In this document: piece by piece, positions 1 through 64,000 of the stretch
Layout: every line of letters begins with the position of its first letter
Position numbering within the stretch: the stretch's first letter is position 1
Assembly (NCBI GenBank): GCA_963730185.1
Contig: CAVSQW010000015.1
Location: 64,001 to 128,000 of the forward strand
Length of the DNA: 64,000 nt
DNA from: an uncultured Gemmatimonadales bacterium
Lineage (GTDB): Bacteria > Gemmatimonadota > Gemmatimonadetes > Gemmatimonadales > GWC2-71-9
Direction: 5' to 3'
Translations under genes and position numbers: made by a program
The notes under the pieces: model-generated
The model's input: the letters and a program-made list of their open reading frames with translations, nothing else
What the model was told of the DNA's origin: nothing
Databases searched by the model: none

Positions 1-23
1 CCGGGGCGGGCGGCGAACTCCTT

Positions 24-1130
24 GTGGGGGCACCGCTTAGCGACGGGGATGGCCGAAGGCCAGACAGCGACCCCGCTGTCGCAAACCGCGAGGGTGCCGG
101 CCGGAGGACGTTAGGCGGATGCCGACGTCTGCACGGCGCGAGCGCAAGGAGTGGCAGTCACGTGGGAGATGCAGCCAGGACCGTCGTGGCCGATCGGGCC
201 TCGGGGTGGTACGAAGCGGCGAGTGAGACCGCCGGACGGTCGGCGGGGGATGCCGAACCGACCAAGCCGCCTCGGCCGTCGGGCAAGGCGGCCCGGCCCT
301 CGGGGCGGAGCCCTCGGCCGCTCGAGGCCCGGGCGTTCGCCACCGTGCACCACATCCTGGTCCAGCTCTGCGACGCGGGGATGCGGCCTCGGTTCGCCGA
401 GACCTGCAAGGCGTTCGGCGACATCGTCTGGTGCGACGACCTCGACGAGCTGGTCGTCCGCTCCGCGGCCCGCGAGGCGCTGGCGGTCGTGGTCGACGTC
501 GGCGACCGGCTCGGGATGCCGAGCACCCGGTCGATCGTGGCGATGCGGAAGCGGCGGGCCGATCTCCCGATCATTCTCTGGTGCGACCGGACGGCGCTGA
601 TGACCGGCGACGTCGACGGCCTCTTGGGCGCGGGGGTGACGGCGGTGGTGTTCCGGGACGAGACCGACGTCGAGCAGCGACTGATGAGCGCCCTCACCCG
701 TGCCACTGACGTCGCCTTTCATCAGCTCACCGATCAGGCGCTCTCACGCCGGGTGCCGAGTCCGTTGATTCCCGTGTTTCGGATGTGCCTGGACCGGGCC
801 GGCGCGGTTCCGAAGACCAGTGTCATCGCGGCCTCGGTCGGGCTGACGCCGCGCCAGCTGGCGGCGCATCTCCGTCGGGCGGGGATGCCGCCGGTGCGGG
901 AGATCGCCCGCTGGGCCCGGCTGCTTACGGCCTCGTACCGGTTGGAGCAGACCACGGAGCCGGTGGTAGTGATCGCTCATTCGGTGGGGTTCGTGTCGGC
1001 CTCGTACCTGAGCCGCCTGCTCAAGCGGTACGCCAACGAGACGCCCGACGGGGTGCGCGAGCCGGGCGGGTTTGGCTGGGTGCTCCGGTGCTTCGAGCGG
1101 TATCTGGTCAAGCGGAAACAGAGCCGCTGA
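24..1130 (+). CDS. AraC-family transcriptional regulator (receiver-like N-terminal region, C-terminal HTH); true start probably downstream (GTG ~345 or ATG 381)
   Basis: C-terminal 'VIAHSVGFVSASYLSRLLKRYANETP' matches the AraC second HTH; first ~105 codons are low-complexity and probably untranslated. Confidence 0.8.
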   Translation: MGAPLSDGDGRRPDSDPAVANREGAGRRTLGGCRRLHGASARSGSHVGDAARTVVADRASGWYEAASETAGRSAGDAEPTKPPRPSGKAARPSGRSPRPLEARAFATVHHILVQLCDAGMRPRFAETCKAFGDIVWCDDLDELVVRSAAREALAVVVDVGDRLGMPSTRSIVAMRKRRADLPIILWCDRTALMTGDVDGLLGAGVTAVVFRDETDVEQRLMSALTRATDVAFHQLTDQALSRRVPSPLIPVFRMCLDRAGAVPKTSVIAASVGLTPRQLAAHLRRAGMPPVREIARWARLLTASYRLEQTTEPVVVIAHSVGFVSASYLSRLLKRYANETPDGVREPGGFGWVLRCFERYLVKRKQSR

Positions 1131-1177
1131 CGGGTGGGGATCCTGCCGGGTGGCGACGGTCGTGGGGACAGGCGTCG

Positions 1178-1215
1178 GCAACAACTGATTCACCGCAGAG
1201 GACGCGGAGAGCGCG
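1178..1215 (+). repeat. REP-like intergenic repeat (caactgattcaccgcagaggacgcggagagcgcg)
   Basis: Same core recurs at 3548, 4408, 19735 and inverted at ~4630-4660 and 19929-19972. Confidence 0.75.
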
Positions 1216-1312
1216 AAGGGAGTAGGACAGGACTGAAGGCAGCAGCCGCTCCTCCCTTGCCCGCCATCTGATCTCCCCCTAACCTCCAGATGTCGCTGTC
1301 TTGGGGGGGCTC

Positions 1313-2554
1313 ATGCGTGCTCGTCGATGGTTGCTGGTCGGAGTGATGGGGGTGGGGGCTTGCGGGTCGGGGTCGGGAACGGGGCCCACGGAGCCATTGC
1401 TGGACCAGCTGCCTCGGCCGCTGTCGGGGGCGGAGGTGCAGGTCGCCGACGCGGGCAACGCCTTCACCTTCGATCTCTTCCGGCAGGCCACCGCCAACCT
1501 CTCGCCCGACGCCAACGTCATCCTCTCGCCCTTCAGCGCCTCGATGGCGCTCGGGATGGCGCTGAACGGTGCCCAGGGTGAGACGTTCGACGCCATGCGG
1601 CAGACGCTGGGCTTCGGATCGGCCACGCTGCCCGAGATCGACCAGGGGTACCACGACCTGACCACCTTGCTGCTCGGGCTCGATCAGGCGACCCAGATGG
1701 ACATCGCCAACTCGATCTGGATCCGGCAGGGCTTCCCCGTCAAGGCGTCGTTCACCGACCTGGGCCGGACCTATTTCGACGCCGAGGTGCAGTCGCTCGA
1801 CTTCGCGAGCGCGGCGGCGCTTCCGACCATCAACGGGTGGGTGAGCGCCAAGACCAACGGGCGGATCCCGTCACTCCTCGATCACCTCGAGGACAACGAG
1901 GTTCTCTTCCTGATCAACGCGGTCTACTTCAAGGGGCGGTGGCGGCTCCAGTTCGACCCGGCCCAGACCCGGGACGAGCCGTTCCACGGGGCCGATGGCC
2001 AGGACCGCTCGGTGCCGATGATGCACCTGACCGGGGCGCCGATCCGGGTGTACGCCACGTCGAGCTACCAGGCGGCGGACCTGCTCTACGGCAACGGCGC
2101 CTTCACGATGACGGTCCTGCTCCCGGCCGAGGGGACCACGCCGACCGCGGTGCTCGCGGCGTTGGGGCCGGCGGAGTGGCGGGCGCTGACCGAGGGATTC
2201 GCGGAGCACGAAGTGCCGCTCTCGCTGCCGAGGTTCACGCTCGACTACGAGCGCTCGCTGAAGCCGGACCTGGACGCGCTGCGGATGGGGGTCGCGTTCG
2301 ACCCCAACCAGGCGGATTTCGGGGGGATCGCCGAGGTGGCGCCCGACCGACTCTTTCTCACTCACGTCAAGCAGAAGGTGTTCGTGCAGGTCAACGAGGA
2401 GGGCACCGAAGCCGCCGCGGCCACGGCGGTCGGCGTGGGAGTCACCTCGGCACCGGTCCCGATGGTGGTGGACCGCCCGTTCCTGTTCGTGATCCGGGAG
2501 CGGTTCTCGGGGACGATCCTCTTCATCGGGCAGGTGAACCGGCTGGGCACGTAG
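1313..2554 (+). CDS. Serpin-family serine protease inhibitor, lipoprotein
   Basis: Lipobox VGAC; NVILSPFS, NAVYFKGRW, hinge NEEGTEAAAAT, and VDRPFLFVIRE serpin signature. Confidence 0.95.
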   Translation: MRARRWLLVGVMGVGACGSGSGTGPTEPLLDQLPRPLSGAEVQVADAGNAFTFDLFRQATANLSPDANVILSPFSASMALGMALNGAQGETFDAMRQTLGFGSATLPEIDQGYHDLTTLLLGLDQATQMDIANSIWIRQGFPVKASFTDLGRTYFDAEVQSLDFASAAALPTINGWVSAKTNGRIPSLLDHLEDNEVLFLINAVYFKGRWRLQFDPAQTRDEPFHGADGQDRSVPMMHLTGAPIRVYATSSYQAADLLYGNGAFTMTVLLPAEGTTPTAVLAALGPAEWRALTEGFAEHEVPLSLPRFTLDYERSLKPDLDALRMGVAFDPNQADFGGIAEVAPDRLFLTHVKQKVFVQVNEEGTEAAAATAVGVGVTSAPVPMVVDRPFLFVIRERFSGTILFIGQVNRLGT

Positions 2555-2615
2555 CCCGGCGGCCGGCGGAGGCTGAGTCGGTCGTCATGCTGCGGAAACA
2601 GGAACTTGGCCCGCT

Positions 2616-3437
2616 TCAGGGCGCCTTCGGTGTCGGCGAAGGCGGCAGGCTGAGCAGCCGGCGACGAAAGGTCTGAAATGCCGGGGTGTCCTTGGTGAGA
2701 CCCTTGAGCTGGCTGGCCGGATAGGTCGCGATCTGGGCCTCGGTCGCCGTGATCCGATCCTCCTCGAGCGGGTGGCTCGCGAAGAAGGCATCCACCGCGC
2801 CGGGGTTCGTCTGGCGCTCGTTCAAGAGGATCCGGAACATTGCCGGAATGCCGTAGGGCGAGATGCCCGCCTTGATCGTGGTCGACACGCCTTCCGCATC
2901 GGCCTGGGCCTCGTCGGTGCGGCTGAACTTCGCGAACAGGGCGCTTCCGCCCACGTTGATGGCCGCCTGGCCGGTGCTGCTGTCGCACACCTTGGTCAAC
3001 GTACAGAGCAGCGCCACCCCGACGTTGGCGCCCTGCGCCTGCTGCATCTGCTCCACCGAATGCCGCAGGGTTACGTGGCCGATCTCGTGGCCGAGCACGC
3101 CGGCCAGCTCGCTCATGTCGGTCGCCCGCTCGATCAGCCCGCGGTTGACGTAGACCCAGCCACCCGGCACGGCAAAGGCGTTGACCTCCTTGCTGTCGAC
3201 CACGGTAAAGTGCCAGGCGAGGTTGCGGGCGTCGGTAACCTTCGCGAGCTGATTGCCGAGTTGGTTGATATACCGGACGACGGCGGGATCACTGATCAGT
3301 GGTAGCTGAGCGCTGACCTGATCGGCCGTGCTGGCGCCAAGGGCGACCTCCTGCTGCTGCGAAACCGCGCACGCGGACAGAAGCACCACGGCGAGGCAAG
3401 TCGGAAGTCCGGGGCGGGTGGCGCGCATTGAAGTCAT
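2616..3437 (-). CDS. M48-family Zn metallopeptidase lipoprotein (BepA/LoiP-like)
   Basis: LSAC lipobox, VNAFAVPGG, HEIGH (HExxH), FSRTDEAQAD, SHP motif. Confidence 0.92.
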   Translation of the reverse strand: MTSMRATRPGLPTCLAVVLLSACAVSQQQEVALGASTADQVSAQLPLISDPAVVRYINQLGNQLAKVTDARNLAWHFTVVDSKEVNAFAVPGGWVYVNRGLIERATDMSELAGVLGHEIGHVTLRHSVEQMQQAQGANVGVALLCTLTKVCDSSTGQAAINVGGSALFAKFSRTDEAQADAEGVSTTIKAGISPYGIPAMFRILLNERQTNPGAVDAFFASHPLEEDRITATEAQIATYPASQLKGLTKDTPAFQTFRRRLLSLPPSPTPKAP

Positions 3438-3547
3438 TCCTTGGATGAGGCTCCTCGGCGGTGAGGCCCGGAGAAAAGCTAGAGCCGTCGTTGCGAGGGC
3501 GGTATCGATCGGTCGGTCTCACTCCTCCGAGCGAGGAGCAGCCGATG

Positions 3548-3586
3548 GCAACTGATTCAACCGCAGAGGACGCTGAGGGCGCAGAG
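3548..3586 (+). repeat. REP-like intergenic repeat
   Basis: gcaactgattcaaccgcagaggacgctgagggcgcagag, same family as the copy at 1178. Confidence 0.75.
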
Positions 3587-3633
3587 CGGTTCGGCGTCGA
3601 TCAGCGAAGGGTCCCCCGCCGCGCCGAGGGCCG

Positions 3634-4020
3634 TTACGTCTCGAAGAGAGGTATTCGGAGTGCTCGGGCGGCGGCGGCGAGGCGGGCGTCGTAGGTCGCC
3701 ATCCGGAGACGGCGCTCGCGGGCGCGGAGGAAGAGAATCGAGGCCAGGTGAAGCGCGTCGAGGGTCCGAACCGGCACCGGAAAGGGCTCGAGCCCCCGGG
3801 CCAGGACCGGCGGGGCCAGCTCGATCAGGGCAACGCGGCCGAGCAGGTCGCGGACGGCGTCGCCGTGAGACTTGGCCAGGCCGCGGGCGTTGACCCGGGT
3901 CCAGAGCTCGTACTCGAGCAGGCGGCTGGAGACGAGCGGCTCGTCCCAAAGGGTGGGGGGCGGCGTGCGGTCTTCGGCGAGCAGCTGGGCGAGGGCGACC
4001 GAGGTGTCGAGGTAGATCAC
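3634..4020 (-). CDS. vapC: PIN-domain (VapC-like) toxin
   Basis: Starts (V/M)IYLDTS; RTLDALHLAS and TYDARL PIN motifs; GTG start overlaps the antitoxin stop (GTGA). Confidence 0.9.
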   Translation of the reverse strand: MIYLDTSVALAQLLAEDRTPPPTLWDEPLVSSRLLEYELWTRVNARGLAKSHGDAVRDLLGRVALIELAPPVLARGLEPFPVPVRTLDALHLASILFLRARERRLRMATYDARLAAAARALRIPLFET

Positions 4021-4307
4021 CGGTCGCCGCGGTCTTGGTCCAGCTCGTCGAGGAGGGAAGCGAGGGGGGCCACGGGCTGGCGGGGTGGCGGCTCCCGCAC
4101 GGCCAGGAGCGGCGGCGTGAGCCATCCCTCGCGAACGGCGTCGGCCAGGAGCGCGTCCTGGAGCGACCCGCTCCGCCCGGGCCGAGGCGGGACCAGCTCG
4201 GCGACCACCCGGTCACGGCTGGTAACCAGGACGGTCTCGCCGTTCTGGGCCAGGCGGACGTACTCCGCCAGCCGGTTCTTGAGCACCTTGAGTCCCACGA
4301 CGACCAT
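4017..4307 (-). CDS. Phd/YefM-family antitoxin
   Basis: 'VGLKVLKNRLAEYVRLAQNGETVLVTSRDRVVAELVP' is typical Phd/YefM; directly upstream of the PIN gene. Confidence 0.9.
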   Translation of the reverse strand: MVVVGLKVLKNRLAEYVRLAQNGETVLVTSRDRVVAELVPPRPGRSGSLQDALLADAVREGWLTPPLLAVREPPPRQPVAPLASLLDELDQDRGDR

Positions 4308-4407
4308 GCCTTAAAAGTAGCTTCTAGTAGCTACTTTGGCAATTCGACGCGTGACCGTCTCTGCCCGGGGTCGGGTTGGCCTGGCAGGCTCGGTGGGTGG
4401 GCGGCGA

Positions 4408-4450
4408 CAACAACTGCTTCACCGCAGAGGACGCCGAGGGCGCTGAGGGC
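4408..4450 (+). repeat. REP-like intergenic repeat
   Basis: caacaactgcttcaccgcagaggacgccgagggcgctgagg. Confidence 0.75.
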
Positions 4451-4547
4451 TCCCGTGTCGTTGCCGGCATCCCGGCTGGGTGAGGACTCGGCTTGATGTG
4501 GGGGTGTGCGTGGTGGGGATGTCGCGGGGGCCTGGGATCGGTAACCA

Positions 4548-4740
4548 CTGGTTAACCACAGAGGGCACAGAGGGCACAGAGGAACAGCCACAACGATAGG
4601 ATACAACGACAATCGCTCAATCCAGGTCCTCCGCGGACTCTGCGACCTGTGCGGTGAATTCTGCTGTGGTTGCCGTTGTTGTTGCTGTTCCCCCCTAGTT
4701 GCCGTTCTCTGTGTCCTCTGTGCCCTCTGTGGTTGACCAG
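4548..4740. repeat. Palindromic REPIN-like element with 9-mer-repeat arms
   Basis: Left arm ctggttaaccacagagggcacagagggcacagagg (4548-4582) pairs with ctctgtgtcctctgtgccctctgtggttgaccag (4707-4740); GTT-rich interior. Confidence 0.8.
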
Positions 4741-4803
4741 TTGTTGCGGAGCCCAACCAGCCGACGGCTGCGGACGAGGCACGTCGTGACCCGGATTGGG
4801 CTC

Positions 4804-4832
4804 TTGCGCGGTGGCGCGGCGGCCCCTACCTA
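4804..4832 (+). promoter_or_regulatory. Putative sigma70-like promoter, conserved upstream of all four lipoprotein copies
   Basis: TTGCGC-17 nt-TACCTA, then GGAG before the ATG; the same block recurs near 6880, 9760 and 11829. The -10 match is imperfect. Confidence 0.35.
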
Positions 4833-4860
4833 TGGGACGATCCCCAGTCTGGAGTCCCCG

Positions 4861-6117
4861 ATGCCCCAGTTGGCGCGGTTTCCTGGGTCGTGGCTCGTGG
4901 TGCTGGCGGCCGCCGCCTGCACCGGGAGCACCGAGATCGTCACGCCGCCGCCTCCGCCGGCGAGCGGGTTCACGCTGCGATTCGTGCCGGAGCCGGAGGA
5001 CGGGGCGACGGCGGCGGCGCTGGGATGGGGAAGCGGGTTACCGGGGTTGGCGGTGACGCTGACGCCGTCGGACTCGAGCCAGCCGGCGCGGACCTTCACG
5101 AGCGAAGGCGACGGGATGGTGGCGATCCCGGACCTGGTGGCGGGGGACTACATCGTGGAGGCGAGCCGGTGGCTAACGGCGGGGGAGCGGGCGGAGCTGG
5201 CGAGCGGGGACGATGGGGACGGGTTCGCGACCCGGACGGTGCTCCGAACGGGAACGGGGGTGGGCAGTACGACGATCGCGGTGCCGGCGAGCCGGCGGCG
5301 GTCGCTAGTGATCAGTGAGTGGGCGTTCAACCCGGGGCAGACCCCTGGTCGTGGCGGGTACGATTTTGGCGGCTTTCTGGAACTCTACAACAACTCGGAC
5401 ACCACGCTGTTCCTCGATGGCATGGTCGTGGCGCGGGGACTGGATCACGAGCTGGACTATCCTCTTTATCCGTGTGGCGGCGAGTATCACACGTTCAGTG
5501 CCGACGCAAGAGGTATTTGGACGCTCGGATACCAGGTCTTTCCCGGTGCCGGCCATGACTATCCGATCCTTCCTGGCCACGACATCGTGATTGCCACTGA
5601 TGCCATCGACCATCGACCCTTCTATCCCGGGGCAATGGATCTCAGTCATGCAGATTTTGAGTTCGTCGGCGCCGCGGACCCCGACAATCCTGCGGTTCCC
5701 AACATGGTGAACACGGGGTATGACCGCGACTTGCAGGGGCATGGCCTCTTTTGGCAGGACTTGGGGGCGATCGCCGTGGTGGCGATGCCGCTCGACACGG
5801 CCGCCCTGACGACGGCGGTATACCCCGGCACCAGCACATTCGCGTTCCCACGAATCCCGGGCGATAAGGTCCTCGATGTTGTTGCCATGAGGGCAGTCCG
5901 CGACTATGGCTACGCGTTGTGTCCTTCCATCCTGAATCCGCAATTCGATCGCGAACCGTTTGTGGGGCGCGGTGCAGACGTGGTGGCCGAATTTCTCTAT
6001 TCGGTATCACGGCGCGCCGCCGACCTGCCCAACGGCGGCCGGCCGATCCTACGAGACACGAGAAGCAGTGATGCCGACCTGGTACGAACCATACGAACGC
6101 CGGGGGTCGTCCCATAG
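4861..6117 (+). CDS. DUF4876-like lipoprotein, cassette 1 (418 aa)
   Basis: Lipobox LAAAAC; LVISEW..FLELYNNSDTTLFLDG, ATDAIDH, DLSHADFEF and DNPAVPNM resemble DUF4876 proteins. Confidence 0.8.
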   Translation: MPQLARFPGSWLVVLAAAACTGSTEIVTPPPPPASGFTLRFVPEPEDGATAAALGWGSGLPGLAVTLTPSDSSQPARTFTSEGDGMVAIPDLVAGDYIVEASRWLTAGERAELASGDDGDGFATRTVLRTGTGVGSTTIAVPASRRRSLVISEWAFNPGQTPGRGGYDFGGFLELYNNSDTTLFLDGMVVARGLDHELDYPLYPCGGEYHTFSADARGIWTLGYQVFPGAGHDYPILPGHDIVIATDAIDHRPFYPGAMDLSHADFEFVGAADPDNPAVPNMVNTGYDRDLQGHGLFWQDLGAIAVVAMPLDTAALTTAVYPGTSTFAFPRIPGDKVLDVVAMRAVRDYGYALCPSILNPQFDREPFVGRGADVVAEFLYSVSRRAADLPNGGRPILRDTRSSDADLVRTIRTPGVVP

Positions 6118-6125
6118 GTTGCCTT

Positions 6126-6158
6126 GGGGACGGCGCTCCGCTGGGGCGTGCCGTCCCC
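6126..6158. terminator. GC-rich hairpin between convergent stop codons (possible bidirectional terminator)
   Basis: ggggacggc...gccgtcccc inverted repeat; no clear U-tract. Confidence 0.45.
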
Positions 6159-6170
6159 GCCGTTCAGGAC

Positions 6171-6419
6171 CTAGTAGAGGCAGCGGCAGCAACCGTTGGT
6201 CGAGCCCCACTGAGCCTCGACCTCCTCCCCGTGGACCGCCACGCACGCGGCCAAGCACGCTCCCTCGTCCGGCTGCTGCCCGAGCCAATTCCAGCCGTCG
6301 TCGGGGCAGGTCAGCGCATTGGCCGGCGTGGCAACCGCCACCACCCCTCCGAACGCCAACGCCCCCGCCACCGCCACTCCAAACCCCCATCCGCCGAGCC
6401 TCTTGATGCTGCGTGACAT
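6171..6419 (-). CDS. Secreted six-Cys defensin-like peptide 1 (82 aa precursor)
   Basis: SD AAGGAGGAG; signal peptide ending PANA; mature LTCPDDGWNWLGQQPDEGACLAACVAVHGEEVEAQWGSTNGCCRCLY; three paralogues in the window. Confidence 0.88.
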   Translation of the reverse strand: MSRSIKRLGGWGFGVAVAGALAFGGVVAVATPANALTCPDDGWNWLGQQPDEGACLAACVAVHGEEVEAQWGSTNGCCRCLY

Positions 6420-6472
6420 GATCTCCTCCTTGCTGCGGGAAGAACAGCGAGCACCGCCGCGACCCGAGGTGG

Positions 6473-6785
6473 TCACGGGCGGACGCCCGCGGAAGTAGTC
6501 GTGGGTGGGGTCGCCCCGGGGGCGACCGTGCCAGGGGGCGGTGGGTCCCACGCGCCGAAGTCCCCGCGCAGGGCGGCGTAGACCGAGTCGAGGACCGGCC
6601 CGGGCTCGAGCCGGCCGGTGTGGGCAAAGACCACCTCGCCCCAGTGGTTCAAGACCAGGGTCTGCGGCACGGCCCGGGCCCGGGCGAGCTGGGCGGTCTT
6701 CCAGTCGGGGAAGGTGGCCACTGCAAAGGCCAAGGCGTGTTCGGCCGCGGAGCACTGGAGGGTCCCGACCGAATCCAGGCCAAGC
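6473..6785 (-). pseudogene. 5'-truncated remnant of the thioredoxin-like gene (no CxxC, no start)
   Basis: LGLDS...FPDWKTAQLARARAVPQTLVLNHWGEVVF matches only the C-terminal half of 13511-14161. Confidence 0.75.
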
Positions 6786-6938
6786 TGCCGCCTGTCAAGC
6801 CGTGCCTCCTCCACGCCCGTTTCACGTGCTCGTCGGCGCGAGCCAGCCTGCGCACGGGCTCCGTGGCCCGGTTTGGGCTCTTGCGCGGTGGCGTGGCGGC
6901 CCCTACCTATGGGACGATCCCCAGTCTGGAGTCCCCCC

Positions 6939-8186
6939 ATGCCCCGCATGGCGCGGTTTCCTGGGTCGTGGCTCGTGCTGCTGGCGGCCGTCGCCTGCAC
7001 CGGGAGTACCGAGATCGTGACCCCGCCGCCCCCGCCGGCGAGCGGGTTCACGCTGCGATTCGTGCCGGAGCCGGAGGACGGGGCGACCGCCGCGGCGCTG
7101 GGGTGGGGGAGCGGGTTACCGGGGCTCACGGTGACGCTGACGCCGACGGACTCGAGCCGGCCGGCGCGGGCCTTCACGAGCGACGGGGACGGGACGGTGG
7201 CGATCCCGGACCTGGTGGCGGGGGACTACATCGTGGAGGCGAGCCGGTGGCTGACGGCGGCGGAGCGCGCGGAGCTGGCGAGTGGGGACGACGGGGACGG
7301 GTTCGCGACCCGGACGGTGCTCCGGACGGGGACGGGGGTGGGCAGTACGACGATCGGGGTGCCGGCCAGCCGGCGGCGGTCGCTCGTGATCAGTGAGTGG
7401 GCCTTCAACCATTTCGGGCTGCCGGGAATCGGCGCCTATACCTACGACGGCTTCCTCGAGCTCTACAACAACGCGGATACCACGATTTACCTGGATGGGA
7501 TGATCATCGCCGAGGGGTTTCGGAACGGTATCGCCGACACACCGGCCTTTCCCTGCGCCGAGAGTCGGCCGTTTCGGGACGATTCCGCCGGGGTGTGGAG
7601 CTGGGCGATGGAGCGCTTTCCCGGCACGGGGCACTCGTTTCCGATTCACCCAGGCGAAGTCAGGACGGTGGCAACGGATGCAATTGACCATCGGGCCCTG
7701 TTCCCCGACGCGCTGGACCTGAGTCACGCCGACTTCGAGTTCCGTGGCTCGGGCGACGTAGACAACCCGGCGGTGCCGGACCTGACGGACCTCAGCCTCG
7801 CACCGTACCCCGACGGTCATGGCCTGGAGTTCCAGGGACTTGCCATCATTGCGGTCGTGGCGCTGCCCCTCGATCCAGCCAACCTGGTGCGAGGCAACGC
7901 AGGCGGCGGGGAGTACGTGCGCATTCCCAAGGCGCGAATCATGGACATCCTGACGCTCCGCTCGAACTTCGCGACCGGTTTTACGGAGTGCTCCCCGCTC
8001 GTGGCGGCGGGGATCGACCGGGAGTGGTCGGATGTCCGAGGGACCGACTACCGAGATGAGCACCGGCACTCGGTTTCCCGGCGTGTTGCGGGGCAGGGCC
8101 TCAGCGGGCGGCCGCTGCTCTGGTACACCCGGAGCTCGTTCGCCGACTTCGAGCGGACCTTGCGGTCGCCCGGCGCAATACGGTGA
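6939..8186 (+). CDS. DUF4876-like lipoprotein, cassette 2 (415 aa, most divergent C-domain)
   Basis: N-terminal ~157 aa near-identical to copy 1; FLELYNNADTTIYLDG, DLSHADFEF, DNPAVPD. Confidence 0.8.
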   Translation: MPRMARFPGSWLVLLAAVACTGSTEIVTPPPPPASGFTLRFVPEPEDGATAAALGWGSGLPGLTVTLTPTDSSRPARAFTSDGDGTVAIPDLVAGDYIVEASRWLTAAERAELASGDDGDGFATRTVLRTGTGVGSTTIGVPASRRRSLVISEWAFNHFGLPGIGAYTYDGFLELYNNADTTIYLDGMIIAEGFRNGIADTPAFPCAESRPFRDDSAGVWSWAMERFPGTGHSFPIHPGEVRTVATDAIDHRALFPDALDLSHADFEFRGSGDVDNPAVPDLTDLSLAPYPDGHGLEFQGLAIIAVVALPLDPANLVRGNAGGGEYVRIPKARIMDILTLRSNFATGFTECSPLVAAGIDREWSDVRGTDYRDEHRHSVSRRVAGQGLSGRPLLWYTRSSFADFERTLRSPGAIR

Positions 8187-8270
8187 CCCTGAGTCTCTGG
8201 TAGCAACACCCTCAGGCCCCGGCTTCACGGGCGCGAGGGGCCCGGCGCGTGGCCGAGCCCCTCCGGCGCC

Positions 8271-8517
8271 TCAGAAGTAGCAGGTGCAGCAACCCTGCTG
8301 CGTGTACCGGACCTGCACGAGTGTGGGATGCAGCGCGTAGCACGCGTCCCAGCAGTCGTTGTAGGACGGCTGGTATCCCAGCCAGTTCCACCCCGTCGTC
8401 CGCGCAGGACATGGCATTGGCCGGCTTGGCGACCGCCAGCAACCCTCCGAACGCCAACGCCCCGGCCACCGCCAGCCCGAACCCCCATCCGCCGATCTTC
8501 TTCACGCTGCGTGACAT
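8271..8517 (-). CDS. Secreted six-Cys peptide 2, with a +1 frameshift in a G4 run (~8391-8394), probably a sequencing error
   Basis: Removing one G gives MSRSVKKIGGWGFGLAVAGALAFGGLLAVAKPANA-MSCADDGWNWLGYQPSYNDCWDACYALHPTLVQVRYTQQGCCTCYF*. Confidence 0.8.
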
Positions 8518-8567
8518 GATGTCATCCTGACTTGAAAGACGGCAGGCACCGCCGCGACCCGAAGTGG

Positions 8568-9219
8568 TCACGGCCGGATGCCCGCGGAAGGAGTCGGACG
8601 GGGTCGGGAACGTCCGGCCGCCGAGTCGGTGGGCGGCGGGTCCCACGCTCCGAAGTCGCCTCGGAGGGCGGCGTAGACCGAGTCGAGGCCTGGCCCGGGC
8701 TCGAGCCGGCCGGTGTGGGCAAAGACGACCTCGCCCCAGTGGTTCAGGACCAGGGTCTGGGGCACGGCGCGGGCCCGGGCGAGCTGGGCGGTCTTCCAGT
8801 CGGGGAAGGTGGCCACCGGGTAAGTCAGAGCGTGCTCGGCGGCGTAGTCCCGGACCCGTGGGAGCGAGTCCAGCCCAAGGCCAATCACCCCAACGAGGGG
8901 CCGGGCGGCGCGAGTCGACTCGGCCAGGGCCGCCCAGACCGGCAAGGTGGCCCGACAGTAGGGGCAGGTGGTGGTGAAGACGAAGACGAGCTGCCGGCCG
9001 GCGGTGTCGGCGAAGGCGCCGACGGTGACGGAATCGCCGGCGAGGGTCTTGGTCCGGAAGGTCGGCAGAGCGTAACCGCGATATGGAAGCGCCGGCTTTG
9101 GCCGTGAGCTCCAGGTAGGCCCGATTCAGCGCGACCTGCCGGCGGGCCAGCAGCACGACCAGGCCTGAGGCGACGAGCAGGGTGCCGCGCAGGAGGGCGG
9201 GAATCGATCGGGTTGCCAT
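8568..9219 (-). CDS. Membrane-anchored thioredoxin-like (TlpA/redoxin) protein with a +1 frameshift near 9090
   Basis: Collinear with 13511-14161 but one base longer (652 vs 651 nt); FTTTCPYC is retained. Confidence 0.75.
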
Positions 9220-9817
9220 CGCGACGCTCGTGAGGTGGAGGGCCCCTCCACGATAACACGCGCCGGCTCCCGCCATAGAGCGCCAAGCGAGCCAGAAATG
9301 GTACCGGTTCAGGCCATGAGAGCCCCGGTGACGGAAAGGCGGGCATAGAGTCATTCGGCCCCATTGAGGCGTCGAGCGGATTCCGGTTATCCTGAGACGG
9401 ATACCTCGGACCTGGTGCCTATTTCGGATCAGTCGTTGTCGAAAGGTCCGCGGCACCTCGATGAGGCGCCGACCAGATCGTTGCCTTGCTAGAGACCTGA
9501 CCTCAGCAGGTTCGCGACCTGATCCGGGTCGGCTTCCACGATGCGCGACCGGCCGGTGGCGAGGCCGCCAGCTCGATGGTCAGAGCGCAGCGGCGGCAGA
9601 CGCTTCACCGCAGACCGAGCGTCGGGTCGGGGGAGCCTCGTCGAGGAAGGCGTGGGCAATGCCGCCGTCTGTCACTCCGTGCCTCCTTCGTACCTAGTTC
9701 GCACGTGCTCCTCCCCACGAGCCAGCCCTCGCACGGGCTCCGTGGCCCGGTTTGGGCTCTTGCGCCGTGGCGCGGCGACCCCTACCTATGGGACGATCCC
9801 CAGTATGGAGTCCCCCC

Positions 9818-11074
9818 ATGTCCCTAATCGCGCGGTGTCCTGGGTCCTGGCTCGTACTGCTGGCGGCCGTCGCCTGCACCGGGAGCACCGAGATCGTGAC
9901 GCCGCCGCCCCCGCCGGCGAGCGGGTTCACGCTGCGATTCGTGCCGGAGCCGGAGGACGGGGCGACCGCCGCGGCGCTGGGGTGGGGGAGCGGGCTACCG
10001 GGGCTGGCGGTGACCCTGACGCCGGCGGACTCGAGCCGGCCGGCGCGGGCCTTCACGAGCGAAGGGGACGGGACGGTGGCGATCCCGGACCTGGTGGCGG
10101 GGGACTACATCGTGGAGGCGAGCCGGTGGCTGACGGCGGCGGAGCGGGCGGAGCTGGCGGGCGGGGACGATGGGGACGGGTTCGCGACCCGGACGGTGCT
10201 CCGAACGGGGACGGGGGTGGGCAGTACGACGATCGCGGTGCCGGCCAGCCGGCGGCGGTCGCTGGTGATCAGCGAGTGGGCCTTCAATGTCGGGCAAACG
10301 CCCGGTCTCGGCGGCTACACCAACGGCGGCTTTCTCGAACTCTACAACAATGCCGACACGACGGTGTTCCTCGACGGCGTTGTTGTAGTGAAGGGCTTGG
10401 ACCAGGAGTTCGAATCGGCGGCCTTCCCGTGTTCTGCGTTCCGTCAGTACGCGAGTGATGCTGCAGGAATCTGGAGCCTTGCCTATCAAGTGTTTCCTGG
10501 TAAGGGCCGCGATTACCCTCTGGCGCCTGGGCACGTGGTCGTAGTTGCCACCGACGCCATCGATCATGGTGCGTTCTACCCAGCCGGCCTCGACCTCCGA
10601 TCGGCAGACTTCGAATTTGTCGGGACGAGTGATGCTGATAATCCGGCGGTGCCGAATATGGTAAACACTGGGTACGATCGTGACCTTGCGGGCCACGGCC
10701 TCGAGTGGGCGGAGCTTGGCGCGGTTGTTGCCGTTGCGAGACCGTTCGATACGACGGGCTTGGTCAGGGCGGTGTTCCCGGGTACGAGTACATTCGCCCA
10801 CCCCAGGGTTCCGACAAGTGCGGTGCTGGACGCTATCGCTATTCGGTCCAACTATGATCCGAGTCGCGGCGAGTGTCCCGACATCGTTAGTCCGCAGTTC
10901 GATCGGAACCCGTTTCGGGGGCGAGGCCGCGACCTGCCGATGGAGTTTCAGTACTCCGTATCGCGACGTACGATGCCCATCGAGATTGAGGGCCATGCAA
11001 TCCTACAGGACACCCGGGCCGGCAACGCAGACCTTGTCCGAAGTCCGAGGACCCCTGGCGTGATCCCGCAGTGA
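9818..11074 (+). CDS. DUF4876-like lipoprotein, cassette 3 (418 aa)
   Basis: Same conserved N-terminal half and lipobox LAAVAC; FLELYNNADTTVFLDG, ADFEF, DNPAVPNM. Confidence 0.8.
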   Translation: MSLIARCPGSWLVLLAAVACTGSTEIVTPPPPPASGFTLRFVPEPEDGATAAALGWGSGLPGLAVTLTPADSSRPARAFTSEGDGTVAIPDLVAGDYIVEASRWLTAAERAELAGGDDGDGFATRTVLRTGTGVGSTTIAVPASRRRSLVISEWAFNVGQTPGLGGYTNGGFLELYNNADTTVFLDGVVVVKGLDQEFESAAFPCSAFRQYASDAAGIWSLAYQVFPGKGRDYPLAPGHVVVVATDAIDHGAFYPAGLDLRSADFEFVGTSDADNPAVPNMVNTGYDRDLAGHGLEWAELGAVVAVARPFDTTGLVRAVFPGTSTFAHPRVPTSAVLDAIAIRSNYDPSRGECPDIVSPQFDRNPFRGRGRDLPMEFQYSVSRRTMPIEIEGHAILQDTRAGNADLVRSPRTPGVIPQ

Positions 11075-11118
11075 CCGCGAGGTGACCTGCGGCCACCCCG
11101 CGGCGGTTCAGGCGGTCT

Positions 11119-11367
11119 CTAGTACAGGCAGCGGCAGCAGCCGTTGGTGGACCCCCACTGTGCCACGACGTCTGGGCCGTGAATGCTGGAGCAGACGTCG
11201 TAGCATACGCTCTGAGATGGCTGCTGCCCTACCCAGTTCCACCCGTCATCCTGGCAGTTCAGCGCATTGGCCGGCGTGGCAACCGCCACCACCCCTCCGA
11301 ACGCCAACGCCCCCGCCACCGCCACTCCAAACCCCCATCCGCCGAGCCTCTTGATGCTGCGTGACAT
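11119..11367 (-). CDS. Secreted six-Cys defensin-like peptide 3 (82 aa precursor)
   Basis: SD AAGGAGGAG; leader identical to peptide 1; mature LNCQDDGWNWVGQQPSQSVCYDVCSSIHGPDVVAQWGSTNGCCRCLY. Confidence 0.88.
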   Translation of the reverse strand: MSRSIKRLGGWGFGVAVAGALAFGGVVAVATPANALNCQDDGWNWVGQQPSQSVCYDVCSSIHGPDVVAQWGSTNGCCRCLY

Positions 11368-11420
11368 GATCTCCTCCTTGCTGCGGGAAGAACAGCGAGC
11401 ACCGCCGCGACCCGAGGTGG

Positions 11421-11733
11421 TCACGGGCGGACGCCCGCGGAAGTAGTCGTGGGTGGGGTCGCCCCCGGGGCGACCGTGCCAGGGGGCGGTGGGTCCCACG
11501 CGCCGACGTCCCCGCGCAGGGCCGCGTAGACCGAGTCGAGGACCGGCCCGGGCTCGAGCCGGCCGGTGTGGGCAAAGACGACCTCGCCCCAGTGGTTCAA
11601 GACCAGGGTCTGCGGCACGGCCCGGGCCCGAGCGAGCTGGGCCGTCTTCCAGTCGGGGAAGCTGGCCACCGCAAAGGCCAAGGCGTGCTCGGCGGCGTAG
11701 CGCCGGACGGCCCCGACCGAATCCAGGCCAAGC
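11421..11733 (-). pseudogene. 5'-truncated remnant of the thioredoxin-like gene
   Basis: Same breakpoint and near-identical sequence to 6473-6785. Confidence 0.75.
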
Positions 11734-11886
11734 CGCCGCCTGTCAAGCCGTGCCTCCTCCACACCCGTTTCACGTGCTCGTGGGCGCGAGCCAGCCTGCG
11801 CACGGGCTCCGTGGCCCGGATTGGGCTCTTGCGCGTTGCCGCGCCGGCCCCTACCTATGGGACGATCCCCAGTCTGGAGTCCCCCC

Positions 11887-13143
11887 ATGCCCCGCATGGC
11901 GCGATTTCCTGGGTCGTGGCTCGTGGTGCTGGCGGCCACCGCCTGCACCGGGAGCACCGAAATTGTCACCCCGCCGCCCCCGCCGGCGAGCGGGTTCACG
12001 TTGCGATTCGTGCCGGAGCCGGAGGACGGGGCGACGGCCGGGGCGCTCGGGTGGGGTAGCGGGTTACCGGGGCTGGCGGTGACGCTGACGCCGGCGGACT
12101 CGAGTCGGCCGGCGCGGGCCTTCACGAGCGAAGGGGACGGGACGGTGGCGATCCCGGACCTGGTGGCGGGGGACTACATCGTGGAGGCGAGCCGGTGGCT
12201 GACGGCGGCGGAGCGGGCGGAGCTGGCGGGCGGGGACGATGGGGACGGGTTCGCGACCCGGACGGTGCTCCGGACGGGGACGGGGGTGGGCAGTACGACG
12301 ATCGGGGTGCCGGCCAGCCGGCGGCGGTCGCTCGTGATCAGTGAGTGGGCGTTCAACGTGGGCTCCACGCCGGGTCTAGGTGGGTATTACACCGGCGGCT
12401 TCCTCGAGCTCTACAACAACAGTGACACGACCATCTATCTCGATGGCATGGTGGTGGCGCGAGGCCTCAACCTCGAGTTGGACTATCCGCTCTATCCCTG
12501 CAACGGGCCATACTACGCGTTCACGGCCGACCCGGCCGGTATCTGGACCCTAGGGTATCAAGTCTTTCCGGGGACCGGCCACGACTACGCCATCACGGCG
12601 GGCCAGGCTATCGTGATCGCGACGGACGCGATCGACCACCGGCCATTCTATCCAGGGGCGCTCGACCTGAGTCACGCGGATTTTGAGTTCGCTGGCAGCG
12701 CGGATCCGGACAACCCCTCCGTCCCCAACATGGTGAACACAGGATACGATCGCGACCTGTCGGGACATGGGCTGTTCTGGCAGGACCTTGGTGCGATCGC
12801 CGTGGTTGCGTTGCCCCTCGACACGACATCGCTGGTAAAGGCCATCTACCCTGGCCCTGGCACGTTCGCCCATCCGCGGATCCCTCGATCGAGGATTCTC
12901 GATGTCGTGGCGATGCGTGCGAGCCAGAGCTTTGACTATCCGCCATGCGCGACGATCATCAACCCAGAGTTCGATCACGAACCATTCCGGGGGCGGGGGG
13001 GAGATGTGGCGGCCGAGTTCCTGTATTCGGTGTCGAGACGGCCCACGGGCCTCCTCAGCGGTGGGCACCCAATTCTCCAGGATACCAGGACGGGAGAGGC
13101 GGATCTCCTTCGAACTGCCCGAACCCCGGGGCTGGTGCCATAG
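11887..13143 (+). CDS. DUF4876-like lipoprotein, cassette 4 (418 aa)
   Basis: Lipobox LAATAC; C-domain closest to copy 1 (ELDYPLYPC, GIWTLGYQVFPG, GHGLFWQDLGAIAVVA). Confidence 0.8.
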   Translation: MPRMARFPGSWLVVLAATACTGSTEIVTPPPPPASGFTLRFVPEPEDGATAGALGWGSGLPGLAVTLTPADSSRPARAFTSEGDGTVAIPDLVAGDYIVEASRWLTAAERAELAGGDDGDGFATRTVLRTGTGVGSTTIGVPASRRRSLVISEWAFNVGSTPGLGGYYTGGFLELYNNSDTTIYLDGMVVARGLNLELDYPLYPCNGPYYAFTADPAGIWTLGYQVFPGTGHDYAITAGQAIVIATDAIDHRPFYPGALDLSHADFEFAGSADPDNPSVPNMVNTGYDRDLSGHGLFWQDLGAIAVVALPLDTTSLVKAIYPGPGTFAHPRIPRSRILDVVAMRASQSFDYPPCATIINPEFDHEPFRGRGGDVAAEFLYSVSRRPTGLLSGGHPILQDTRTGEADLLRTARTPGLVP

Positions 13144-13211
13144 AGATCACAGAGGAGAAGCACCGGGCCGACCTGATGGGGTTCCGGCCGGCTCGGCGCT
13201 CTACTCGGAAA

Positions 13212-13460
13212 TCAGAAGAGGCAACGGCAGCAGCCGTTGGTCGACCCCCACTGCGACTCCACGTCCGGGTCATGGACAGCGACGCACGCTGCGTGACACG
13301 TTGCTGCGTCCGGCTGCTGCCCGAGCCAATTCCAGCCGTCGTCGGGGCAGGTCAGCGCATTGGCCGGCGTGGCAACCGCCACCACCCCTCCGAACGCCAG
13401 CGCCCCCGCCACCGCCAACCCGAACCCCCATCCGCCGATTTTCGTCATGCTGCGTGACAT
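13212..13460 (-). CDS. Secreted six-Cys defensin-like peptide 4 (82 aa precursor)
   Basis: SD AGGAGG; mature LTCPDDGWNWLGQQPDAATCHAACVAVHDPDVESQWGSTNGCCRCLF. Confidence 0.88.
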   Translation of the reverse strand: MSRSMTKIGGWGFGLAVAGALAFGGVVAVATPANALTCPDDGWNWLGQQPDAATCHAACVAVHDPDVESQWGSTNGCCRCLF

Positions 13461-13510
13461 GATGTCCTCCTGACTTGAAAGACGGCAGGCGCCACCGCGA
13501 CCCGAGGTAG

Positions 13511-14161
13511 TCACGGTCGGACGCCCGCGGAAGTAGTCGTACGCGCTTGGGGACGCCTGGCCGCCGAGTCGGCGGGCGGCGGATCCCACGCTCCGAAGTC
13601 GCCCCGCAGGGCGGCGTAGACCGAGTCGAGCACCGGCCCCGGTTCCAGCCGGCCGGTGCGGGCAAAGACGATCTCGCCCCAGTGGTTCAGGACCAGGGTC
13701 TGGGGCACGGCGCGGGCCCGGGCGAGCTGGGCGGTTTTCCAGTCAGGGAAGGTGGCCACCGGGTAGGTCAGGGCGTGCTCAGCCGCGTAGCGCTGGACCT
13801 TCCCGAGTGAATCCAGGCCGAGACCGAGGATCGGCGTCGAAGGCCAGCCGGCCCGGGTCGAGTCGGCCAGCGCGGCCCAGACCGGCAGGGTGGCGCGGCA
13901 GTAGGGACAGGTGGTGGTGAAGACGAAGACCAGTTGGCGGGCCGCGGTGTCGGCCAAGGCGCCGACGGTGGCCGAATCGCCGGCCAGCGTCGCAGCCCGG
14001 AAGGTCGGCAGAGCGTAGCCTCGATAGGGAAGGCCGGCTTTGGCCTTGAGCTCCAGGTACGCCCGATTCAGCGTCACCTGCCGGCGGGCCAGCACCACGA
14101 CCAGGCCGGAGGCGACGAGCAGGGCGCCGCCCAGGAGGGCGGAAATCGATCGGGTTGCCAT
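13511..14161 (-). CDS. Membrane-anchored thioredoxin-like (TlpA/redoxin) disulfide oxidoreductase, intact (216 aa)
   Basis: N-terminal TM segment, LPTFRAATLAG, LVFVFTTTCPYC active site, cis-Pro motif VPQTLVL. Confidence 0.85.
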   Translation of the reverse strand: MATRSISALLGGALLVASGLVVVLARRQVTLNRAYLELKAKAGLPYRGYALPTFRAATLAGDSATVGALADTAARQLVFVFTTTCPYCRATLPVWAALADSTRAGWPSTPILGLGLDSLGKVQRYAAEHALTYPVATFPDWKTAQLARARAVPQTLVLNHWGEIVFARTGRLEPGPVLDSVYAALRGDFGAWDPPPADSAARRPQARTTTSAGVRP

Positions 14162-14499
14162 CGCGACGCTCGTGAGGGGGAGGGCCCCTCCACGATAACA
14201 CGCGCCGCCTCCTGCCATAGAGCGCCAAGCGAGCCAGAAATGGTACCGGTTCAGGCCACCAGAGCCCCGATGACGGGAAGTCGGGCATAGGGTCGTTCGG
14301 CCCCATTGAGGCGTCGAGCGGACGCCGGTTATGCTGAGACGGATACCTCGGACCTGGTGCCTATTTCGGATCAGTCGTTGTCGAAAATCCCGCGCCACCT
14401 CGACGAGGCGGCCGACCAAGTCGTTGCCTCCCTGGAGCCCCTGCCCCAGGAGGTGCGTGACTTGATCCGGGTTGCTGGTGGCGGCGTTTCTCCTCATCT

Positions 14500-14610
14500 T
14501 TGAGCGGGTCACGGTCGAGCATGCCGCCGATGGAGCGGGGTTCGGCCGGGCCGCGACCCTTCGCCATCACATGAAAGCCCACTTCCGCCGACTGCCGTCG
14601 GCCCTCCGCG
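14500..14610 (+). pseudogene. Remnant of an AraC-family C-terminal HTH, in frame with the receptor
   Basis: 'VTVEHAADGAGFGRAATLRHHMKAHFRRLPSALR' resembles the GlxA/FtrA-type terminal HTH. Confidence 0.5.
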
Positions 14611-17432
14611 TCGGAGGCACGGCCGCGTGGCGCGACCTGCTTCGACAGCTGCCTCGGCTGGGCCGCCGCGGTACGCTGGCGGCGCTCGCCTGCGTCATGC
14701 TGGGCCGCGAGGCGCGGGCCCAGGCGGCCGAGGGCGGAGCGGTGATCGCCGGCCGGGTCACCGACGCGGTGACCGACGCGCCGCTCGCCGGGGCCACGGT
14801 GGCGCTGGAGGGCGGCGCGCTGGCCGCGACCAGCGGGGCCGACGGGCGCTACCGGCTGGCGGGGGCGCCGCCTGGTCCGGCGGTGCTCCGGGTGGTCCGG
14901 ATCGGCTACGCGCCGGTTCGCCGGCCGCTGACGGTGCCGCTCTCGGGCACGGTCACGGTGGACGTGGGGCTGGCCCGGAGCGCCCTCAACCTGCCGAACC
15001 TGGTGGTGACCGCCGATCCGGCGGGACGGGCCCGGGGCGAGCTGGGAACGGCGTCGGTGATCGGGAGCGACGCGATCCGGAACCAGACCGCGGCCAGCCT
15101 GGCCGGGGTGCTGGAGCTGGTGCCCGGCACGACCCTCCAGCCGCCCGGGCTCGACGGGGTCCAGCAGTTCTCGCTCCGGTCGGTCCCGATCTCGACCGGC
15201 GGCGGTGCCACCGGCCCGAACGCCCTGGGCCCCTCGGCCCAGAGCCTGGCGTCGTTCGGGACCCAGATCGTGCTGGACGGGGTGCCGGTCTCCAACAACG
15301 CCAACCTCCAGTCGCTAGGTGCCCGTGGCGAGCTAAGCTTCGCCTCGGCGGCCGGCGGCGGGATCGACCTCCGCCGGATCCCGGCGGCCACCCTGGAACG
15401 GGTCGAGGTGATCCGGGGCGTGCCCTCGGCCCGGTTCGGCGATCTGACCCAGGGCGTGGTGCTGGTGGACACCCGGGCCGGCGTGGTGCCGCCCGAGGCC
15501 CGGCTCCGTTTCGACGCCCGGACGGTCGAGGGGACCCTGCTGGGCGGCGCCCGGCTCTTCCCGGGCCAGACCGGCACCGCGAGCGTGAACCTGGCCCGGA
15601 CCCGGCTGGCGCCCGGCACCCGGGACGACGTGGGCTCCCGGATCTCGGGGCAGCTGGCCCACCGGTTCGCCTCCGACCGGCTGACCCTCGACACCCGGAT
15701 CGACGCCTTCCAGGTGCTTCAAGACGAGCCGGCCACGCCGGTCTTCCCCGACGTCGCGGCCCGGAGCCGGGACAACGGGCTCCGGGTGTCGGAGCGGGCC
15801 CGCTACCGGCTGGGGCGGTCGAGCGGGCTCGAGTGGACGGCGGCCTTCGAGGGCGGCCGGCAGCGGTCGTTCACCCAGGCGCCCCGGCTCCGGGGCGCGA
15901 TGCCCTTCACCAACCGGCTCACCGAGGGGACCCAGGACGGCAAGTTCATCGGCGGGGTGTACGTGGCCCGGGTGGACGTGGACGGCGATCCCCGCCAGGT
16001 CTACTCGCGGCTGGAGCTGACCGCGCCGGCCAGGTTCGCCGGGATGGACCACCTGACCCGCACCGGGTTCGAGCTCCGCCGGGAATGGAACGGCGGGCCC
16101 GGGGTCCAGTTCGACGTGGAGTTTCCGCCGCAGGTGGAGTTCAACGGGGTGCAGGGCTACGACCGGCCCCGCCGGTTCGACGCGATCCCGGCGCTGGTGA
16201 CCAGCGCGCTCTATCTGGACGACCGGATGACCCGGGAGCTGGGCGGCACGGTGGTCAACCTCCAGGCCGGTCTCCGGTTGGAGCTGCTGCACGACGGGAG
16301 CACCTGGGCGTCGGGCGTGCGGGACGCGGTGCTGGGCCCCCGGCTGCAGCTGGAAGTGGCCCCGGCCGAGCGGGTCCGGTTTCGGGCGGGGGTGGGGCGG
16401 GTCGCGAAGGTGCCCTCGCTGGCGGAGCTCTTTCCCGGGGCGCAGTACTACGACCTGGTCAACTTCAACTACTACGCCAACGATCCGGCCGAGCGCCGGG
16501 CCATCCTGACCACCCGGATCCTGGACCGGACCAACCCCGACCTCCGGATGATGCGGGCCGACAAGGCCGAGGCGGGCGTCGAGGTGGACCTGGGCGGGGG
16601 CGGGCAGGTGGCGCTGGTGGGATACCTGGACCGGATCCGGAACGGGGTCGGGATCCGCGAGCTGCCGACCTTTCTGCTCCGCGACCGCTACGCCGTGGAC
16701 AGCGCCACCATCGGGACCGGCCGGCCCCCCGACGTGCTGTTGCCGCCCGCGGCCCAGGACACGGTTCCCACCCTGATCGACCAGCCGGCCAACAACCTGG
16801 ATCTCCGGAGCGAGGGGCTCGAGCTGACGGCCATCCTCCCGGAGATCCGCCCGCTCAAGACCCGGATCGACGTCCAGGGCGCCTGGGCCTGGAGCCGGCT
16901 CTACGACGCCGGGGTCCAGTTCAACAGCTCGTTCACCGACTTCCAGCTGACCGAGCACATTCCCCGGGCGCCCTACTGGCAGGCCCTGACCCGGAAGGGG
17001 GAGCGCCTGCTGATCACCACCCGGCTGATCCACCAGCAGCCCAAGGCGGGCCTGGTGATCACCGGGACGGTGCAGGTGACGGTCCGGGAGCTCCGCCAGG
17101 ACGTGGGGGGCACCGACACGCTGTCGTTCGCCGGGTACATCACCCGGGCCGGCGAGCTGGTGCCGGTGGCGCCGGCCGACCGGGCGCTGCCCCAGTACCA
17201 GGATCTCCGCATCGCGCGAACCGGGCTGATCGACCCGCAGAAGGCGTCGCCCGACTGGCTCTTCAGTCTCCAGGTGAGCAAGACCCTGCCGCTCGACGGG
17301 CGGCTGTCTTTCTACGCCTACAACGCGTTCGACCGGATCGGGAGCTACGGGGGGCGGACCACGGTGCCGCGGCTCTATGCGCCGGTGCGGTTCGGGCTCG
17401 AGGTGTCGATGCCGTTGCCGGGCGCCCGTTAG
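14571..17432 (+). CDS. TonB-dependent receptor with N-terminal carboxypeptidase-regulatory-like domain (start uncertain)
   Basis: Signal ending ARA-Q; IAGRVTDAVTDAPLAGATV; plug motifs GTQIVLDGVPVSNNANLQ and GIDLRRIPAATLERVEVIRGVPSARFGDLTQG; terminal FGLEVS strand. Confidence 0.92.
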   Translation: MKAHFRRLPSALRVGGTAAWRDLLRQLPRLGRRGTLAALACVMLGREARAQAAEGGAVIAGRVTDAVTDAPLAGATVALEGGALAATSGADGRYRLAGAPPGPAVLRVVRIGYAPVRRPLTVPLSGTVTVDVGLARSALNLPNLVVTADPAGRARGELGTASVIGSDAIRNQTAASLAGVLELVPGTTLQPPGLDGVQQFSLRSVPISTGGGATGPNALGPSAQSLASFGTQIVLDGVPVSNNANLQSLGARGELSFASAAGGGIDLRRIPAATLERVEVIRGVPSARFGDLTQGVVLVDTRAGVVPPEARLRFDARTVEGTLLGGARLFPGQTGTASVNLARTRLAPGTRDDVGSRISGQLAHRFASDRLTLDTRIDAFQVLQDEPATPVFPDVAARSRDNGLRVSERARYRLGRSSGLEWTAAFEGGRQRSFTQAPRLRGAMPFTNRLTEGTQDGKFIGGVYVARVDVDGDPRQVYSRLELTAPARFAGMDHLTRTGFELRREWNGGPGVQFDVEFPPQVEFNGVQGYDRPRRFDAIPALVTSALYLDDRMTRELGGTVVNLQAGLRLELLHDGSTWASGVRDAVLGPRLQLEVAPAERVRFRAGVGRVAKVPSLAELFPGAQYYDLVNFNYYANDPAERRAILTTRILDRTNPDLRMMRADKAEAGVEVDLGGGGQVALVGYLDRIRNGVGIRELPTFLLRDRYAVDSATIGTGRPPDVLLPPAAQDTVPTLIDQPANNLDLRSEGLELTAILPEIRPLKTRIDVQGAWAWSRLYDAGVQFNSSFTDFQLTEHIPRAPYWQALTRKGERLLITTRLIHQQPKAGLVITGTVQVTVRELRQDVGGTDTLSFAGYITRAGELVPVAPADRALPQYQDLRIARTGLIDPQKASPDWLFSLQVSKTLPLDGRLSFYAYNAFDRIGSYGGRTTVPRLYAPVRFGLEVSMPLPGAR

Positions 17433-17974
17433 GCGGGGTCGAGCAGGTGGCCGAGCGAGACGCCGAACGGATGCGCCGCCCCGGCAGGGCGCCACTCGAG
17501 CCGGTCGGTGACCGTGACCGGGAACCGGGCCTCGGGTGTCCAGACCTCCGCCAGGCGGCGATCGGGATCGATGATCCAGTAGAGCGGCACGCCCTGCGCC
17601 TGATAGAGGCGGCGCTTGGTGAAGCGGTCGGCCCGGCGGGTGCTCGGGCTCACGACCTCGACGGCCAGGAGGAGCCGGCTCACATGAGCCCAGGCGGTGA
17701 TGCCGGCCTGCTCGGGCGGGACCACGAAGAGGTCCGGCTGGACCAGCAGGTCGGGCGCCCAGGAGAGGTCGGCCGGCGCGAAGAAGGCTCGCCCCACCGG
17801 CTCCCGCTGGAGGTAAGCATGAACCGCCGCGAAGAGCTCGCTCAGGACTCGCTGGTGCGCGGGACGGGGGGCGGGCGTCACCAAGAGCTCGCCGTGGACC
17901 GTCTCGTAGCGGTTGCCGTCGGCGGGCAAGGCGAGGACCATCTCGGCGGAATAGAACGGAGCGGACATGCCCAT
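17429..17974 (-). CDS. Uma2-family (PD-(D/E)XK) endonuclease-like protein
   Basis: LPADGNRYETVHGELLVTPAP..HQ, VQPDLFVV, LAVEVVSPST, K..Y..GVPLYWIIDP. Confidence 0.9.
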   Translation of the reverse strand: MGMSAPFYSAEMVLALPADGNRYETVHGELLVTPAPRPAHQRVLSELFAAVHAYLQREPVGRAFFAPADLSWAPDLLVQPDLFVVPPEQAGITAWAHVSRLLLAVEVVSPSTRRADRFTKRRLYQAQGVPLYWIIDPDRRLAEVWTPEARFPVTVTDRLEWRPAGAAHPFGVSLGHLLDPA

Positions 17975-18013
17975 AAGCTCGGCTCGGCTGGGGGGAAAAG
18001 GCAAGGGCACGAC

Positions 18014-19678
18014 ATGACCGCAAGCTGGTCAGGGTGGGCCGCGAGAACACAACCAAAAAAGCGCATAGCGGCGCCGGTGATTGCCGGCCTGGCCGTCGCC
18101 TGGCTCGGGCTCGGCGGACCGCTCGCCGCCCAGTCGATCGGTCTGGCGCCCGAGCACGACCTGCCGGCCTGGCTCGACCGGTGGAGCGTGCTGGCGCCCC
18201 GGGCCGATCTGCCCCGGCACTTTCCCACCGCCGGTTCGGCGCTCCCGGCGGGGCTCTTTCCGGCGACCACCATCGGGCTCTTCTGGACGGCGGCCAACCC
18301 GGCCGGTCTGGCTGGGGCGGTGGACAGCGCCTGGACCGAGTTCCGGGCCGCGGCGGCGGGCAGCCGGGGTGCGTTCCGGCGGCCGCTCGATCCGGGGGGC
18401 ACGCGGCTTCGGCAGATATCGGCGACCTCGTGGCGACCGCTGACCGACCGAGTCACCATGCTGGGCCGGGTGGTGCTCGACCAGGAGCGGTTCGATCCCG
18501 GGAGCCAGGCCGACGAGAGCGAGCCCTACCCGACCAGCCCGTTCGTCACCACCGACAGCAGCACCAGCCCCACCCGCCGGACCCGAGCCCGGCTGGAGGG
18601 CGTGGCGGCCTGGCGGCTCGGGGCCTGGGCGTTAGGCGCCGACCTGGGCTACGAGACCAACGAGCGGCGGACCATCGAGGCCGGGTTCGCCCGACTGACC
18701 CGCCAGACGATGCCGGGCGTGGCGCTGGGGGTGACCCGGACCGCGGGCGGACTGACGGTCGGGCTGGTGGGCCGCTACCGGAACCGGGCCGAGACGATCG
18801 ACCTGACCGAGCGGGCCGCCGAGGGGCAGGTGGTGGACCTGGCCGGGTACCAGGGGGTGACGCCGATCAGTGTGAACCAGAGCTACTATCGGCGGATCGA
18901 CGAGGACGTCCCCTCGGCCAGCCTCGGCCTGAGCGGCGCGGGGCTGGGCGGCCGCTGGGTGGCGTTCGTCGAGGTGTCGCGCCTCCGCGAGCGGCGGACC
19001 CGGCAGCAGCAGGACCAGCCCGCCTACGACCGGTGGAACGCCGGCGCCTGGACCGCGGGCGCCGCCTACCAGCGCGGCCTGGGCCGCTCCGGCCGGTGGC
19101 GGCTGACCCTGGACGGCCGCTTCACCGCCCTCACCGGCGACGGCGACCTGGCGCTCGACTCGGCCGGCACGGTCTTCACCGCGACCGAGCGGGCCTTCGA
19201 GGGGCGGGCCGAGCTCCGCCGGCTCCGCTCGGCGGGCGGCTGGTCGGGGCTGATCGCGGTGAAGTCGCGCTACGAGAACCGGGTCCGGAACGACTCGATC
19301 GCGGTGATCGGATCGAAGATCCAGACCGCCGGCCTGGGCGTGGAGCTGGAGCTGGGCCACCCATTGGCCCCTGGCGTGGCATTCCTCGCCTCGGGCGGGC
19401 TGGTGAGTCAGGCGTCGAGCGCCGCGATCCCGGCGCCGCTGGTGCAAGGCGCCGTTTACCAGCGGCTGATCGCCCCGGAGCTCGACTTCTACGCCCGCGA
19501 CCTGACCCCCTGGTCGGCCGGCCTCGCGCTCCGCTGGCAGGCGAGTGCCCGAACCGCCCTCTGGCTGGCCGGGCACGCCGAGGGGGTGAGCCCCCGCGGT
19601 CCGATGGGGCCGACCGGCTACACCGGCTCGGCGGGGCGATCGGCGTCGAGTGTCGTGCTCGGGGTCGTGCTTCGCTGA
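18014..19678 (+). CDS. Outer-membrane beta-barrel protein, DUF6850-like (554 aa)
   Basis: Signal peptide ending PLAA-Q; NPAGL, GAFRRPLDP, PFVTTDS; amphipathic strands; lies next to the TBDR and DUF4876-like genes. Confidence 0.65.
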   Translation: MTASWSGWAARTQPKKRIAAPVIAGLAVAWLGLGGPLAAQSIGLAPEHDLPAWLDRWSVLAPRADLPRHFPTAGSALPAGLFPATTIGLFWTAANPAGLAGAVDSAWTEFRAAAAGSRGAFRRPLDPGGTRLRQISATSWRPLTDRVTMLGRVVLDQERFDPGSQADESEPYPTSPFVTTDSSTSPTRRTRARLEGVAAWRLGAWALGADLGYETNERRTIEAGFARLTRQTMPGVALGVTRTAGGLTVGLVGRYRNRAETIDLTERAAEGQVVDLAGYQGVTPISVNQSYYRRIDEDVPSASLGLSGAGLGGRWVAFVEVSRLRERRTRQQQDQPAYDRWNAGAWTAGAAYQRGLGRSGRWRLTLDGRFTALTGDGDLALDSAGTVFTATERAFEGRAELRRLRSAGGWSGLIAVKSRYENRVRNDSIAVIGSKIQTAGLGVELELGHPLAPGVAFLASGGLVSQASSAAIPAPLVQGAVYQRLIAPELDFYARDLTPWSAGLALRWQASARTALWLAGHAEGVSPRGPMGPTGYTGSAGRSASSVVLGVVLR

Positions 19679-19734
19679 CGTTCGTTCCGGTTGGGGGCGG
19701 TGTACTTGGCCAGGTTGGAGGTTGTGGCCGGGTG

Positions 19735-19972
19735 ATGGCAACCGCTTTACCGCAAAGGGCGCGGAGGACGCAGAGGAACAGCGTCGAGGGATCCTCCGCA
19801 CTCTATTGTCCTGACAGCCGGAGTCGTGGTGCTGGTGGTGGTGGTGGTGGTGGTGGTTGGTGGTGGTGGTTGTTGTTGTTGTTGTTGTTGTTGTTCCCCC
19901 TCTTGTGCTTTTTCCGTCCTCGATCAGTTCCTCTGCGATCTCTGCGTCCTCTGCGGTTAATGCTGTTGCCAA
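19735..19972. repeat. Palindromic REPIN-like element enclosing a (GGT)n(GTT)n microsatellite
   Basis: Arms 19735-19776 and 19929-19972 are imperfect inverted copies of the accgcagaggacgcagag family; trinucleotide tract at ~19826-19895. Confidence 0.8.
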
Positions 19973-20059
19973 TGTCCGCTCACGTACGACCCCCGGCCTT
20001 GTACGACGGCCCCCGAGGCCATGAACCCCCGGGGGCCGCGTGCCTGACCGCGGAAGGAG

Positions 20060-23000
20060 CTAGACCTCGAGCCGGTCACCCTCGCGGGCCGCCATCACGT
20101 AGAGCACCGGCATCAGCAGCACGCTGATCAGGAGCCGGGAGAAGAGCCCGCCCACGATCACCAGCGCGAACGGCCGCTGGGAGTCGGAGCCGACCCCGGT
20201 GGAGAGCGCCGCCGGGAGGAGCCCGAACGCCGCCACCAGGGCCGTCATCATGATCGGCCGGAGCCGGTAGAGCGCCGCCTCCCGCGCCGCATCGGCTATT
20301 CCTAGCCCGCCGAGCCGGAGCTCGTTGACGTAGGAGATGTAGACCACCGCGGTCTGTACCGACACGCCGAAGAGCGCGATGAAGCCGATCCCCGACGACA
20401 CCGAAAGCGGCGTCCCGGTGAGCGCCAGCGTCACCAACCCGCCGACCGGTGCCGAGAGGACGACGCCGATCACGGTGATCAACGGGAAGGTCACGTTCCG
20501 GTAGAGCGCAAAGAGCAGGAGGAAGATCAGCGCGACGGTGAGCGGGAGGACCACCACCAGCTGGCTTCGCGAGGCGGTGTACTCCTCGTACTCGCCGCCC
20601 CAGACGGTCTGATAGCCGGTGGGCATCGAGACGGCCGCGTCCACCTTCTGCCGGGCTTCGTCGACGGCGCTGGCCAGGTCGCGGCCCTCGACCGCGTACT
20701 GCACCCCGATGTACCGCGAGTTGTTCTCCCGGTAGATGAACGAGGCGCCGCTGCTCACCTGGATGGTGGCCAGCTCCCGGAGCGGGATCTGCTGCCCGTC
20801 CGGTGCGGCGACCAGGATCGCGCCGATCTGCGCGGGGTTCTCCCGGTACTGGGGCTGGAGCCGCACCACGAGGTCGAAGAGCTTCTCGCCTTGGACCACC
20901 TCGGTCGCGGCGGTGCCCCCGACGGCGGCTTCGATCAGGCCGTTCACGTCGGCCACGTTGAGGCCGTAGCGGGCCACCTTGGCGCGGTCGATCGCGACCG
21001 TCAACGAAGGCTGTCCCAGCTCCTCGACCACCAGGACCCGGTGGATGCCGCGTACCTGGGAGATGACGTCGGCAATGGCGTGGGCTTTGGATTCCAGCAC
21101 CTGGAGATCGGTGCCGAAGATCTTGACCGCGAGCGAGCTCTTGAGGCCGGTCTCCGCCTCGTCGACCGCGTCCTCGGCCGGCTGGGTGTAGTTGAAGGTG
21201 ATGCCCGGAAAGCCGGCCAGCTTCTTCCCGATGGCGGCGATCAGCTCGGGCTTCGAGTGATAGTCGCCGTGCCACTCACCGTACGGATGGAGGCCGACGT
21301 AGAACTCGGCGTTGAAGAACCCGGTCGGATCGGTGCCGCCGTCGTCGCGGCCGTGCTCCGACGCCACGTCGGTGACCTCGGGGAAGCTCTTGAGGATCGC
21401 CCGGATCTGAGGAACGATCTTGCTCGACTCCTCGAGCGAGATGCTGGGAGGCATGGTCGCCCGGACCCAGAGCGCGCCCTCGTCGAGGTGAGGCATGAAC
21501 TCGGCCCCGATGACCGGTACCAGCGCCAAGGCGCCGACGAAGAGCGCGGTCGAGGCGCCGACTGTGAACCAGCGCCGGGCCAGGCACCAATCGAGGGTGA
21601 CGGCGTAGCGGTCGCGGATCCACTCGTAGATCCGGTTCCGCCGTTCCTGGATCCCGCCCTTGAGGAGCCAGTTGCAAAGTACCGGCACCGCGGTGAGGGT
21701 CAGGGCGAGGGCGCCGATCAGGGCGAAGATCGTGGTGTCCGCCATGGGCTGGAAGAGCCGGCCCGACGGTCCCGACAGCACGTAGATCGGGAGGAAGCCC
21801 GCGATGATGATCGCGACCGCGTAGAAGATCGGCCGGTCCACCTCGGCGGCCGCCTGCGCAATGATGGTCGGGATCGGGACGGTGGAGTCGCCCCGGTCGG
21901 CCAGCTTCCGGTAGATGTTCTCCACCATCACCACGGCGCCGTCGACCAGGATGCCGAAGTCGATCGCGCCGATGGAAAGGAGGTTGGCCGGAATGTTCTT
22001 CAAGTCGAGGCAGATCGACGCGAAGAGCAGGGCCAGCGGAATGGTGACCGCCACGATCAGACCGGTCCGCGCGTTGGCCAGGAAGAGCACCAGCACGATG
22101 ATCACCAGCACGATCCCGCGGAGCAGATTGTCCACCACGGTTCGGGTCGTGAGGTGGACCAGGTCGCTCCGATCGTAGAACGGATGGATCTTCACGTCCT
22201 TGGGCAGGATCCGGTCGTTCAGCTCCTGGGTCTTGGCCTCGACGCCCTTCAAGACGGTTTGGGCCTGCTCGCCGGTCCGCATCAGGACCACGCCCTCGAC
22301 CGCGTCGTCCCGGTCGTTGAACCCGAACTGTCCCAGCCGGGGCGCGTAGCCGATCACCACCTGGCCGACGTCCTTGACCAGGATCGGCGTCCCGTTCTTG
22401 ACCGCCAGCACGACCTGCCCGATGTCTTCCGGCGTGGTGAGCCGGCCGAGACCGCGGACGTAGTAGAACTGGCCGCCCTCGGAGTAGAAGCCGCCGCCGG
22501 CGTTGTCGTTGTTGTTGGAGAGGGCGTCGACGATGTCGGTGATGCCGAAGCCCGGCGCCGGCGACCTTCTTGGGGTCGAGCAGCACCTGGTACTGCATCG
22601 TCTGGCCGCCCAGCCCCGCCAGGTCCGCCACGCCGGGGACCGACTTGTAGGCCCGGCTGATGATCCAGTCCTGGATCGTCTTGAGCTCCATCGGCGTGCG
22701 GTCGTGGCTATCGATGACGTAGCGGTAGACCAGGCCGGAGGGAGAGAAGAGCGGCTCCATTCCCGGGCTGACGCCGTCGGGCACTCCCACGTCGCTCAGG
22801 CGCTTCGTGCACCCGTTGCCGAGCGAAGTAGGGGTCGGTGCCGTCCTGGAAGACCAGCCGGACGTCGGAGAGGCCGTAGAGTGAGATCGAGCGCTGCACC
22901 TTGAGCTTGGGCAGCCCGTTCATTTCGGTTTCGATCGGGAAGGTGATCAGCCGCTCGACCTCTTCGGCGGCATGGCCGGGCCACTGGGTGGTGATGGCCA

Positions 23001-23202
23001 CCATCGTGGGCGAGAGGTCGGGATAGGCGTCGACGGGGAGCCGGCGGAACGACCAGTAGCCGACCGCGCCGATCGAGAGAACGGCGACCGCCACCAGCAC
23101 CGGCTGGCTCAGCGACGCCGCGACGAGGCGATGGATCCAGGAGTGCTGGCGACCCGGACCCTCACCCTCACCCGTGACGGGTTCGTGGGGTCCGGTCATC
23201 AT
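20060..23202 (-). CDS. czcA: CusA/CzcA-family heavy-metal RND permease, split by two frameshifts (~22550, ~22800)
   Basis: LPVDAYPDLS..EEVERLITFPIE, GAIDFGILVDGAVVMVEN and RLRPIMMTAL lie in three consecutive frames. Confidence 0.9.
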
Positions 23203-24339
23203 TGCTCACTCATGGTCTGGAGGTAGAGGGCGCCGTCGACCACGATCAGCTCGCCGGCGGTCAGGCCGTCGGTGATCTCGTAGCGGTCGTCGACCCGGCC
23301 GCCCACGCTTACCCGGCGCCGGGCAAAGGTCCCTTCGCTGGTGGCGATGAAGAGGTAGGGCAGGTTCTCGTCGTCGCGGAGCACGGCCGACACCGGCACC
23401 AGGAGTCCCTCGCGGTTGGTGCCCGAGCGGATGATCACCTGGACCAACATGTCGCGCTTGAGGATCAACGCCCTTGTTCGGCACGACCAGCCGGACCTGG
23501 GTGGCCTTGGTGGCGGGGTCCACGAGGTCGGCGACGTAGTCCACCCGGCCAACCAGGGTGTCGGCCGAGGCGTCGGTCGCGATCAGGGCCTTGTCGCCCC
23601 GGTGGACGGCGCGGATGTCGCGTTCGAAGACGTTGGCCATCACCCACACGGTCCGGACGTCGGCCACGGTGAAGGTCGGGGTGCCGCTCTCCAGAAGCTG
23701 GCCGGGGGTGATCAGCTTCTCGACGACGGTACCCGCGATCGGGGCCCGAATGGCCGCTTCGATCGGCCGGTCGACCCCGCCGCTGTCGGCGATCGTGGGG
23801 TCGGCGATGCCTAACGCCCGGAGCGCCTGAATGGCCGCGTCGCGGTCGGCGGCGGCGCCGGCCAGATCGGCGCGGCTCTGATCGAGCTCGCGGCGGGCCA
23901 GGGCGTCGTTCTGGAAGAGCTGCTCGTTGAGATCGGTGATCTGCTTCTGGTTCTTCCAGGCGGCGTCGGCCTTACGGTAGTCGGCCAGGGCCGTGGCGAA
24001 GTCGGGCGACACCAGCGTGGCCATCGCCTGGCCGGGCTCCACGTGGGCGCCCGGCTGGACCAGGATCCGGCTCACCGGCCCGGAGATCGGCGCCAGCACC
24101 TGGGTGGAGAGATCGGCGCTGAACGCCACCGTGCCGGTGGTGACGATCGACGGCGCGTACGACGCCGAGGCGACCGGCTCGATGATGAAGCGGGCCCGCT
24201 GGGCGGAATCGACCGCGATCGGCGCGTCCTTGGTCGCGGGGGTGGCCGCGCCGTCGGCGGCCTCAGGCTTGGACCCGCAGGCGGCGAGCAGGAGGCTCGC
24301 GGTGCAGGTGGCGGTTCCGAGAAGTCGGCGAGTGATCAT
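23202..24339 (-). CDS. czcB: RND periplasmic adaptor (CzcB/CusB-like), frameshift near 23470
   Basis: Lipobox LAAC; IRAPIAGTVVEK, VWVMANVFE, GRVDYVADLVDPATK; C-terminus continues in ORF 23199-23552. Confidence 0.88.
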
Positions 24340-25691
24340 CGTGAGCCTCCGATGCCGTCGAGCCGGCGGCCGACCGCGCGCTCCAGCTCGGCGCGGCCCA
24401 TGTTGGCGGTGGCGAGGGCATCCGTATACTGGTTTTCGGCGTCGAGCAGGGCCTGGCGGGCGTCGAGCACGTCGAGGGCGGACGAGCCGCCCAACCCGTA
24501 ACTCACCGACGCGATCCGGAACGCTTCGCGGGTGGCGGGCAGGAGCTGATCGCGGAGATAGCGCGCCTGGGCGAGCGCGGTCTGGGCCTGGGCGTAGATG
24601 GCGCGGAGCTCCTGACCCACGAAGCTCTGGGCGTCGCGGAGGGTGGCGTCGAGCTCCCGCTCGTGGTGCTTGCTCTCGGCGATCTCGCCCTTGGAGTGCT
24701 GCCAGAAGAAGACCGGGAGCGGCACCGCGATGCCGGCGGTGAGAATGCCGGGGCCGGGATCGGCGTAGTCCTTCCCCAACCCCACGATCAGGTCGGGAAG
24801 CCAGTACTCCTTGGCCAGCGCCGTGTTGGCGCGGGCGCCTTCCCGCTGCCGCTGGAGGCTCGCGATCTCGGGACGCGACGCCAGCGCGGCCGGTTCGAGC
24901 GCCGCGAGCGGCGGCAGATCGCCGGGCACCGCCAGCGAGTCCGACGCGAGGGTTGGGGCGTCGAGCGGGCGGTCGAGCAACCGGTTGAGGGCCGAGCGCG
25001 CGGTGGCGACGTCGTGCTCGGTGGAGATCAGGTCGTTCTCCGCCTGGCCCACCGCGACCTGCGCCTTGATCACGTCCAGCCGGGCGACCGTGCCGGCCTG
25101 GAAGCGGGCCTGGGTCTTGGTCAGGAAGTCGGCCGCCAACGCCCGGGCTTCGGTCAGATCGCGCCGGCGACGGAGCGCCGCGAGGAGCGAATCGTAGGTC
25201 TGCGAGGCGGCGGAGGCGACTTGTTGGCGAAGGAGCTCCAACCCCGCTTGGGTCGACTGGATGTCGGCGTTCCCGATCTTGGCCTGGAGCCGGAACTTGT
25301 CGGGGAAGGGGATCTGGAGCGTGGCCCCGACTACCTTGGCGGTCGCGTTACCGAGGCTTGCGGTTGCTTGGTCGAGCTCCGCCCCGAACTGGGGATCGGG
25401 AATCGCGGTACCCTGCACCTTCCGAGCGTGGGCCTGGGCGACCTGTTCCTCACCCGCTCGAATCGCGGGGTTCCGCTCGATCGCCATCCGGACCACGTCG
25501 GACTTGCCGAGGCAGAGCGAGTCGGCCGGCCGTTCGAGCGCGCCGACCGGGCCGCGAGCCACGCAGTCGGGTTCGAGCGGGGTGGCCGCGAGCAGGGAAT
25601 CGACTCGCTGCCGGGCGCCGGATGTCGGTGGTTGCGCCGCCGCTCCACTGGCCATGACGGCCAGGAGCAGCGCACACGTCAGTGATCGCAT
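24336..25691 (-). CDS. czcC: TolC-family outer membrane factor (CzcC-like)
   Basis: Signal peptide; AIERNPAIRA, RFQAGTVARLDVIKAQV, SYGLGGSSALDVLDAR; first gene of the RND operon. Confidence 0.9.
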   Translation of the reverse strand: MRSLTCALLLAVMASGAAAQPPTSGARQRVDSLLAATPLEPDCVARGPVGALERPADSLCLGKSDVVRMAIERNPAIRAGEEQVAQAHARKVQGTAIPDPQFGAELDQATASLGNATAKVVGATLQIPFPDKFRLQAKIGNADIQSTQAGLELLRQQVASAASQTYDSLLAALRRRRDLTEARALAADFLTKTQARFQAGTVARLDVIKAQVAVGQAENDLISTEHDVATARSALNRLLDRPLDAPTLASDSLAVPGDLPPLAALEPAALASRPEIASLQRQREGARANTALAKEYWLPDLIVGLGKDYADPGPGILTAGIAVPLPVFFWQHSKGEIAESKHHERELDATLRDAQSFVGQELRAIYAQAQTALAQARYLRDQLLPATREAFRIASVSYGLGGSSALDVLDARQALLDAENQYTDALATANMGRAELERAVGRRLDGIGGSR

Positions 25692-25747
25692 GCCGTTCCT
25701 GAACGAGAATGTCCCCCGGACCGTGGGTGGCCGGAGGTGTTACCGGT

Positions 25748-26104
25748 TCAGAGGGCGATCGGAGGTGCTCTGGGAGCCTGCGAGAGGATGAACTGCGGGG
25801 GAACGAACGTCACCCGGCTTGGCGGCACCGTGCGGACGGGCGCGACGGCCAGGGCCGGAAGCTCGGCCCGACCTTCCGGCCGCGAGCCGAGATTGTGGAC
25901 CAGGCAGACCGGGCAGGTGGCCGGATCGTGCGGGGCGATCTGGTGACCGCTCTCCGGCGTGGTCCACGCGGTCGCGGGCCTGACCGCGTCCAACGTCGAC
26001 GCGGGACCGGGGAAGAGGTCGAGATCGCAGAGCGGAAGCGTGGCCATACCGAACTGCGCCAGCGCCGCCATCGCGATGGCGGCTCGGCGCACGCCGAACA
26101 ACAT
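25748..26104 (-). CDS. DUF2946/CzcI-like small exported protein with HxxxxCxxC and C-terminal RAPP
   Basis: Hydrophobic N-terminus, HDPATCPVC, terminal QAPRAPPIAL; ends 57 nt upstream of czcC. Confidence 0.65.
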   Translation of the reverse strand: MLFGVRRAAIAMAALAQFGMATLPLCDLDLFPGPASTLDAVRPATAWTTPESGHQIAPHDPATCPVCLVHNLGSRPEGRAELPALAVAPVRTVPPSRVTFVPPQFILSQAPRAPPIAL

Positions 26105-26412
26105 GGCCCGAAGGGATCCCGCAACGAGTCTCACGGTTCCAACAGTAGCGGCCCGATCCCTGGGCCGCCAGCCCCGCAGGTCCCGAGGCAGGTCCGGGTC
26201 CCGCTCGACGCCTCGACCGCGGTCGCGTCGAGGTGCGCCTGCGGGCCGGTGGCGGGATCTCCCTGCGACGACCGGCGGTTCGCTGCGGTGAGCCATCGGT
26301 TCGCTGCGGTGGCGGTAGCTTCGGAGGAGGGCCGGCCGTACGGTTCGATGAGACGGTTGGCGCCTCGGGCGCCGGCCAGATGACCGACCGCCCTAGCCAT
26401 CGGAGATCCGCC

Positions 26413-27330
26413 ATGAGCACCCGCTCCCTCGCCGTATTGGCTTGCCTCGCGCTGGCCGCCACCCCGGTCCGGGCCCAACAGGACGCCCGGGACGGAGTCG
26501 TGACCTCGGTGTCATGGCTGGCCGCCCATCTCCACGACGCCGACCTGGTGGTGCTCCACGTCGGTCCCGACTCCGGCTACGCGGCGGGACACCTGCCCGG
26601 CGCCCGGCACGTTGGCCTCCAGCAGATCACCGCCCCGCACGACGATGCCGGTCTGGCGGTGGAGTTCGGCCCCGACTCCATGCTCCAGCGCCAGCTGGCC
26701 GACCTCGGGATCGGAGATCGCTCCCAGGTGGTGGTCGTCGCGGCGCCCGATTGGCAGACCAGCGCCATGCGGGTGCTCTCCACCCTTTTCTATGCCGGTC
26801 TCGGCGATCGCGCCCGGGTGCTCGACGGCGGACTCGCGGCCTGGACCGCGGCCGGGAAGCCGCTCACCACCGAGGTGCCTCCCGCGACCAAAGGTCGCCT
26901 GACGATTCACCCCCGTCATGACTTCGTGGTCGACGCCGGGTTCGTCGGTTCCCACGCCGGCAAGGCCGGGTGGGCCGTGGTCGACGCCCGCGGGCAGGCG
27001 TTCTATGACGGGGTCCGGAACAGCACCTTTGGCCGGAACGATCCCGGGAAGCCCGGCCACGTGCCCGGCGCGCTCTCGATCGGGGTGTCGGAAGTCTACG
27101 CCGACGACGGCTCCTTCCTGCCGACCGACCAGCTCCGGACGCTGTTCACCAAGGCAGGCGTCAAACCGGGCGACGTGGTGGTGGCGTACTGTCACATCGG
27201 GATCTACGCCAACTCGATCATCACCGCCGCCCGCATTCTCGGCCATGACGTCCGGCTCTACGACGGGTCGTTCCAGGACTGGGCCAAGCGGAACTTGCCG
27301 CTCGAGACCAAGCCGGCCGGAGGGCAGTGA
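26413..27330 (+). CDS. Exported tandem-domain rhodanese/sulfurtransferase
   Basis: Signal peptide VRA-Q; YAAGHLPGA, VLDGGLAAW, GHVPGA, active-site YCHIG, LYDGSFQDW. Confidence 0.92.
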   Translation: MSTRSLAVLACLALAATPVRAQQDARDGVVTSVSWLAAHLHDADLVVLHVGPDSGYAAGHLPGARHVGLQQITAPHDDAGLAVEFGPDSMLQRQLADLGIGDRSQVVVVAAPDWQTSAMRVLSTLFYAGLGDRARVLDGGLAAWTAAGKPLTTEVPPATKGRLTIHPRHDFVVDAGFVGSHAGKAGWAVVDARGQAFYDGVRNSTFGRNDPGKPGHVPGALSIGVSEVYADDGSFLPTDQLRTLFTKAGVKPGDVVVAYCHIGIYANSIITAARILGHDVRLYDGSFQDWAKRNLPLETKPAGGQ

Positions 27331-27860
27331 GCGTGGCGGCTCGGCGGGCCGAGCGGCCGTATCTGGATCCGTACCTGGCGGGGGTCGGGATCGGGGTCGT
27401 CCTCCTCCTGACCTTCGTGATCGTTGGCCACGGGCTCGGGGCGTCGGGCGCCTTCGCGACCACCGTGGCATCCGGCGCGGCGCTGGTGGCGCCGGGTCAC
27501 GTGGCCGCCAATCCGGCCTACCTGGCCTACGCACCCGACGGACCGACGTCCATATATAAGGACTGGCTGGTCTGGGAGATCGCCGGCGTGTTCCTGGGGG
27601 GCGCGTTCTCGGCCTGGTGGTCGGGCCGGATGCACCGGGGCATCGAGCGCGGCCCGCGGATCAGCGACCGGACCAGGCTGGTCTTCGCGTTCGGGGGCGG
27701 GACGATCATGGGGTTCGGTGCCAAGCTGGCTCGCGGCTGTACCTCGGGGCAGGGGCTCTCGGGCGGGGCGGTGCTGAGCGTGGGGAGCTGGCTCTTCATC
27801 GCCGCGGCGTTTGGCGCCGCCTATCTCTTCGCTCCCGCCTTTCGGAGGGCCTGGCGATGA
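27327..27860 (+). CDS. YeeE/YedE-family sulfur transporter subunit
   Basis: PYLAGVGIG, GFGAKLARGCTSGQGLSG. Confidence 0.9.
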   Translation: MSVAARRAERPYLDPYLAGVGIGVVLLLTFVIVGHGLGASGAFATTVASGAALVAPGHVAANPAYLAYAPDGPTSIYKDWLVWEIAGVFLGGAFSAWWSGRMHRGIERGPRISDRTRLVFAFGGGTIMGFGAKLARGCTSGQGLSGGAVLSVGSWLFIAAAFGAAYLFAPAFRRAWR

Positions 27861-28459
27861 TGCTCCAGGTCTATGATGGTACGGCGGGCTCGGTGATCGG
27901 GAGTCTCGGCCCCGCCTTCGCGCTCGGAATTGGCTTCGGCTTCTTTCTGGAGCAGGGCGGGATGGGCAACGCCCGGAAGCTGGCCGGCCAGTTCTACTTG
28001 ACCGATCTGTCGGTCTTCAAGGTCATGTTCTCCGCCATCCTGACCACCATGCTCGGTCTCTTCTGGCTGGGCCGGATGGGGATCGTCGACCCGGCCCGGA
28101 TTTTCGTCCCGCCCACCTACCTCCTGCCGCACCTCGTCGGCGGGCTGGTGTTCGGCCTCGGCTTCGTGATGGGCGGGCTCTGTCCCGGCACCTCGTGCGT
28201 GGCGGCCTCGACCGGGCGCCTCGATGGGGTGGCCCTGATGGGCGGCATGCTGGCCGGAATCCTGGCCTTCGACGAGGCGTTCCCCCGACTCCAGGGCTTC
28301 TACGAGAGCACGCCGTTAGGCGCGATCACCCTGCCGAGCCTGCTCGGGCTCTCGCCGGGACTGGTGGTGCTGCTGGTGGTGGTGATGGCGCTGCTGGGCT
28401 TCCGGCTGGCCGAGTGGCTGGAGCGGCGGCCGGTGGGGACGGGCGGGGGCGCGGCGTGA
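27857..28459 (+). CDS. YeeE/YedE-family sulfur transporter subunit
   Basis: GIGFGFFLE, GGLVFGLGFVMGGLCPGTS; ATGA overlap with the previous gene. Confidence 0.9.
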   Translation: MMLQVYDGTAGSVIGSLGPAFALGIGFGFFLEQGGMGNARKLAGQFYLTDLSVFKVMFSAILTTMLGLFWLGRMGIVDPARIFVPPTYLLPHLVGGLVFGLGFVMGGLCPGTSCVAASTGRLDGVALMGGMLAGILAFDEAFPRLQGFYESTPLGAITLPSLLGLSPGLVVLLVVVMALLGFRLAEWLERRPVGTGGGAA

Positions 28460-29079
28460 TCCGGACCGGGCTCGGCCTGGCCGCGCTGGGCCTGGGCTTC
28501 CTGGCCGCGCTCGCCGGCCAACCCACGCCACCGGGTCGGGCAGACCCGGCGCTGGCCGCCGCCATCGGCCGGGGCGAGGGCCGGCTCGGCATCGTGGAGC
28601 TGGCTCGCTGGGTTCGCGACCGCCGGGCCGGGCTCCTGATCGTGGACCTCCGGGCCGACTCCGCCTACCAGGATTTTCACCTCCCGCGGGCGGAGCGGAT
28701 GGACCTCGCGGACCTGGCGGCCTTGCCGCCGGACGGATCTCGTACCATCGTGGTCTACGGCGACGCCGGTCCCGAGGCGGCTCAGGCCTGGGTCTTGCTT
28801 CGGGCCCGCGGGCACCGAGACGCGTTCTACGTTCCCGACGCCGTCGCCGCCTGGCTGGCCGGGGTGATGCACCCGGTCCTTCCCTCGGACGCGACCCCAG
28901 CCGAGCGCACGCTCTGGCCCGCGGTCCGGGAGCTGAGCCAGTATTTCGGCGGGTTGCCGAGGGCGGGTGGGCCGCGGGCCGAGCTGGGTCCGCTCGCTTG
29001 GACCGGCGCCGCGGCCGCGCCGGTCGCCGACCCGAAACCGATGCTCGACAAGGCCCGGAGGCAGGGATGCGGGTTCTGA
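28456..29079 (+). CDS. Rhodanese-like domain membrane protein
   Basis: IVDLRADSAYQDFHLPRA; loop 'VVYGDAG' lacks the catalytic Cys; C-terminal RRQGCGF; GTGA overlap. Confidence 0.75.
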   Translation: MIRTGLGLAALGLGFLAALAGQPTPPGRADPALAAAIGRGEGRLGIVELARWVRDRRAGLLIVDLRADSAYQDFHLPRAERMDLADLAALPPDGSRTIVVYGDAGPEAAQAWVLLRARGHRDAFYVPDAVAAWLAGVMHPVLPSDATPAERTLWPAVRELSQYFGGLPRAGGPRAELGPLAWTGAAAAPVADPKPMLDKARRQGCGF

Positions 29080-30521
29080 CCGATCTGACGCTGGACCTGC
29101 CGACCGGCGGCGCCGACACCGAGCGGTTCGCGGCGCTGCGAGCGAGCGAGTACGGCCGGCTCGACGAATCGGGACATGCCTACCTGGACTACACCGGCGC
29201 CGGCCTCTACGGCCGGAGCCAGATCGAGCGGCATCACGCCTTTCTGGCCCGTCACCTGGTCGGCAACCCTCACTCCGCCAATCCCACGTCCTCCCTCGCC
29301 ACCGAGGCGATGGAGGAGGCGCGCCGCCGGGTGCTGGCCTTCTTCGGGGCTGATCCGGCCGACTACACGGTGGTGTTCACCGCCAACGCATCGGCCGCGA
29401 TCAAGCTGCTGGGCGAGGCCTACCGGTTCGGGCCCGAGGCCGACCTGATCCTGATGGCCGACAACCACAACTCCGTCAACGGCCTCCGGCGCTACGCCGA
29501 GGCGGCCGGGGCGCCGGTCCGGTACCTCGGCCTCGATGCCGAGCTCCGGCTGGCGGAGCCGTTTCCGGCGGCCAAGGCACCCGAGGTGGGGTCGCCGGCG
29601 ATCGCGAGGGGTAACGGGCATCCGGACCGCGGCGCTCGCCGGGGACTGTTCGCCTTTCCGGGCCAGTCCAACTTTTCCGGGGTCCGGCATCCGCTCAACC
29701 TGATCGACCAAGCCCACGCCGCCGGCTACGACGTCCTGCTCGACGCCGCCGCCTTGGTGCCGACCCGGCAGTTGGACCTCGCCCGGACGCCGGCCGACTT
29801 CGTGGCGGTCTCGTTCTACAAGATGTTCGGCTTCCCCACGGGGGTCGGGGTCCTGATCGCCCGGTCCGAGGCGCTGGCCCGGTTGGCCCGGCCCTGGTTT
29901 GCCGGGGGGACGGTCGACTTCGTCTCGGTCCAGAGCGGGATTCATCAGCTCAGCCCGGGCGCCGAGGGGTTCGAGGACGGGACGCCCAACTTTCTGGGGG
30001 TCGCGGCGGTCGCGACGGGGCTCGCCTATCTCGAGGCGGTCGGCGTCGAGTCGGTCGGGCGTCACGTAGCCCGTCTCACCGGGCGGCTGCTGGAGCGTTT
30101 GGCGGCGCTCCGGTACGCCGACGGGCGCCCGGTGCTGGCCCTCTACGGTCCCGCGGGGACGGACGCGCGAGGGGGCACCGTCGCGTTCAACGTGCTGGAC
30201 CGGCGCGGCCGACCCCGCCGATACGCTCCGATCGAGAACGCGGCGGGCGAGCGGTCGATCCACCTCCGAGGCGGCTGCTTCTGCAACCCCGGCGCGGCCG
30301 AGGTCGCGTTCGCCTTTCCGGCCGACCGCTCCCGGCGGTGCTTCGAGCAACTCCCGCCCGGGACCTTCGATCTCGATCGTCTGGCCGACTGCGTGGGGCC
30401 CGACGTGGCGGTGGGTGCGCTCCGCGCCTCACTCGGGATCGCGAGCAACGAGCGGGACGTGGACCGGTTGGTGGAGTTTCTGGCCGAATGGACGCTGGAC
30501 GCCGAGGCGCGGGAGCCTTAA
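29067..30521 (+). CDS. PLP-dependent class V aminotransferase, molybdenum-cofactor-sulfurase-like NifS domain
   Basis: YLDYTG, GNPHS, FPGQSNFSG, DFVAVSFYKMFGFPTGVG, RGGCFCNPG. Confidence 0.9.
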   Translation: MRVLTDLTLDLPTGGADTERFAALRASEYGRLDESGHAYLDYTGAGLYGRSQIERHHAFLARHLVGNPHSANPTSSLATEAMEEARRRVLAFFGADPADYTVVFTANASAAIKLLGEAYRFGPEADLILMADNHNSVNGLRRYAEAAGAPVRYLGLDAELRLAEPFPAAKAPEVGSPAIARGNGHPDRGARRGLFAFPGQSNFSGVRHPLNLIDQAHAAGYDVLLDAAALVPTRQLDLARTPADFVAVSFYKMFGFPTGVGVLIARSEALARLARPWFAGGTVDFVSVQSGIHQLSPGAEGFEDGTPNFLGVAAVATGLAYLEAVGVESVGRHVARLTGRLLERLAALRYADGRPVLALYGPAGTDARGGTVAFNVLDRRGRPRRYAPIENAAGERSIHLRGGCFCNPGAAEVAFAFPADRSRRCFEQLPPGTFDLDRLADCVGPDVAVGALRASLGIASNERDVDRLVEFLAEWTLDAEAREP

Positions 30522-30610
30522 CCGGCCGGGTCATTGCCACCGGCCGGGTTCGGGGCTAACCTAGCAAAGACGCGTCGCCAGCCGATTCCCCCGCCGCCGG
30601 AGGCCCACCC

Positions 30611-31525
30611 ATGATGGACGTCCTCCATTCCATCGTGCACGTGCTGGATCTTGCAGTCGGCTGGATCTTCAGTGCCTCCTGGCTCCCGCCGGGGGACTTC
30701 AAGTTCTACCGCTGGCTGATCGTGCCGGGGTACGGCTATGGCTTCGTCCTGATCACGTTCGGGATCGCGGAGTTGTTGCGCCCGGCGCAGCCCCGTCCCT
30801 GGAGTCGAAGGACCCTGCTGAGCGGCACCTATCTCCTGCTCGCGGGCAAGATCGGGATCTACGCCATCGTCGTCGTCCCGGCCATGCGCAAGGCCTGGCT
30901 GGCTCTGGGGCTGCCGTCGGCGCACCTGGATCAGGTGCTCCCGTGGCCGGCCTACATGCTGGTCGCCGTGCTGGTGATCACGTTCACCGGCTACTGGGCC
31001 CACCGCCTCATGCACCAGGTGCCGATTTTCTGGCACATCCACAAGATCCATCATTCCGCCGAGAACCTGAACGCCGGCGCCATCTATCACATGCACTTCC
31101 TGGAGCTGTTGCTCCACACCCCAATGCACATGGTCACGGTGCTGCTGTTGGGCACGAACCTGGTCGCCCCGTTCGGAATCATCTGGAAGGTGATCGACGT
31201 CCTGGGCCATGCCAACGTCCGATTGGATCTGGGACGACTGGCCTATCTCGTCTCGACCCCGCAGGCCCACCGCATCCATCACTCGGTCGAGCCGCGCCAC
31301 TACAACTCGAACTACGGCAACACGTTCATGATCTGGGATCACGTCTTCGGAACGTTCCAGTACGATCCGGCCGATCTTCCCACCAAGTACGGGGTCGACG
31401 ATCAGGTGCCGGTGGGCTTCGTCAAGCAGCAGGTCCTCCCGCTGGTGTGGATCGCCCGCGACATCAGGCGGGGTCTGGCCGCCCGGGCCCGTCGGCTGGT
31501 GGGCAGCCCGGTCGCCGGCGACTGA
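30611..31525 (+). CDS. Sterol desaturase / fatty-acid hydroxylase family protein
   Basis: His boxes YWAHRLMH, WHIHKIHHS, HRIHHS; NYGNTFMIWDHVFGT. Confidence 0.9.
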   Translation: MMDVLHSIVHVLDLAVGWIFSASWLPPGDFKFYRWLIVPGYGYGFVLITFGIAELLRPAQPRPWSRRTLLSGTYLLLAGKIGIYAIVVVPAMRKAWLALGLPSAHLDQVLPWPAYMLVAVLVITFTGYWAHRLMHQVPIFWHIHKIHHSAENLNAGAIYHMHFLELLLHTPMHMVTVLLLGTNLVAPFGIIWKVIDVLGHANVRLDLGRLAYLVSTPQAHRIHHSVEPRHYNSNYGNTFMIWDHVFGTFQYDPADLPTKYGVDDQVPVGFVKQQVLPLVWIARDIRRGLAARARRLVGSPVAGD

Positions 31526-31573
31526 TCCGCGGGCGTCGGGGGGGGCGGATCGCGCTCCCGCCCCAGGGGCGTC

Positions 31574-34183
31574 TTGTCAGGAGGCCGGCAATCCCGCCAG
31601 GTTCCCAGGAACGCTTCTCCGGGAGCGCGCCTCCGGCTCGTGCCGAAATCTCATTCCCCCGCGGACCCGTTCTGGGCCGGGCCGGCCGACGACCTGCTCG
31701 CCGGCCTGGGCTCGTCGTCGGCCGGTCTGACGTCCGGCCAGGCGGCGGCGAGGGCGGCGTCCCGCCCGCCCGACCGTCACCGGGCGAGCCTGGTCTCCGC
31801 GCCGCGGCTCCTTCTCCGCCAGATCGCGAATCCGCTGGTTCTCCTCCTGCTTGCGGCCATGGTGGTCGCGTTCGTCGTGGGCGAGACCACGGACGCGCTC
31901 GTGGTCCTCGGGATCGTCGCGGCCAGCACGCTGCTCGGCTTCGTCCAGGAGTATCGAGCCGGCGGCGCCGTGGCCCGATTGTTGGAACGGATCGAGGTCC
32001 GGGCCACCGTGCTCCGGGATGGCCGGGAGGTCGAGCTCCCGTTTGGGGAGGTCGTCCCGGGCGACGTGATCTGCCTCAGCGCCGGCAGCACCGTGCCGGG
32101 CGACGGTCGGCTGCTCTCGGCCCGTGATCTTTTCGTCGACGAGGCCTCTCTCACCGGAGAGGCCTTTCCGGTCGAGAAGTCGGTCGACCCGGCGCCGGCT
32201 GGGGCCGCCTTGGCGCACCGGGTCAACGCGGTATTCCAGGGCACCCACGTGGTGAGCGGTGTGGCCCGGGCGATAATGGTTCGCTTGGGCCGGGAGACCG
32301 AGCTCGGCCGGGTGGCGGGCCGGCTCCGCCGCGCGCCCCCCGAGACGGAGTTCGAGCGTGGGGTCCGGACCTTCGGGAACTTCCTGGTCCGGGTGACCCT
32401 GGTGCTGGTGCTGGTGATCTTCGCGATCAACGTGTGGCTCGACCGGCCCGTGCTTCACGCGCTGCTCTTCTCGCTGGCGCTGGCCGTGGGGATGACACCC
32501 GAACTGCTCCCGGCCATCGTGACCGTGACCCTCTCCACCGGGGCCAGACGGATGGCGCGGGCCCGGGTGATCGTGCGGCGGCTCGGGGCGATCGAGGACG
32601 TCGGCAGCATGGACGTGCTCTGTGCCGACAAGACCGGGACGCTCACCGAGGGTGTGATGTCGCGGCGCGGCGCCGTCGATTGCACCGGCCGACCCAGCGA
32701 GGCGGTGGTGCTCCACGCCTGGCTCAACGCCGCCCTGGAGTCCGGGTTCGTCAACCCGATCGACGCCGCTCTCCGGGCGGCCCCACCGCCCGGCGCCGAT
32801 CCGATTCGCTGGCGCAAGGTCGACGAAGTGCCCTACGACTTCGTTCGCAAGCGGCTCAGCGTAGTGGTGGAGGACCGAACCGCGCCGGGCCGCTCGCTGA
32901 TGATCACCAAGGGTGCGGTCCGGAACGTGCTCGAGGTTTGCAGTCGGGCGGCGTTAGGCGGCGATCCCCGGGGCGAGACGGCCCCGCTGGCGGAGCAGCG
33001 CGCCCTGGTCGAGGCCCGGTTCGCCCAGGCGTCCGCGGAGGGGCTCCGGGTGATCGCCGTGGCGGCCAAGGACGTGACCGGCGATCCCACGATCACCCGC
33101 GACGACGAGACGGACCTTACCCTCCTCGGGCTGGTGGCCTTCGAGTCGCCCCTCAAGGCCGACGCCGAGGGGGCCCTGGCCGAGCTGGCTGGCCTGGGGG
33201 TGTCGCTCAAGATCATCACCGGCGACAATCGCCACGTGGCCGCCGGGATCGCCGCCAGGCTCGGCCTCGCGCCGGCCCTCCTGACCGGACCGGAGCTCCG
33301 CGAGCTGACCGACGAAGCCCTCGACCAGCGGGTCGAGGCCGTGAGCGTGATCGCGGAAGTGGAGCCCAATCAGAAGGAGCGAATCATCGTGGCGCTCAAG
33401 CGCCGCGGGCACGTGGTCGGCTTCCTGGGCGACGGCATCAACGACGCCTCGGCCATTCACGCCGCCGATGTCGGGATCTCGGTCGAGTCGGCCGTCGACG
33501 TCGCCAAGGCGGCGGCCGACCTCGTGCTGCTCGACCGCGATCTGGCGGTGCTCGCGGAGGGGATCCGACAGGGGCGCCGGACCTTCGCCAACACCCTCAA
33601 GTACGTCTACACCACCACCAGCGCCAACTTCGGCAACATGCTCAGCATGGCAGGGGCGTCCTTGCTGCTTCCCTTCCTGCCGCTCCTCCCCAAACAGATT
33701 CTCCTCAACAACTTCCTCTCCGACCTCCCGGCGATGACGATCGCGACCGATCGGGTGGATCCCGAGCTGGTGAGCCGGCCCCGCCGGTGGGACGTGCGCC
33801 GGATCCGCCGGGCGATGATCGGCTTCGGGCTGGTGAGCTCGGCGTTCGACTTTCTCACCTTCGGGCTGCTCCTCGTGGTCCTTCGGGCCGGCGAGGCGGA
33901 GTTCCAGACCGGGTGGTTCGTCGAATCGCTCCTGACCGAGCTCTTCATCGTGTTCGTGATTCGGACCGGACGGGCGGCCTGGGCCAGCCGGCCGGGGTGG
34001 CTGCTGGCGGGGGCGACGATCGCGGTGACCGGATTGGCGCTGACCCTCCCGTTCCTGCCGTTGACGCGGGTGTTCGGGTTCGTGCCGCTGCCGCCCCGGT
34101 TCCTTGGCGTTCTGGCCCTCGTGACGATGGGGTACCTGGTGGCGTCGGAGACCATCAAGCGACGGGTGTTCCGGACGGGCTGA
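31574..34183 (+). CDS. mgtA: Mg2+-translocating P-type ATPase (start may be ~31640)
   Basis: LTGE, AVGMTPELLP, DKTGTLT, PYDFVRKRLSV, GDGIND, SANFGNMLS. Confidence 0.9.
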   Translation: MSGGRQSRQVPRNASPGARLRLVPKSHSPADPFWAGPADDLLAGLGSSSAGLTSGQAAARAASRPPDRHRASLVSAPRLLLRQIANPLVLLLLAAMVVAFVVGETTDALVVLGIVAASTLLGFVQEYRAGGAVARLLERIEVRATVLRDGREVELPFGEVVPGDVICLSAGSTVPGDGRLLSARDLFVDEASLTGEAFPVEKSVDPAPAGAALAHRVNAVFQGTHVVSGVARAIMVRLGRETELGRVAGRLRRAPPETEFERGVRTFGNFLVRVTLVLVLVIFAINVWLDRPVLHALLFSLALAVGMTPELLPAIVTVTLSTGARRMARARVIVRRLGAIEDVGSMDVLCADKTGTLTEGVMSRRGAVDCTGRPSEAVVLHAWLNAALESGFVNPIDAALRAAPPPGADPIRWRKVDEVPYDFVRKRLSVVVEDRTAPGRSLMITKGAVRNVLEVCSRAALGGDPRGETAPLAEQRALVEARFAQASAEGLRVIAVAAKDVTGDPTITRDDETDLTLLGLVAFESPLKADAEGALAELAGLGVSLKIITGDNRHVAAGIAARLGLAPALLTGPELRELTDEALDQRVEAVSVIAEVEPNQKERIIVALKRRGHVVGFLGDGINDASAIHAADVGISVESAVDVAKAAADLVLLDRDLAVLAEGIRQGRRTFANTLKYVYTTTSANFGNMLSMAGASLLLPFLPLLPKQILLNNFLSDLPAMTIATDRVDPELVSRPRRWDVRRIRRAMIGFGLVSSAFDFLTFGLLLVVLRAGEAEFQTGWFVESLLTELFIVFVIRTGRAAWASRPGWLLAGATIAVTGLALTLPFLPLTRVFGFVPLPPRFLGVLALVTMGYLVASETIKRRVFRTG

Positions 34184-34371
34184 GTCGAGCCGGGGTCTGC
34201 GTCTGCCGGGACACCGCCGGAGTCGAGCCGGGCGGCCGCCGGCGACCCGGTGCGGGGGACCGGGGACCGTCGGAACGCCGGTCTCGGACTCAACCCCGAC
34301 CCCGGACCTGCCGATTCTTGAGAGGGGTGACTGCGCCGTAGCGGCGGGCCCCTCGGGAGGAGGCAACCGGG

Positions 34372-35847
34372 ATGACCACGCCGGAGCGCGAGGAAAAAGT
34401 CGAAGCCAGGATCCAGCGGATCCTGGCCCATCGGGACTTCCCGGCCCTCTCGGACCAGGTCCGTGAGGTGATCCGCCTGTCGGAGGACGAAGACGCGGCC
34501 CTCGACCGGCTGGCCGATCTGGTGCTCCGGAACTACGGGCTCACGCTTCGGGTGCTCCGAGCCGTCAATTCGATTCACTACAATCGCTCGGGGCAGCCGA
34601 TTCTCAGCGTGGCCCGGGCCATCATCCTGCTCGGCGTCCGGACCGTCCGCGACATGGCGGCGAGCTTCCTGGTGTTCGACCACTACCAGCGTCAGTCCTC
34701 CGAGCTCAAGCGACTGATGCTGCTCTCGATGGTGACGGCGGGGCACGCGGAGATTCTGGCGCAGTTCGCCCGCGGGGTGAGCGCCGAAGAAGCCTACGTC
34801 TGCGGGATGTTCCGGAACCTGGGCGAGGTGCTGATCGCCCATCACTTCCCGGAGGACTACGCCAAGATCGAGGCCGACCGGCGGGCGTCGGGCGATCCCG
34901 GGGCCGAGACCGCGGTCCGGCTGCTTGGCTTCCATTACGAGGACCTGGGTGCGGCGATGGCCCACTATTGGGGCATGCCGGTCGTCGGGGAGACGATGCT
35001 CCCAATGGGCACCGGCTCGGGCCTCCGTTCGGTCACGGCGTTAGGCCACGGCCTGACCACGCTGGTGTACCGGGGTGCCGAGCGGGCCTCTGAGGAGGAG
35101 ATCAAGCGGTTGTTGGACCGTCACAAGCGCGACCTGCCGGTCCCGGCCGGCAAGGTGGACGACGTGGTCCGTGGAGCGGCGGCGATGGTCAGGAAGCTCT
35201 TCACCGGGCTCGGTGCCACCGCCCGGGAGCTCGAGATCCTGGGGCGGAGCGATCCGGCCGTTCAGCCGGCCGTCGCCGAGGACGCCGACCGGACCACGGG
35301 GTCGGGCTACGGGCCGATCTCGGTCAAGGAGGCCCGGGAGCCGCTCCTCGGCGAGATCGCGGCGGCCACGGCGCCGGCGGACCTCGACATCCGGCGGGTG
35401 ATGCTGATGGTGCTCGAGGCCCTCCAGCGCGGCGGGCCCTTCGATCGGGTCCTGTTCTGCCTCCTCGACGACGACCGGGCCGAGGTTCGGGCTCGTCTCT
35501 CGCTCGGCGAGGGCGCGGAGGCGATGGTGGAGCGGTTCCGCTTTCCGATCGGGAACGACGGGCGGCAGTCGCCGATCGGGACGGTGATGATTGACCGAGA
35601 GCCGCTCTTCGTGACGCTCCCGACGGCCGGGCCTCGGGAGGCACGGCTGGCCCGGGCGCTGGGGGCGGCCGAGCTCGGGGTGCTACCGCTCACGGTGGAA
35701 GGGAAGTCGATCGGGTGTCTCTACTGCGACCGGCGGGTGCCGGGCGGCGCGCTCGATCCCGGCACCTTGATCTTCCTGGGGCGGGTCCAGGCGGCGGCCG
35801 AGCAGGCCATCACCCGGAGCCGACAGCACGCCGACGCGATGGCGTGA
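34372..35847 (+). CDS. HDOD-domain signalling protein with C-terminal GAF-like domain
   Basis: DFPALS, LTLRVLRAVNS, SVARAIILLG, EEAYVCGMFRNLG; GCLYCDR GAF-like end. Confidence 0.85.
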   Translation: MTTPEREEKVEARIQRILAHRDFPALSDQVREVIRLSEDEDAALDRLADLVLRNYGLTLRVLRAVNSIHYNRSGQPILSVARAIILLGVRTVRDMAASFLVFDHYQRQSSELKRLMLLSMVTAGHAEILAQFARGVSAEEAYVCGMFRNLGEVLIAHHFPEDYAKIEADRRASGDPGAETAVRLLGFHYEDLGAAMAHYWGMPVVGETMLPMGTGSGLRSVTALGHGLTTLVYRGAERASEEEIKRLLDRHKRDLPVPAGKVDDVVRGAAAMVRKLFTGLGATARELEILGRSDPAVQPAVAEDADRTTGSGYGPISVKEAREPLLGEIAAATAPADLDIRRVMLMVLEALQRGGPFDRVLFCLLDDDRAEVRARLSLGEGAEAMVERFRFPIGNDGRQSPIGTVMIDREPLFVTLPTAGPREARLARALGAAELGVLPLTVEGKSIGCLYCDRRVPGGALDPGTLIFLGRVQAAAEQAITRSRQHADAMA

Positions 35848-35868
35848 GCCGTCAGACCGGTGACCCGC

Positions 35869-37872
35869 TCAGCTCCGGAGTAGCCGTCCCAGGAGCCGGG
35901 CCAGCACGATCGGCAGCTGGGCCGGGTGGGTCACGACGGCGTAGTGACCGGGCCCGAAGACCCGCGGGCCGTATCTCGTCGCGTCCCGGTCCACGGTGAG
36001 ACAGAACGGGACAATCCCCAGGTGGCGGGCCTCGGCCATGGCCTGTCGGGTGTCTTCCACCCCGTACCGTCCGTCATAGACGTCGATGTCGTTGGGACGT
36101 CCGTCGGAGAGCATCAAGAGGAGTCGGTGCTTCGCGGCGTGTTGTCCGAGCAAGGTCGTGGCGTGGCGGATCGCCGCGCCCAGTCGGGTGTAGCCATCCG
36201 GCTCGAGCCCCGCGATCCGGCGGCGCACGCCCTCGCCGGGTGGTTCGGTGAACCGTTTGATCAGGCCGATGCCGACGTGCTCGGGGCCATGGCTCGAAAA
36301 GGACAAGATGGCATGCGGGTCGCCCAGCGCCGCGAGCGCCTCGGACACGACCACGAGGGCCTCCTTCTCGACGTCGATCACCCGTCGATCGGCGTGGACC
36401 CAGCCGTCCGTCGAGGCGCTGGCATCGATCAGGAGCGTGATCGCCGCATCCGGCCGTTCGGGACGGGTCGCGACGTAGAGCCTGCCGTCGGGCGGACGCG
36501 ATGCTCGAAGGTCCGCGAACGTCTCCACCCAGGCGTCGATGTCCACGTCGGCTCCGTCCGGCTGGCGGTGGCGCTGGACTCGGCGGGGTCGAAGGCGCTC
36601 GAAGTCGCGCCGGACCCAGCGGACGAGGCCACTGCGGGTTCGAAGAATCCGATCAGCCCACCCGGGATCGCCGTCGGTGTCGACCCGCTCCCTCACGATC
36701 GCCCCCGGCATGCGATAGCTCCGAGCGCGCCAGTCCCACTCCGGATAGACGATACCGTCCGCCCCCGTAACCGAGCGAGCTTCACGAACGGTTGGGGGAA
36801 GCGGGGCTCCGCCCTCGAGGATCTCCGCCACCGGTCCCTGCCGGCGCACCAGTCGGGCCTCAGGCAGTTCGGCCAGAAGCTCTGCCAACTCGCCCGGCTC
36901 GGCTTGGTCGTCGCGGTCGGTGGGGCGTTGGAGGCCCATGGGGTCTTCGACCTTCTCTTGCGGATCGTCGGCTCTCACGATCCAAGTTCCGGCCTGGCCG
37001 TCGTGATCGTCCTCGCCGTCCCGGGGGGTACGGATGAGCGGACGACGGTCGAGCCGGCCGACCCGCGCGGCACGGGTCCGGTCTTCGGGGCCCAGGTGGT
37101 CGGCAGTCCCGGCCTTCAGGGATGCCTCGGCGCCCCGTGGGGGCCCGCCCCAGAGCGGTACCGGGACTGGCGCTCGGTACCGGCCGGCAAGTCGGCGGAC
37201 GCCCGCCGCCTGACGCTTCGCCCAGGCGCGCGACGCCGAAGGTGAGGAGGCCGTTGGGAAGGAGGCGGGAATGGTGGTCGGATCGGCGGCAAGCGCCTCG
37301 AGCAGGAGCTGGTCGACCGCTCGCCCGGGAGCGCCTCTTGCGGGCCGCCGATTCCGAACTGCCGCGGCCCGGCTCTCACGGAGTTCGGGGAGCAGGGCGG
37401 GGAACCGGGCCGCCAGCTCGCGGTCGACGGCTACGGCTTCGGCGAGGAGATACAGGTCTCGCTCGAGGGGATCGGCCGGAAGGAACGACCCGGTGCCCCG
37501 CCGTAACCTGGCGGCCTGCTCGATGGCCAGCAGGAGAAAGCGATCGGCAGCGGCATCGTCCGGCGTGTCCTCGAGGACCGGGGGCAGGAGAATCCTCCCG
37601 CCGTCGGTCGACGCAAGCGGACCGGCCGACCGAGGCGTGGCAGGTCCGGACCGGGCCAGCCGGGCCAACAGTGTCGGCGGTGGCGGAGGCTCGGCCGGCC
37701 CAATCTCGGTCTCGCCACCGAAGAGGGCCGAGATGACGAGCTGGAGGCGTCGGCGGAGGCCGTCGAGCCCTGGCCGGTTGTTGCCGGAGGGCCGCCAACG
37801 CTGCCAGAGGTCCCGGGTCAGTCTGGTGGCGAGATGCGCGCCCTCGATCAGGACTTCCTCCGGCTCCGCCAC
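35869..37872 (-). CDS. norD: Nitric oxide reductase activation protein (vWA domain)
   Basis: MIDAS DASAS, YTRLGAAIRH, LSDGRPNDIDVYDGRYGVEDT; follows norQ. Confidence 0.9.
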   Translation of the reverse strand: MAEPEEVLIEGAHLATRLTRDLWQRWRPSGNNRPGLDGLRRRLQLVISALFGGETEIGPAEPPPPPTLLARLARSGPATPRSAGPLASTDGGRILLPPVLEDTPDDAAADRFLLLAIEQAARLRRGTGSFLPADPLERDLYLLAEAVAVDRELAARFPALLPELRESRAAAVRNRRPARGAPGRAVDQLLLEALAADPTTIPASFPTASSPSASRAWAKRQAAGVRRLAGRYRAPVPVPLWGGPPRGAEASLKAGTADHLGPEDRTRAARVGRLDRRPLIRTPRDGEDDHDGQAGTWIVRADDPQEKVEDPMGLQRPTDRDDQAEPGELAELLAELPEARLVRRQGPVAEILEGGAPLPPTVREARSVTGADGIVYPEWDWRARSYRMPGAIVRERVDTDGDPGWADRILRTRSGLVRWVRRDFERLRPRRVQRHRQPDGADVDIDAWVETFADLRASRPPDGRLYVATRPERPDAAITLLIDASASTDGWVHADRRVIDVEKEALVVVSEALAALGDPHAILSFSSHGPEHVGIGLIKRFTEPPGEGVRRRIAGLEPDGYTRLGAAIRHATTLLGQHAAKHRLLLMLSDGRPNDIDVYDGRYGVEDTRQAMAEARHLGIVPFCLTVDRDATRYGPRVFGPGHYAVVTHPAQLPIVLARLLGRLLRS

Positions 37873-37874
37873 GT

Positions 37875-38711
37875 TCAGCTCGTGAGCCGGATCAGGTCTC
37901 CGATGGCGGTGAGAAGGTCGGGATCGTCCGTCAGCGCCCCGGCCACCCCCACCTGGCAGGCCCGCTCGAACTCGATGCCCGAGGCGATCAGGCGGGCGGC
38001 GGAGACGAGGAGCCGGGTACTGGGGACCTCTGCCAGACCCTGGTCGCGGAGGCGGCGAACGGCCCGGGCCAGCTCCACCAGGCGGCCGGCGATGGCGCCG
38101 TCCACTCCTCCTTCATGGGCGACGATCGCCCGTTCCTGAGGGGGAGGCGGAAAGTCGAACTCGAGGGCCACGAAACGCTGCCGGGTGCTCGGCTTCAGGT
38201 CCTTGAGCAGGTGTTGATAGCCCGGGTTGTAGGAGATCACCAGCTGGAATTCGGGGGGCGCCTCGATCACCTCGCCGGTCTTCTCGATCGGGAGAATCCG
38301 TCGGTCGTCGGCGAGGGGGTGGATGGCGACCACCACGTCTTGTCGGGCTTCGACCACTTCGTCGAGGTAGCAGAGCGCGCCGTGTCGCGCCGCCAGGGCG
38401 AGCGGGCCGTCCTGCCAGACGGTCTCACCCCCTCGGACCAGCCAGCGGCCGGTGAGGTCGTTCGCGGTCAGGTCGTCGTGACACGCCACGGTCAGCAACG
38501 GGAGCCCGAGCCGCCACGCCATGTGCTCCACGAAGCGGGTCTTGCCGCAGCCGGTCGGACCCTTGAGCATCACCGGCAACCGGCGATGGTGGCACTCCGT
38601 GAAGACCCGCACCTCGTCGGCGGCAGGGACGTAGAACGGCTCGGCCGATGGGGGTGGCCTGACGCCCTCCGGCCCGCGGAGGGCGCGGACAGTGGCCTCC
38701 CGCGCGGTCAC
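37875..38711 (-). CDS. norQ: NorQ/NirQ/CbbQ AAA+ ATPase
   Basis: LKGPTGCGKTRFVE, YLDEVVEARQD, SYNPGYQ, LKPSTRQRF; GTG start overlaps the norB stop. Confidence 0.93.
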   Translation of the reverse strand: MTAREATVRALRGPEGVRPPPSAEPFYVPAADEVRVFTECHHRRLPVMLKGPTGCGKTRFVEHMAWRLGLPLLTVACHDDLTANDLTGRWLVRGGETVWQDGPLALAARHGALCYLDEVVEARQDVVVAIHPLADDRRILPIEKTGEVIEAPPEFQLVISYNPGYQHLLKDLKPSTRQRFVALEFDFPPPPQERAIVAHEGGVDGAIAGRLVELARAVRRLRDQGLAEVPSTRLLVSAARLIASGIEFERACQVGVAGALTDDPDLLTAIGDLIRLTS

Positions 38712-40075
38712 GGGGTCGTTGCCTGGCCAGGCGCCGCCCGGGGTCCGGCCTCTGGGGCCGGTCGAGAGGCGAGGAAGAAGAAGTCGAAGAGGTAGAGTGC
38801 CACCCCGGTCGTGAAGACCAGCCCGGTGGCGAGCAGCATCAGGAAATGGACCTGGATCTTCTGTTGGGTCTGCAGGTAACCGAGCCCGAGAATTCGCTCG
38901 AGATAGGTCTGGGTGATGCCGGCCGCGGCGAAGGCCATGGTCATCCCGAACATCCCACCGACCTGGAGCCAGAAGGCCCAGAGCGCGGCGCCGGTCTCCC
39001 GCTTCTCTTGGGGATGCCCCCAGAACGTCGGCGCAGCGTACGAGATCACCGCCAGGACGATCATCACGTAGGCGCCGAAGAAGGCCATGTGCCCGTGCAT
39101 CGGTGTGATCATGGTGCCGTGAGTCCAACGGTTCACCGACGGCCAGGTATGGGCCAACCCGAGGATGCCGGCACCCAAGGCCGAGAGGACCGCGCTGCCG
39201 ATGGTCCAGTGGATGGCCATTCGATTGGGGTGGGCGAGCCCCGACCGGCGCATGGCCGAGTACGCGTAGACCGCCATGCCCAGGAAGGCCAGCGGCTCGA
39301 GTGCGCTGAAGACGCCGCCGATCGGCAGCCAGTACTGCGGCACGCCGATGAAGAAGTAGTGGTGCGCGGTCCCGAGCAGGCCGGCGATGAAGGTGAGCCC
39401 CACGATCACGTAGAGCCACTTCTCCATCACCTCGCGATCGGCGCCCGACAGCCGGATCAGCAGGTAGGCGAGGAGCCCTCCTTGCACCATCTCCCACACC
39501 CCTTCGACCCAGAGGTGGACGGTCCACCAGCGGTAGTAGATGCTGAGGGTGTAGTTGTCGAAGGTGAGGAGCGCGGGCAGATAGAGCACGGCGGTGAGTG
39601 CGAGCCCGGCGACCATCACGCCCTCGGTCGTGGTGAGCCGCTTGGCCTTCCAGATCGTCATGCCCAGGTTGTACAGGAACATCAGCATCACCACGACGAT
39701 GGCGAGCTTGACCGGCATCGGTTGCTCCAGGAGCTTGTTGCCGGCGGTCCAGCCGAAGAGGTATCCCACCACCGCCGTCACGCCGGCCAGCGTCCAGAGC
39801 GCGAGCTGGGCATAGGCCAGCTTGGGCGAGTAGAGCTCGGTCCGGGACTCCTCGGGCACCATCCAGTATGCGGCGCCCATGAAGCCGGTCAGGACCCACA
39901 CGATCAGCAGGTTCGTATGGATTTCCTTCGAGACATCGAAAGGCAGGATCGTCAGGAGGGGGTCGGGGCCGAGATACTTCGCGATCGACAGCAGGCCGAA
40001 CGCCATCTGAAGGCCGAACAGCAACAGCGCCACCGCGAAGTAGGCGTAGGCTACGCCCTGGGTTCGGTATCGCAT
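38708..40075 (-). CDS. norB: Cytochrome c-dependent nitric oxide reductase large subunit
   Basis: IHTNLLIVW, WWTVHLWVEGVWE, GTAHHY, HGHMAFFGAY. Confidence 0.95.
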   Translation of the reverse strand: MRYRTQGVAYAYFAVALLLFGLQMAFGLLSIAKYLGPDPLLTILPFDVSKEIHTNLLIVWVLTGFMGAAYWMVPEESRTELYSPKLAYAQLALWTLAGVTAVVGYLFGWTAGNKLLEQPMPVKLAIVVVMLMFLYNLGMTIWKAKRLTTTEGVMVAGLALTAVLYLPALLTFDNYTLSIYYRWWTVHLWVEGVWEMVQGGLLAYLLIRLSGADREVMEKWLYVIVGLTFIAGLLGTAHHYFFIGVPQYWLPIGGVFSALEPLAFLGMAVYAYSAMRRSGLAHPNRMAIHWTIGSAVLSALGAGILGLAHTWPSVNRWTHGTMITPMHGHMAFFGAYVMIVLAVISYAAPTFWGHPQEKRETGAALWAFWLQVGGMFGMTMAFAAAGITQTYLERILGLGYLQTQQKIQVHFLMLLATGLVFTTGVALYLFDFFFLASRPAPEAGPRAAPGQATTP

Positions 40076-40087
40076 TGCCCGCGCCTT

Positions 40088-40903
40088 CTATTTGAGGGTC
40101 ATGAGGTAGGCTACCAATGCGTCGATCTGCGCCGGCTGGAGCGTCTGCCCGAAGTTGGGGGGCATGAACGAGACGCCGCCGGCGGAGAAGGTCGCACCGG
40201 GCACGAGGAACGCGGCCGGGTCGAGGATCGATTCCCGGATGTAGGCCTCAGCCCCGTGGGCGGCGCCGTGGTAGTCCGCGGCCTGCACCCGCTCGGCCGC
40301 GCGCGTCGCGATCCCGGCCAGCGAGGGTCCGACCAGGTTGACGCCCGGCGCGACCGAGTGGCAGGTGTTACAGCCGGGTGGCGTGGTCTTGAACAGCGCC
40401 TCACCCAGAGCGACGGGATTGGAGGACGCCGCCGCGGGCGGAACCCCGCCCACGTCGGTTCCCGGAATCGATGCCCCGGATACCAGGATCGGCCGCGGGG
40501 GCCAGCCCTGAGTATTGATGTGACCGACCCAGGTCAGGAACGCGATCAGCTCGTCGATCTCCTGGTCGGTCAGCTTGAGGTTCGGCATCAGACGGCGGTC
40601 CCGCTCCTCGGAGTAGAAGCGCGACGGATCCTGAAGGAACGCCTTGAGGTATGCGGCGCCCCGCTGTTGGGTGATCTTGGTCAGATCGGGCGCGTAGTAG
40701 GCACCCTCGCCCAGCAGTGTGTGGCAATTGATGCAATCCTTCCGGTGCCAGACGTGCTTGCCGGCGATCACCTCGGGCGTGATCTGGTCGGCGTGGGTAA
40801 GGGCCGGAACCTGGCGGTGGGTATCGACGGTGAGGGCCACGAAGATGGCCGCGAAGAGCCCACTCGCGGCCAGAAAGAAGGCTCGAGTCTGTCGCTTGGT
40901 CAT
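40088..40903 (-). CDS. norC: Nitric oxide reductase cytochrome c subunit with a second c-heme domain
   Basis: N-terminal TM; CINCHTLLGEGAYYAPDLT; extra CNTCH..VGPSL domain. Confidence 0.92.
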   Translation of the reverse strand: MTKRQTRAFFLAASGLFAAIFVALTVDTHRQVPALTHADQITPEVIAGKHVWHRKDCINCHTLLGEGAYYAPDLTKITQQRGAAYLKAFLQDPSRFYSEERDRRLMPNLKLTDQEIDELIAFLTWVGHINTQGWPPRPILVSGASIPGTDVGGVPPAAASSNPVALGEALFKTTPPGCNTCHSVAPGVNLVGPSLAGIATRAAERVQAADYHGAAHGAEAYIRESILDPAAFLVPGATFSAGGVSFMPPNFGQTLQPAQIDALVAYLMTLK

Positions 40904-40918
40904 AGTGGGAGCCCTTCC

Positions 40919-41056
40919 TCAGACGTGGATAGCGCCGAAGTATCGGATTCCGATCCAGCCAGAGTAGAGCATGGCCGCAGCCATGAGAACGAAGACCAGG
41001 ATGCAAAGCGCTTTCACCACCGGGGACGGGGGTGCGAGCACGTCATCGCCTGGCAT
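40919..41056 (-). CDS. Small (45 aa) single-TM protein heading the nor operon
   Basis: SD AGGAG before the ATG; hydrophobic LCILVFVLMAAAMLY; ends 15 nt before norC. Confidence 0.6.
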   Translation of the reverse strand: MPGDDVLAPPSPVVKALCILVFVLMAAAMLYSGWIGIRYFGAIHV

Positions 41057-41251
41057 GGTGGCTCCTGTGAATGAGGGGGACTCGAAGCGTGATCCGACCA
41101 TACGAACCTCCGCCGCGATCGGCCCCGTGTCAACCGGTCCTGGGATGGCCTGGGGCAGGGCCCGACCGCGGTCGCTCGACCTTAGGCTGAGCTACCGGGC
41201 CGTGACCCGGGATGGTACGGGACGCTGGCCGGCGGCTCGGTCGAGGTGGTG

Positions 41252-43503
<2,252 letters not shown>

Positions 43504-43896
43504 TCAGGCCGTCGCGTCCCGCTGAAGCCTCAACGAGGCCGAGTTGAGGCAGTACCGGAGGCCGCTGGGCCCGGGACCGTCGGGGAAGACGTGCCCCAGG
43601 TGGGCGCCGCACCGGGCGCAATGGGCTTCGGTCCGGGTCATTCCGTGGCTCAGGTCCACCTCTTCGGCCACCGCGCTCTGGTGCACCGGCGCCGTAAAGC
43701 TCGGCCATCCGGTACCCGAGTCGAACTTCGTGGTCGAGGCGAAGAGCTCGGCATCGCAGCCGATGCAGTGATAGGTGCCGGGATCGTGGCAGTCCCAGTA
43801 GGCGCCGGTGAAGGCCCGCTCGGTGCCGCGCTGGCGGGTGATCCGATATTGCTCGGGCGAGAGCCGGGCTCGCCACTCGGCGTCGGGAAGCTCCAC
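43504..43896 (-). CDS. msrB: Peptide-methionine (R)-S-oxide reductase
   Basis: [37 protein letters not shown]. Confidence 0.95.
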
Positions 43897-44241
43897 TCAA
43901 TCCTCCGGGGCCGGGACCGCCGTCTCGGCCGGGGGCAGGGGACCCACGGTCCAACGGATCTCCCGCACCCGGCCTTCGCGACGGTCGTTCAGCTTGGCCA
44001 GGATCCGGGGGGCCCCGAGCGAGAGCTCGGCGGCCCATGCCGAGGATACGACCCTGACCCAGAGGACGCCATCGGCGCTCACCCCTTCGGCCCGGGTCAC
44101 CGAGGCCACCTGTGGGCCCACCAGCTCGGACCAGCGCTCCACCGCCGCGGCCAGGTCCACCCGGCGGGCCAGACCCTTCTTCTCCAGGAAGGGGGGCACC
44201 AAGTCGGCCAGGGAGCGGAGGTTGCTCCGCTTGCGCTTCAT
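43897..44241 (-). CDS. DUF721/DciA-family protein
   Basis: WSELVGPQVA..GVLWVRVVSSAWAAEL; immediately downstream of recF. Confidence 0.85.
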   Translation of the reverse strand: MKRKRSNLRSLADLVPPFLEKKGLARRVDLAAAVERWSELVGPQVASVTRAEGVSADGVLWVRVVSSAWAAELSLGAPRILAKLNDRREGRVREIRWTVGPLPPAETAVPAPED

Positions 44242-45338
44242 CGGGGCACGCCTTCCGGCGCGGGGCGAACCTGACCCTCGTCGACTTCAATGATCGGGAG
44301 GTCCAGCTCCTCCGGCACCTCATCTCGCCGCGGGGCCGTCACGAACACCTGAGGGGCCCGTCCGGCGCCAAGGGCTTGGGCCAGCCGGCGCTGACGGTCG
44401 CGGTCCAGCTCGGCGAACACGTCGTCGAGGAGGAGGGCCGGCTCGACTCCGGCCCGCTCGGCGATGGTCCACCGCTCGCAGAGCTTCAACGCCACCGCGG
44501 CGGTCCGTTGCTGGCCGGTGGAGCCGATCTCCCGGAGCGACCGGCCGCCCAGACTGAGGGCCAGGTCATCCCGGTGCGGTCCCATGGTCGTGGCGCCGGT
44601 CACCAGGTCGCGCTCGCGGGTCTGGTCGAACCGGGCCGGCCAGGCCGCCGGATCGGCCAGTTCCTCGCGGCCACGGTAAGCCAGGGTCACGTCGAGCGGC
44701 TCGCCCAGCTCCCGGGTGGCGTCGGCCCAGCGCTCGCCGTAGTCGGCCACCCACTGGAGCCGGTGCCCGATCAGCCGGCTCCCGGCCACGGCGAGGGCCC
44801 CCTCGAACGCTCCCGCCGCCGTTGCCTGGCCCTGACGGAGCGCGGCGTTTCGCTGCTCGAGGGCGGTGCGATAGCGGCGCGCGGCCCGGAGGTAGTCCCG
44901 GTCGGTCAACGAGAGGACCCGGTCCAGGTACTGCCGCCGCTCGCTCGCCCCGCCGGAGACGAGCCGGACGTCGTCGGGCAGGAAGGCGACGGCCAGCCAG
45001 GCGCCGAGGGCGTCGGTCAGCCGGGTCTGCTCGGCGCCGTCCACCGCGACCCGCTTCCGACGGCCCTCCCGGGCAAAGCCGGCCTCGACCTGGGCGTCGG
45101 GCAGCCCCTCGCGAGCGACCGTGACCCGGAGGTGAAAGGCGTCCTGCCCGAAGGTGATCAGATCGAGGTCCCGCGCTCCTCGCACGCTCCGGAACAGCAC
45201 CGGGTAGTAGAGGAGCTCGAGCAGGTTCGTCTTCCCATGCCCGTTGGGCCCCAGGAACACGGCTCCCGCCTCCGGGAGATGGAGGTCGACCCCCACCAGA
45301 TTCCGGAATCCACGGGCAACCACCCGCCCCGCCTTCAC
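44238..45338 (-). CDS. recF: DNA replication/repair protein RecF
   Basis: GFRNL, GPNGHGKTNLLE, GPHRDDL, STGQQR, LLLDDVFAELD. Confidence 0.95.
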   Translation of the reverse strand: MKAGRVVARGFRNLVGVDLHLPEAGAVFLGPNGHGKTNLLELLYYPVLFRSVRGARDLDLITFGQDAFHLRVTVAREGLPDAQVEAGFAREGRRKRVAVDGAEQTRLTDALGAWLAVAFLPDDVRLVSGGASERRQYLDRVLSLTDRDYLRAARRYRTALEQRNAALRQGQATAAGAFEGALAVAGSRLIGHRLQWVADYGERWADATRELGEPLDVTLAYRGREELADPAAWPARFDQTRERDLVTGATTMGPHRDDLALSLGGRSLREIGSTGQQRTAAVALKLCERWTIAERAGVEPALLLDDVFAELDRDRQRRLAQALGAGRAPQVFVTAPRRDEVPEELDLPIIEVDEGQVRPAPEGVPR

Positions 45339-45361
45339 GTGCCCGTCTCCCTCACCGGTCC

Positions 45362-45478
45362 CTCCCAATCACGATTCACCACCCCTATTCCCACTCCTAT
45401 TCCCACTCCCTATTCCCAACTCCCTCCCCAATCACCATTCACCACTCCCTATTTCCCGCTCCCCGCTCCCCGCTCCCT
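45362..45478. repeat. Degenerate heptamer tandem repeats (STRR-like)
   Basis: ccctattccc/actccct/ctccccg units in the intergenic space. Confidence 0.7.
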
Positions 45479-46250
45479 AGGTCCCGCTCCATTTCGCCGC
45501 CCGCTTCTCGAGAAACGCCTGCGCGCCTTCGCGGGCGTCCTTGGTCTCGAACAGCGAGCCGAAGAGCGACGACTCGAGTGCCAGAGCGTCGTCGAGCTGC
45601 ATCCCGTCCTGGGTGCTGGCCAGCTCCAGGCAGGCCGCGATGGCCAGCGGCGCGTTGGCGCCGATCGCCCGGGCCAGCTTGTCGGCCTCGGCCAGGAGCT
45701 GATCGGCGGCGTAGACGTGGTTCACCAGCCCGATCCGAAGCGCCTCGGCCGCGTCGATCATGCCGCCGGTGGTCAGAAGTTCGATCGCCCGACCCTTCCC
45801 GATCAACCGCGGCAGCCGCACCGTCCCGCCATAGCCCGGCGGAATGCCCAGCCGGACCTCGGGTTGTCCGAATTTGGCGTTCTCGCTGGCGATCCGGATG
45901 TGACACGCCATGGCCAGCTCGCACCCGCCGCCGAGGGCGAACCCGTTCACCGCCGCGAGCCACGGTTTGGCGCTCTTCTCGATGCTTCGGAAGATGCCCG
46001 AGCCCTTCTGGGAGTACTGCCGGGCGGTGGCTCCGCCGAGCGTCTGGAACTCGGCGATGTCCGCCCCCGCCACGAAGGCCTTGGGCCCGGCCCCGGTCAG
46101 GATCGCGGCCCGAATCTCGTCCGCGCGGCGGACTCGGTCCACCGCGTCGCCGAGCCCGTCGATCACCTCCGCGTTCAGGGCGTTGAGCTTGTCGGGCCGA
46201 TTGACGGTGATGACGGCGACGCCGTCGTGTGCCTCGAAGATGACTGACAT
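45477..46250 (-). CDS. Enoyl-CoA hydratase / crotonase
   Basis: NRPDKLNALN, AFVAGADI, NGFALGGGCELAMAC, GQPEV. Confidence 0.95.
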   Translation of the reverse strand: MSVIFEAHDGVAVITVNRPDKLNALNAEVIDGLGDAVDRVRRADEIRAAILTGAGPKAFVAGADIAEFQTLGGATARQYSQKGSGIFRSIEKSAKPWLAAVNGFALGGGCELAMACHIRIASENAKFGQPEVRLGIPPGYGGTVRLPRLIGKGRAIELLTTGGMIDAAEALRIGLVNHVYAADQLLAEADKLARAIGANAPLAIAACLELASTQDGMQLDDALALESSLFGSLFETKDAREGAQAFLEKRAAKWSGT

Positions 46251-46251
46251 G

Positions 46252-46510
46252 GGCGTAGGGAGTAGGGAGTAGGGAGTCGTGAATAGGGAGTGAGTCGTGA
46301 GTCGTGAGTGAGGCCTGGTGAGCCGTGAGTCGCGAGTCCTGAGTCGTGAGTGGGGCCAGCTGTGGAAGGTACTCCGAGGCGGGCTTCGACTCTACCGCGA
46401 ACCGGTGGCCGGCAGTACCCTCCCCCTATTCCCCAGTCCCCACGCCCCACGCCCCTAATCCCTACTCCCTACTCACTCCCTACTCCCCATTCACCACTCA
46501 CTACTCCCTA
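46252..46510. repeat. Inverted pair of heptamer tandem repeat tracts
   Basis: (agtaggg)n/(gagtcgt)n at 46252-46351 and (ccctact)n-type at 46420-46510. Confidence 0.75.
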
Positions 46511-46519
46511 TATCTCTCC

Positions 46520-48034
46520 ATGTCCGTTCTGGCTCTCGACCAAGGCACCACCAGCTCCCGGGCGCTCGTCATTCATCAGGACGGGCGGATCCTCGGCCGC
46601 GGGCAGCGGGAGTTCGCCCAGCACTTCCCGGAGCCCGGCTGGGTGGAGCACGACCCGCTCGACCTCCTCCGGAGCACCGTGGAGTCGGCCCGGGAGGCCG
46701 TGGCCGCCGCGGGCGAGCAGCCCACCGCGATCGGGATCACCAATCAGCGGGAGACGGTGGTGCTCTGGGACCGGCGGACGCTCGAGCCGGTGGCGCCGGC
46801 GATCGTCTGGCAGGATCGCCGGACCAGCGCCCGCTGTGCCGAGCTCAAGGCGGAGGGAGTGGAGTCGATGGTCCGAGAGCGGACCGGCCTCGTCCTCGAT
46901 CCCTATTTCTCGGCCACCAAGCTGGAGTGGCTCCTCCGCCAAGAGCCCGGTCTCCGGCGCCGGGCCGAGCGGGGCGACCTCGCGGCCGGGACGGTGGACA
47001 GCTGGCTCGTGGCCCGGCTGGCGGGTGGGGCCCCGCATGTCACGGATCCCACCAATGCCTCTCGCACCCTGCTGTTCGACTTGCGGAGGGCGGCATGGGA
47101 CCCCGATCTGCTGACCTTGTTCGGGGTGCCGGCGCCGCTCCTACCCAGGGTGGTGCCGTCGGCCGGCGTGGTCGGCGAGTCGGACCCGGCGGTGCTCGGA
47201 TTCCGGGCACCGATCGCCGGGCTCGCCGGCGACCAGCAGGCGGCCCTGTTCGGCCAGGGGTGCGCCCGGCCCGGCCTGGCCAAGAATACCTACGGCACCG
47301 GGGCCTTCCTGCTCGTCTACACCGGGTCGGAGGCGCCCGAGCCGGGGCCCGGCCTCCTGGCCACGGCGGCCGCGGGCCCCCGCGGCGAGCTGGGTTTTGC
47401 ATACGAGGGAAGCGTTTTCATCGCCGGGGCGGTGATGCAGTGGCTCCGGGACCAGCTGGGGGTGCTCCCCGCCGCGGCCGAATCGGAGGCGATGGCGCGT
47501 TCGGTGCCGGATACCGGCGGGGTCCATTTCGTGCCGGCGTTCGTGGGGCTGGGATCGCCCCATTGGGAGCCGGAGGCCCGAGGGACGATCACCGGGTTGA
47601 CCCGGGGCACGACCCGGGCCCATCTGGTGCGGGCGGCGCTCGAGTCGATGGCCTTCAGCAGTCGGGACCTTCTGGAGACCATGGTGGCCGCGGGCCACCT
47701 CGACGTCTCCCGGCTCCGGGTCGACGGCGGCGCGACGGCCAACGACTGGCTGATGCAGTTCCAGGCCGATCTCCTGGGGATTCCGGTCGAGCGGCCGGAC
47801 TGCGTCGAGACCACGGCCCTCGGGGCGGCGGCGCTGGCCGGGATCGCGACCGGCGTGTGGTCGGGGCTCGATCAGTTCGTCGCCACTCGGACGTTCGCCA
47901 CGTTCGAGCCGTCGGTGGAGCCGGCCGAGCGCGCTCGCTGGACCCGGGGCTGGGAGCGGGCGGTCGGTGCCGCCCTCCACTGGGCCCGGAATGGTCCGGT
48001 CGAGACTGGCCCGAAACCGGGGTCAGGCCATTAG
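46520..48034 (+). CDS. glpK: Glycerol kinase
   Basis: LDQGTTSSR, GITNQRET, DPYFSATK, AGDQQAALFG, KNTYGTG. Confidence 0.97.
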   Translation: MSVLALDQGTTSSRALVIHQDGRILGRGQREFAQHFPEPGWVEHDPLDLLRSTVESAREAVAAAGEQPTAIGITNQRETVVLWDRRTLEPVAPAIVWQDRRTSARCAELKAEGVESMVRERTGLVLDPYFSATKLEWLLRQEPGLRRRAERGDLAAGTVDSWLVARLAGGAPHVTDPTNASRTLLFDLRRAAWDPDLLTLFGVPAPLLPRVVPSAGVVGESDPAVLGFRAPIAGLAGDQQAALFGQGCARPGLAKNTYGTGAFLLVYTGSEAPEPGPGLLATAAAGPRGELGFAYEGSVFIAGAVMQWLRDQLGVLPAAAESEAMARSVPDTGGVHFVPAFVGLGSPHWEPEARGTITGLTRGTTRAHLVRAALESMAFSSRDLLETMVAAGHLDVSRLRVDGGATANDWLMQFQADLLGIPVERPDCVETTALGAAALAGIATGVWSGLDQFVATRTFATFEPSVEPAERARWTRGWERAVGAALHWARNGPVETGPKPGSGH

Positions 48035-48061
48035 ATTGGAACCACGTTGAAGGGGGAAATC

Positions 48062-48487
48062 ATGAAGCCTGGTTCAAAGTTCGCCATCGGCGCCGCGGTC
48101 ATCATTTTGGCCGTAATCGGCTTGATCTATCAGGGCGTGCAGCAGACGGGCGTGTATTTCCTGAGCCCGACCGAGCTGCTCCAGCGGACCCAGACGGATC
48201 CGTCGTTCCACGATGTCGGCCTCAAGGTGGGCGCCAAGGTGGTGCCGGGCACCATTCGGCGCGATCCGTCCAGCCAGCGGATCGACTTCGAGGTGAGTGA
48301 CGGCCACGCCCAGTTCCCGGTCACCTACACCGGTCTGGTGCCGGACACGTTCACGGACGCCAATAACATCGAGGTGATCGTCGCCGGCAAGCTCGGCCGC
48401 GACGGCGTGTTCCACGCCACGGAGGTGCTGGCCAAGTGCGGATCGCGCTACGAGGCCGAGTTGGACAAGCTCCGCACGGCCAGTTGA
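48062..48487 (+). CDS. ccmE: Heme chaperone CcmE, CxxxY variant
   Basis: VTYTGLVPDTF, FHATEVLAKCGSRY. Confidence 0.9.
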   Translation: MKPGSKFAIGAAVIILAVIGLIYQGVQQTGVYFLSPTELLQRTQTDPSFHDVGLKVGAKVVPGTIRRDPSSQRIDFEVSDGHAQFPVTYTGLVPDTFTDANNIEVIVAGKLGRDGVFHATEVLAKCGSRYEAELDKLRTAS

Positions 48488-48524
48488 TCGAACCCCGGCC
48501 CCCGGCCGCTCGTAGGATTCTCTC

Positions 48525-50552
48525 ATGACACTCCTGGGACAGTTCTGTCTCTGGTCCGCGCTCCTCCTCGGAGCGTGGACCACCGTCGTTTCGTTCTCGG
48601 GGCGCTGGCGCGACCGGCCGGCGCTCGGCCGGGCCCTGATGCGCGCGCCGCTCGCGATCAGCATCGTGCTCTGGGTCGCGGCGGTGGCGCTCTGGAAGGG
48701 GCTCTTCGCCCACGACTTCAACATCGAGTACGTGGCGGCCTATACCTCCCGGAACCTGCCCGACTACTACGTCTTCGCGGCCTTTTGGGCCGGCCAGAAG
48801 GGGTCACTCCTCTTCTGGGCGTTGGTCCTCTCGACCTTCGCTGCCATCACCCAGCTGGTCACCAGCGCCCGGTATAAGGACCTGCTGCCGTACGTCGCCG
48901 GGGTGACCAGCGGCGTGACGGTGTTCTTCCTGATGGTCATGGTGATGGGCGGGGCGAATCCGTTTGCCCGGCTCGACTTCACGCCGATCGACGGGAGCGG
49001 GCTCAACCCGCAGCTCCAGAACCCGGGCATGGTGATGCACCCGCCGATGCTCTACCTGGGGTACATCAGCATCACGATCCCGTTCGCGTTCGCGATCGCG
49101 GCGCTCCTCGCCCGGCGGGTGGACTCGGGCTGGATTCACGCCATCCGGAAGTGGTCGCTTCTCTCCTGGCTCTTCCTCTCGGTGGGGATCACGATCGGGA
49201 TGTGGTGGGCCTACGTGGAGCTGGGATGGGGCGGCTACTGGGCTTGGGATCCGGTGGAGAACGCGAGCCTGCTTCCCTGGCTGACGATGACGGCCTTCCT
49301 CCACTCGGTGATGATCCAGGAAAAGCGGGGGATGCTCAAGCGCTGGAACCTGGGGCTGGTGATCGGCTCGTTCATCCTGAGCGTGCTGGGCACCTTCCTG
49401 ACCCGCTCGGGTGTGATCGCCAGCGTCCACAGCTTCGCCCAGTCGAACGTGGGGTACTTCTTCCTCGGCTTCCTGATCATCGTGGGCGTGGCCAGCTTCA
49501 CCCTGCTCTACACCCGGTGGCCCTCCCTCGAACCCGACGCCAAGCTGGAGTCGCTGGCCAGCCGGGAGGCGGCGTTCCTGTTCAACAACCTGCTTCTGGT
49601 GGGGATCGCCTTCAGCGTCCTCTGGGGGACGCTCTTCCCGATCATCTCCGAGTGGGTCCGGGGCACCAAGATCTCGGTCGGGCCGCCCTTCTTCAACCGG
49701 GTCAACGTGCCGCTCGGCCTCCTGTTGCTGGCCCTGACCGGGATCGGTCCGCTGATCGCCTGGCGGAAGACCTCGATCCCGAACCTCCGGCGGCAGTTCG
49801 TCTTCCCGACCGGCTTTGGGGTGGTGACGGCCGCGGTGCTGCTCGGCTTGGGGATGCGGTCGTTCTACGGACTGATGGCGTTCGCCATCGCGGGCTTCGT
49901 GTCCGGGACCATTCTCCAGGAGTTCTATCGCGGGATCCGGGCTCGGCGCCGGCTGTACGGGGAGAGCACGGTCATGGCCTTCGCCCGGCTGATCGGGCGG
50001 AACCGCCGCCGCTATGGGGGCTACATCGTCCATACGGCGATCGTGATCTACTTCGTGGCCTTCGCGGGCACGTCGTTCAAGACGTCGAAGGAAGCCACCC
50101 TGCGGGTGGGCGAATCGGTCGACGTCAAGAGCCCCTACGGGCACACCTATACGCTCACCCACATGGGGCTGTCGCAGTACGAGGCGCTCAACCGGGTGGT
50201 GACCGCCGCCACGCTCGAGGTGAAGAAGGACGGGAAGTACGTCGGGCGGGTGTACTCGGAGAAGCGCCAGCACGTCGACAGCTTCAAGCGTCCCACCTTC
50301 CAGCCGTCCACCGAAGTCGGGATCATGGGTGGACCGATGGAGGATCTCTACGTGGTCTTCGCGGGGACCGTCGATCAAACCGATCGAGCGTCGTTCGCGA
50401 TCACCATCAACCCGCTCGTCTGGTGGGTCTGGTACGCGGGCGGGCTCCTGGTCTTCGGGGGCCTGATCACGCTCTGGCCCGGTGCTCCGGCGCCGGCCAT
50501 CGTCACGGTCCGAACCCCCGCCCGACCGGCCGAGGAGGCAGTGCCGGCATGA
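48525..50552 (+). CDS. ccmF: Heme lyase CcmF/NrfE
   Basis: HPPMLYLGY, WAYVELGWGGYWAWDPVENAS, SVHSF. Confidence 0.97.
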   Translation: MTLLGQFCLWSALLLGAWTTVVSFSGRWRDRPALGRALMRAPLAISIVLWVAAVALWKGLFAHDFNIEYVAAYTSRNLPDYYVFAAFWAGQKGSLLFWALVLSTFAAITQLVTSARYKDLLPYVAGVTSGVTVFFLMVMVMGGANPFARLDFTPIDGSGLNPQLQNPGMVMHPPMLYLGYISITIPFAFAIAALLARRVDSGWIHAIRKWSLLSWLFLSVGITIGMWWAYVELGWGGYWAWDPVENASLLPWLTMTAFLHSVMIQEKRGMLKRWNLGLVIGSFILSVLGTFLTRSGVIASVHSFAQSNVGYFFLGFLIIVGVASFTLLYTRWPSLEPDAKLESLASREAAFLFNNLLLVGIAFSVLWGTLFPIISEWVRGTKISVGPPFFNRVNVPLGLLLLALTGIGPLIAWRKTSIPNLRRQFVFPTGFGVVTAAVLLGLGMRSFYGLMAFAIAGFVSGTILQEFYRGIRARRRLYGESTVMAFARLIGRNRRRYGGYIVHTAIVIYFVAFAGTSFKTSKEATLRVGESVDVKSPYGHTYTLTHMGLSQYEALNRVVTAATLEVKKDGKYVGRVYSEKRQHVDSFKRPTFQPSTEVGIMGGPMEDLYVVFAGTVDQTDRASFAITINPLVWWVWYAGGLLVFGGLITLWPGAPAPAIVTVRTPARPAEEAVPA

Positions 50553-51142
50553 ATCGACGCGCATTTTTCGGAGGCCTGGCCGGGGTCGGCGTCGTCGCGG
50601 CGCGGGCGTTCGCCCAGAACCCGGCCTCCCGCGACACGACCCGGGGCGCGGCCGATCCGTTACCGTGGCCCGGCGCCGCCGGCGCCGACCGGCCCGTCGT
50701 GCAGGCCAGCGACAACGACCCCACGATCAAGAACCTGGAGAAGCGCTTCCGGTGCACCTGCGGGTGTGGGCTCGACGTCTACACCTGTCGGACCACCGAC
50801 TTTACCTGCACCTACTCGCCCGAGCTTCACCGCGAGGTGGTGGCGTTGATGGAGGCGGGGCAGACGCCCGACCAGGTGGTCGACTCGTTCATCGCCAAGT
50901 ACGGTGAGTCGATCCTGATGGCGCCCGAGGCCAAGGGCTTCGGCGCGATCGGCTACGTCCTGCCCGGCGCCGCCATCCTGGTGGCCGGCTCGGTCCTGGC
51001 CATGATCCTGGTCCGCCGGTCGCGGCGGATGCAGCAGGTCGCCCCGGCCCCCGCCGCGTCGGCCGGCGCCGGTCCGGTCGGCAGCGCGTCCAGTGACGAG
51101 ATGGCCCGGTTGGAGCGGGCCCTCCGGGAGCTCGAATCGTGA
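50549..51142 (+). CDS. ccmH: CcmH/CycL-like cytochrome c biogenesis protein
   Basis: FRCTCGC, VDSFIAKYGESILMAP followed by a TM segment; ATGA overlap with ccmF. Confidence 0.75.
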   Translation: MNRRAFFGGLAGVGVVAARAFAQNPASRDTTRGAADPLPWPGAAGADRPVVQASDNDPTIKNLEKRFRCTCGCGLDVYTCRTTDFTCTYSPELHREVVALMEAGQTPDQVVDSFIAKYGESILMAPEAKGFGAIGYVLPGAAILVAGSVLAMILVRRSRRMQQVAPAPAASAGAGPVGSASSDEMARLERALRELES

Positions 51143-51666
51143 TCATCGAGCTGGTCGCGGCGGTGCTGCTCGCGGCGCTGGTGCTCTGGATGGTGGCAGG
51201 CCCCCTGACTGCGGGAGATGCCGGTCGCTCGGCTCCGCTGGACGAGATCGTCCCCGCGGAGGAGACCCGACGGGGTCAAGCGCTCCTGGCGCTCAAGGAC
51301 ATCGACTTCGACCGCGCCACCGGCAAGCTCTCCGAGTCGGACTATGGCCGGCTGCGCGAGAAGTACGTGGCCGAGGCGCTCGACGTGTTGCGGAACGACG
51401 AGGCCGCGGCGGCGCCCCCAACGGCCGATCCGGCCGAGGCCCTGGTGGCCTATCGGGCCCACGTTCTCTCGGGCGGGAACGGCCACCAAGCTACCGTCTG
51501 CCCCAAGTGCGGTCCCCGTCCGGAGGCCGACGCCCTGTTCTGCTCCAGCTGCGGCGAATCGATCGGGGCTGTCGAGCCCTGCGAGTCCTGCGGCGCCAAG
51601 ATGCCCCCGGCCTCCCGGTTCTGTCCCACCTGCGGACAGCGGTCGGAGATCGCGGTCGCCGGGTGA
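51139..51666 (+). CDS. CcmI-like N-terminus fused to a double zinc ribbon
   Basis: TM, ALKDIDFDRATGKLSESDY, four CxxCG motifs. Confidence 0.75.
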   Translation: MIIELVAAVLLAALVLWMVAGPLTAGDAGRSAPLDEIVPAEETRRGQALLALKDIDFDRATGKLSESDYGRLREKYVAEALDVLRNDEAAAAPPTADPAEALVAYRAHVLSGGNGHQATVCPKCGPRPEADALFCSSCGESIGAVEPCESCGAKMPPASRFCPTCGQRSEIAVAG

Positions 51667-51745
51667 TCCGGCGGCCGCGACCGGCCGCGATGTCCATCTC
51701 TCGGTCCGGACTTCCGATAGCGTAGCGCGTTTGGGGCCGGGCCCG

Positions 51746-52984
51746 TCAGTGCATTTCCAGCCGTAGCGCCCCGTTGACCACCGAGTTCTCTCCTCGAATC
51801 AGCCAGTTGGCGCCCGCCAGGTACGCCGAGGCGGCGCCGACGTCGTTGACCGCGTTGCCGACCGGGTCGTCGTTGGTCTGGATGACCGAGGACACCGCCT
51901 TGTAGGCGTAGTAGAGCAAAGGCGCGTACTTGAAGACCTTCTGGGCCGGCGAGAGCGTGCTGTCCTTCCCGGCGGTGAGGCCGCTATAGGCCTGGCTCAC
52001 CTCCTTCAGGAGCCGGCTCGTCCGGGTCGAGTCGATCTTGATCTGGCAGGCCGTGTCGTCGTCCTCCACCACGAAGATCACCAAGCTCTTGCCGGGGTGC
52101 TGCTGGTGGTAGGCGTCGAGCTGGGCCTGGCTGAACAGCATGACACTACCGGTCCAATCCGCCCCATTCTGGTCGAACGTATAGGGACCGCCCGCGTGCT
52201 CACCCGCGCACTGGTAGCTGGTCAGGGCCGAGCCATTCCCGTCCTGTCCCAGTACGTGGATCTCGAACTCCGGGTTGCCCTTGAACCAGCCCTCGAAATC
52301 GTTGGGGATCCGGCTCCGGGTCATGAACAGCCCGCTCCCCGTTGGCCCGGTGGCCACCGACCCGCCCCCGCCCCCGCCGCCGGCGTCGCAGTCCATGAGG
52401 CAGGTCAGTGCCGCGGGCCCGGCGTCGAAGTCCAGCTCGGCCTGACTCACCATGAGGACGGGTGTCTCGGGTGGGCGGTCGGGGTCGAGCCGGCGCTCGT
52501 GGCCCTGGAGGTCGAAGGCAACCGGCGCGTCGTGATCCAGCTCCGCGGTGGCCACCAACAGGTCGGGTCCGCCGCGCCAGTGGGTCCGGTGCGCGGGAAC
52601 GGGGAAGTACATCTCGATGCTTCCGCCCGCGAGGTCCTGGGAAATCCGATCGCCGGCCTCGCTGACCAGGTTCGCCATTTCGCGCCGCTCGGCCCCACCG
52701 TCGGCGTCGAGGAAGGCTTGCAGGTGGACCTTCTGCTCCGGGTAGCGCGAGCCGTTGATCGCCCGGTACACCCGGCCCCGGAAGTCCGGGTCGCGGAGGG
52801 CCCGGGCCATCCGTCGGGCGAAGCGCTCGTGGCGGGCCCGGCTGGTGGCCAGGCTCACCGGGTTATCGGGTGGCGCCTCGATCCGGGCGCCGGGATCGGG
52901 GGCGGTGACCGGACCGTCCGGCCGGGAACAGGCGCCCAGCACCAGGCCGGCGCCGAGGATGAGGGTCCTCGTGAATCGAAACAT
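51746..52984 (-). CDS. Hypothetical lipoprotein
   Basis: SD GGAGGAG, lipobox LGAC, coding-like codon usage; no confident family. Confidence 0.7.
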   Translation of the reverse strand: MFRFTRTLILGAGLVLGACSRPDGPVTAPDPGARIEAPPDNPVSLATSRARHERFARRMARALRDPDFRGRVYRAINGSRYPEQKVHLQAFLDADGGAERREMANLVSEAGDRISQDLAGGSIEMYFPVPAHRTHWRGGPDLLVATAELDHDAPVAFDLQGHERRLDPDRPPETPVLMVSQAELDFDAGPAALTCLMDCDAGGGGGGGSVATGPTGSGLFMTRSRIPNDFEGWFKGNPEFEIHVLGQDGNGSALTSYQCAGEHAGGPYTFDQNGADWTGSVMLFSQAQLDAYHQQHPGKSLVIFVVEDDDTACQIKIDSTRTSRLLKEVSQAYSGLTAGKDSTLSPAQKVFKYAPLLYYAYKAVSSVIQTNDDPVGNAVNDVGAASAYLAGANWLIRGENSVVNGALRLEMH

Positions 52985-53113
52985 GACTCCTCCCGCGGAT
53001 GAGATGGAAGACACGGGCGCGCCCGCTGGGGGGCGGCCGACGTGGCTCCACGGTGCCGAGGGAGGGGGAGAGCGACTGAACCGGGAAAGCGCGAGAGGGC
53101 GCGCCGAAACGCG

Positions 53114-54832
53114 CTACAGCTCGAGGGCCTCGAGCCGCTTGAGGCTCAGATGGAGGGGGTAGAGCGTCGCCGCGGCCGTCAGGAGGAACACCTCGAGGAC
53201 GGAAATCCAGAGCTGGCGCGAGAAAGGATCGGTCTCGAGTCCCATCTGGTAGGTGGCGAGGTGGGCGGAGACCGGCCGGGCCTCGATCGCCACGATCGCG
53301 GCCAGGAGGCCGATCGCGGCCATCATGAACACCAGGCCGCCGAAGCTGGTCGGGATCTGGGCCGCGTTCTCGGTGTCGAATTGCGGATAGAGCACGCCCA
53401 GGCTCAGCGCCAGCGCGCCCGCCGCCATGGTGTACGCGGCGATGGTGATCACGCTCAGGAACATCATGAAGGGCGAGGCGCGGAGGATCCCGTTGGTGAC
53501 CACGGTGATGCTCAGCGCCACCACGAGGAGCGGCGCCGTCCCCACCCAGTACTTGCTCCAGAGCATCTGCTTCAAGTCGAGCGGGCTCGACTTGAGGAGC
53601 CAGAGCTGACGCCCCTCGAGCGAGACCGACGGGAAGATGAACCGGGCCGCGATCGCGGCGAGCACGAAGCCGCCCAGCCCCTGATTGAGGAACACCACCA
53701 GGGTGATCAGCATGTAGGGCACCCGCTCGCCGGTGTAGAGCGGGAGCGCCTGGATGTTGAAGACGTAGACCACCAGCAGGACCGCCAGCAGGATCAGCTG
53801 GCTCCACTGGGTGGTGTCGCGGAAGAAGACCCGGAGGTCCTTGAGGATGAACTCCCGCCGGGTGACCGGCAGGAAAGCGAGCAGCTTGGAGGCGGCGGTC
53901 TGCCAGCCCGTGCCGGCGACGAACTTGTCGGCGCCTTCCTGCGCCTTGGAGAACCCGCCTGGATAGAGCCGGCTGTGGAGCGACGCGCCCATCACGATGA
54001 AGGCCGCCACGGTGGTCCAGAGCAGGACCAGCGGCAGCGGATCGGCCACCCGCTCGAGCCAGTTCATGATGGCGTTGGCGGCCCACTCGCTCGGCAGGAG
54101 CGGATGGGTGGGTGTCTTGAGGTCGGCCACGAAGTCCACCAGGCTTCGGAAGCCCTCGGGACGCGACAACCGCTCCGGGCGGAGAAACCGGAGGAAGAGC
54201 ACCACGCCGCCCACCGTCCCGATGGCGACCAGGCTCAGGAGGTCGCGAGTCCGGCGGGCTGGAAAGACGTTGACCAGCACCAGCGTGATGGCCGAGCCCA
54301 CCACCGTGGGGAGGAGGAAGAGCGGCACCAGGGCGCCGATCGCGGCCAGCGGAAAGAGGGGGCCGCCGTGATACACCACGGCGTACGCGGTGAGGATCGG
54401 GACCAGCATCAGCGCCACCATCCACGACGAGTGGATCGCGGTCTCCCAGAGCTTGGCCAGGTACAGGCGAGCCCAGTCGACCGGCGCCGAGGCCAGCATG
54501 TCGAGGTCCTTCGCGAGGAAGAACACCGAGAGGGCCGTGACCAGGTTCGAGAGCAGCAGGATCGACCCGAAGGCCAGCAGGATCATGCTGAGGATCTTGC
54601 CGGCCAGCAGCGCGCCGATGTCAGGCGTGGTGCCGAGGTACTTGAGCACCCGGTAGAAGACCCCGAAGGCGCCGAGCCAGAAGCCGCCCCCGATCAGCAC
54701 CAGGAGGAGGACGCGGGTGCCCGTGCCGGAGCGCTCCCGGGTGAGCCGGGCCACGACGCTCCGCCACTTGGGGAAGAGGATCTGGCGGATCCCCGCGCCC
54801 CGGACCGCCCGCTCAGCTTCCGAGAACGGCAT
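53114..54832 (-). CDS. ABC-2-type exporter permease
   Basis: Multiple TM segments, KDLRVFFRD, SVSLEGRQLWLLKSSP; follows an ABC ATPase. Confidence 0.85.
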   Translation of the reverse strand: MPFSEAERAVRGAGIRQILFPKWRSVVARLTRERSGTGTRVLLLVLIGGGFWLGAFGVFYRVLKYLGTTPDIGALLAGKILSMILLAFGSILLLSNLVTALSVFFLAKDLDMLASAPVDWARLYLAKLWETAIHSSWMVALMLVPILTAYAVVYHGGPLFPLAAIGALVPLFLLPTVVGSAITLVLVNVFPARRTRDLLSLVAIGTVGGVVLFLRFLRPERLSRPEGFRSLVDFVADLKTPTHPLLPSEWAANAIMNWLERVADPLPLVLLWTTVAAFIVMGASLHSRLYPGGFSKAQEGADKFVAGTGWQTAASKLLAFLPVTRREFILKDLRVFFRDTTQWSQLILLAVLLVVYVFNIQALPLYTGERVPYMLITLVVFLNQGLGGFVLAAIAARFIFPSVSLEGRQLWLLKSSPLDLKQMLWSKYWVGTAPLLVVALSITVVTNGILRASPFMMFLSVITIAAYTMAAGALALSLGVLYPQFDTENAAQIPTSFGGLVFMMAAIGLLAAIVAIEARPVSAHLATYQMGLETDPFSRQLWISVLEVFLLTAAATLYPLHLSLKRLEALEL

Positions 54833-55571
54833 CGAGCTCCCGCTCGTTGAGGCCGCCGGTGAGCTTGAGGAAGAGCTCCTCGAGGCTGGCGTCGCCCGAT
54901 TCGGTCTGGACTCGGATCTCGGCCATCGTCCCGGCCGCCACGACCTGGCCACCGAACACGATCCCGATCCGGTCGCACATCACCTCGGCCACCTCCAGGG
55001 TGTGAGTGCTCATCAGGACCGTGCCGCCCCGGTCCACGAAGTGGCGGAACAGCTCCTTCAGCAGTCGCGAGCTCTTCGGGTCGAGCCCCACCATCGGCTC
55101 GTCGACCACGATCACTTCGGGACGGTGCACCAGTGCGCTCGAGATGATCAGCTTCTGTCGCATGCCGTGACTGTACGACTCGGTCAACTCGTTCTTCCAG
55201 GGCGTGAGCTCGAAGAGCTCGAGCAGCTCGTCGATCCGCTTCTCGACGTCGGCCCCGCCCTGATCGTAGAGGCCCGCGACGAAACGCAGGAACTCGGCCC
55301 CGGTGAGCTTGTCGTAGACGAACGGCCGGTCCGGAATGAAGCCGAGCCGCGCCTTGGCCTGCATTGGCTGGCGGACCACGTCGAAGCCGGCCACCGTCAC
55401 CCGCCCGGAGGTGGGCCGGAGGATCCCGGCGATCATCCGCATGGTGGTGGTCTTGCCGGCCCCGTTCGGCCCGAGGAGGCCGTACAAGGTGCCCTTCGGG
55501 ATCTCGAGGGAGATGCCGTTCACGGCGGTGAACTTGCCGTAGCGCTTGGTGAGGTCTTCGAGGCTGATCAT
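54813..55571 (-). CDS. ABC transporter ATP-binding protein
   Basis: GPNGAGKTT, YSHGMRQK, VVDEPMVGLD. Confidence 0.95.
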   Translation of the reverse strand: MISLEDLTKRYGKFTAVNGISLEIPKGTLYGLLGPNGAGKTTTMRMIAGILRPTSGRVTVAGFDVVRQPMQAKARLGFIPDRPFVYDKLTGAEFLRFVAGLYDQGGADVEKRIDELLELFELTPWKNELTESYSHGMRQKLIISSALVHRPEVIVVDEPMVGLDPKSSRLLKELFRHFVDRGGTVLMSTHTLEVAEVMCDRIGIVFGGQVVAAGTMAEIRVQTESGDASLEELFLKLTGGLNERELDAVLGS

Positions 55572-57121
55572 GGCGACGTCACGGGTGAACCGGCCGCGAA
55601 GCGGGCCGAGCCGAGCAGGGGAACCAGGTCGATGGCGTGGCCCGTCCCGCCCACCTGCGCCCGGACCAGGCTGGTGGGCGCCGGGACCGTGCCGAAGGTG
55701 GGGTCGACCGCCACCCAGCCGTCGAGCCAGACCTCGGCCCAGGCGTGCCCGTAGGGACGGCCGCGAACGAACGCGAGACCGCTCACCGGGCGGGCGGTGA
55801 GATCGAGGGCCCGGGCCATGTCCACCAGCAGCCGGGCGTGACCCTCGGCGCCGGCTTCGGCTGCCGCGAGGACGTGGGCGGGCAGGGTCGGAGCGGTCGG
55901 ATCGGTCGTGATCCGGATCGACCGGGCGGTCCAGGCGGTGAGGCGGCGGACCATTTCCCTGGGGTCGCGGGTGCCGGCCACGATGGCCCGGGCCCGAGCG
56001 GCCACCGCGGCGTCCGTGGTGGGTGGCGGGTCGAGATACTCGCTGTGGTCCGGGCGTCCCTCGGCGGCGGGCGCCTCCGCCCGTTGACGGACCTCCAACC
56101 GGTTTCCGGAGGCTCGCTGCCGACCGCCGTCCAGCCAGGCCACCCGGGGGAGAAGGAACCGCTCCACGGACGCGCCGGTGACGTCGAGGCTCTCCGGGGC
56201 GGTGCCCGGACTGGGACGGAGCCCCGCCTCGAGCAGGTTCTCCATCCCGGGGACCGCGCGGAGCTTGCCCGGGCCACCGGCCTCGAGCACCCCCCGATAG
56301 TTGAGGGTCACCAGCTCGAAGGCCGAGCGCTGGAGTCGGACGCCGAGGGCGGCTTCGGTGCTTACCAGGCCACCAGAGCGGTCGACCCAGGTGACCGTCG
56401 GACTGCCGAGCGCGGTGTGCTCGATCCGGAAGGCTCGCACGGTATCGTAGGTCACCGGAACCCAGCGATGGCTTGGTCGCCGTTCCACCGCGCTGTCGGC
56501 CACTACGAAGGTGGACTCGGCCGTGGCCCGGAACTCGACCCGGTCGACCGTCCCGGTGTTCAGGTCGAAGACGTTCGCCTTGACCGACCGCCCGACCTCG
56601 AGGCGCTGGCTGAAGGCCAGGCGGTAGGGCAGGACTTCGGGCAGCACCACGTCACCGGGAAGCGGCAGGGACCATTCGACCGCGGTCGAGTCCCGGGCGT
56701 CGCGCTGATGGAGCCGGAAGATCGAATCGCCCTCGATCCTGCCGCCCAACTCCTCGTAGAGGCCGCCGCCGGTCACGGTCCGGAGGAAGCGGCGGAGGCG
56801 GAGGCTTCGGGAGAGCTCCACCGTGGTCCGGCGGGTAACTCTTCGAGTCGAGTCGGCTTCGGGAATGTCGAGCGCCATCACCTCGGCCAGGCGGAAGCCG
56901 ATCTCGGTGGTGTCGACGGTCAGGCTGGCGTAGCCGATCTGGGTGCCGCCCGCCTCGACCGCGTAGAAGTGCGCTTCGGGGCTGAGTCGGAGGGTGGCCT
57001 CGGCGATGATCTGCGACTCGTCCTTACCCAGCTCCCGGCGGGCCAGCCACGCAAGGGCGACCGCCCAGGCGAGCATCACCAGTCGGGCGCCGGTTCGGCG
57101 GTTCAGGGCTCCGACTCTCAC
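55568..57121 (-). CDS. Transglutaminase-like domain protein, catalytic Cys apparently absent
   Basis: HAWAEVW and VDPTFG motifs; 'AGAEGHA' in place of GxCxxxA; GTG start overlaps the TPR gene stop. Confidence 0.75.
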   Translation of the reverse strand: MRVGALNRRTGARLVMLAWAVALAWLARRELGKDESQIIAEATLRLSPEAHFYAVEAGGTQIGYASLTVDTTEIGFRLAEVMALDIPEADSTRRVTRRTTVELSRSLRLRRFLRTVTGGGLYEELGGRIEGDSIFRLHQRDARDSTAVEWSLPLPGDVVLPEVLPYRLAFSQRLEVGRSVKANVFDLNTGTVDRVEFRATAESTFVVADSAVERRPSHRWVPVTYDTVRAFRIEHTALGSPTVTWVDRSGGLVSTEAALGVRLQRSAFELVTLNYRGVLEAGGPGKLRAVPGMENLLEAGLRPSPGTAPESLDVTGASVERFLLPRVAWLDGGRQRASGNRLEVRQRAEAPAAEGRPDHSEYLDPPPTTDAAVAARARAIVAGTRDPREMVRRLTAWTARSIRITTDPTAPTLPAHVLAAAEAGAEGHARLLVDMARALDLTARPVSGLAFVRGRPYGHAWAEVWLDGWVAVDPTFGTVPAPTSLVRAQVGGTGHAIDLVPLLGSARFAAGSPVTSP

Positions 57122-57912
57122 GCGCTGCTGATCTCCCGCGCTCGTCGATGCATAGCCATCGCGTCGTCGCTCCGTCCCAACCGGTCGAAGAGGCGGCCCA
57201 TCAACGTCCAGGGCCGAGGATCCTTGGGGTGCCGGGCGGCCACCCCCTCGAGGATGGTCAGCGCCTCGTCGGTCGCCCCGGTCACGCTCAGGGCTTCGCC
57301 CAATGCAAGGCCCGCGTCCGGGTCGTCGGGTGCGAGCCTCACCGCTTGACGAAGGACCGGCACCGCGTCGTCGGGCACCCCCCGACGCAATCGGGTGGAT
57401 CCGAGATAACGGTATGCCAGCCAATAATTTGGGTCGCTCCTGGCCGCCGCCTGGAGATCCCGCTCGGCCTCCGCCGTACGCCCCTGCTGTGCATGGAATG
57501 CGCCACGGGCGGTGAGGAGATCGGCCCGGTTCGGGGTCCGGGCCAGGGCGGCCGTCAGGTGCTCGATCGCGGCCTCGAGTTCGCCGGTCCGGGCCAGCGC
57601 TTCGGCCAACAGGGCCCGGCTGGGGACGTCGTCGGGCCGCTGGTCCACGGCCTGCTCCAGCACCAGGATCGCCTCCAGCCGGCGCCCCCGTTCCAGCAGG
57701 GCTCTCGCGCTGGCGAGCGGCCGGTCGACCGGGGCGGTGCCGGAGGGAATCTCGGGACCCAGAAACGGCGCCGGCACGTCCCGGCCGAAGAGCCGGAGGG
57801 AGCTGATGGCGTCGGGAGTGGGGACGAGGACGTCGCCTTCGAGCCGAACGGGGTCGAAGCCCTGCAGGCTCGCCGGGTCGGGCTGGGCGCCGCGGGAGTG
57901 GGAGAGGCGCAT
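57118..57912 (-). CDS. Tetratricopeptide repeat protein
   Basis: Repeated helical TPR pattern (A...LG..L...G...EA...L..A....P). Confidence 0.85.
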
Positions 57913-57979
57913 GGAGGGGAAGATAGCCTACCCCCTCCAACTTGAACCCCGTCGGATCTCGCCCTTACCTTCCGGGGCT

Positions 57980-60901
<2,922 letters not shown>

Positions 60902-60979
60902 CGTCCCGACCCCGGGGGGCCCGGCCCGAGACTTGCCCGGTCCTCGAACGGCATTGACCTCGACCAGCGAGCGAGCCCG

Positions 60980-62086
60980 ATGGGTGTGCTGACCTGGATT
61001 CTGATCGTGATCGGCCTCGGGGTGCTCTTCCTCGTGGGACAGGGCATCTACCTCTCGGCCGTGCTGTCCTGGGAGCAGGAAAAGACCAAGGGACTGGGGT
61101 ACTACGGTCTCTCGCCGGCCGAGCGGGAGCGCTTCAAGCGGACGTTGCGCCGCCATACCCGGTTGCTGAGTCCGATCCTCTCGATCCTCAGCCAGTCGAA
61201 CAAGCTCGATTTCAAGAAGATCAGCTTTCGCTATCGGGGCGTGGCCGGGCCGGGCGGGACCTGCAGCGAGGCTAGCTTTGCCCGGGCGGCGGAGTACCAG
61301 GCCCGTCCCGAAGACGTCTTCGTCGCGACCCAGATGAAGTGCGGGACCACCTGGATGCAGCACGTGGTCTTTCAGGTGTTGACCCGGGGCCAAGGCGACC
61401 TGGTGGGTGCCGGCCAGACCCTCTACTCGGTGTCGCCCTGGATCGAGGGACTCAAGAGCGTGTCGATGGAGGAGGCGCCGCTGATTGGGACCGAGCGCCC
61501 GTCCCGGATCATCAAGACCCATCTTCCCGCCCAGCTCTGTCCGGCCAGTCCGGCGGCGCGCTACCTCTACGTCGCCCGCCATCCGGTGTCGTGCCTCGCC
61601 AGCTGCGTCGACTTCGTGGCGACCAACGCCGGCGGGATGACGCCGGACCTGGCGGTGTTCGAGGAGTGGTTCACGTCGCCCGAGCTGATGTGGTGGGGCA
61701 CCTGGCCGGACCACGTGAAGGGCTGGTGGGAGCGGGGGACCCGCGACGCCAACGTGCTGTTCGTGTTCTTCGAGGACATGAAGCGCGACCTCGCCGCCAC
61801 GGTGCGTCAGGTCGCCGAGTTCCTCGGCGTGGCCCCACTCACCGAGGCCGAGCTGGCGCAGGTGGTGGAAAAGTGCAGCTTCAAGTACATGCAGCGGCAC
61901 CAGGACGCCTTCGAGATGACGCCGCCCCACGTCCTCCAGACCCGGGCCGAGCTGTTTGTCCGGGGTACCGCCGACCGCCACCTCGACGTGCCGGAGGAGG
62001 TCCGCATCCGGGTCCTGGCCTGGTGCCGCGAGATCACCCGGACCAGCGATGCCCCGCTGGCCCGGGTCTATCCCGAGCTGGGCTAG
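60980..62086 (+). CDS. PAPS-dependent sulfotransferase with N-terminal membrane anchor
   Basis: RPEDVFVATQMKCGTTW (5'-PSB), IIKTHLP, YVARHP, FEDMKRD. Confidence 0.88.
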   Translation: MGVLTWILIVIGLGVLFLVGQGIYLSAVLSWEQEKTKGLGYYGLSPAERERFKRTLRRHTRLLSPILSILSQSNKLDFKKISFRYRGVAGPGGTCSEASFARAAEYQARPEDVFVATQMKCGTTWMQHVVFQVLTRGQGDLVGAGQTLYSVSPWIEGLKSVSMEEAPLIGTERPSRIIKTHLPAQLCPASPAARYLYVARHPVSCLASCVDFVATNAGGMTPDLAVFEEWFTSPELMWWGTWPDHVKGWWERGTRDANVLFVFFEDMKRDLAATVRQVAEFLGVAPLTEAELAQVVEKCSFKYMQRHQDAFEMTPPHVLQTRAELFVRGTADRHLDVPEEVRIRVLAWCREITRTSDAPLARVYPELG

Positions 62087-64000
62087 CTCGTCGTGGCCAC
62101 CTTGGCCTTGGCCTGCCGGGCCTTGAGGTGCTTCTCCATGTCGATCCGCGGGACGCCGTGCTCGATCCAGTCCGCCGCGGGGAGCCCGCGGATGTAGTGG
62201 TCGAAATACTCCTCCATCCGGAGGGTGTAGTCCTTCATGTTCTTGGGCACCCGAAGGCCGTGGTTCTCGCCCACGTATTGGAGCAGGATCACGTTCTTCT
62301 CCAGCTCCCGCAGGGTGTTGAACCAGGTGATGCCCTGGTTGAAGTCCACCGCCCCGTCGTGCTCGTTGTGGAGGATCATCACGTTCGTCTGGACCTGATC
62401 CGAGTGGAACGCCGGCGAGTTCCGGATGTAGGCGTCGTAATTCTCCAGGAAGTTGCCCTTGAACCGGCCCTGGCTCGACTCGAAGATCGCCATGTCGGCC
62501 GTGCCGGTGTTCCAGTAGATCGACGAGTACATGCTCACCATGTCGGTGAGCGGCGCCCCGGCGATGATCCCCTTGAACATCGTCCCGGTCTGGGTCGCCA
62601 GGAAGGCCGACTGGTAGCCACCCCACGAATGCCCGTGGAGGCCGACCCGGTCCGGATCGACGATCCCCGTGGCGATCGCCGCCTTGACCGCCGGCACCAC
62701 GCACCACACCGCCGACATCCCGGGGTCATTGACCCGGTAGACGATGTCGGGCATCAGCACCGCGTAGCCGCGTGAGGTGAAGACGCTCGGGTTGAAGGCC
62801 CGGGTCTCGTTCGGCACCGCGTACTGGTGGAGCATCTGCGAGAGCTTCTCGTAGATGTAGACGATGGTCGGGTACCTCTTGCCCTCCTGATAGTTGGCCG
62901 GCAGGAAGAGGGCCCCCTGGAGGGTGTCGCCTTTGGCGCTGACATAGTCGACCAGCCGGGCCCCCGAGGACCAGGCGTAGTCCTTCTGCTCGGGATTGGC
63001 GTCGGTCAGCCGCCGGGCCGGCTTGAAGCTCCGGTCGGCCAGCCAGTAGTCGGGGAACTCGACGTTGGTCTGCCGGGTGTAGACCCAGGTGTCGGCGGTC
63101 TTGGCCCGGGTGAAGTCGTAGGCGGCGTCGTCCCACGCCAGGACCTGGACGCCGGCTTTGCCGGGCTGAATCCGACCCAGCCCCTCCTTCTTGGTGCGCT
63201 CGCCATAGAGGTTGAGGTAGAGCGGCTGCTTGAGGTCGATGCCCTTCTCGTCGGGATCGATCACCACCCGGGTGCGGTAGCGGATGCCGTCTTTCCGCCC
63301 GTTGACGGTGAGGTTGGTGACCGGGCCGCCGGCGGCCGATGCCACCCAGATGTCCCAGTTGTCGCGAAGCAGCACGTGGGCGTTGTCCGCCGCCCAGCCC
63401 AGGGCCGGGACGGGGGGCCGGTCTACGTTGTGGTCGTCCTCGACGTTCACGAAGGTGGTGGGAGCGCCCTGGGTGAGGTTGACCGAGCGTTTGGTCTGGA
63501 AATCGTAGACGTGGTACTGGCCGTCGTCGTAGAACAGGACCTTGGTCCCGTCCGGCGACGGGGTGGGGTTGTAGCGCGCCGCCTCGAGGATCAGCGCCTT
63601 CCCTCCCGTGGTGACGTCGACGGCGTACAGGTCCTGTCGCCGGCCGCCGTCGATCTCGTCGCGTCGCTCGTAGGCTCGCCGGTCGGTGCCGATGGCCCAG
63701 CGCCCCGGGGCGCGAGCTCCACGTCGCGGAGCTCGTCGGTGGCCAGCCGGAGATAGCGGTGATCGGCGAGACGATAGGCGCTGAGGTACGAGAACTGCTG
63801 GTCGCGCTTCTCCTGCACTTCCTGCTGCGACTGGAGCCGGTCGTCCGCCTTGCCGTGCCAGATCACGAGCGTGGGCAGGTCGTCGTCTTGGTCGCCGACC
63901 GGGGTCGACTGCATCGCCCCTGGGGTGCCGGCCACCGGCTTGACGTCGGGTCGGCCGTGCTTCGACTCCTTCTCGGTTCGCCGCTCCGAGATCCCGAAGA
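62083..64000 (-). CDS. S9 prolyl-oligopeptidase-family peptidase, 5'-partial, frameshift near 63700
   Basis: GHSWGGY nucleophile, DGAVD, ENHGL; beta-propeller region continues in ORF 63591-63935. Confidence 0.9.
   Translation of the reverse strand, partial: LRDLGAANREGVEARPTRRQAGGRHPRGDAVDPGRRPRRRPAHARDLARQGGRPAPVAAGSAGEARPAVLVPQRLSSRRSPLSPAGHRRAPRRGARAPGRWAIGTDRRAYERRDEIDGGRRQDLYAVDVTTGGKALILEAARYNPTPSPDGTKVLFYDDGQYHVYDFQTKRSVNLTQGAPTTFVNVEDDHNVDRPPVPALGWAADNAHVLLRDNWDIWVASAAGGPVTNLTVNGRKDGIRYRTRVVIDPDEKGIDLKQPLYLNLYGERTKKEGLGRIQPGKAGVQVLAWDDAAYDFTRAKTADTWVYTRQTNVEFPDYWLADRSFKPARRLTDANPEQKDYAWSSGARLVDYVSAKGDTLQGALFLPANYQEGKRYPTIVYIYEKLSQMLHQYAVPNETRAFNPSVFTSRGYAVLMPDIVYRVNDPGMSAVWCVVPAVKAAIATGIVDPDRVGLHGHSWGGYQSAFLATQTGTMFKGIIAGAPLTDMVSMYSSIYWNTGTADMAIFESSQGRFKGNFLENYDAYIRNSPAFHSDQVQTNVMILHNEHDGAVDFNQGITWFNTLRELEKNVILLQYVGENHGLRVPKNMKDYTLRMEEYFDHYIRGLPAADWIEHGVPRIDMEKHLKARQAKAKVATTS

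Follow-up and report, generated by a model that had tools for sequence, protein, structure and literature searches.

An array of DUF4876 lipoproteins and defensin-like peptides beside a TonB-dependent receptor in Gemmatimonadota: a candidate private-key uptake system

In a Gemmatimonadota bacterium, four adjoining units, each combining a DUF4876 lipoprotein (here called the lid) with a six-cysteine peptide that bears a signal peptide, precede the genes for a TonB-dependent receptor (TBDR) and a β-barrel of the DUF6850 family, all within the window, the whole 64,000-nucleotide stretch that was analysed. The gene set is linked throughout the phylum, the lid surface is hypervariable, and lid–peptide modules are exchanged as cassettes. 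We tentatively propose, with a probability of roughly 0.4, that these genes encode a “private-key” system in which redoxin-folded secreted peptides are caught by cognate lids and passed to the TBDR for uptake, probably with a nutrient. The odds seem slightly better than even for the wider picture, in which hundreds of defensin-fold peptides act as polymorphic keys for lidded TonB transporters, the pairs being shuffled by recombination among producers, multi-lid pirates and producer-only strains.

The profile check bore out the first-pass annotation’s four DUF4876 lipoproteins, TBDR and DUF6850 barrel, which all exceed their Pfam cut-offs (27.9 bits for the lids). Every lid carries Cys20 after a hydrophobic run, in a lipobox that by eye is non-canonical. 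The four lids and the TBDR share one strand, with the peptide and redoxin genes in between. Convergent 82-residue peptides had been assigned to every unit, which holds for units 1, 3 and 4, the frame being broken in unit 2; a CPYC thioredoxin-like gene per unit stands for units 2 and 4, whereas units 1 and 3 retain truncated copies, the first matching residues 115–217 of redoxin 4 at 81%. Redoxin 4 itself scores slightly below the Pfam cut-offs for AhpC-TSA and Redoxin and far below those of the StoA, DsbE and MauD models. The mature peptides are acidic, as first described, with net charges from −3 to −6. Between TBDR and barrel, first described as successive, lies a Uma2-family gene, which falls outside the conserved set and was not matched by tblastn in the related loci that were fetched. 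The TBDR scores 38 bits against the SusC-family model TIGR04056 (cut-off 368), and its start codon is uncertain (14472, 14478 or 14571); the second half of an AraC-type HTH remnant reads in frame with it. A search of PDB sequences with the barrel returned nothing relevant, and a promoter and terminator scan stayed at chance level. Adjacent CzcCBA-like efflux genes, a serpin and an M48 protease are not counted as parts because they have no match in the fetched related loci. Palindromic repeats at 4533–4755 and about 19720–19960, with matches on other contigs, bound the interval originally delimited.

Table 1. Features of the array, with positions in the window
Feature	Position	Strand	Remarks
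Lid 1, DUF4876 lipoprotein, 418 aa	4861..6117	+	Pfam DUF4876 46.6 bits; N-domain conserved, C-domain variable (alignment)
Peptide 1, six-Cys, 82 aa (Sec-type leader of 35, mature part of 47)	6171..6419	-	Net charge −6
Redoxin 3′ remnant, unit 1, 103 codons	6473..6784	-	Without CXXC or membrane anchor
Lid 2, DUF4876 lipoprotein, 415 aa	6939..8186	+	42.9 bits; C-domain most divergent (tree)
Peptide 2, six-Cys	8271..8517	-	Broken frame; net charge −3
Redoxin 2, CPYC	8568..9219	-	Broken frame; Pfam Redoxin 33.5 bits, above cut-off
Lid 3, DUF4876 lipoprotein, 418 aa	9818..11074	+	39.8 bits
Peptide 3, six-Cys, 82 aa	11119..11367	-	Net charge −3
Redoxin 3′ remnant, unit 3, 103 codons	11421..11732	-	Without CXXC
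Lid 4, DUF4876 lipoprotein, 418 aa	11887..13143	+	42.9 bits; predicted binder of peptide 4
Peptide 4, six-Cys, 82 aa	13212..13460	-	Net charge −5; predicted strand-helix-strand-strand fold
Redoxin 4, CPYC	13511..14161	-	Intact; N-terminal hydrophobic anchor
AraC-type HTH remnant	14306..14600	+	HTH_18 E 0.047; without first helix-turn-helix
TonB-dependent receptor, non-SusC	14472..17432	+	Pfam Plug, barrel and CarboxypepD_reg above cut-off
Uma2-family gene	17429..17974	-	Pfam Uma2 105.5 bits
DUF6850 outer-membrane β-barrel	18014..19678	+	50.9 bits (cut-off 27)

Peptide 2 and redoxin 2 are not intact frames in the assembly because each carries one extra base, near 8394 and 9091, respectively. 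A 93%-identical contig lacks the former and a related contig the latter, and these frameshifts are probably assembly errors; three more in the neighbouring CzcA- and CzcB-like genes point to an indel-prone assembly. The array itself is real and not a product of assembly: contigs from four independent metagenome runs contain stretches of each of the four lid variable regions at 97–100% identity (no single piece covers the whole array), one independent contig spans the remnant junction at 6370–6925, and another repeats the remnant–peptide–lid layout.

The anticipated co-occurrence of peptide and lid held up in related genomes. Among 400 sampled Gemmatimonadota genomes, 13 of the 15 that are peptide-positive carry a lid, and 20 of 24 peptide matches outside the window lie within 600 bp of one. 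In a wider, partly lid-selected set of 41 peptide genes from 33 loci, a lid is found within 600 bp of 35 peptide genes and a redoxin within 2.5 kb of 38, with the TBDR present in 26 loci and the barrel in 25. Gene orders differ among related loci, and the convergent orientation is no rule: 35 close pairs comprise 16 convergent, 18 same-strand and 1 divergent. Two genomes (G162 and G157, 95–96% complete) have redoxin and peptide with no lid or barrel found, whereas three others (G143, G428 and G287) have lids, TBDR and barrel with no peptide found at E ≤ 0.5, G428 holding five lids on one contig; by analogy, the two groups are like producers and pirates. Linkage, the predicted complex of lid 4 with peptide 4 and co-travel support the first-pass proposal that lids are paired with their own peptides and tied to one TBDR. 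The one-to-one ratio is not general, given these genomes and the two to three lids per peptide at four loci (L045, L064, L142 and L148). Five queries and ORF listings showed no conserved cytoplasmic-membrane importer, reductase or protease, which counts against uptake.

The window peptides belong to a large acidic family of 224 clusters. Across 145 members only five cysteines are invariant, Gly12 and the sixth cysteine nearly so, and there is no conserved metal ligand. No Pfam or NCBIfam family scores above cut-off, the γ-thionin match reaching only E 0.07–0.2 for two eight-cysteine relatives; the ESM Atlas gave no usable match, which is evidence of neither novelty nor absence. Three weak matches (G044, G046 and G050; E 0.005–0.008; two with stops) were left out. 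Modelling predicts a CS-αβ defensin-like fold. In the predicted structure of peptide 4 (pLDDT 96.4), C20 and C24 lie inside helix 17–28 and C43 and C45 inside strand 42–46, an arrangement with CxxxC on a helix and CxC on the final strand that marks this fold. The third disulfide and the GxC γ-core are absent from the window’s six-cysteine peptides; in the 145-row family alignment, 126 rows have both cysteines of that disulfide, 18 have neither and 1 is discordant. Searched against solved structures, the peptide profile gave a best E of 0.015, and 40 of 44 matches at E ≤ 10 are by name plant defensins or scorpion CS-αβ peptides. Foldseek returned none at E ≤ 0.001, and VIA fold comparison gave Z scores of at most 3.7 (a PAN domain), with plant defensin 1ti5 at 3.6 (rmsd 1.8, 37 aligned).

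The CxxxC helix and CxC strand are common to bacterial cis-defensins (classes I–V; AdDLP, actifensin; PMC11561630) and plant defensins; eight-cysteine family members have plant-defensin cysteine spacing, and by eye the leader resembles those of myxobacterial class I/II defensins. Unlike cis-defensins, these peptides are acidic and end in C-C-x-C with an extra cysteine, and those of the window have lost one cysteine pair. Judged by eye from Tables S4 and S6, they show neither the Cardoso class III pattern (first two cysteines two residues apart, no adjacent CC) nor the class V arrangement, with the last cysteine after CxC. PMC11561630 makes no mention of “Gemmat”, “TonB”, “neighbor” or “genomic context”.

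Complex prediction was applied to a single pair, lid 4 with peptide 4, and gave ipSAE values of 0.80, 0.80 and 0.72 against 0.02 for the best control; the ipSAE mark is reached by 116 of 157 solved pairs versus 2 of 215 mismatched ones, and for colicin pairs by 10 of 12 close cousins of the true partner as well. Any two runs share at least 93% of their contacts; partner pLDDT is at least 86, and the interface has 88–91 contacts. Matches to solved structures include no complex of either family, the lid’s nearest solved relative being PDB 4q1z (E 5.5e-8). The 39 interface columns are the lid’s variable ones (2.85 versus 1.66 bits; the difference between surface loops and core confounds this comparison). 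At the interface, pN/pS is below 1 (0.35–0.83), with synonymous sites saturated. Among paralogs, pN is 0–0.12 on the modelled free face of the peptide versus 0.23–0.38 on its lid-binding face, as would be expected of an address plus payload.

Between almost identical flanks, the lid C-domain and the mature peptide travel together as a single cassette (AU p = 0.009; the one-clade test took seven rows sharing an N-domain clade, a group picked after the trees were seen, and lids L039 and P0161, in which the split motif was not found, were left out of the trees). One independent contig has a unit-2 pair inside unit-1 flanks. Values of pS are 0.08–0.16 in the flanks versus 0.70–0.82 in the modules: the flanks are homogenised and the modules old. 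Over 28 pairs, the peptide face tracks that of the adjacent lid (partial Mantel r = 0.24, p = 0.0005, against r = 0.04 for the leader control). Kinship inflates this correlation, and neighbouring genes travel together through linkage alone. Judging from these sequences, strains appear to exchange each lid–peptide pair as a whole; the peptides are therefore likely to be secreted as private keys, open to recapture only by cells with the matching receptor.

The mechanism we propose would begin with the redoxin, which likely folds the small acidic peptides for secretion. Each peptide would bind the variable face of the neighbouring lid, and the lids would reach the cell surface, possibly through the DUF6850 barrel. 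The TBDR may then receive the peptide from the lid for TonB-driven uptake, probably along with a nutrient in short supply, for example a metal ion; the array would equip the strain with four keys and four locks, all served by a single transporter. We infer secretion, surface display and import, as well as the cognate preference and the identity of the cargo. Several points count against this reading. The peptide measures about 5 kDa, and known substrates of alternative-lid transporters reach at most 1.4 kDa (10.1101/2023.03.17.533168). Producer-only genomes would gain nothing from a private good. No metal ligand is conserved, and no Fur-box-like site (13/19 or better) was seen in the window or in 12 of 15 related loci.

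The same capture might instead serve a strain-specific kin or density signal, much like the plant SCR/SP11–SRK ligand–receptor pair, with lid and TBDR importing the peptide or relaying its binding to a regulator. Ligand and receptor are indeed linked, co-varying and cassette-swapped, no cargo site is conserved, AraC HTH domains are fused in frame to a TBDR or lid in three cases (L036, L038 and P0174), ECF sigma/anti-sigma pairs adjoin two loci (L123 and L125), and defensin-like ligands of plant receptors are among the weak fold matches (5gyy, Z 3.0; 5yah, Z 2.5). We nevertheless consider a signal unlikely: regulators are not conserved across loci, the N-terminal domain of the TBDR is CarboxypepD_reg with no STN domain found by Pfam, and it is harder to explain why one strain would send four different signals, or why another would listen with five lids while sending none.

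Equally improbable in our estimate is that the peptides are narrow-spectrum bacteriocins entering relatives through the conserved TBDR, with each lid an immunity protein that sequesters its own peptide and extra lids as orphan immunity. Exchange of a variable pair as one module is a toxin–immunity trait, and in layout these loci resemble polymorphic toxin–immunity loci, the variable modules lying tail to tail and changing places between flanks that stay conserved, with lids in excess; the predicted defensin-like fold fits too, as does a modelled lid that covers the variable face and leaves the conserved one free. However, the family is mostly acidic (negative net charge in 133 of 141 members), receptor-only genomes retain the TBDR, which would be the entry route, and the lids are homologous to uptake lids rather than to known immunity proteins. 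Nor does every producer appear to have an immunity gene: no lid was found in G162 or G157, whose assemblies may be incomplete and in which no barrel was found either.

A less probable reading has the peptide stay with the lid as a small subunit or plug, serving as variable adaptor or aid to assembly rather than as a diffusible ligand, or has TBDR and barrel export a lid–peptide complex. The large, confident interface, the constant proximity of the genes and the lack of another exporter at the locus speak for it; yet some genomes keep lids, TBDR and barrel with neither peptide nor redoxin found, G162 and G157 have peptides without lid or barrel, and several loci hold more lids than peptides. 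Ordinary tandem duplication of linked genes with no functional pairing could account for the two redoxin remnants, the frameshifted unit 2 and the co-travel, but is very improbable, as the linkage outlasts rearrangement across the sampled families, the complex score far exceeds controls, and homogenised flanks enclose old modules.

Variable partners inherited and exchanged together, with orphan receptors or immunity genes, are familiar from pyoverdine/FpvA types, CDI/Rhs modules, class II microcins and plant SCR/SRK. Their protein families all differ from those of the Gemmatimonadota locus, in which both partners are ribosomal and predicted to be extracytoplasmic and share one transporter. HasA/HasR joins a secreted protein to a TonB-dependent transporter, as do TseZ/HmuR, TseM/MnoT and TseF/FptA. 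The peptides lack conserved ligand residues of the TseZ/TseM/HasA type, and their putative transporter partner is identified by gene linkage only. The Tse and HasA metal scavengers are likewise self-secreted small proteins, but they are T6SS or T1SS substrates with demonstrated ligands; the portion of PMC8602904 consulted describes no lid lipoprotein, polymorphic pairs or defensin fold. The same lid with a non-SusC TBDR occurs in Bacteroidota (BT1939/BT1938, BT3633/BT3632, PG1019-22), where DUF4876 proteins are predicted transporter lids with an opening of ~20 Å and no known ligand, and where neither a self-made peptide nor a redoxin is described (10.1101/2023.03.17.533168); two such loci are strongly regulated under iron limitation, according to the part of PMC10434189 consulted. 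Unlike these, the lids of the present array occur in several mosaic copies that have peptide genes as partners. Literature searches outside subscription journals and bioRxiv supplements found no lid–peptide–TBDR system and nothing on DUF6850, and only unrelated matches for defensin-like peptides in Gemmatimonad work.

If the private-key reading is true, the peptides would be the first ligand for DUF4876, an uncharacterised lid family, and the DUF6850 barrel, so far unstudied, could be approached as a possible exporter of lipoproteins. The bacterial CS-αβ fold would gain a role other than killing, in self-recognition or private goods, suggesting that its use in signalling predates plants. Many natural pairs of a 5 kDa peptide and a 45 kDa receptor would become available for direct tests of specificity, and an abundant, little-cultured phylum would acquire a social trait, whether private goods, kin signal or weapon.

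Four forward-strand lipoprotein genes score above the Pfam cut-off for DUF4876, and profile searches place a non-SusC TonB-dependent receptor (TBDR) and then a DUF6850 barrel downstream of them; the first-pass annotation had listed four lipoproteins followed by a TonB-dependent receptor and a beta-barrel protein. Each lipoprotein (lid) gene, in this genome of 70% GC, lies tail to tail with a peptide gene whose 81–82-residue product contains six cysteines and, judged by eye, a Sec-type leader. That annotation had also given every unit a CPYC thioredoxin-like gene. Its lids and peptides stand, and redoxin sequence lies upstream of every peptide gene, but the CPYC half is present only in units 2 and 4, while units 1 and 3 retain a 103-codon 3′ remnant. 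Unit 2 carries a single extra base in its peptide gene and another in its redoxin gene. Since related contigs lack both bases and the neighboring efflux operon contains three further frameshifts, those of unit 2 likely reflect assembly error. The array itself was checked as a possible assembly artefact: the variable region of each of the four lids is represented, in part, on independent metagenome contigs, as is the remnant junction, and two related loci (L155 and L156) share its layout, showing that the array is real.

Other features of the window and related loci are tabulated below. No CzcCBA-like efflux operon was found beside related loci. Sequence similar to the flanking palindromic repeats occurs on contigs C6, C7, and C12. 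The TTGACA sites, which the consensus scan did not call, may be promoters for peptides 1 and 3. Besides the tabulated fusions, the related lid protein P0174 has an AraC-type HTH (Pfam HTH_18 over cut-off) in frame before its signal peptide; in such fusions cleavage of the signal peptide may free a transcription factor, or a stop codon may have been lost repeatedly. Proteins with zf-HC2 also adjoin lid/TBDR loci in L133 and L134.

Features of the window and of related loci (L numbers)
Feature	Location	Strand	Remark
AraC regulator	window 24-1130	+	precedes array
Serpin, lipoprotein-like start	window 1301-2554	+	precedes array
M48 peptidase	window 2616-3437	-	precedes array
PIN/Phd toxin-antitoxin pair	window 3634-4307	-	precedes array
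Palindromic repeats, low-complexity cores	window 4533-4755, about 19720-19960		flank the locus
Perfect TTGACA	window 6794-6799, 11742-11747	-	just upstream of each redoxin remnant
AraC-type HTH remnant	window 14306-14600		without first HTH
CzcCBA-like heavy-metal efflux operon	window 20060-25691	-	two frameshifts in czcA, one in adaptor gene
AraC-type HTH (Pfam HTH_18 over cut-off)	L036:6400-7413	-	in frame before TBDR signal peptide
AraC-type HTH (Pfam HTH_18 over cut-off)	L038:8632-9585	-	in frame before TBDR signal peptide
AraC-type HTH	L035:2173-3018	-	in frame before signal peptide of truncated TBDR start; Pfam HTH_18 over cut-off
ECF sigma and zf-HC2 anti-sigma genes	L123:6020-7296		adjoin lid/TBDR locus
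ECF sigma and zf-HC2 anti-sigma genes	L125:1174-2459		adjoin lid/TBDR locus

A profile built from 13 peptides matched 224 clusters among 1.84 billion representatives (E ≤ 0.001). Two of the ten clusters examined name a source organism, both Gemmatimonadota, the phylum that includes Longimicrobium. Among the 150 matches listed, 141 are 70–95 residues long; of these, 124 contain eight cysteines and 12 contain six, and 133 carry a net negative charge (median −3). The eight-cysteine form has the cysteine spacing of plant defensins but ends in C-C-x-C. The two cysteines absent from the window peptides are both present in 126, both missing from 18, and discordant in 1 of 145 aligned members, and this joint loss implies that they form one pair in the eight-cysteine relatives. 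AlphaFold2 predicts a strand-helix-strand-strand fold for peptide 4 (pLDDT 96.4). PDB profile matches are weak singly (best E 0.015), and 40 of 44 are CSαβ peptides by name; fold searches with the predicted peptide 4 gave none at E ≤ 0.001, and a second search reached a Z of at most 3.7. Divergent subfamilies whose cysteines are spaced differently (C-x-C close to the start and CC in the helix, for example) fill the same redoxin-to-lid interval in L069, L118, L120, L121, L122, L136, L137, and L142. Cardoso et al. catalogued 74 bacterial defensins (PMC11561630); in the text covered here, class I/II leaders resemble those of the Gemmatimonadota peptides, whereas the cysteine pattern is absent from every class, and a term search of that text matched neither Gemmat, TonB, nor genomic context.

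Lid and peptide genes are mostly adjacent; gene order varies, and lids frequently outnumber peptides. In 60 relatives, all eight credible peptide matches, from five genomes, adjoin a DUF4876 gene. Across 400 genomes of the phylum, at least 15 encode the peptide, at least 28 the lid, and 13 both, counts that are lower bounds because few candidates were scored per genome; 20 of 24 non-window peptide matches lie within 600 bp of a lid. In a wider set of 41 peptide genes (33 loci, 24 genomes), whose linkage counts are biased upward because loci were partly fetched through lids, 35 peptide genes lie within 600 bp and 30 within 400 bp of a lid, 38 have a redoxin within 2.5 kb, and 26 and 25 of the loci contain a TBDR and a barrel, respectively. 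In L037 the genes follow one another on one strand, L039, L064, and L066 are rearranged, and arrays also occur in L033, L046, L069, L145, and L156. A second, more Bacteroidota-like TBDR and DUF4876 pair in L040 (G021), L041 (G006), and L127 (G342) comes without peptide, redoxin, or matching barrel hit.

The gene set separates into two modules, redoxin with peptide and lids with TBDR and barrel. Genomes G162 and G157 (95–96% complete) encode the first with no lid or barrel found, and G143, G428, and G287 encode the second; no peptide turned up in these three at E ≤ 0.5, and redoxin is likewise absent from G143 and G428. This split places the redoxin with peptide production, where it would most likely serve disulfide folding.

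Synonymous divergence among the window lids is 0.08–0.16 in the N-domains and 0.70–0.82, saturated, in the C-domains. Although the leaders of peptides 1 and 3 match throughout (105/105 nt) and the remnants of units 1 and 3 are 95% alike, mature peptide 1 is nearer to peptide 4 (38/47) than to peptide 3 (31/47), and lid 1 is likewise nearer to lid 4 than to lid 3. Window lids and three database lids form one tight N-domain clade (100/97). In the C-domain tree, lids 1, 3, and 4 group with another species' lid (99/99), apart from C-domain 2, and a single group for the C-domains of the seven lids of the N-domain clade, picked after the trees were seen, is rejected (p-AU 0.009). The clearest cassette exchange is in L155, whose flank shares 95% identity with unit 1 and 94% with unit 3, but both the peptide (29/46 versus 18–20 for the others) and the lid end (110/183 versus 85–87) are of unit-2 type.

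A single pair, lid 4 (residues 35–418) with mature peptide 4, was modelled alongside three controls. It yielded ipSAE values of 0.80, 0.80, and 0.72, against 0.02 for the best control; of 157 complexes with solved structures, 116 reach the ipSAE mark, as do 2 of 215 mismatched pairs, rates that are only approximate with the alignments built here. The runs share at least 93% of contacts (partner pLDDT at least 86) and set lid residues 194–203, 321–325, and 345–351 against peptide residues 16–39. All 39 predicted lid contacts fall in the C-domain, and contact columns are the variable ones (2.85 versus 1.66 bits in 110 lids, confounded by surface versus core). Across the window lids, N-domain identity is 120–126/128 and interface identity runs from 5/36 up to 25/39. 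The predicted binding side of the peptide, residues 16–47, leaves the conserved face free. Lid and peptide binding faces co-vary over 28 adjacent pairs (r = 0.24, p = 0.0005, controlled for N-domain and leader; leader control r = 0.04), to which kinship and linkage can contribute. The modelling supports lid 4–peptide 4 binding, and we put the probability of lid–peptide binding in this system at about 0.8.

DUF4876 proteins, for which no phenotype is known, are predicted to cover their transporters as widely opening lids, and most diderms outside Bacteroidota may lack an export route for such lipoproteins (10.1101/2023.03.17.533168). A dedicated barrel in the locus would supply that export. In an iron stimulon, two DUF4876 loci are among the most strongly changed genes in table passages of PMC10434189. 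No description of the system was found in open-access literature and main preprint texts on DUF4876, DUF6850, Gemmatimonad defensin-like peptides, or the combination. The parts of this system, whose function is putative, belong to three known kinds, and no known system was found that joins them.

The peptide might carry a nutrient, against which stand a peptide family with no conserved metal ligand, the lack of a detected Fur box, the large size of the substrate, and the existence of producer-only genomes. That the peptide is instead a signal seems unlikely, and a toxin–immunity pair equally so. A peptide that is a resident subunit of the lid or an export cargo is less probable still. Producers retain lid and transporter, and non-producers retain the transporter with up to five lids, which fits capture for benefit better than export. 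Within capture, we tentatively favor, at somewhat under even odds, a peptide that would be taken up by lid and transporter together with a nutrient.

What the first reader, a model, noticed from the sequence alone, without database searches (positions are those of the whole stretch)
5331..13399. Tail-to-tail geometry: variable 3' ends of both genes form one swappable block that co-varies
Seen: the four lipoproteins are near-identical at nucleotide level up to ...RRSLVISEWAFN (junctions ~5331, 7409, 10288, 12357). They then diverge abruptly, with visibly more A/T-ending codons, especially in copies 1 and 3. The peptides are conserved in the leader and vary in the mature part. The similarity ranking matches for both partners: cassettes 1 and 4 are closest (lipoprotein ELDYPLYPC/GHGLFWQDLGAIAVVA; peptide LTCPDDGWNWLGQQPD..AACVAVH), 3 is intermediate and 2 is the outlier. 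The flanks pair differently, 1 with 3 and 2 with 4. Inference: recombination between the two conserved 5' halves would replace the binding domain and the mature peptide in a single event, as in polymorphic toxin-immunity cassettes.
Basis: partly seen in the sequence, partly recalled or inferred. Interest (0 to 1): 0.85.

Follow-up and report, generated by a model that had tools for sequence, protein, structure and literature searches.

The report
Swappable peptide–receptor cassettes on a transporter
Four tandem gene pairs, each a predicted surface 'lid' of one outer-membrane importer plus a small, likely secreted peptide with a predicted defensin-like fold, keep near-identical outer halves but ancient, very different inner halves that turn up recombined in related bacteria, and are likely matched lock-and-key pairs that let a cell recapture its own peptide.

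Summary
The lipoproteins are DUF4876 proteins, a family proposed as lids of TonB-dependent transporters (TBDT). The peptides are an unnamed family with a Sec-type signal, 6–8 Cys, an acidic mature part and a predicted CSαβ (defensin-like) fold. With a CPYC thioredoxin-like gene, one TBDT and a DUF6850 barrel they form a patchy five-gene Gemmatimonadota module.

Recombination is well supported:
- N-half dS is 0.12–0.17; C-half synonymous sites are saturated.
- A metagenome protein matches lid 2 at 78/80, 62/77 and 257/258 residues in successive segments.
- A metagenome contig carries a unit-2-type block in a unit-1/3-type frame.

- The blocks are old alleles under purifying selection. Much of the pattern is conversion of the flanks.
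- Tail-to-tail geometry is neither necessary nor sufficient.
- Toxin-immunity is only a rival.

Lid C-domain and mature peptide co-vary within arrays (rho 0.69, 31 pairs) and in 11 outside pairs (0.83). Across genomes ancestry predicts the peptide as well or better, and linkage alone is not excluded. Best reading (0.4): cognate peptide–lid pairs feeding one importer, likely a private nutrient carrier.

The parts
4861..6117 (+). Lid lipoprotein L1 (DUF4876, 418 aa; lipobox-like Cys20; N-domain about 35-145, C-domain about 146-418)
   Evidence: 46.6 bits, cut-off 27.9; domain bounds from the L4 model
5332..6314 (.). Variable block 1: L1 C-domain, spacer with hairpin 6126-6158, mature peptide P1 (6266-6314 already inside the P1/P4 identical tract)
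6171..6419 (-). Peptide P1 (82 aa: 35-aa Sec-type signal ending A-N-A, 47-aa mature part with 6 Cys)
   Evidence: signal read from the sequence, SignalP not available
6473..6787 (-). Truncated thioredoxin-like gene T1 (residues about 114-216 only; lacks membrane anchor and CPYC), fused to the upstream region of L2
   Evidence: the same junction is present in L051
6939..8186 (+). Lid lipoprotein L2 (DUF4876, 415 aa), outlier C-domain; C-domain 257/258 identical to metagenome protein P0007
7410..8412 (.). Variable block 2: L2 C-domain, hairpin 8235-8263, mature P2
8271..8517 (-). Peptide P2, broken by one extra base near 8394 in this assembly (assembly error or strain-specific break)
   Evidence: a related contig (X1) lacks the base
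8568..9219 (-). Full-length thioredoxin-like gene T2 (CPYC), 1-nt frameshift near 9091
   Evidence: a related contig (X7, depth 2.9) lacks the base
9818..11074 (+). Lid lipoprotein L3 (DUF4876, 418 aa)
10289..11262 (.). Variable block 3
11119..11367 (-). Peptide P3; signal and upstream region identical to P1 over 207 nt (11259-11465 = 6311-6517)
11421..11735 (-). Truncated thioredoxin-like gene T3 (same deletion as T1)
11887..13143 (+). Lid lipoprotein L4 (DUF4876, 418 aa); AF2 pLDDT 91, fold of BT1938 (4q1z)
12358..13355 (.). Variable block 4
13212..13460 (-). Peptide P4; mature part modelled as beta-alpha-beta-beta, pLDDT 96
13511..14161 (-). Intact thioredoxin-like gene T4 (N-terminal hydrophobic helix, CPYC; weak AhpC-TSA/StoA/DsbE/MauD matches below cut-off), directly upstream of P4
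14571..17432 (+). Single TonB-dependent transporter (CarboxypepD_reg + plug + barrel); ORF open from 14472, likely start 14571
18080..19678 (+). DUF6850 outer-membrane beta-barrel

Best explanation
Each unit is likely a matched pair: a peptide predicted to be Sec-exported and disulfide-folded by the neighbouring thioredoxin-like protein, and a DUF4876 lid whose variable C-domain likely recognises that peptide and would hand it to the one shared TonB-dependent importer, most likely as a private nutrient (metal) carrier. SHOWN here: gene identities and the five-gene module; old, purifying-selected C-domain alleles; recent homogenisation of lid N-halves and peptide signals; recombinant mosaics at both block edges; co-variation within arrays. 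INFERRED: peptide export and folding; peptide-lid recognition; the lid docking on the TBDT (by family prediction); import; the metal cargo (the weakest step). How the pattern arises: the near-identical lid 5' halves and the signal/thioredoxin flanks act as homology arms. Conversion tracts creep up to the divergent block and stop. An occasional double crossover moves a whole block into another frame or strain. Tail-to-tail geometry makes lid C-domain and mature peptide one contiguous kilobase, so they travel together. The genome then carries four ligand specificities on one barrel. Odds by step: recombination about 0.9, cognate recognition about 0.6, nutrient-carrier role given recognition about 0.6.
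For: Recombination: N dS 0.12-0.17 vs C pS 0.72-0.81 and C dN 0.18-0.55. The N-domain is not intrinsically conserved: 6495 between-contig pairs average N 42.9% vs C 45.8%, and 0.5% have N-C above 20 points. L2 vs P0007: 78/80, 62/77, 257/258 (Fisher 1e-9). L051 frame is unit-1/3 type (112/114, 148/154, 206/215 to U1) while its block is closest to unit 2 (lid C-part 60% aa vs 46-47%; mature peptide 64% vs 37-41%). X1 contig 12120-12589: at least 8 of its 9 differences lie before the junction (one contig, depth 4.7). Pairing: peptides stay 1:1 with lids where thioredoxin is truncated or missing and the TBDT is single (window; L124, L126, L108). 73 of 112 distinct full-length lids have an adjacent peptide. 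15 of 18 peptide-bearing genomes have a lid, against 30 of 401 overall (1.3 expected; kin not independent). Within arrays rho(C, mature) = 0.69, partial on N 0.65, against rho(N, mature) 0.34 (31 pairs). Unit-2-likeness of lid and peptide correlates in 11 outside pairs (rho 0.83). [quoted passage not shown] Nutrient role: Bacteroidota DUF4876-TBDT loci are listed as iron-responsive, up 20-214x and 38-128x (PMC10434189 passages). A peptide-less Gemmatimonadota locus sits beside CobW and Fur-family genes (L050). Lid-only loci occur in near-complete genomes (L132-L134, L137-L139), as for receptors of others' carriers.
Against: Across genomes the N-domain (genome ancestry) predicts the peptide better than the C-domain. 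Partial C-M|N is 0.095 (p 0.039) for 42 tail-to-tail pairs and 0.098 (p 0.13) for 31 co-directional pairs, against partial N-M|C of 0.46 and 0.33. In the close clade it is 0.155 (p 0.10) vs 0.32. In tail-to-tail arrays co-variation follows from linkage alone. In one search the lid contrasts are small (-6 to +4 points, except L051 at +14) and some rows share a genome. Three genomes (G289 95%, G382 99%, G285 96% complete) carry thioredoxin plus peptide but no lid or cognate TBDT with these queries, which is odd for a private carrier. No Fur-box enrichment upstream of 108 lids or 62 thioredoxins. No siderophore-reductase or ABC-uptake neighbour among 73 flanking proteins scanned. Apart from Cys and one Gly the peptides have no near-invariant residue that could bind metal. 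The AU test did not reject L2+P0007 as a clade on residues 81-157 (p 0.44; star-like tree, low power). Peptide 3831-contig P0003 is P1/P4-like while the full lid on a contig of that length (P0013) is L2-like; the pairing there could not be read.
Confidence: 0.4

Rival explanations
1. Self/non-self signal: the peptide is a kin or quorum 'password' captured by the cognate lid and imported, and a cell reads only the types whose lids it carries (a bacterial analogue of plant S-locus ligand-receptor pairs).
For: Same pairing and co-variation evidence. Ancient alleles shared among strains look like balancing selection: C-domain pieces of all four lids occur at 97-100% identity in contigs of four laid runs. 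The fold neighbours include signalling defensin-fold ligands, AtLURE1.2 (5yah, Z 2.5) and 5gyy_H (Z 3.1, rmsd 3.1, 39 aligned; recalled as an SCR/SP11 chain). Producer-only and lid-only genomes both fit a signal.
Against: No conserved sensor kinase, FecR or ECF sigma among the flanking proteins scanned. The TBDT shows no signalling-domain match. Z of about 3 is weak and shows no function.
Confidence: 0.2
2. Microcin-like toxin: the peptide kills relatives by entering through this TBDT-lid machine, and the cognate lid sequesters it (immunity) or varies to escape; blocks swap as in polymorphic toxin-immunity cassettes.
For: Constant/variable cassette architecture with orphan lids. Predicted defensin-like fold. 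Most microcins are neutral or anionic and enter by specific receptors (PMC10233263 passage), so the acidic charge (91 of 96 net negative, 0 positive) does not exclude it. Producers without the TBDT would be naturally immune.
Against: The partner belongs to a predicted uptake-lid family and sits with the importer (48 of 72 loci within the fetched DNA). No double-glycine leader, peptidase ABC exporter or small membrane immunity protein, which define class II microcins. Three of 18 producer genomes show no lid. The one myxobacterial defensin tested in PMC11561630 was inactive (passage).
Confidence: 0.15
3. Linkage only: lids bind external substrates and diversify for that reason; the peptide has a separate job (for example a TBDT accessory or secreted factor) and co-varies only because it sits in the same recombination-protected kilobase.
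For: Weak partial correlations across genomes and in co-directional loci. 39 of 112 lids have no adjacent peptide by the rule used (this includes contig ends). Peptide-only and lid-only genomes exist. The P1/P4 likeness is partly a conversion tract.
Against: The 1:1 peptide-lid count is kept through duplications in both geometries while thioredoxin decays. Genome-level co-occurrence is 15 of 18.
Confidence: 0.2

Closest known systems
DUF4876 lid + TBDT pairs of Bacteroidota (BT1938/BT1939, BT3632/BT3633; Price et al. 2023, 10.1101/2023.03.17.533168; structure 4q1z)
   Same: Pfam family, overall fold, lipoprotein beside a non-SusC TBDT.
   Different: Here four lids share one TBDT and have constant N and variable C halves. 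Each is paired with a Cys-rich peptide and a thioredoxin-like gene, which the parts of that paper I read do not mention. Only 17-18% identity to BT1938.
Self-made metallophore + cognate TBDT (methanobactin/MbnT, PMC9601215 abstract start only; pyoverdine/FpvA polymorphism, recalled)
   Same: Producer genes beside the importer; strain-specific ligand-receptor types; receptor-only 'pirates'.
   Different: The ligand is an unmodified disulfide miniprotein. Specificity would sit in a swappable lid, not in the barrel. Metal binding is untested and no Fur box was found.
Bacterial cis-defensins / CS-alpha-beta peptides (PMC11561630; actifensins)
   Same: Signal peptide, CxxxC helix and CxC strand, predicted beta-alpha-beta-beta fold.
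   Different: That survey has 0 mentions of Gemmatimonad-, TonB or thioredoxin. No Pfam or NCBIfam match here. Window peptides have 6 Cys and lack the GxC core of their 8-Cys relatives. All are acidic or neutral.
Type XI secretion loci (DUF560/Slam + TBDT + lipoprotein co-receptor or soluble hemophore; PMC8406197 passages)
   Same: Logic of TBDT + second barrel + surface lipoprotein + soluble secreted carrier.
   Different: The barrel is DUF6850, not DUF560, and the cargo lacks a TbpB_B_D domain. An export role for DUF6850 is a guess.
Polymorphic toxin-immunity cassettes (CDI/Rhs; recalled)
   Same: Conserved flanks, variable linked pair, orphan partners, exchange by homologous recombination.
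   Different: No toxin domain is recognised; the partner is a predicted uptake lid; the two genes are convergent rather than co-transcribed.
Brassica S-locus SP11/SCR-SRK (PMC7530648, PMC10624595; abstract starts only)
   Same: Cys-rich ligand linked to a hypervariable receptor; ancient alleles.
   Different: A eukaryotic receptor kinase with no homology shown; an analogy only.

Membership tests
DUF4876 (PF16215) | HMM score above the curated cut-off | tested here: met
   39.8-46.6 bits vs 27.9 for all four
DUF4876 (PF16215) | Fold of BT1938 (4q1z) | tested here: met
   Foldseek E 1e-19, TM 0.52; VIA Z 27.6, rmsd 12.3, 344 aligned
TBDT lids (Price et al. 2023) | Lipoprotein conserved next to a TBDT | tested here: met
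   TBDT in 48 of 72 lid loci within the fetched DNA. Here the lids are on the TBDT's strand but separated from it by the opposite-strand peptide and thioredoxin genes. The lipobox-like A-x-A-C was read by eye.
TBDT lids (Price et al. 2023) | [quoted passage not shown] | not tested
   TBDT plus lid exceeds the 1000-residue limit of the complex tool
CS-alpha-beta (cis-defensin) fold | CxxxC on a helix and CxC on the last strand | tested here: met
   C20, C24, C43, C45 invariant in 51 sequences; model helix 17-28, strand 42-46, pLDDT 96; best structural neighbours include plant defensins at Z 3.0-3.3, weak
CS-alpha-beta (cis-defensin) fold | Third canonical disulfide with GxC gamma-core | tested here: inconclusive
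   Present as GxC in 8-Cys relatives, replaced by non-Cys residues in the four window peptides; bond pattern not seen directly
Antimicrobial defensins | Antimicrobial activity | not testable with these tools
   0 of 96 mature peptides are cationic, unlike typical membrane-active defensins (own knowledge)
Class II microcins | Double-glycine leader with peptidase ABC exporter | tested here: not met
   Hydrophobic signal ending A-x-A; no such exporter among 73 flanking proteins scanned; definition from PMC10233263
Class II microcins | Small (51-216 aa) inner-membrane immunity protein adjacent | tested here: not met
   The partner is a 415-418 aa lipoprotein; the only small membrane-anchored neighbour is thioredoxin-like
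Polymorphic toxin-immunity cassettes | Conserved flanks with an exchangeable variable pair | tested here: met
Polymorphic toxin-immunity cassettes | Recognisable toxin domain or shown toxicity | tested here: inconclusive
   No Pfam or NCBIfam family, no usable Atlas hit
Polymorphic toxin-immunity cassettes | Producer always carries the partner | tested here: inconclusive
   3 of 18 producer genomes show no lid, but they are 95-99% complete drafts
Metallophore uptake systems | Fur/Zur-type control | tested here: inconclusive
   No excess of a recalled E. coli-type Fur consensus over shuffles; the Gemmatimonadota motif is unknown
Metallophore uptake systems | Ligand binds metal and is re-imported | not testable with these tools
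   needs bench work

The most novel reading that the evidence does not exclude
A new kind of bacterial ligand-receptor system: ribosomally made defensin-fold miniproteins read by interchangeable antibody-like (constant/variable) lids on a single TonB-dependent transporter. Ancient ligand-lid alleles are kept under balancing selection and traded among strains as one-kilobase cassettes, a bacterial counterpart of the plant S-locus used for private nutrient capture or self-recognition.
Probability: 0.35. Interest if true: 0.9.

Novelty: new variant of a known kind. Interest (0 to 1): 0.7.

Why it matters
DUF4876 lids have no known ligand, DUF6850 had no hit in the full-text search, and the peptide family is unnamed. 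The array offers a ready 4x4 test panel, and more than 70 natural pairs, to ask whether a TBDT's specificity can be reprogrammed by swapping a lid domain. It would show what a family of acidic bacterial defensin-fold peptides does if not killing. It would also be a first social or nutrient-competition system for the barely cultured phylum Gemmatimonadota. The recombination result stands on its own as a clean case of constant/variable cassette exchange.

Tried and rejected
- Complex prediction, L4 residues 144-418 with mature P4: verdict 'no answer' (scores 0.04 and 0.02; mark 0.32; controls not folded). It is not used as evidence either way.
- Sequencing runs: no RNA holder listed. Uncovered parts say nothing.
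- The metagenome scan gave only 2 loci, so the 6789-bp and 3831-bp contigs could not be read. That P0007, P0012, P0014, P0002 and P0004 share one contig is inferred from equal contig length, and their lid-peptide pairings are unknown.
- ESM Atlas: no usable hit for the peptide; only DUF6850 clusters for the barrel. No solved relative of the barrel by sequence.
- Foldseek on the peptide: no match at E of 0.001 or better.
- Promoter/terminator scan at chance level. Fur-box and palindrome search negative.
- AU test uninformative.
- Rejected: 'the N-half is simply more constrained' (synonymous sites show the same step; between-contig control).
- Rejected: 'the C-half is under rapid positive selection' at whole-domain level (dN far below dS); site-level selection was not tested.
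- Rejected: 'tail-to-tail geometry causes the step' as a rule.
- Rejected: assembly artefact (the units differ throughout, and all four C-types occur in other runs' contigs).
- Rejected: RiPP with modifying enzymes (no conserved neighbour beyond the five genes among 73 scanned).
- Earlier-findings look-ups returned nothing.
- RDP/GARD and SignalP were not available.

Full report
1. OBSERVATION. The region holds four + strand lipoprotein genes (L1 4861-6117, L2 6939-8186, L3 9818-11074, L4 11887-13143). Each faces a - strand 82-codon peptide gene tail to tail (P1 6419-6171, P2 8517-8271, P3 11367-11119, P4 13460-13212). The junctions are at 5331, 7409, 10288 and 12357. Identity is 85-100% per 60 nt before the junction and 33-80% after it, rising again in the peptide signal. 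GC3 falls from 0.90-0.95 to 0.69, 0.81, 0.68 and 0.75. Lid C-domain and mature peptide rank alike (1-4 closest, 2 outlier), while the right flank pairs 1-3 and 2-4 at 34 of 36 informative sites. All descriptive claims hold. P2 and thioredoxin T2 each have one extra base. Single related contigs lack these bases (X1 at depth 5.3, X7 at depth 2.9), so an assembly error is plausible but not proven.

2. WHAT THE GENES ARE. All four lipoproteins pass the Pfam cut-off for DUF4876. The L4 model (pLDDT 91) matches BT1938/4q1z. It has a CnaB/transthyretin-like N-domain (about 35-145) and a lamin-tail-like, loop-rich C-domain. The sequence junction (residue 157) lies one strand into the C-domain. Price et al. 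proposed DUF4876 proteins as lids on the outer face of TBDTs, from structure prediction and conserved proximity, with no phenotype (10.1101/2023.03.17.533168; I read parts 1 and 2 of 3; Table 1 is an image I could not see). Upstream of each peptide is a thioredoxin-like gene with CPYC, complete in units 2 and 4 and cut to its last 100 codons in units 1 and 3. Downstream lie one TBDT and a DUF6850 barrel. The genome has no other copy of lid or peptide (82% complete). The peptides have a basic-hydrophobic N-terminus ending A-N-A, which I read as a Sec signal (no SignalP run). The 47-aa mature part models as beta-alpha-beta-beta at pLDDT 96, with weak (Z about 3) matches to plant defensins and other CS-alpha-beta peptides. 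They match no Pfam or NCBIfam family. A profile finds 95 cluster representatives at 50% identity, 91 of them 70-93 aa long. The two named members among 10 clusters looked up are Gemmatimonadota. 91 of 96 mature peptides are net negative and none positive.

3. DISTRIBUTION. 60 of 61 genome loci returned are titled Gemmatimonad-; one is an 'uncultured bacterium'. Among 401 genomes of the phylum, 30 have a lid and 18 a peptide at E of 1e-4 or better (14 weaker hits left out, two of which proved real on inspection, G342 and G344). 15 have both, against 1.3 expected (kin are not independent). Of 112 distinct full-length lids, 42 have a tail-to-tail peptide, 31 a peptide just upstream on the same strand, and 39 none by that rule, including contig ends. 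Lid-only loci occur in near-complete genomes. Three genomes have thioredoxin plus peptide without lid or cognate TBDT found. Flanking genes differ at every locus (73 proteins scanned): a self-contained, patchy module.

4. RECOMBINATION. (a) N-half dS is 0.12-0.17, C-half synonymous sites are saturated (pS 0.72-0.81), and C-half dN is 0.18-0.55. The two halves of one gene therefore have different ages, which protein-level constraint cannot explain. Between contigs the N-domain is no more conserved than the C-domain (6495 pairs). (b) P0007, from another metagenome, equals L2 at 78/80 and 257/258 residues but only 62/77 in residues 81-157, where L2 equals its window paralogs at 73-75/77. L2 and L4 share a 110-nt identical tract ending 7 nt before the junction. 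The simplest reading is that L2's segment was overwritten by a neighbour. An AU test on that short segment did not reject the alternative (p 0.44). (c) Contig L051 has the unit-1/3 frame, including the same thioredoxin truncation, around a block whose lid and peptide are both closest to unit 2, with the switch in the peptide signal. (d) Pieces of all four C-domains occur at 97-100% identity in contigs of four laid runs labelled soil metagenome, while N-half pieces mostly differ more. The C-types are shared, old alleles. (e) In 24 loci with two or more lids, taking the most extreme pair per locus (a choice that inflates significance), four-fold sites show N below C at p under 0.01 in 9 (window included) and the reverse in 1. 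The step is seen in 4 of 8 tail-to-tail/tail-to-tail best pairs and 0 of 4 co-directional/co-directional pairs at that threshold (2 of 4 at p under 0.02). It is also seen in three arrays without tail-to-tail pairs (L078, L048, L109) and is missing in L116, L042, L071 and L114. The geometry may help but is neither necessary nor sufficient. The window is the most extreme case.

5. CO-VARIATION. Within arrays, C-domain and mature-peptide identity correlate (rho 0.69; partial on N 0.65; 31 non-independent pairs), more than N-domain and peptide (0.34). In 11 pairs from outside the window, unit-2-likeness of lid and peptide correlates at 0.83 (p 0.002), with small lid contrasts and shared genomes. 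Against this, across genomes the N-domain predicts the peptide better (partial N-M|C 0.46, 0.33 and 0.32 vs C-M|N 0.095, 0.098 and 0.155). Part of the P1-P4 likeness is a 94-nt copied tract. Linkage predicts the tail-to-tail result without any binding. The better argument for a functional pair is that peptides stay 1:1 with lids through duplications in both geometries while thioredoxin decays and the TBDT stays single.

6. MECHANISM. I commit to matched peptide-lid pairs feeding one importer, most likely for private nutrient capture (0.4). Thioredoxin-assisted folding, export, recognition and import are inferred. The metal link rests on related Bacteroidota loci being iron-responsive (PMC10434189, table passages only) and on a peptide-less locus beside CobW and Fur-family genes. 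Against it stand no Fur-box excess, no reductase neighbour and the producer-only genomes. Rivals: self-recognition signal (0.2), linkage only (0.2), microcin-like toxin with lid immunity (0.15). Acidic charge does not exclude the last, since most microcins are neutral or anionic (PMC10233263, passages), but the defining class II microcin features are absent.

7. NOVELTY. It is a member of DUF4876 and works like a TBDT-lid system. It has a toxin-cassette-like genetic architecture without being shown to be one. Searches of the held library: 'DUF4876' 5 papers, 'DUF6850' 0, Gemmatimonadota + defensin + TonB-dependent 0, locus tags 16 papers with 13 listed, and two broader searches. None of the titles or abstract starts listed describes this peptide-thioredoxin-lid module. 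A survey of 74 bacterial cis-defensins does not mention Gemmatimonad-, TonB or thioredoxin in its main text (PMC11561630, passages; supplements not read). Type XI secretion loci are the nearest organisational parallel (PMC8406197, passages). S-locus papers were seen as listings only; pyoverdine, CDI/Rhs and the identity of 5gyy are recalled. Subscription literature is largely outside the library.

8. VERDICT. A real feature and a well-supported recombination pattern in an apparently undescribed five-gene module whose function is still inferred. New variant of a known kind; interest 0.7.

Noticed in passing
window:17429-17974 (-): A Uma2-family putative endonuclease gene sits on the opposite strand between the TBDT and the DUF6850 barrel, which abut in most relatives; likely a recent insertion.
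   Followed up: partly
window:3634-4307 (-): Phd/YefM-like antitoxin (29.4 bits, just under the cut-off) followed by a PIN-like ORF judged by eye: a probable type II toxin-antitoxin pair just upstream of the array.
   Followed up: no
window:4418-4755: Nested imperfect inverted repeats (49-nt arms, 88% complementary) with short matches elsewhere in the genome and in other contigs: REP/MITE-like element at the array's left edge.
   Followed up: partly
window:1316-2554 (+): Bacterial serpin with a lipobox-like N-terminus, next to an M48 peptidase and an AraC-family regulator.
   Followed up: no
window:20063-34180: RND efflux trio, rhodanese/sulfur-transport cluster with class V aminotransferase, and a P-type ATPase downstream; not conserved beside the module elsewhere.
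   Followed up: partly
L154:7636-10210; L152:8837-9853; L155:8440-9731: Thioredoxin plus peptide genes (three peptides in L154) in genomes where no lid or cognate TBDT was found: producer-only loci or remnants.
   Followed up: partly
L044:6373-18258: Lid-TBDT-barrel trio repeated twice with identical match scores; recent duplication or assembly artefact.
   Followed up: no
L050:3768-14960: A more Bacteroidota-like DUF4876-TBDT pair without peptide, flanked by CobW and a Fur-family gene, hinting at a metal-uptake ancestry.
   Followed up: partly
L138:2205-2495 (-); L159:9189-9467 (+): Other short ORFs with a signal-like N-terminus and several Cys in a different spacing; possibly further secreted peptide families.
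   Followed up: no
L060:132-4504; L124; L126: Arrays with extra peptides per lid (L060) or 3-4 tail-to-tail pairs with mosaic rather than uniform N-halves (L124, L126), suggesting patchwork conversion throughout the lid gene in other lineages.
   Followed up: partly
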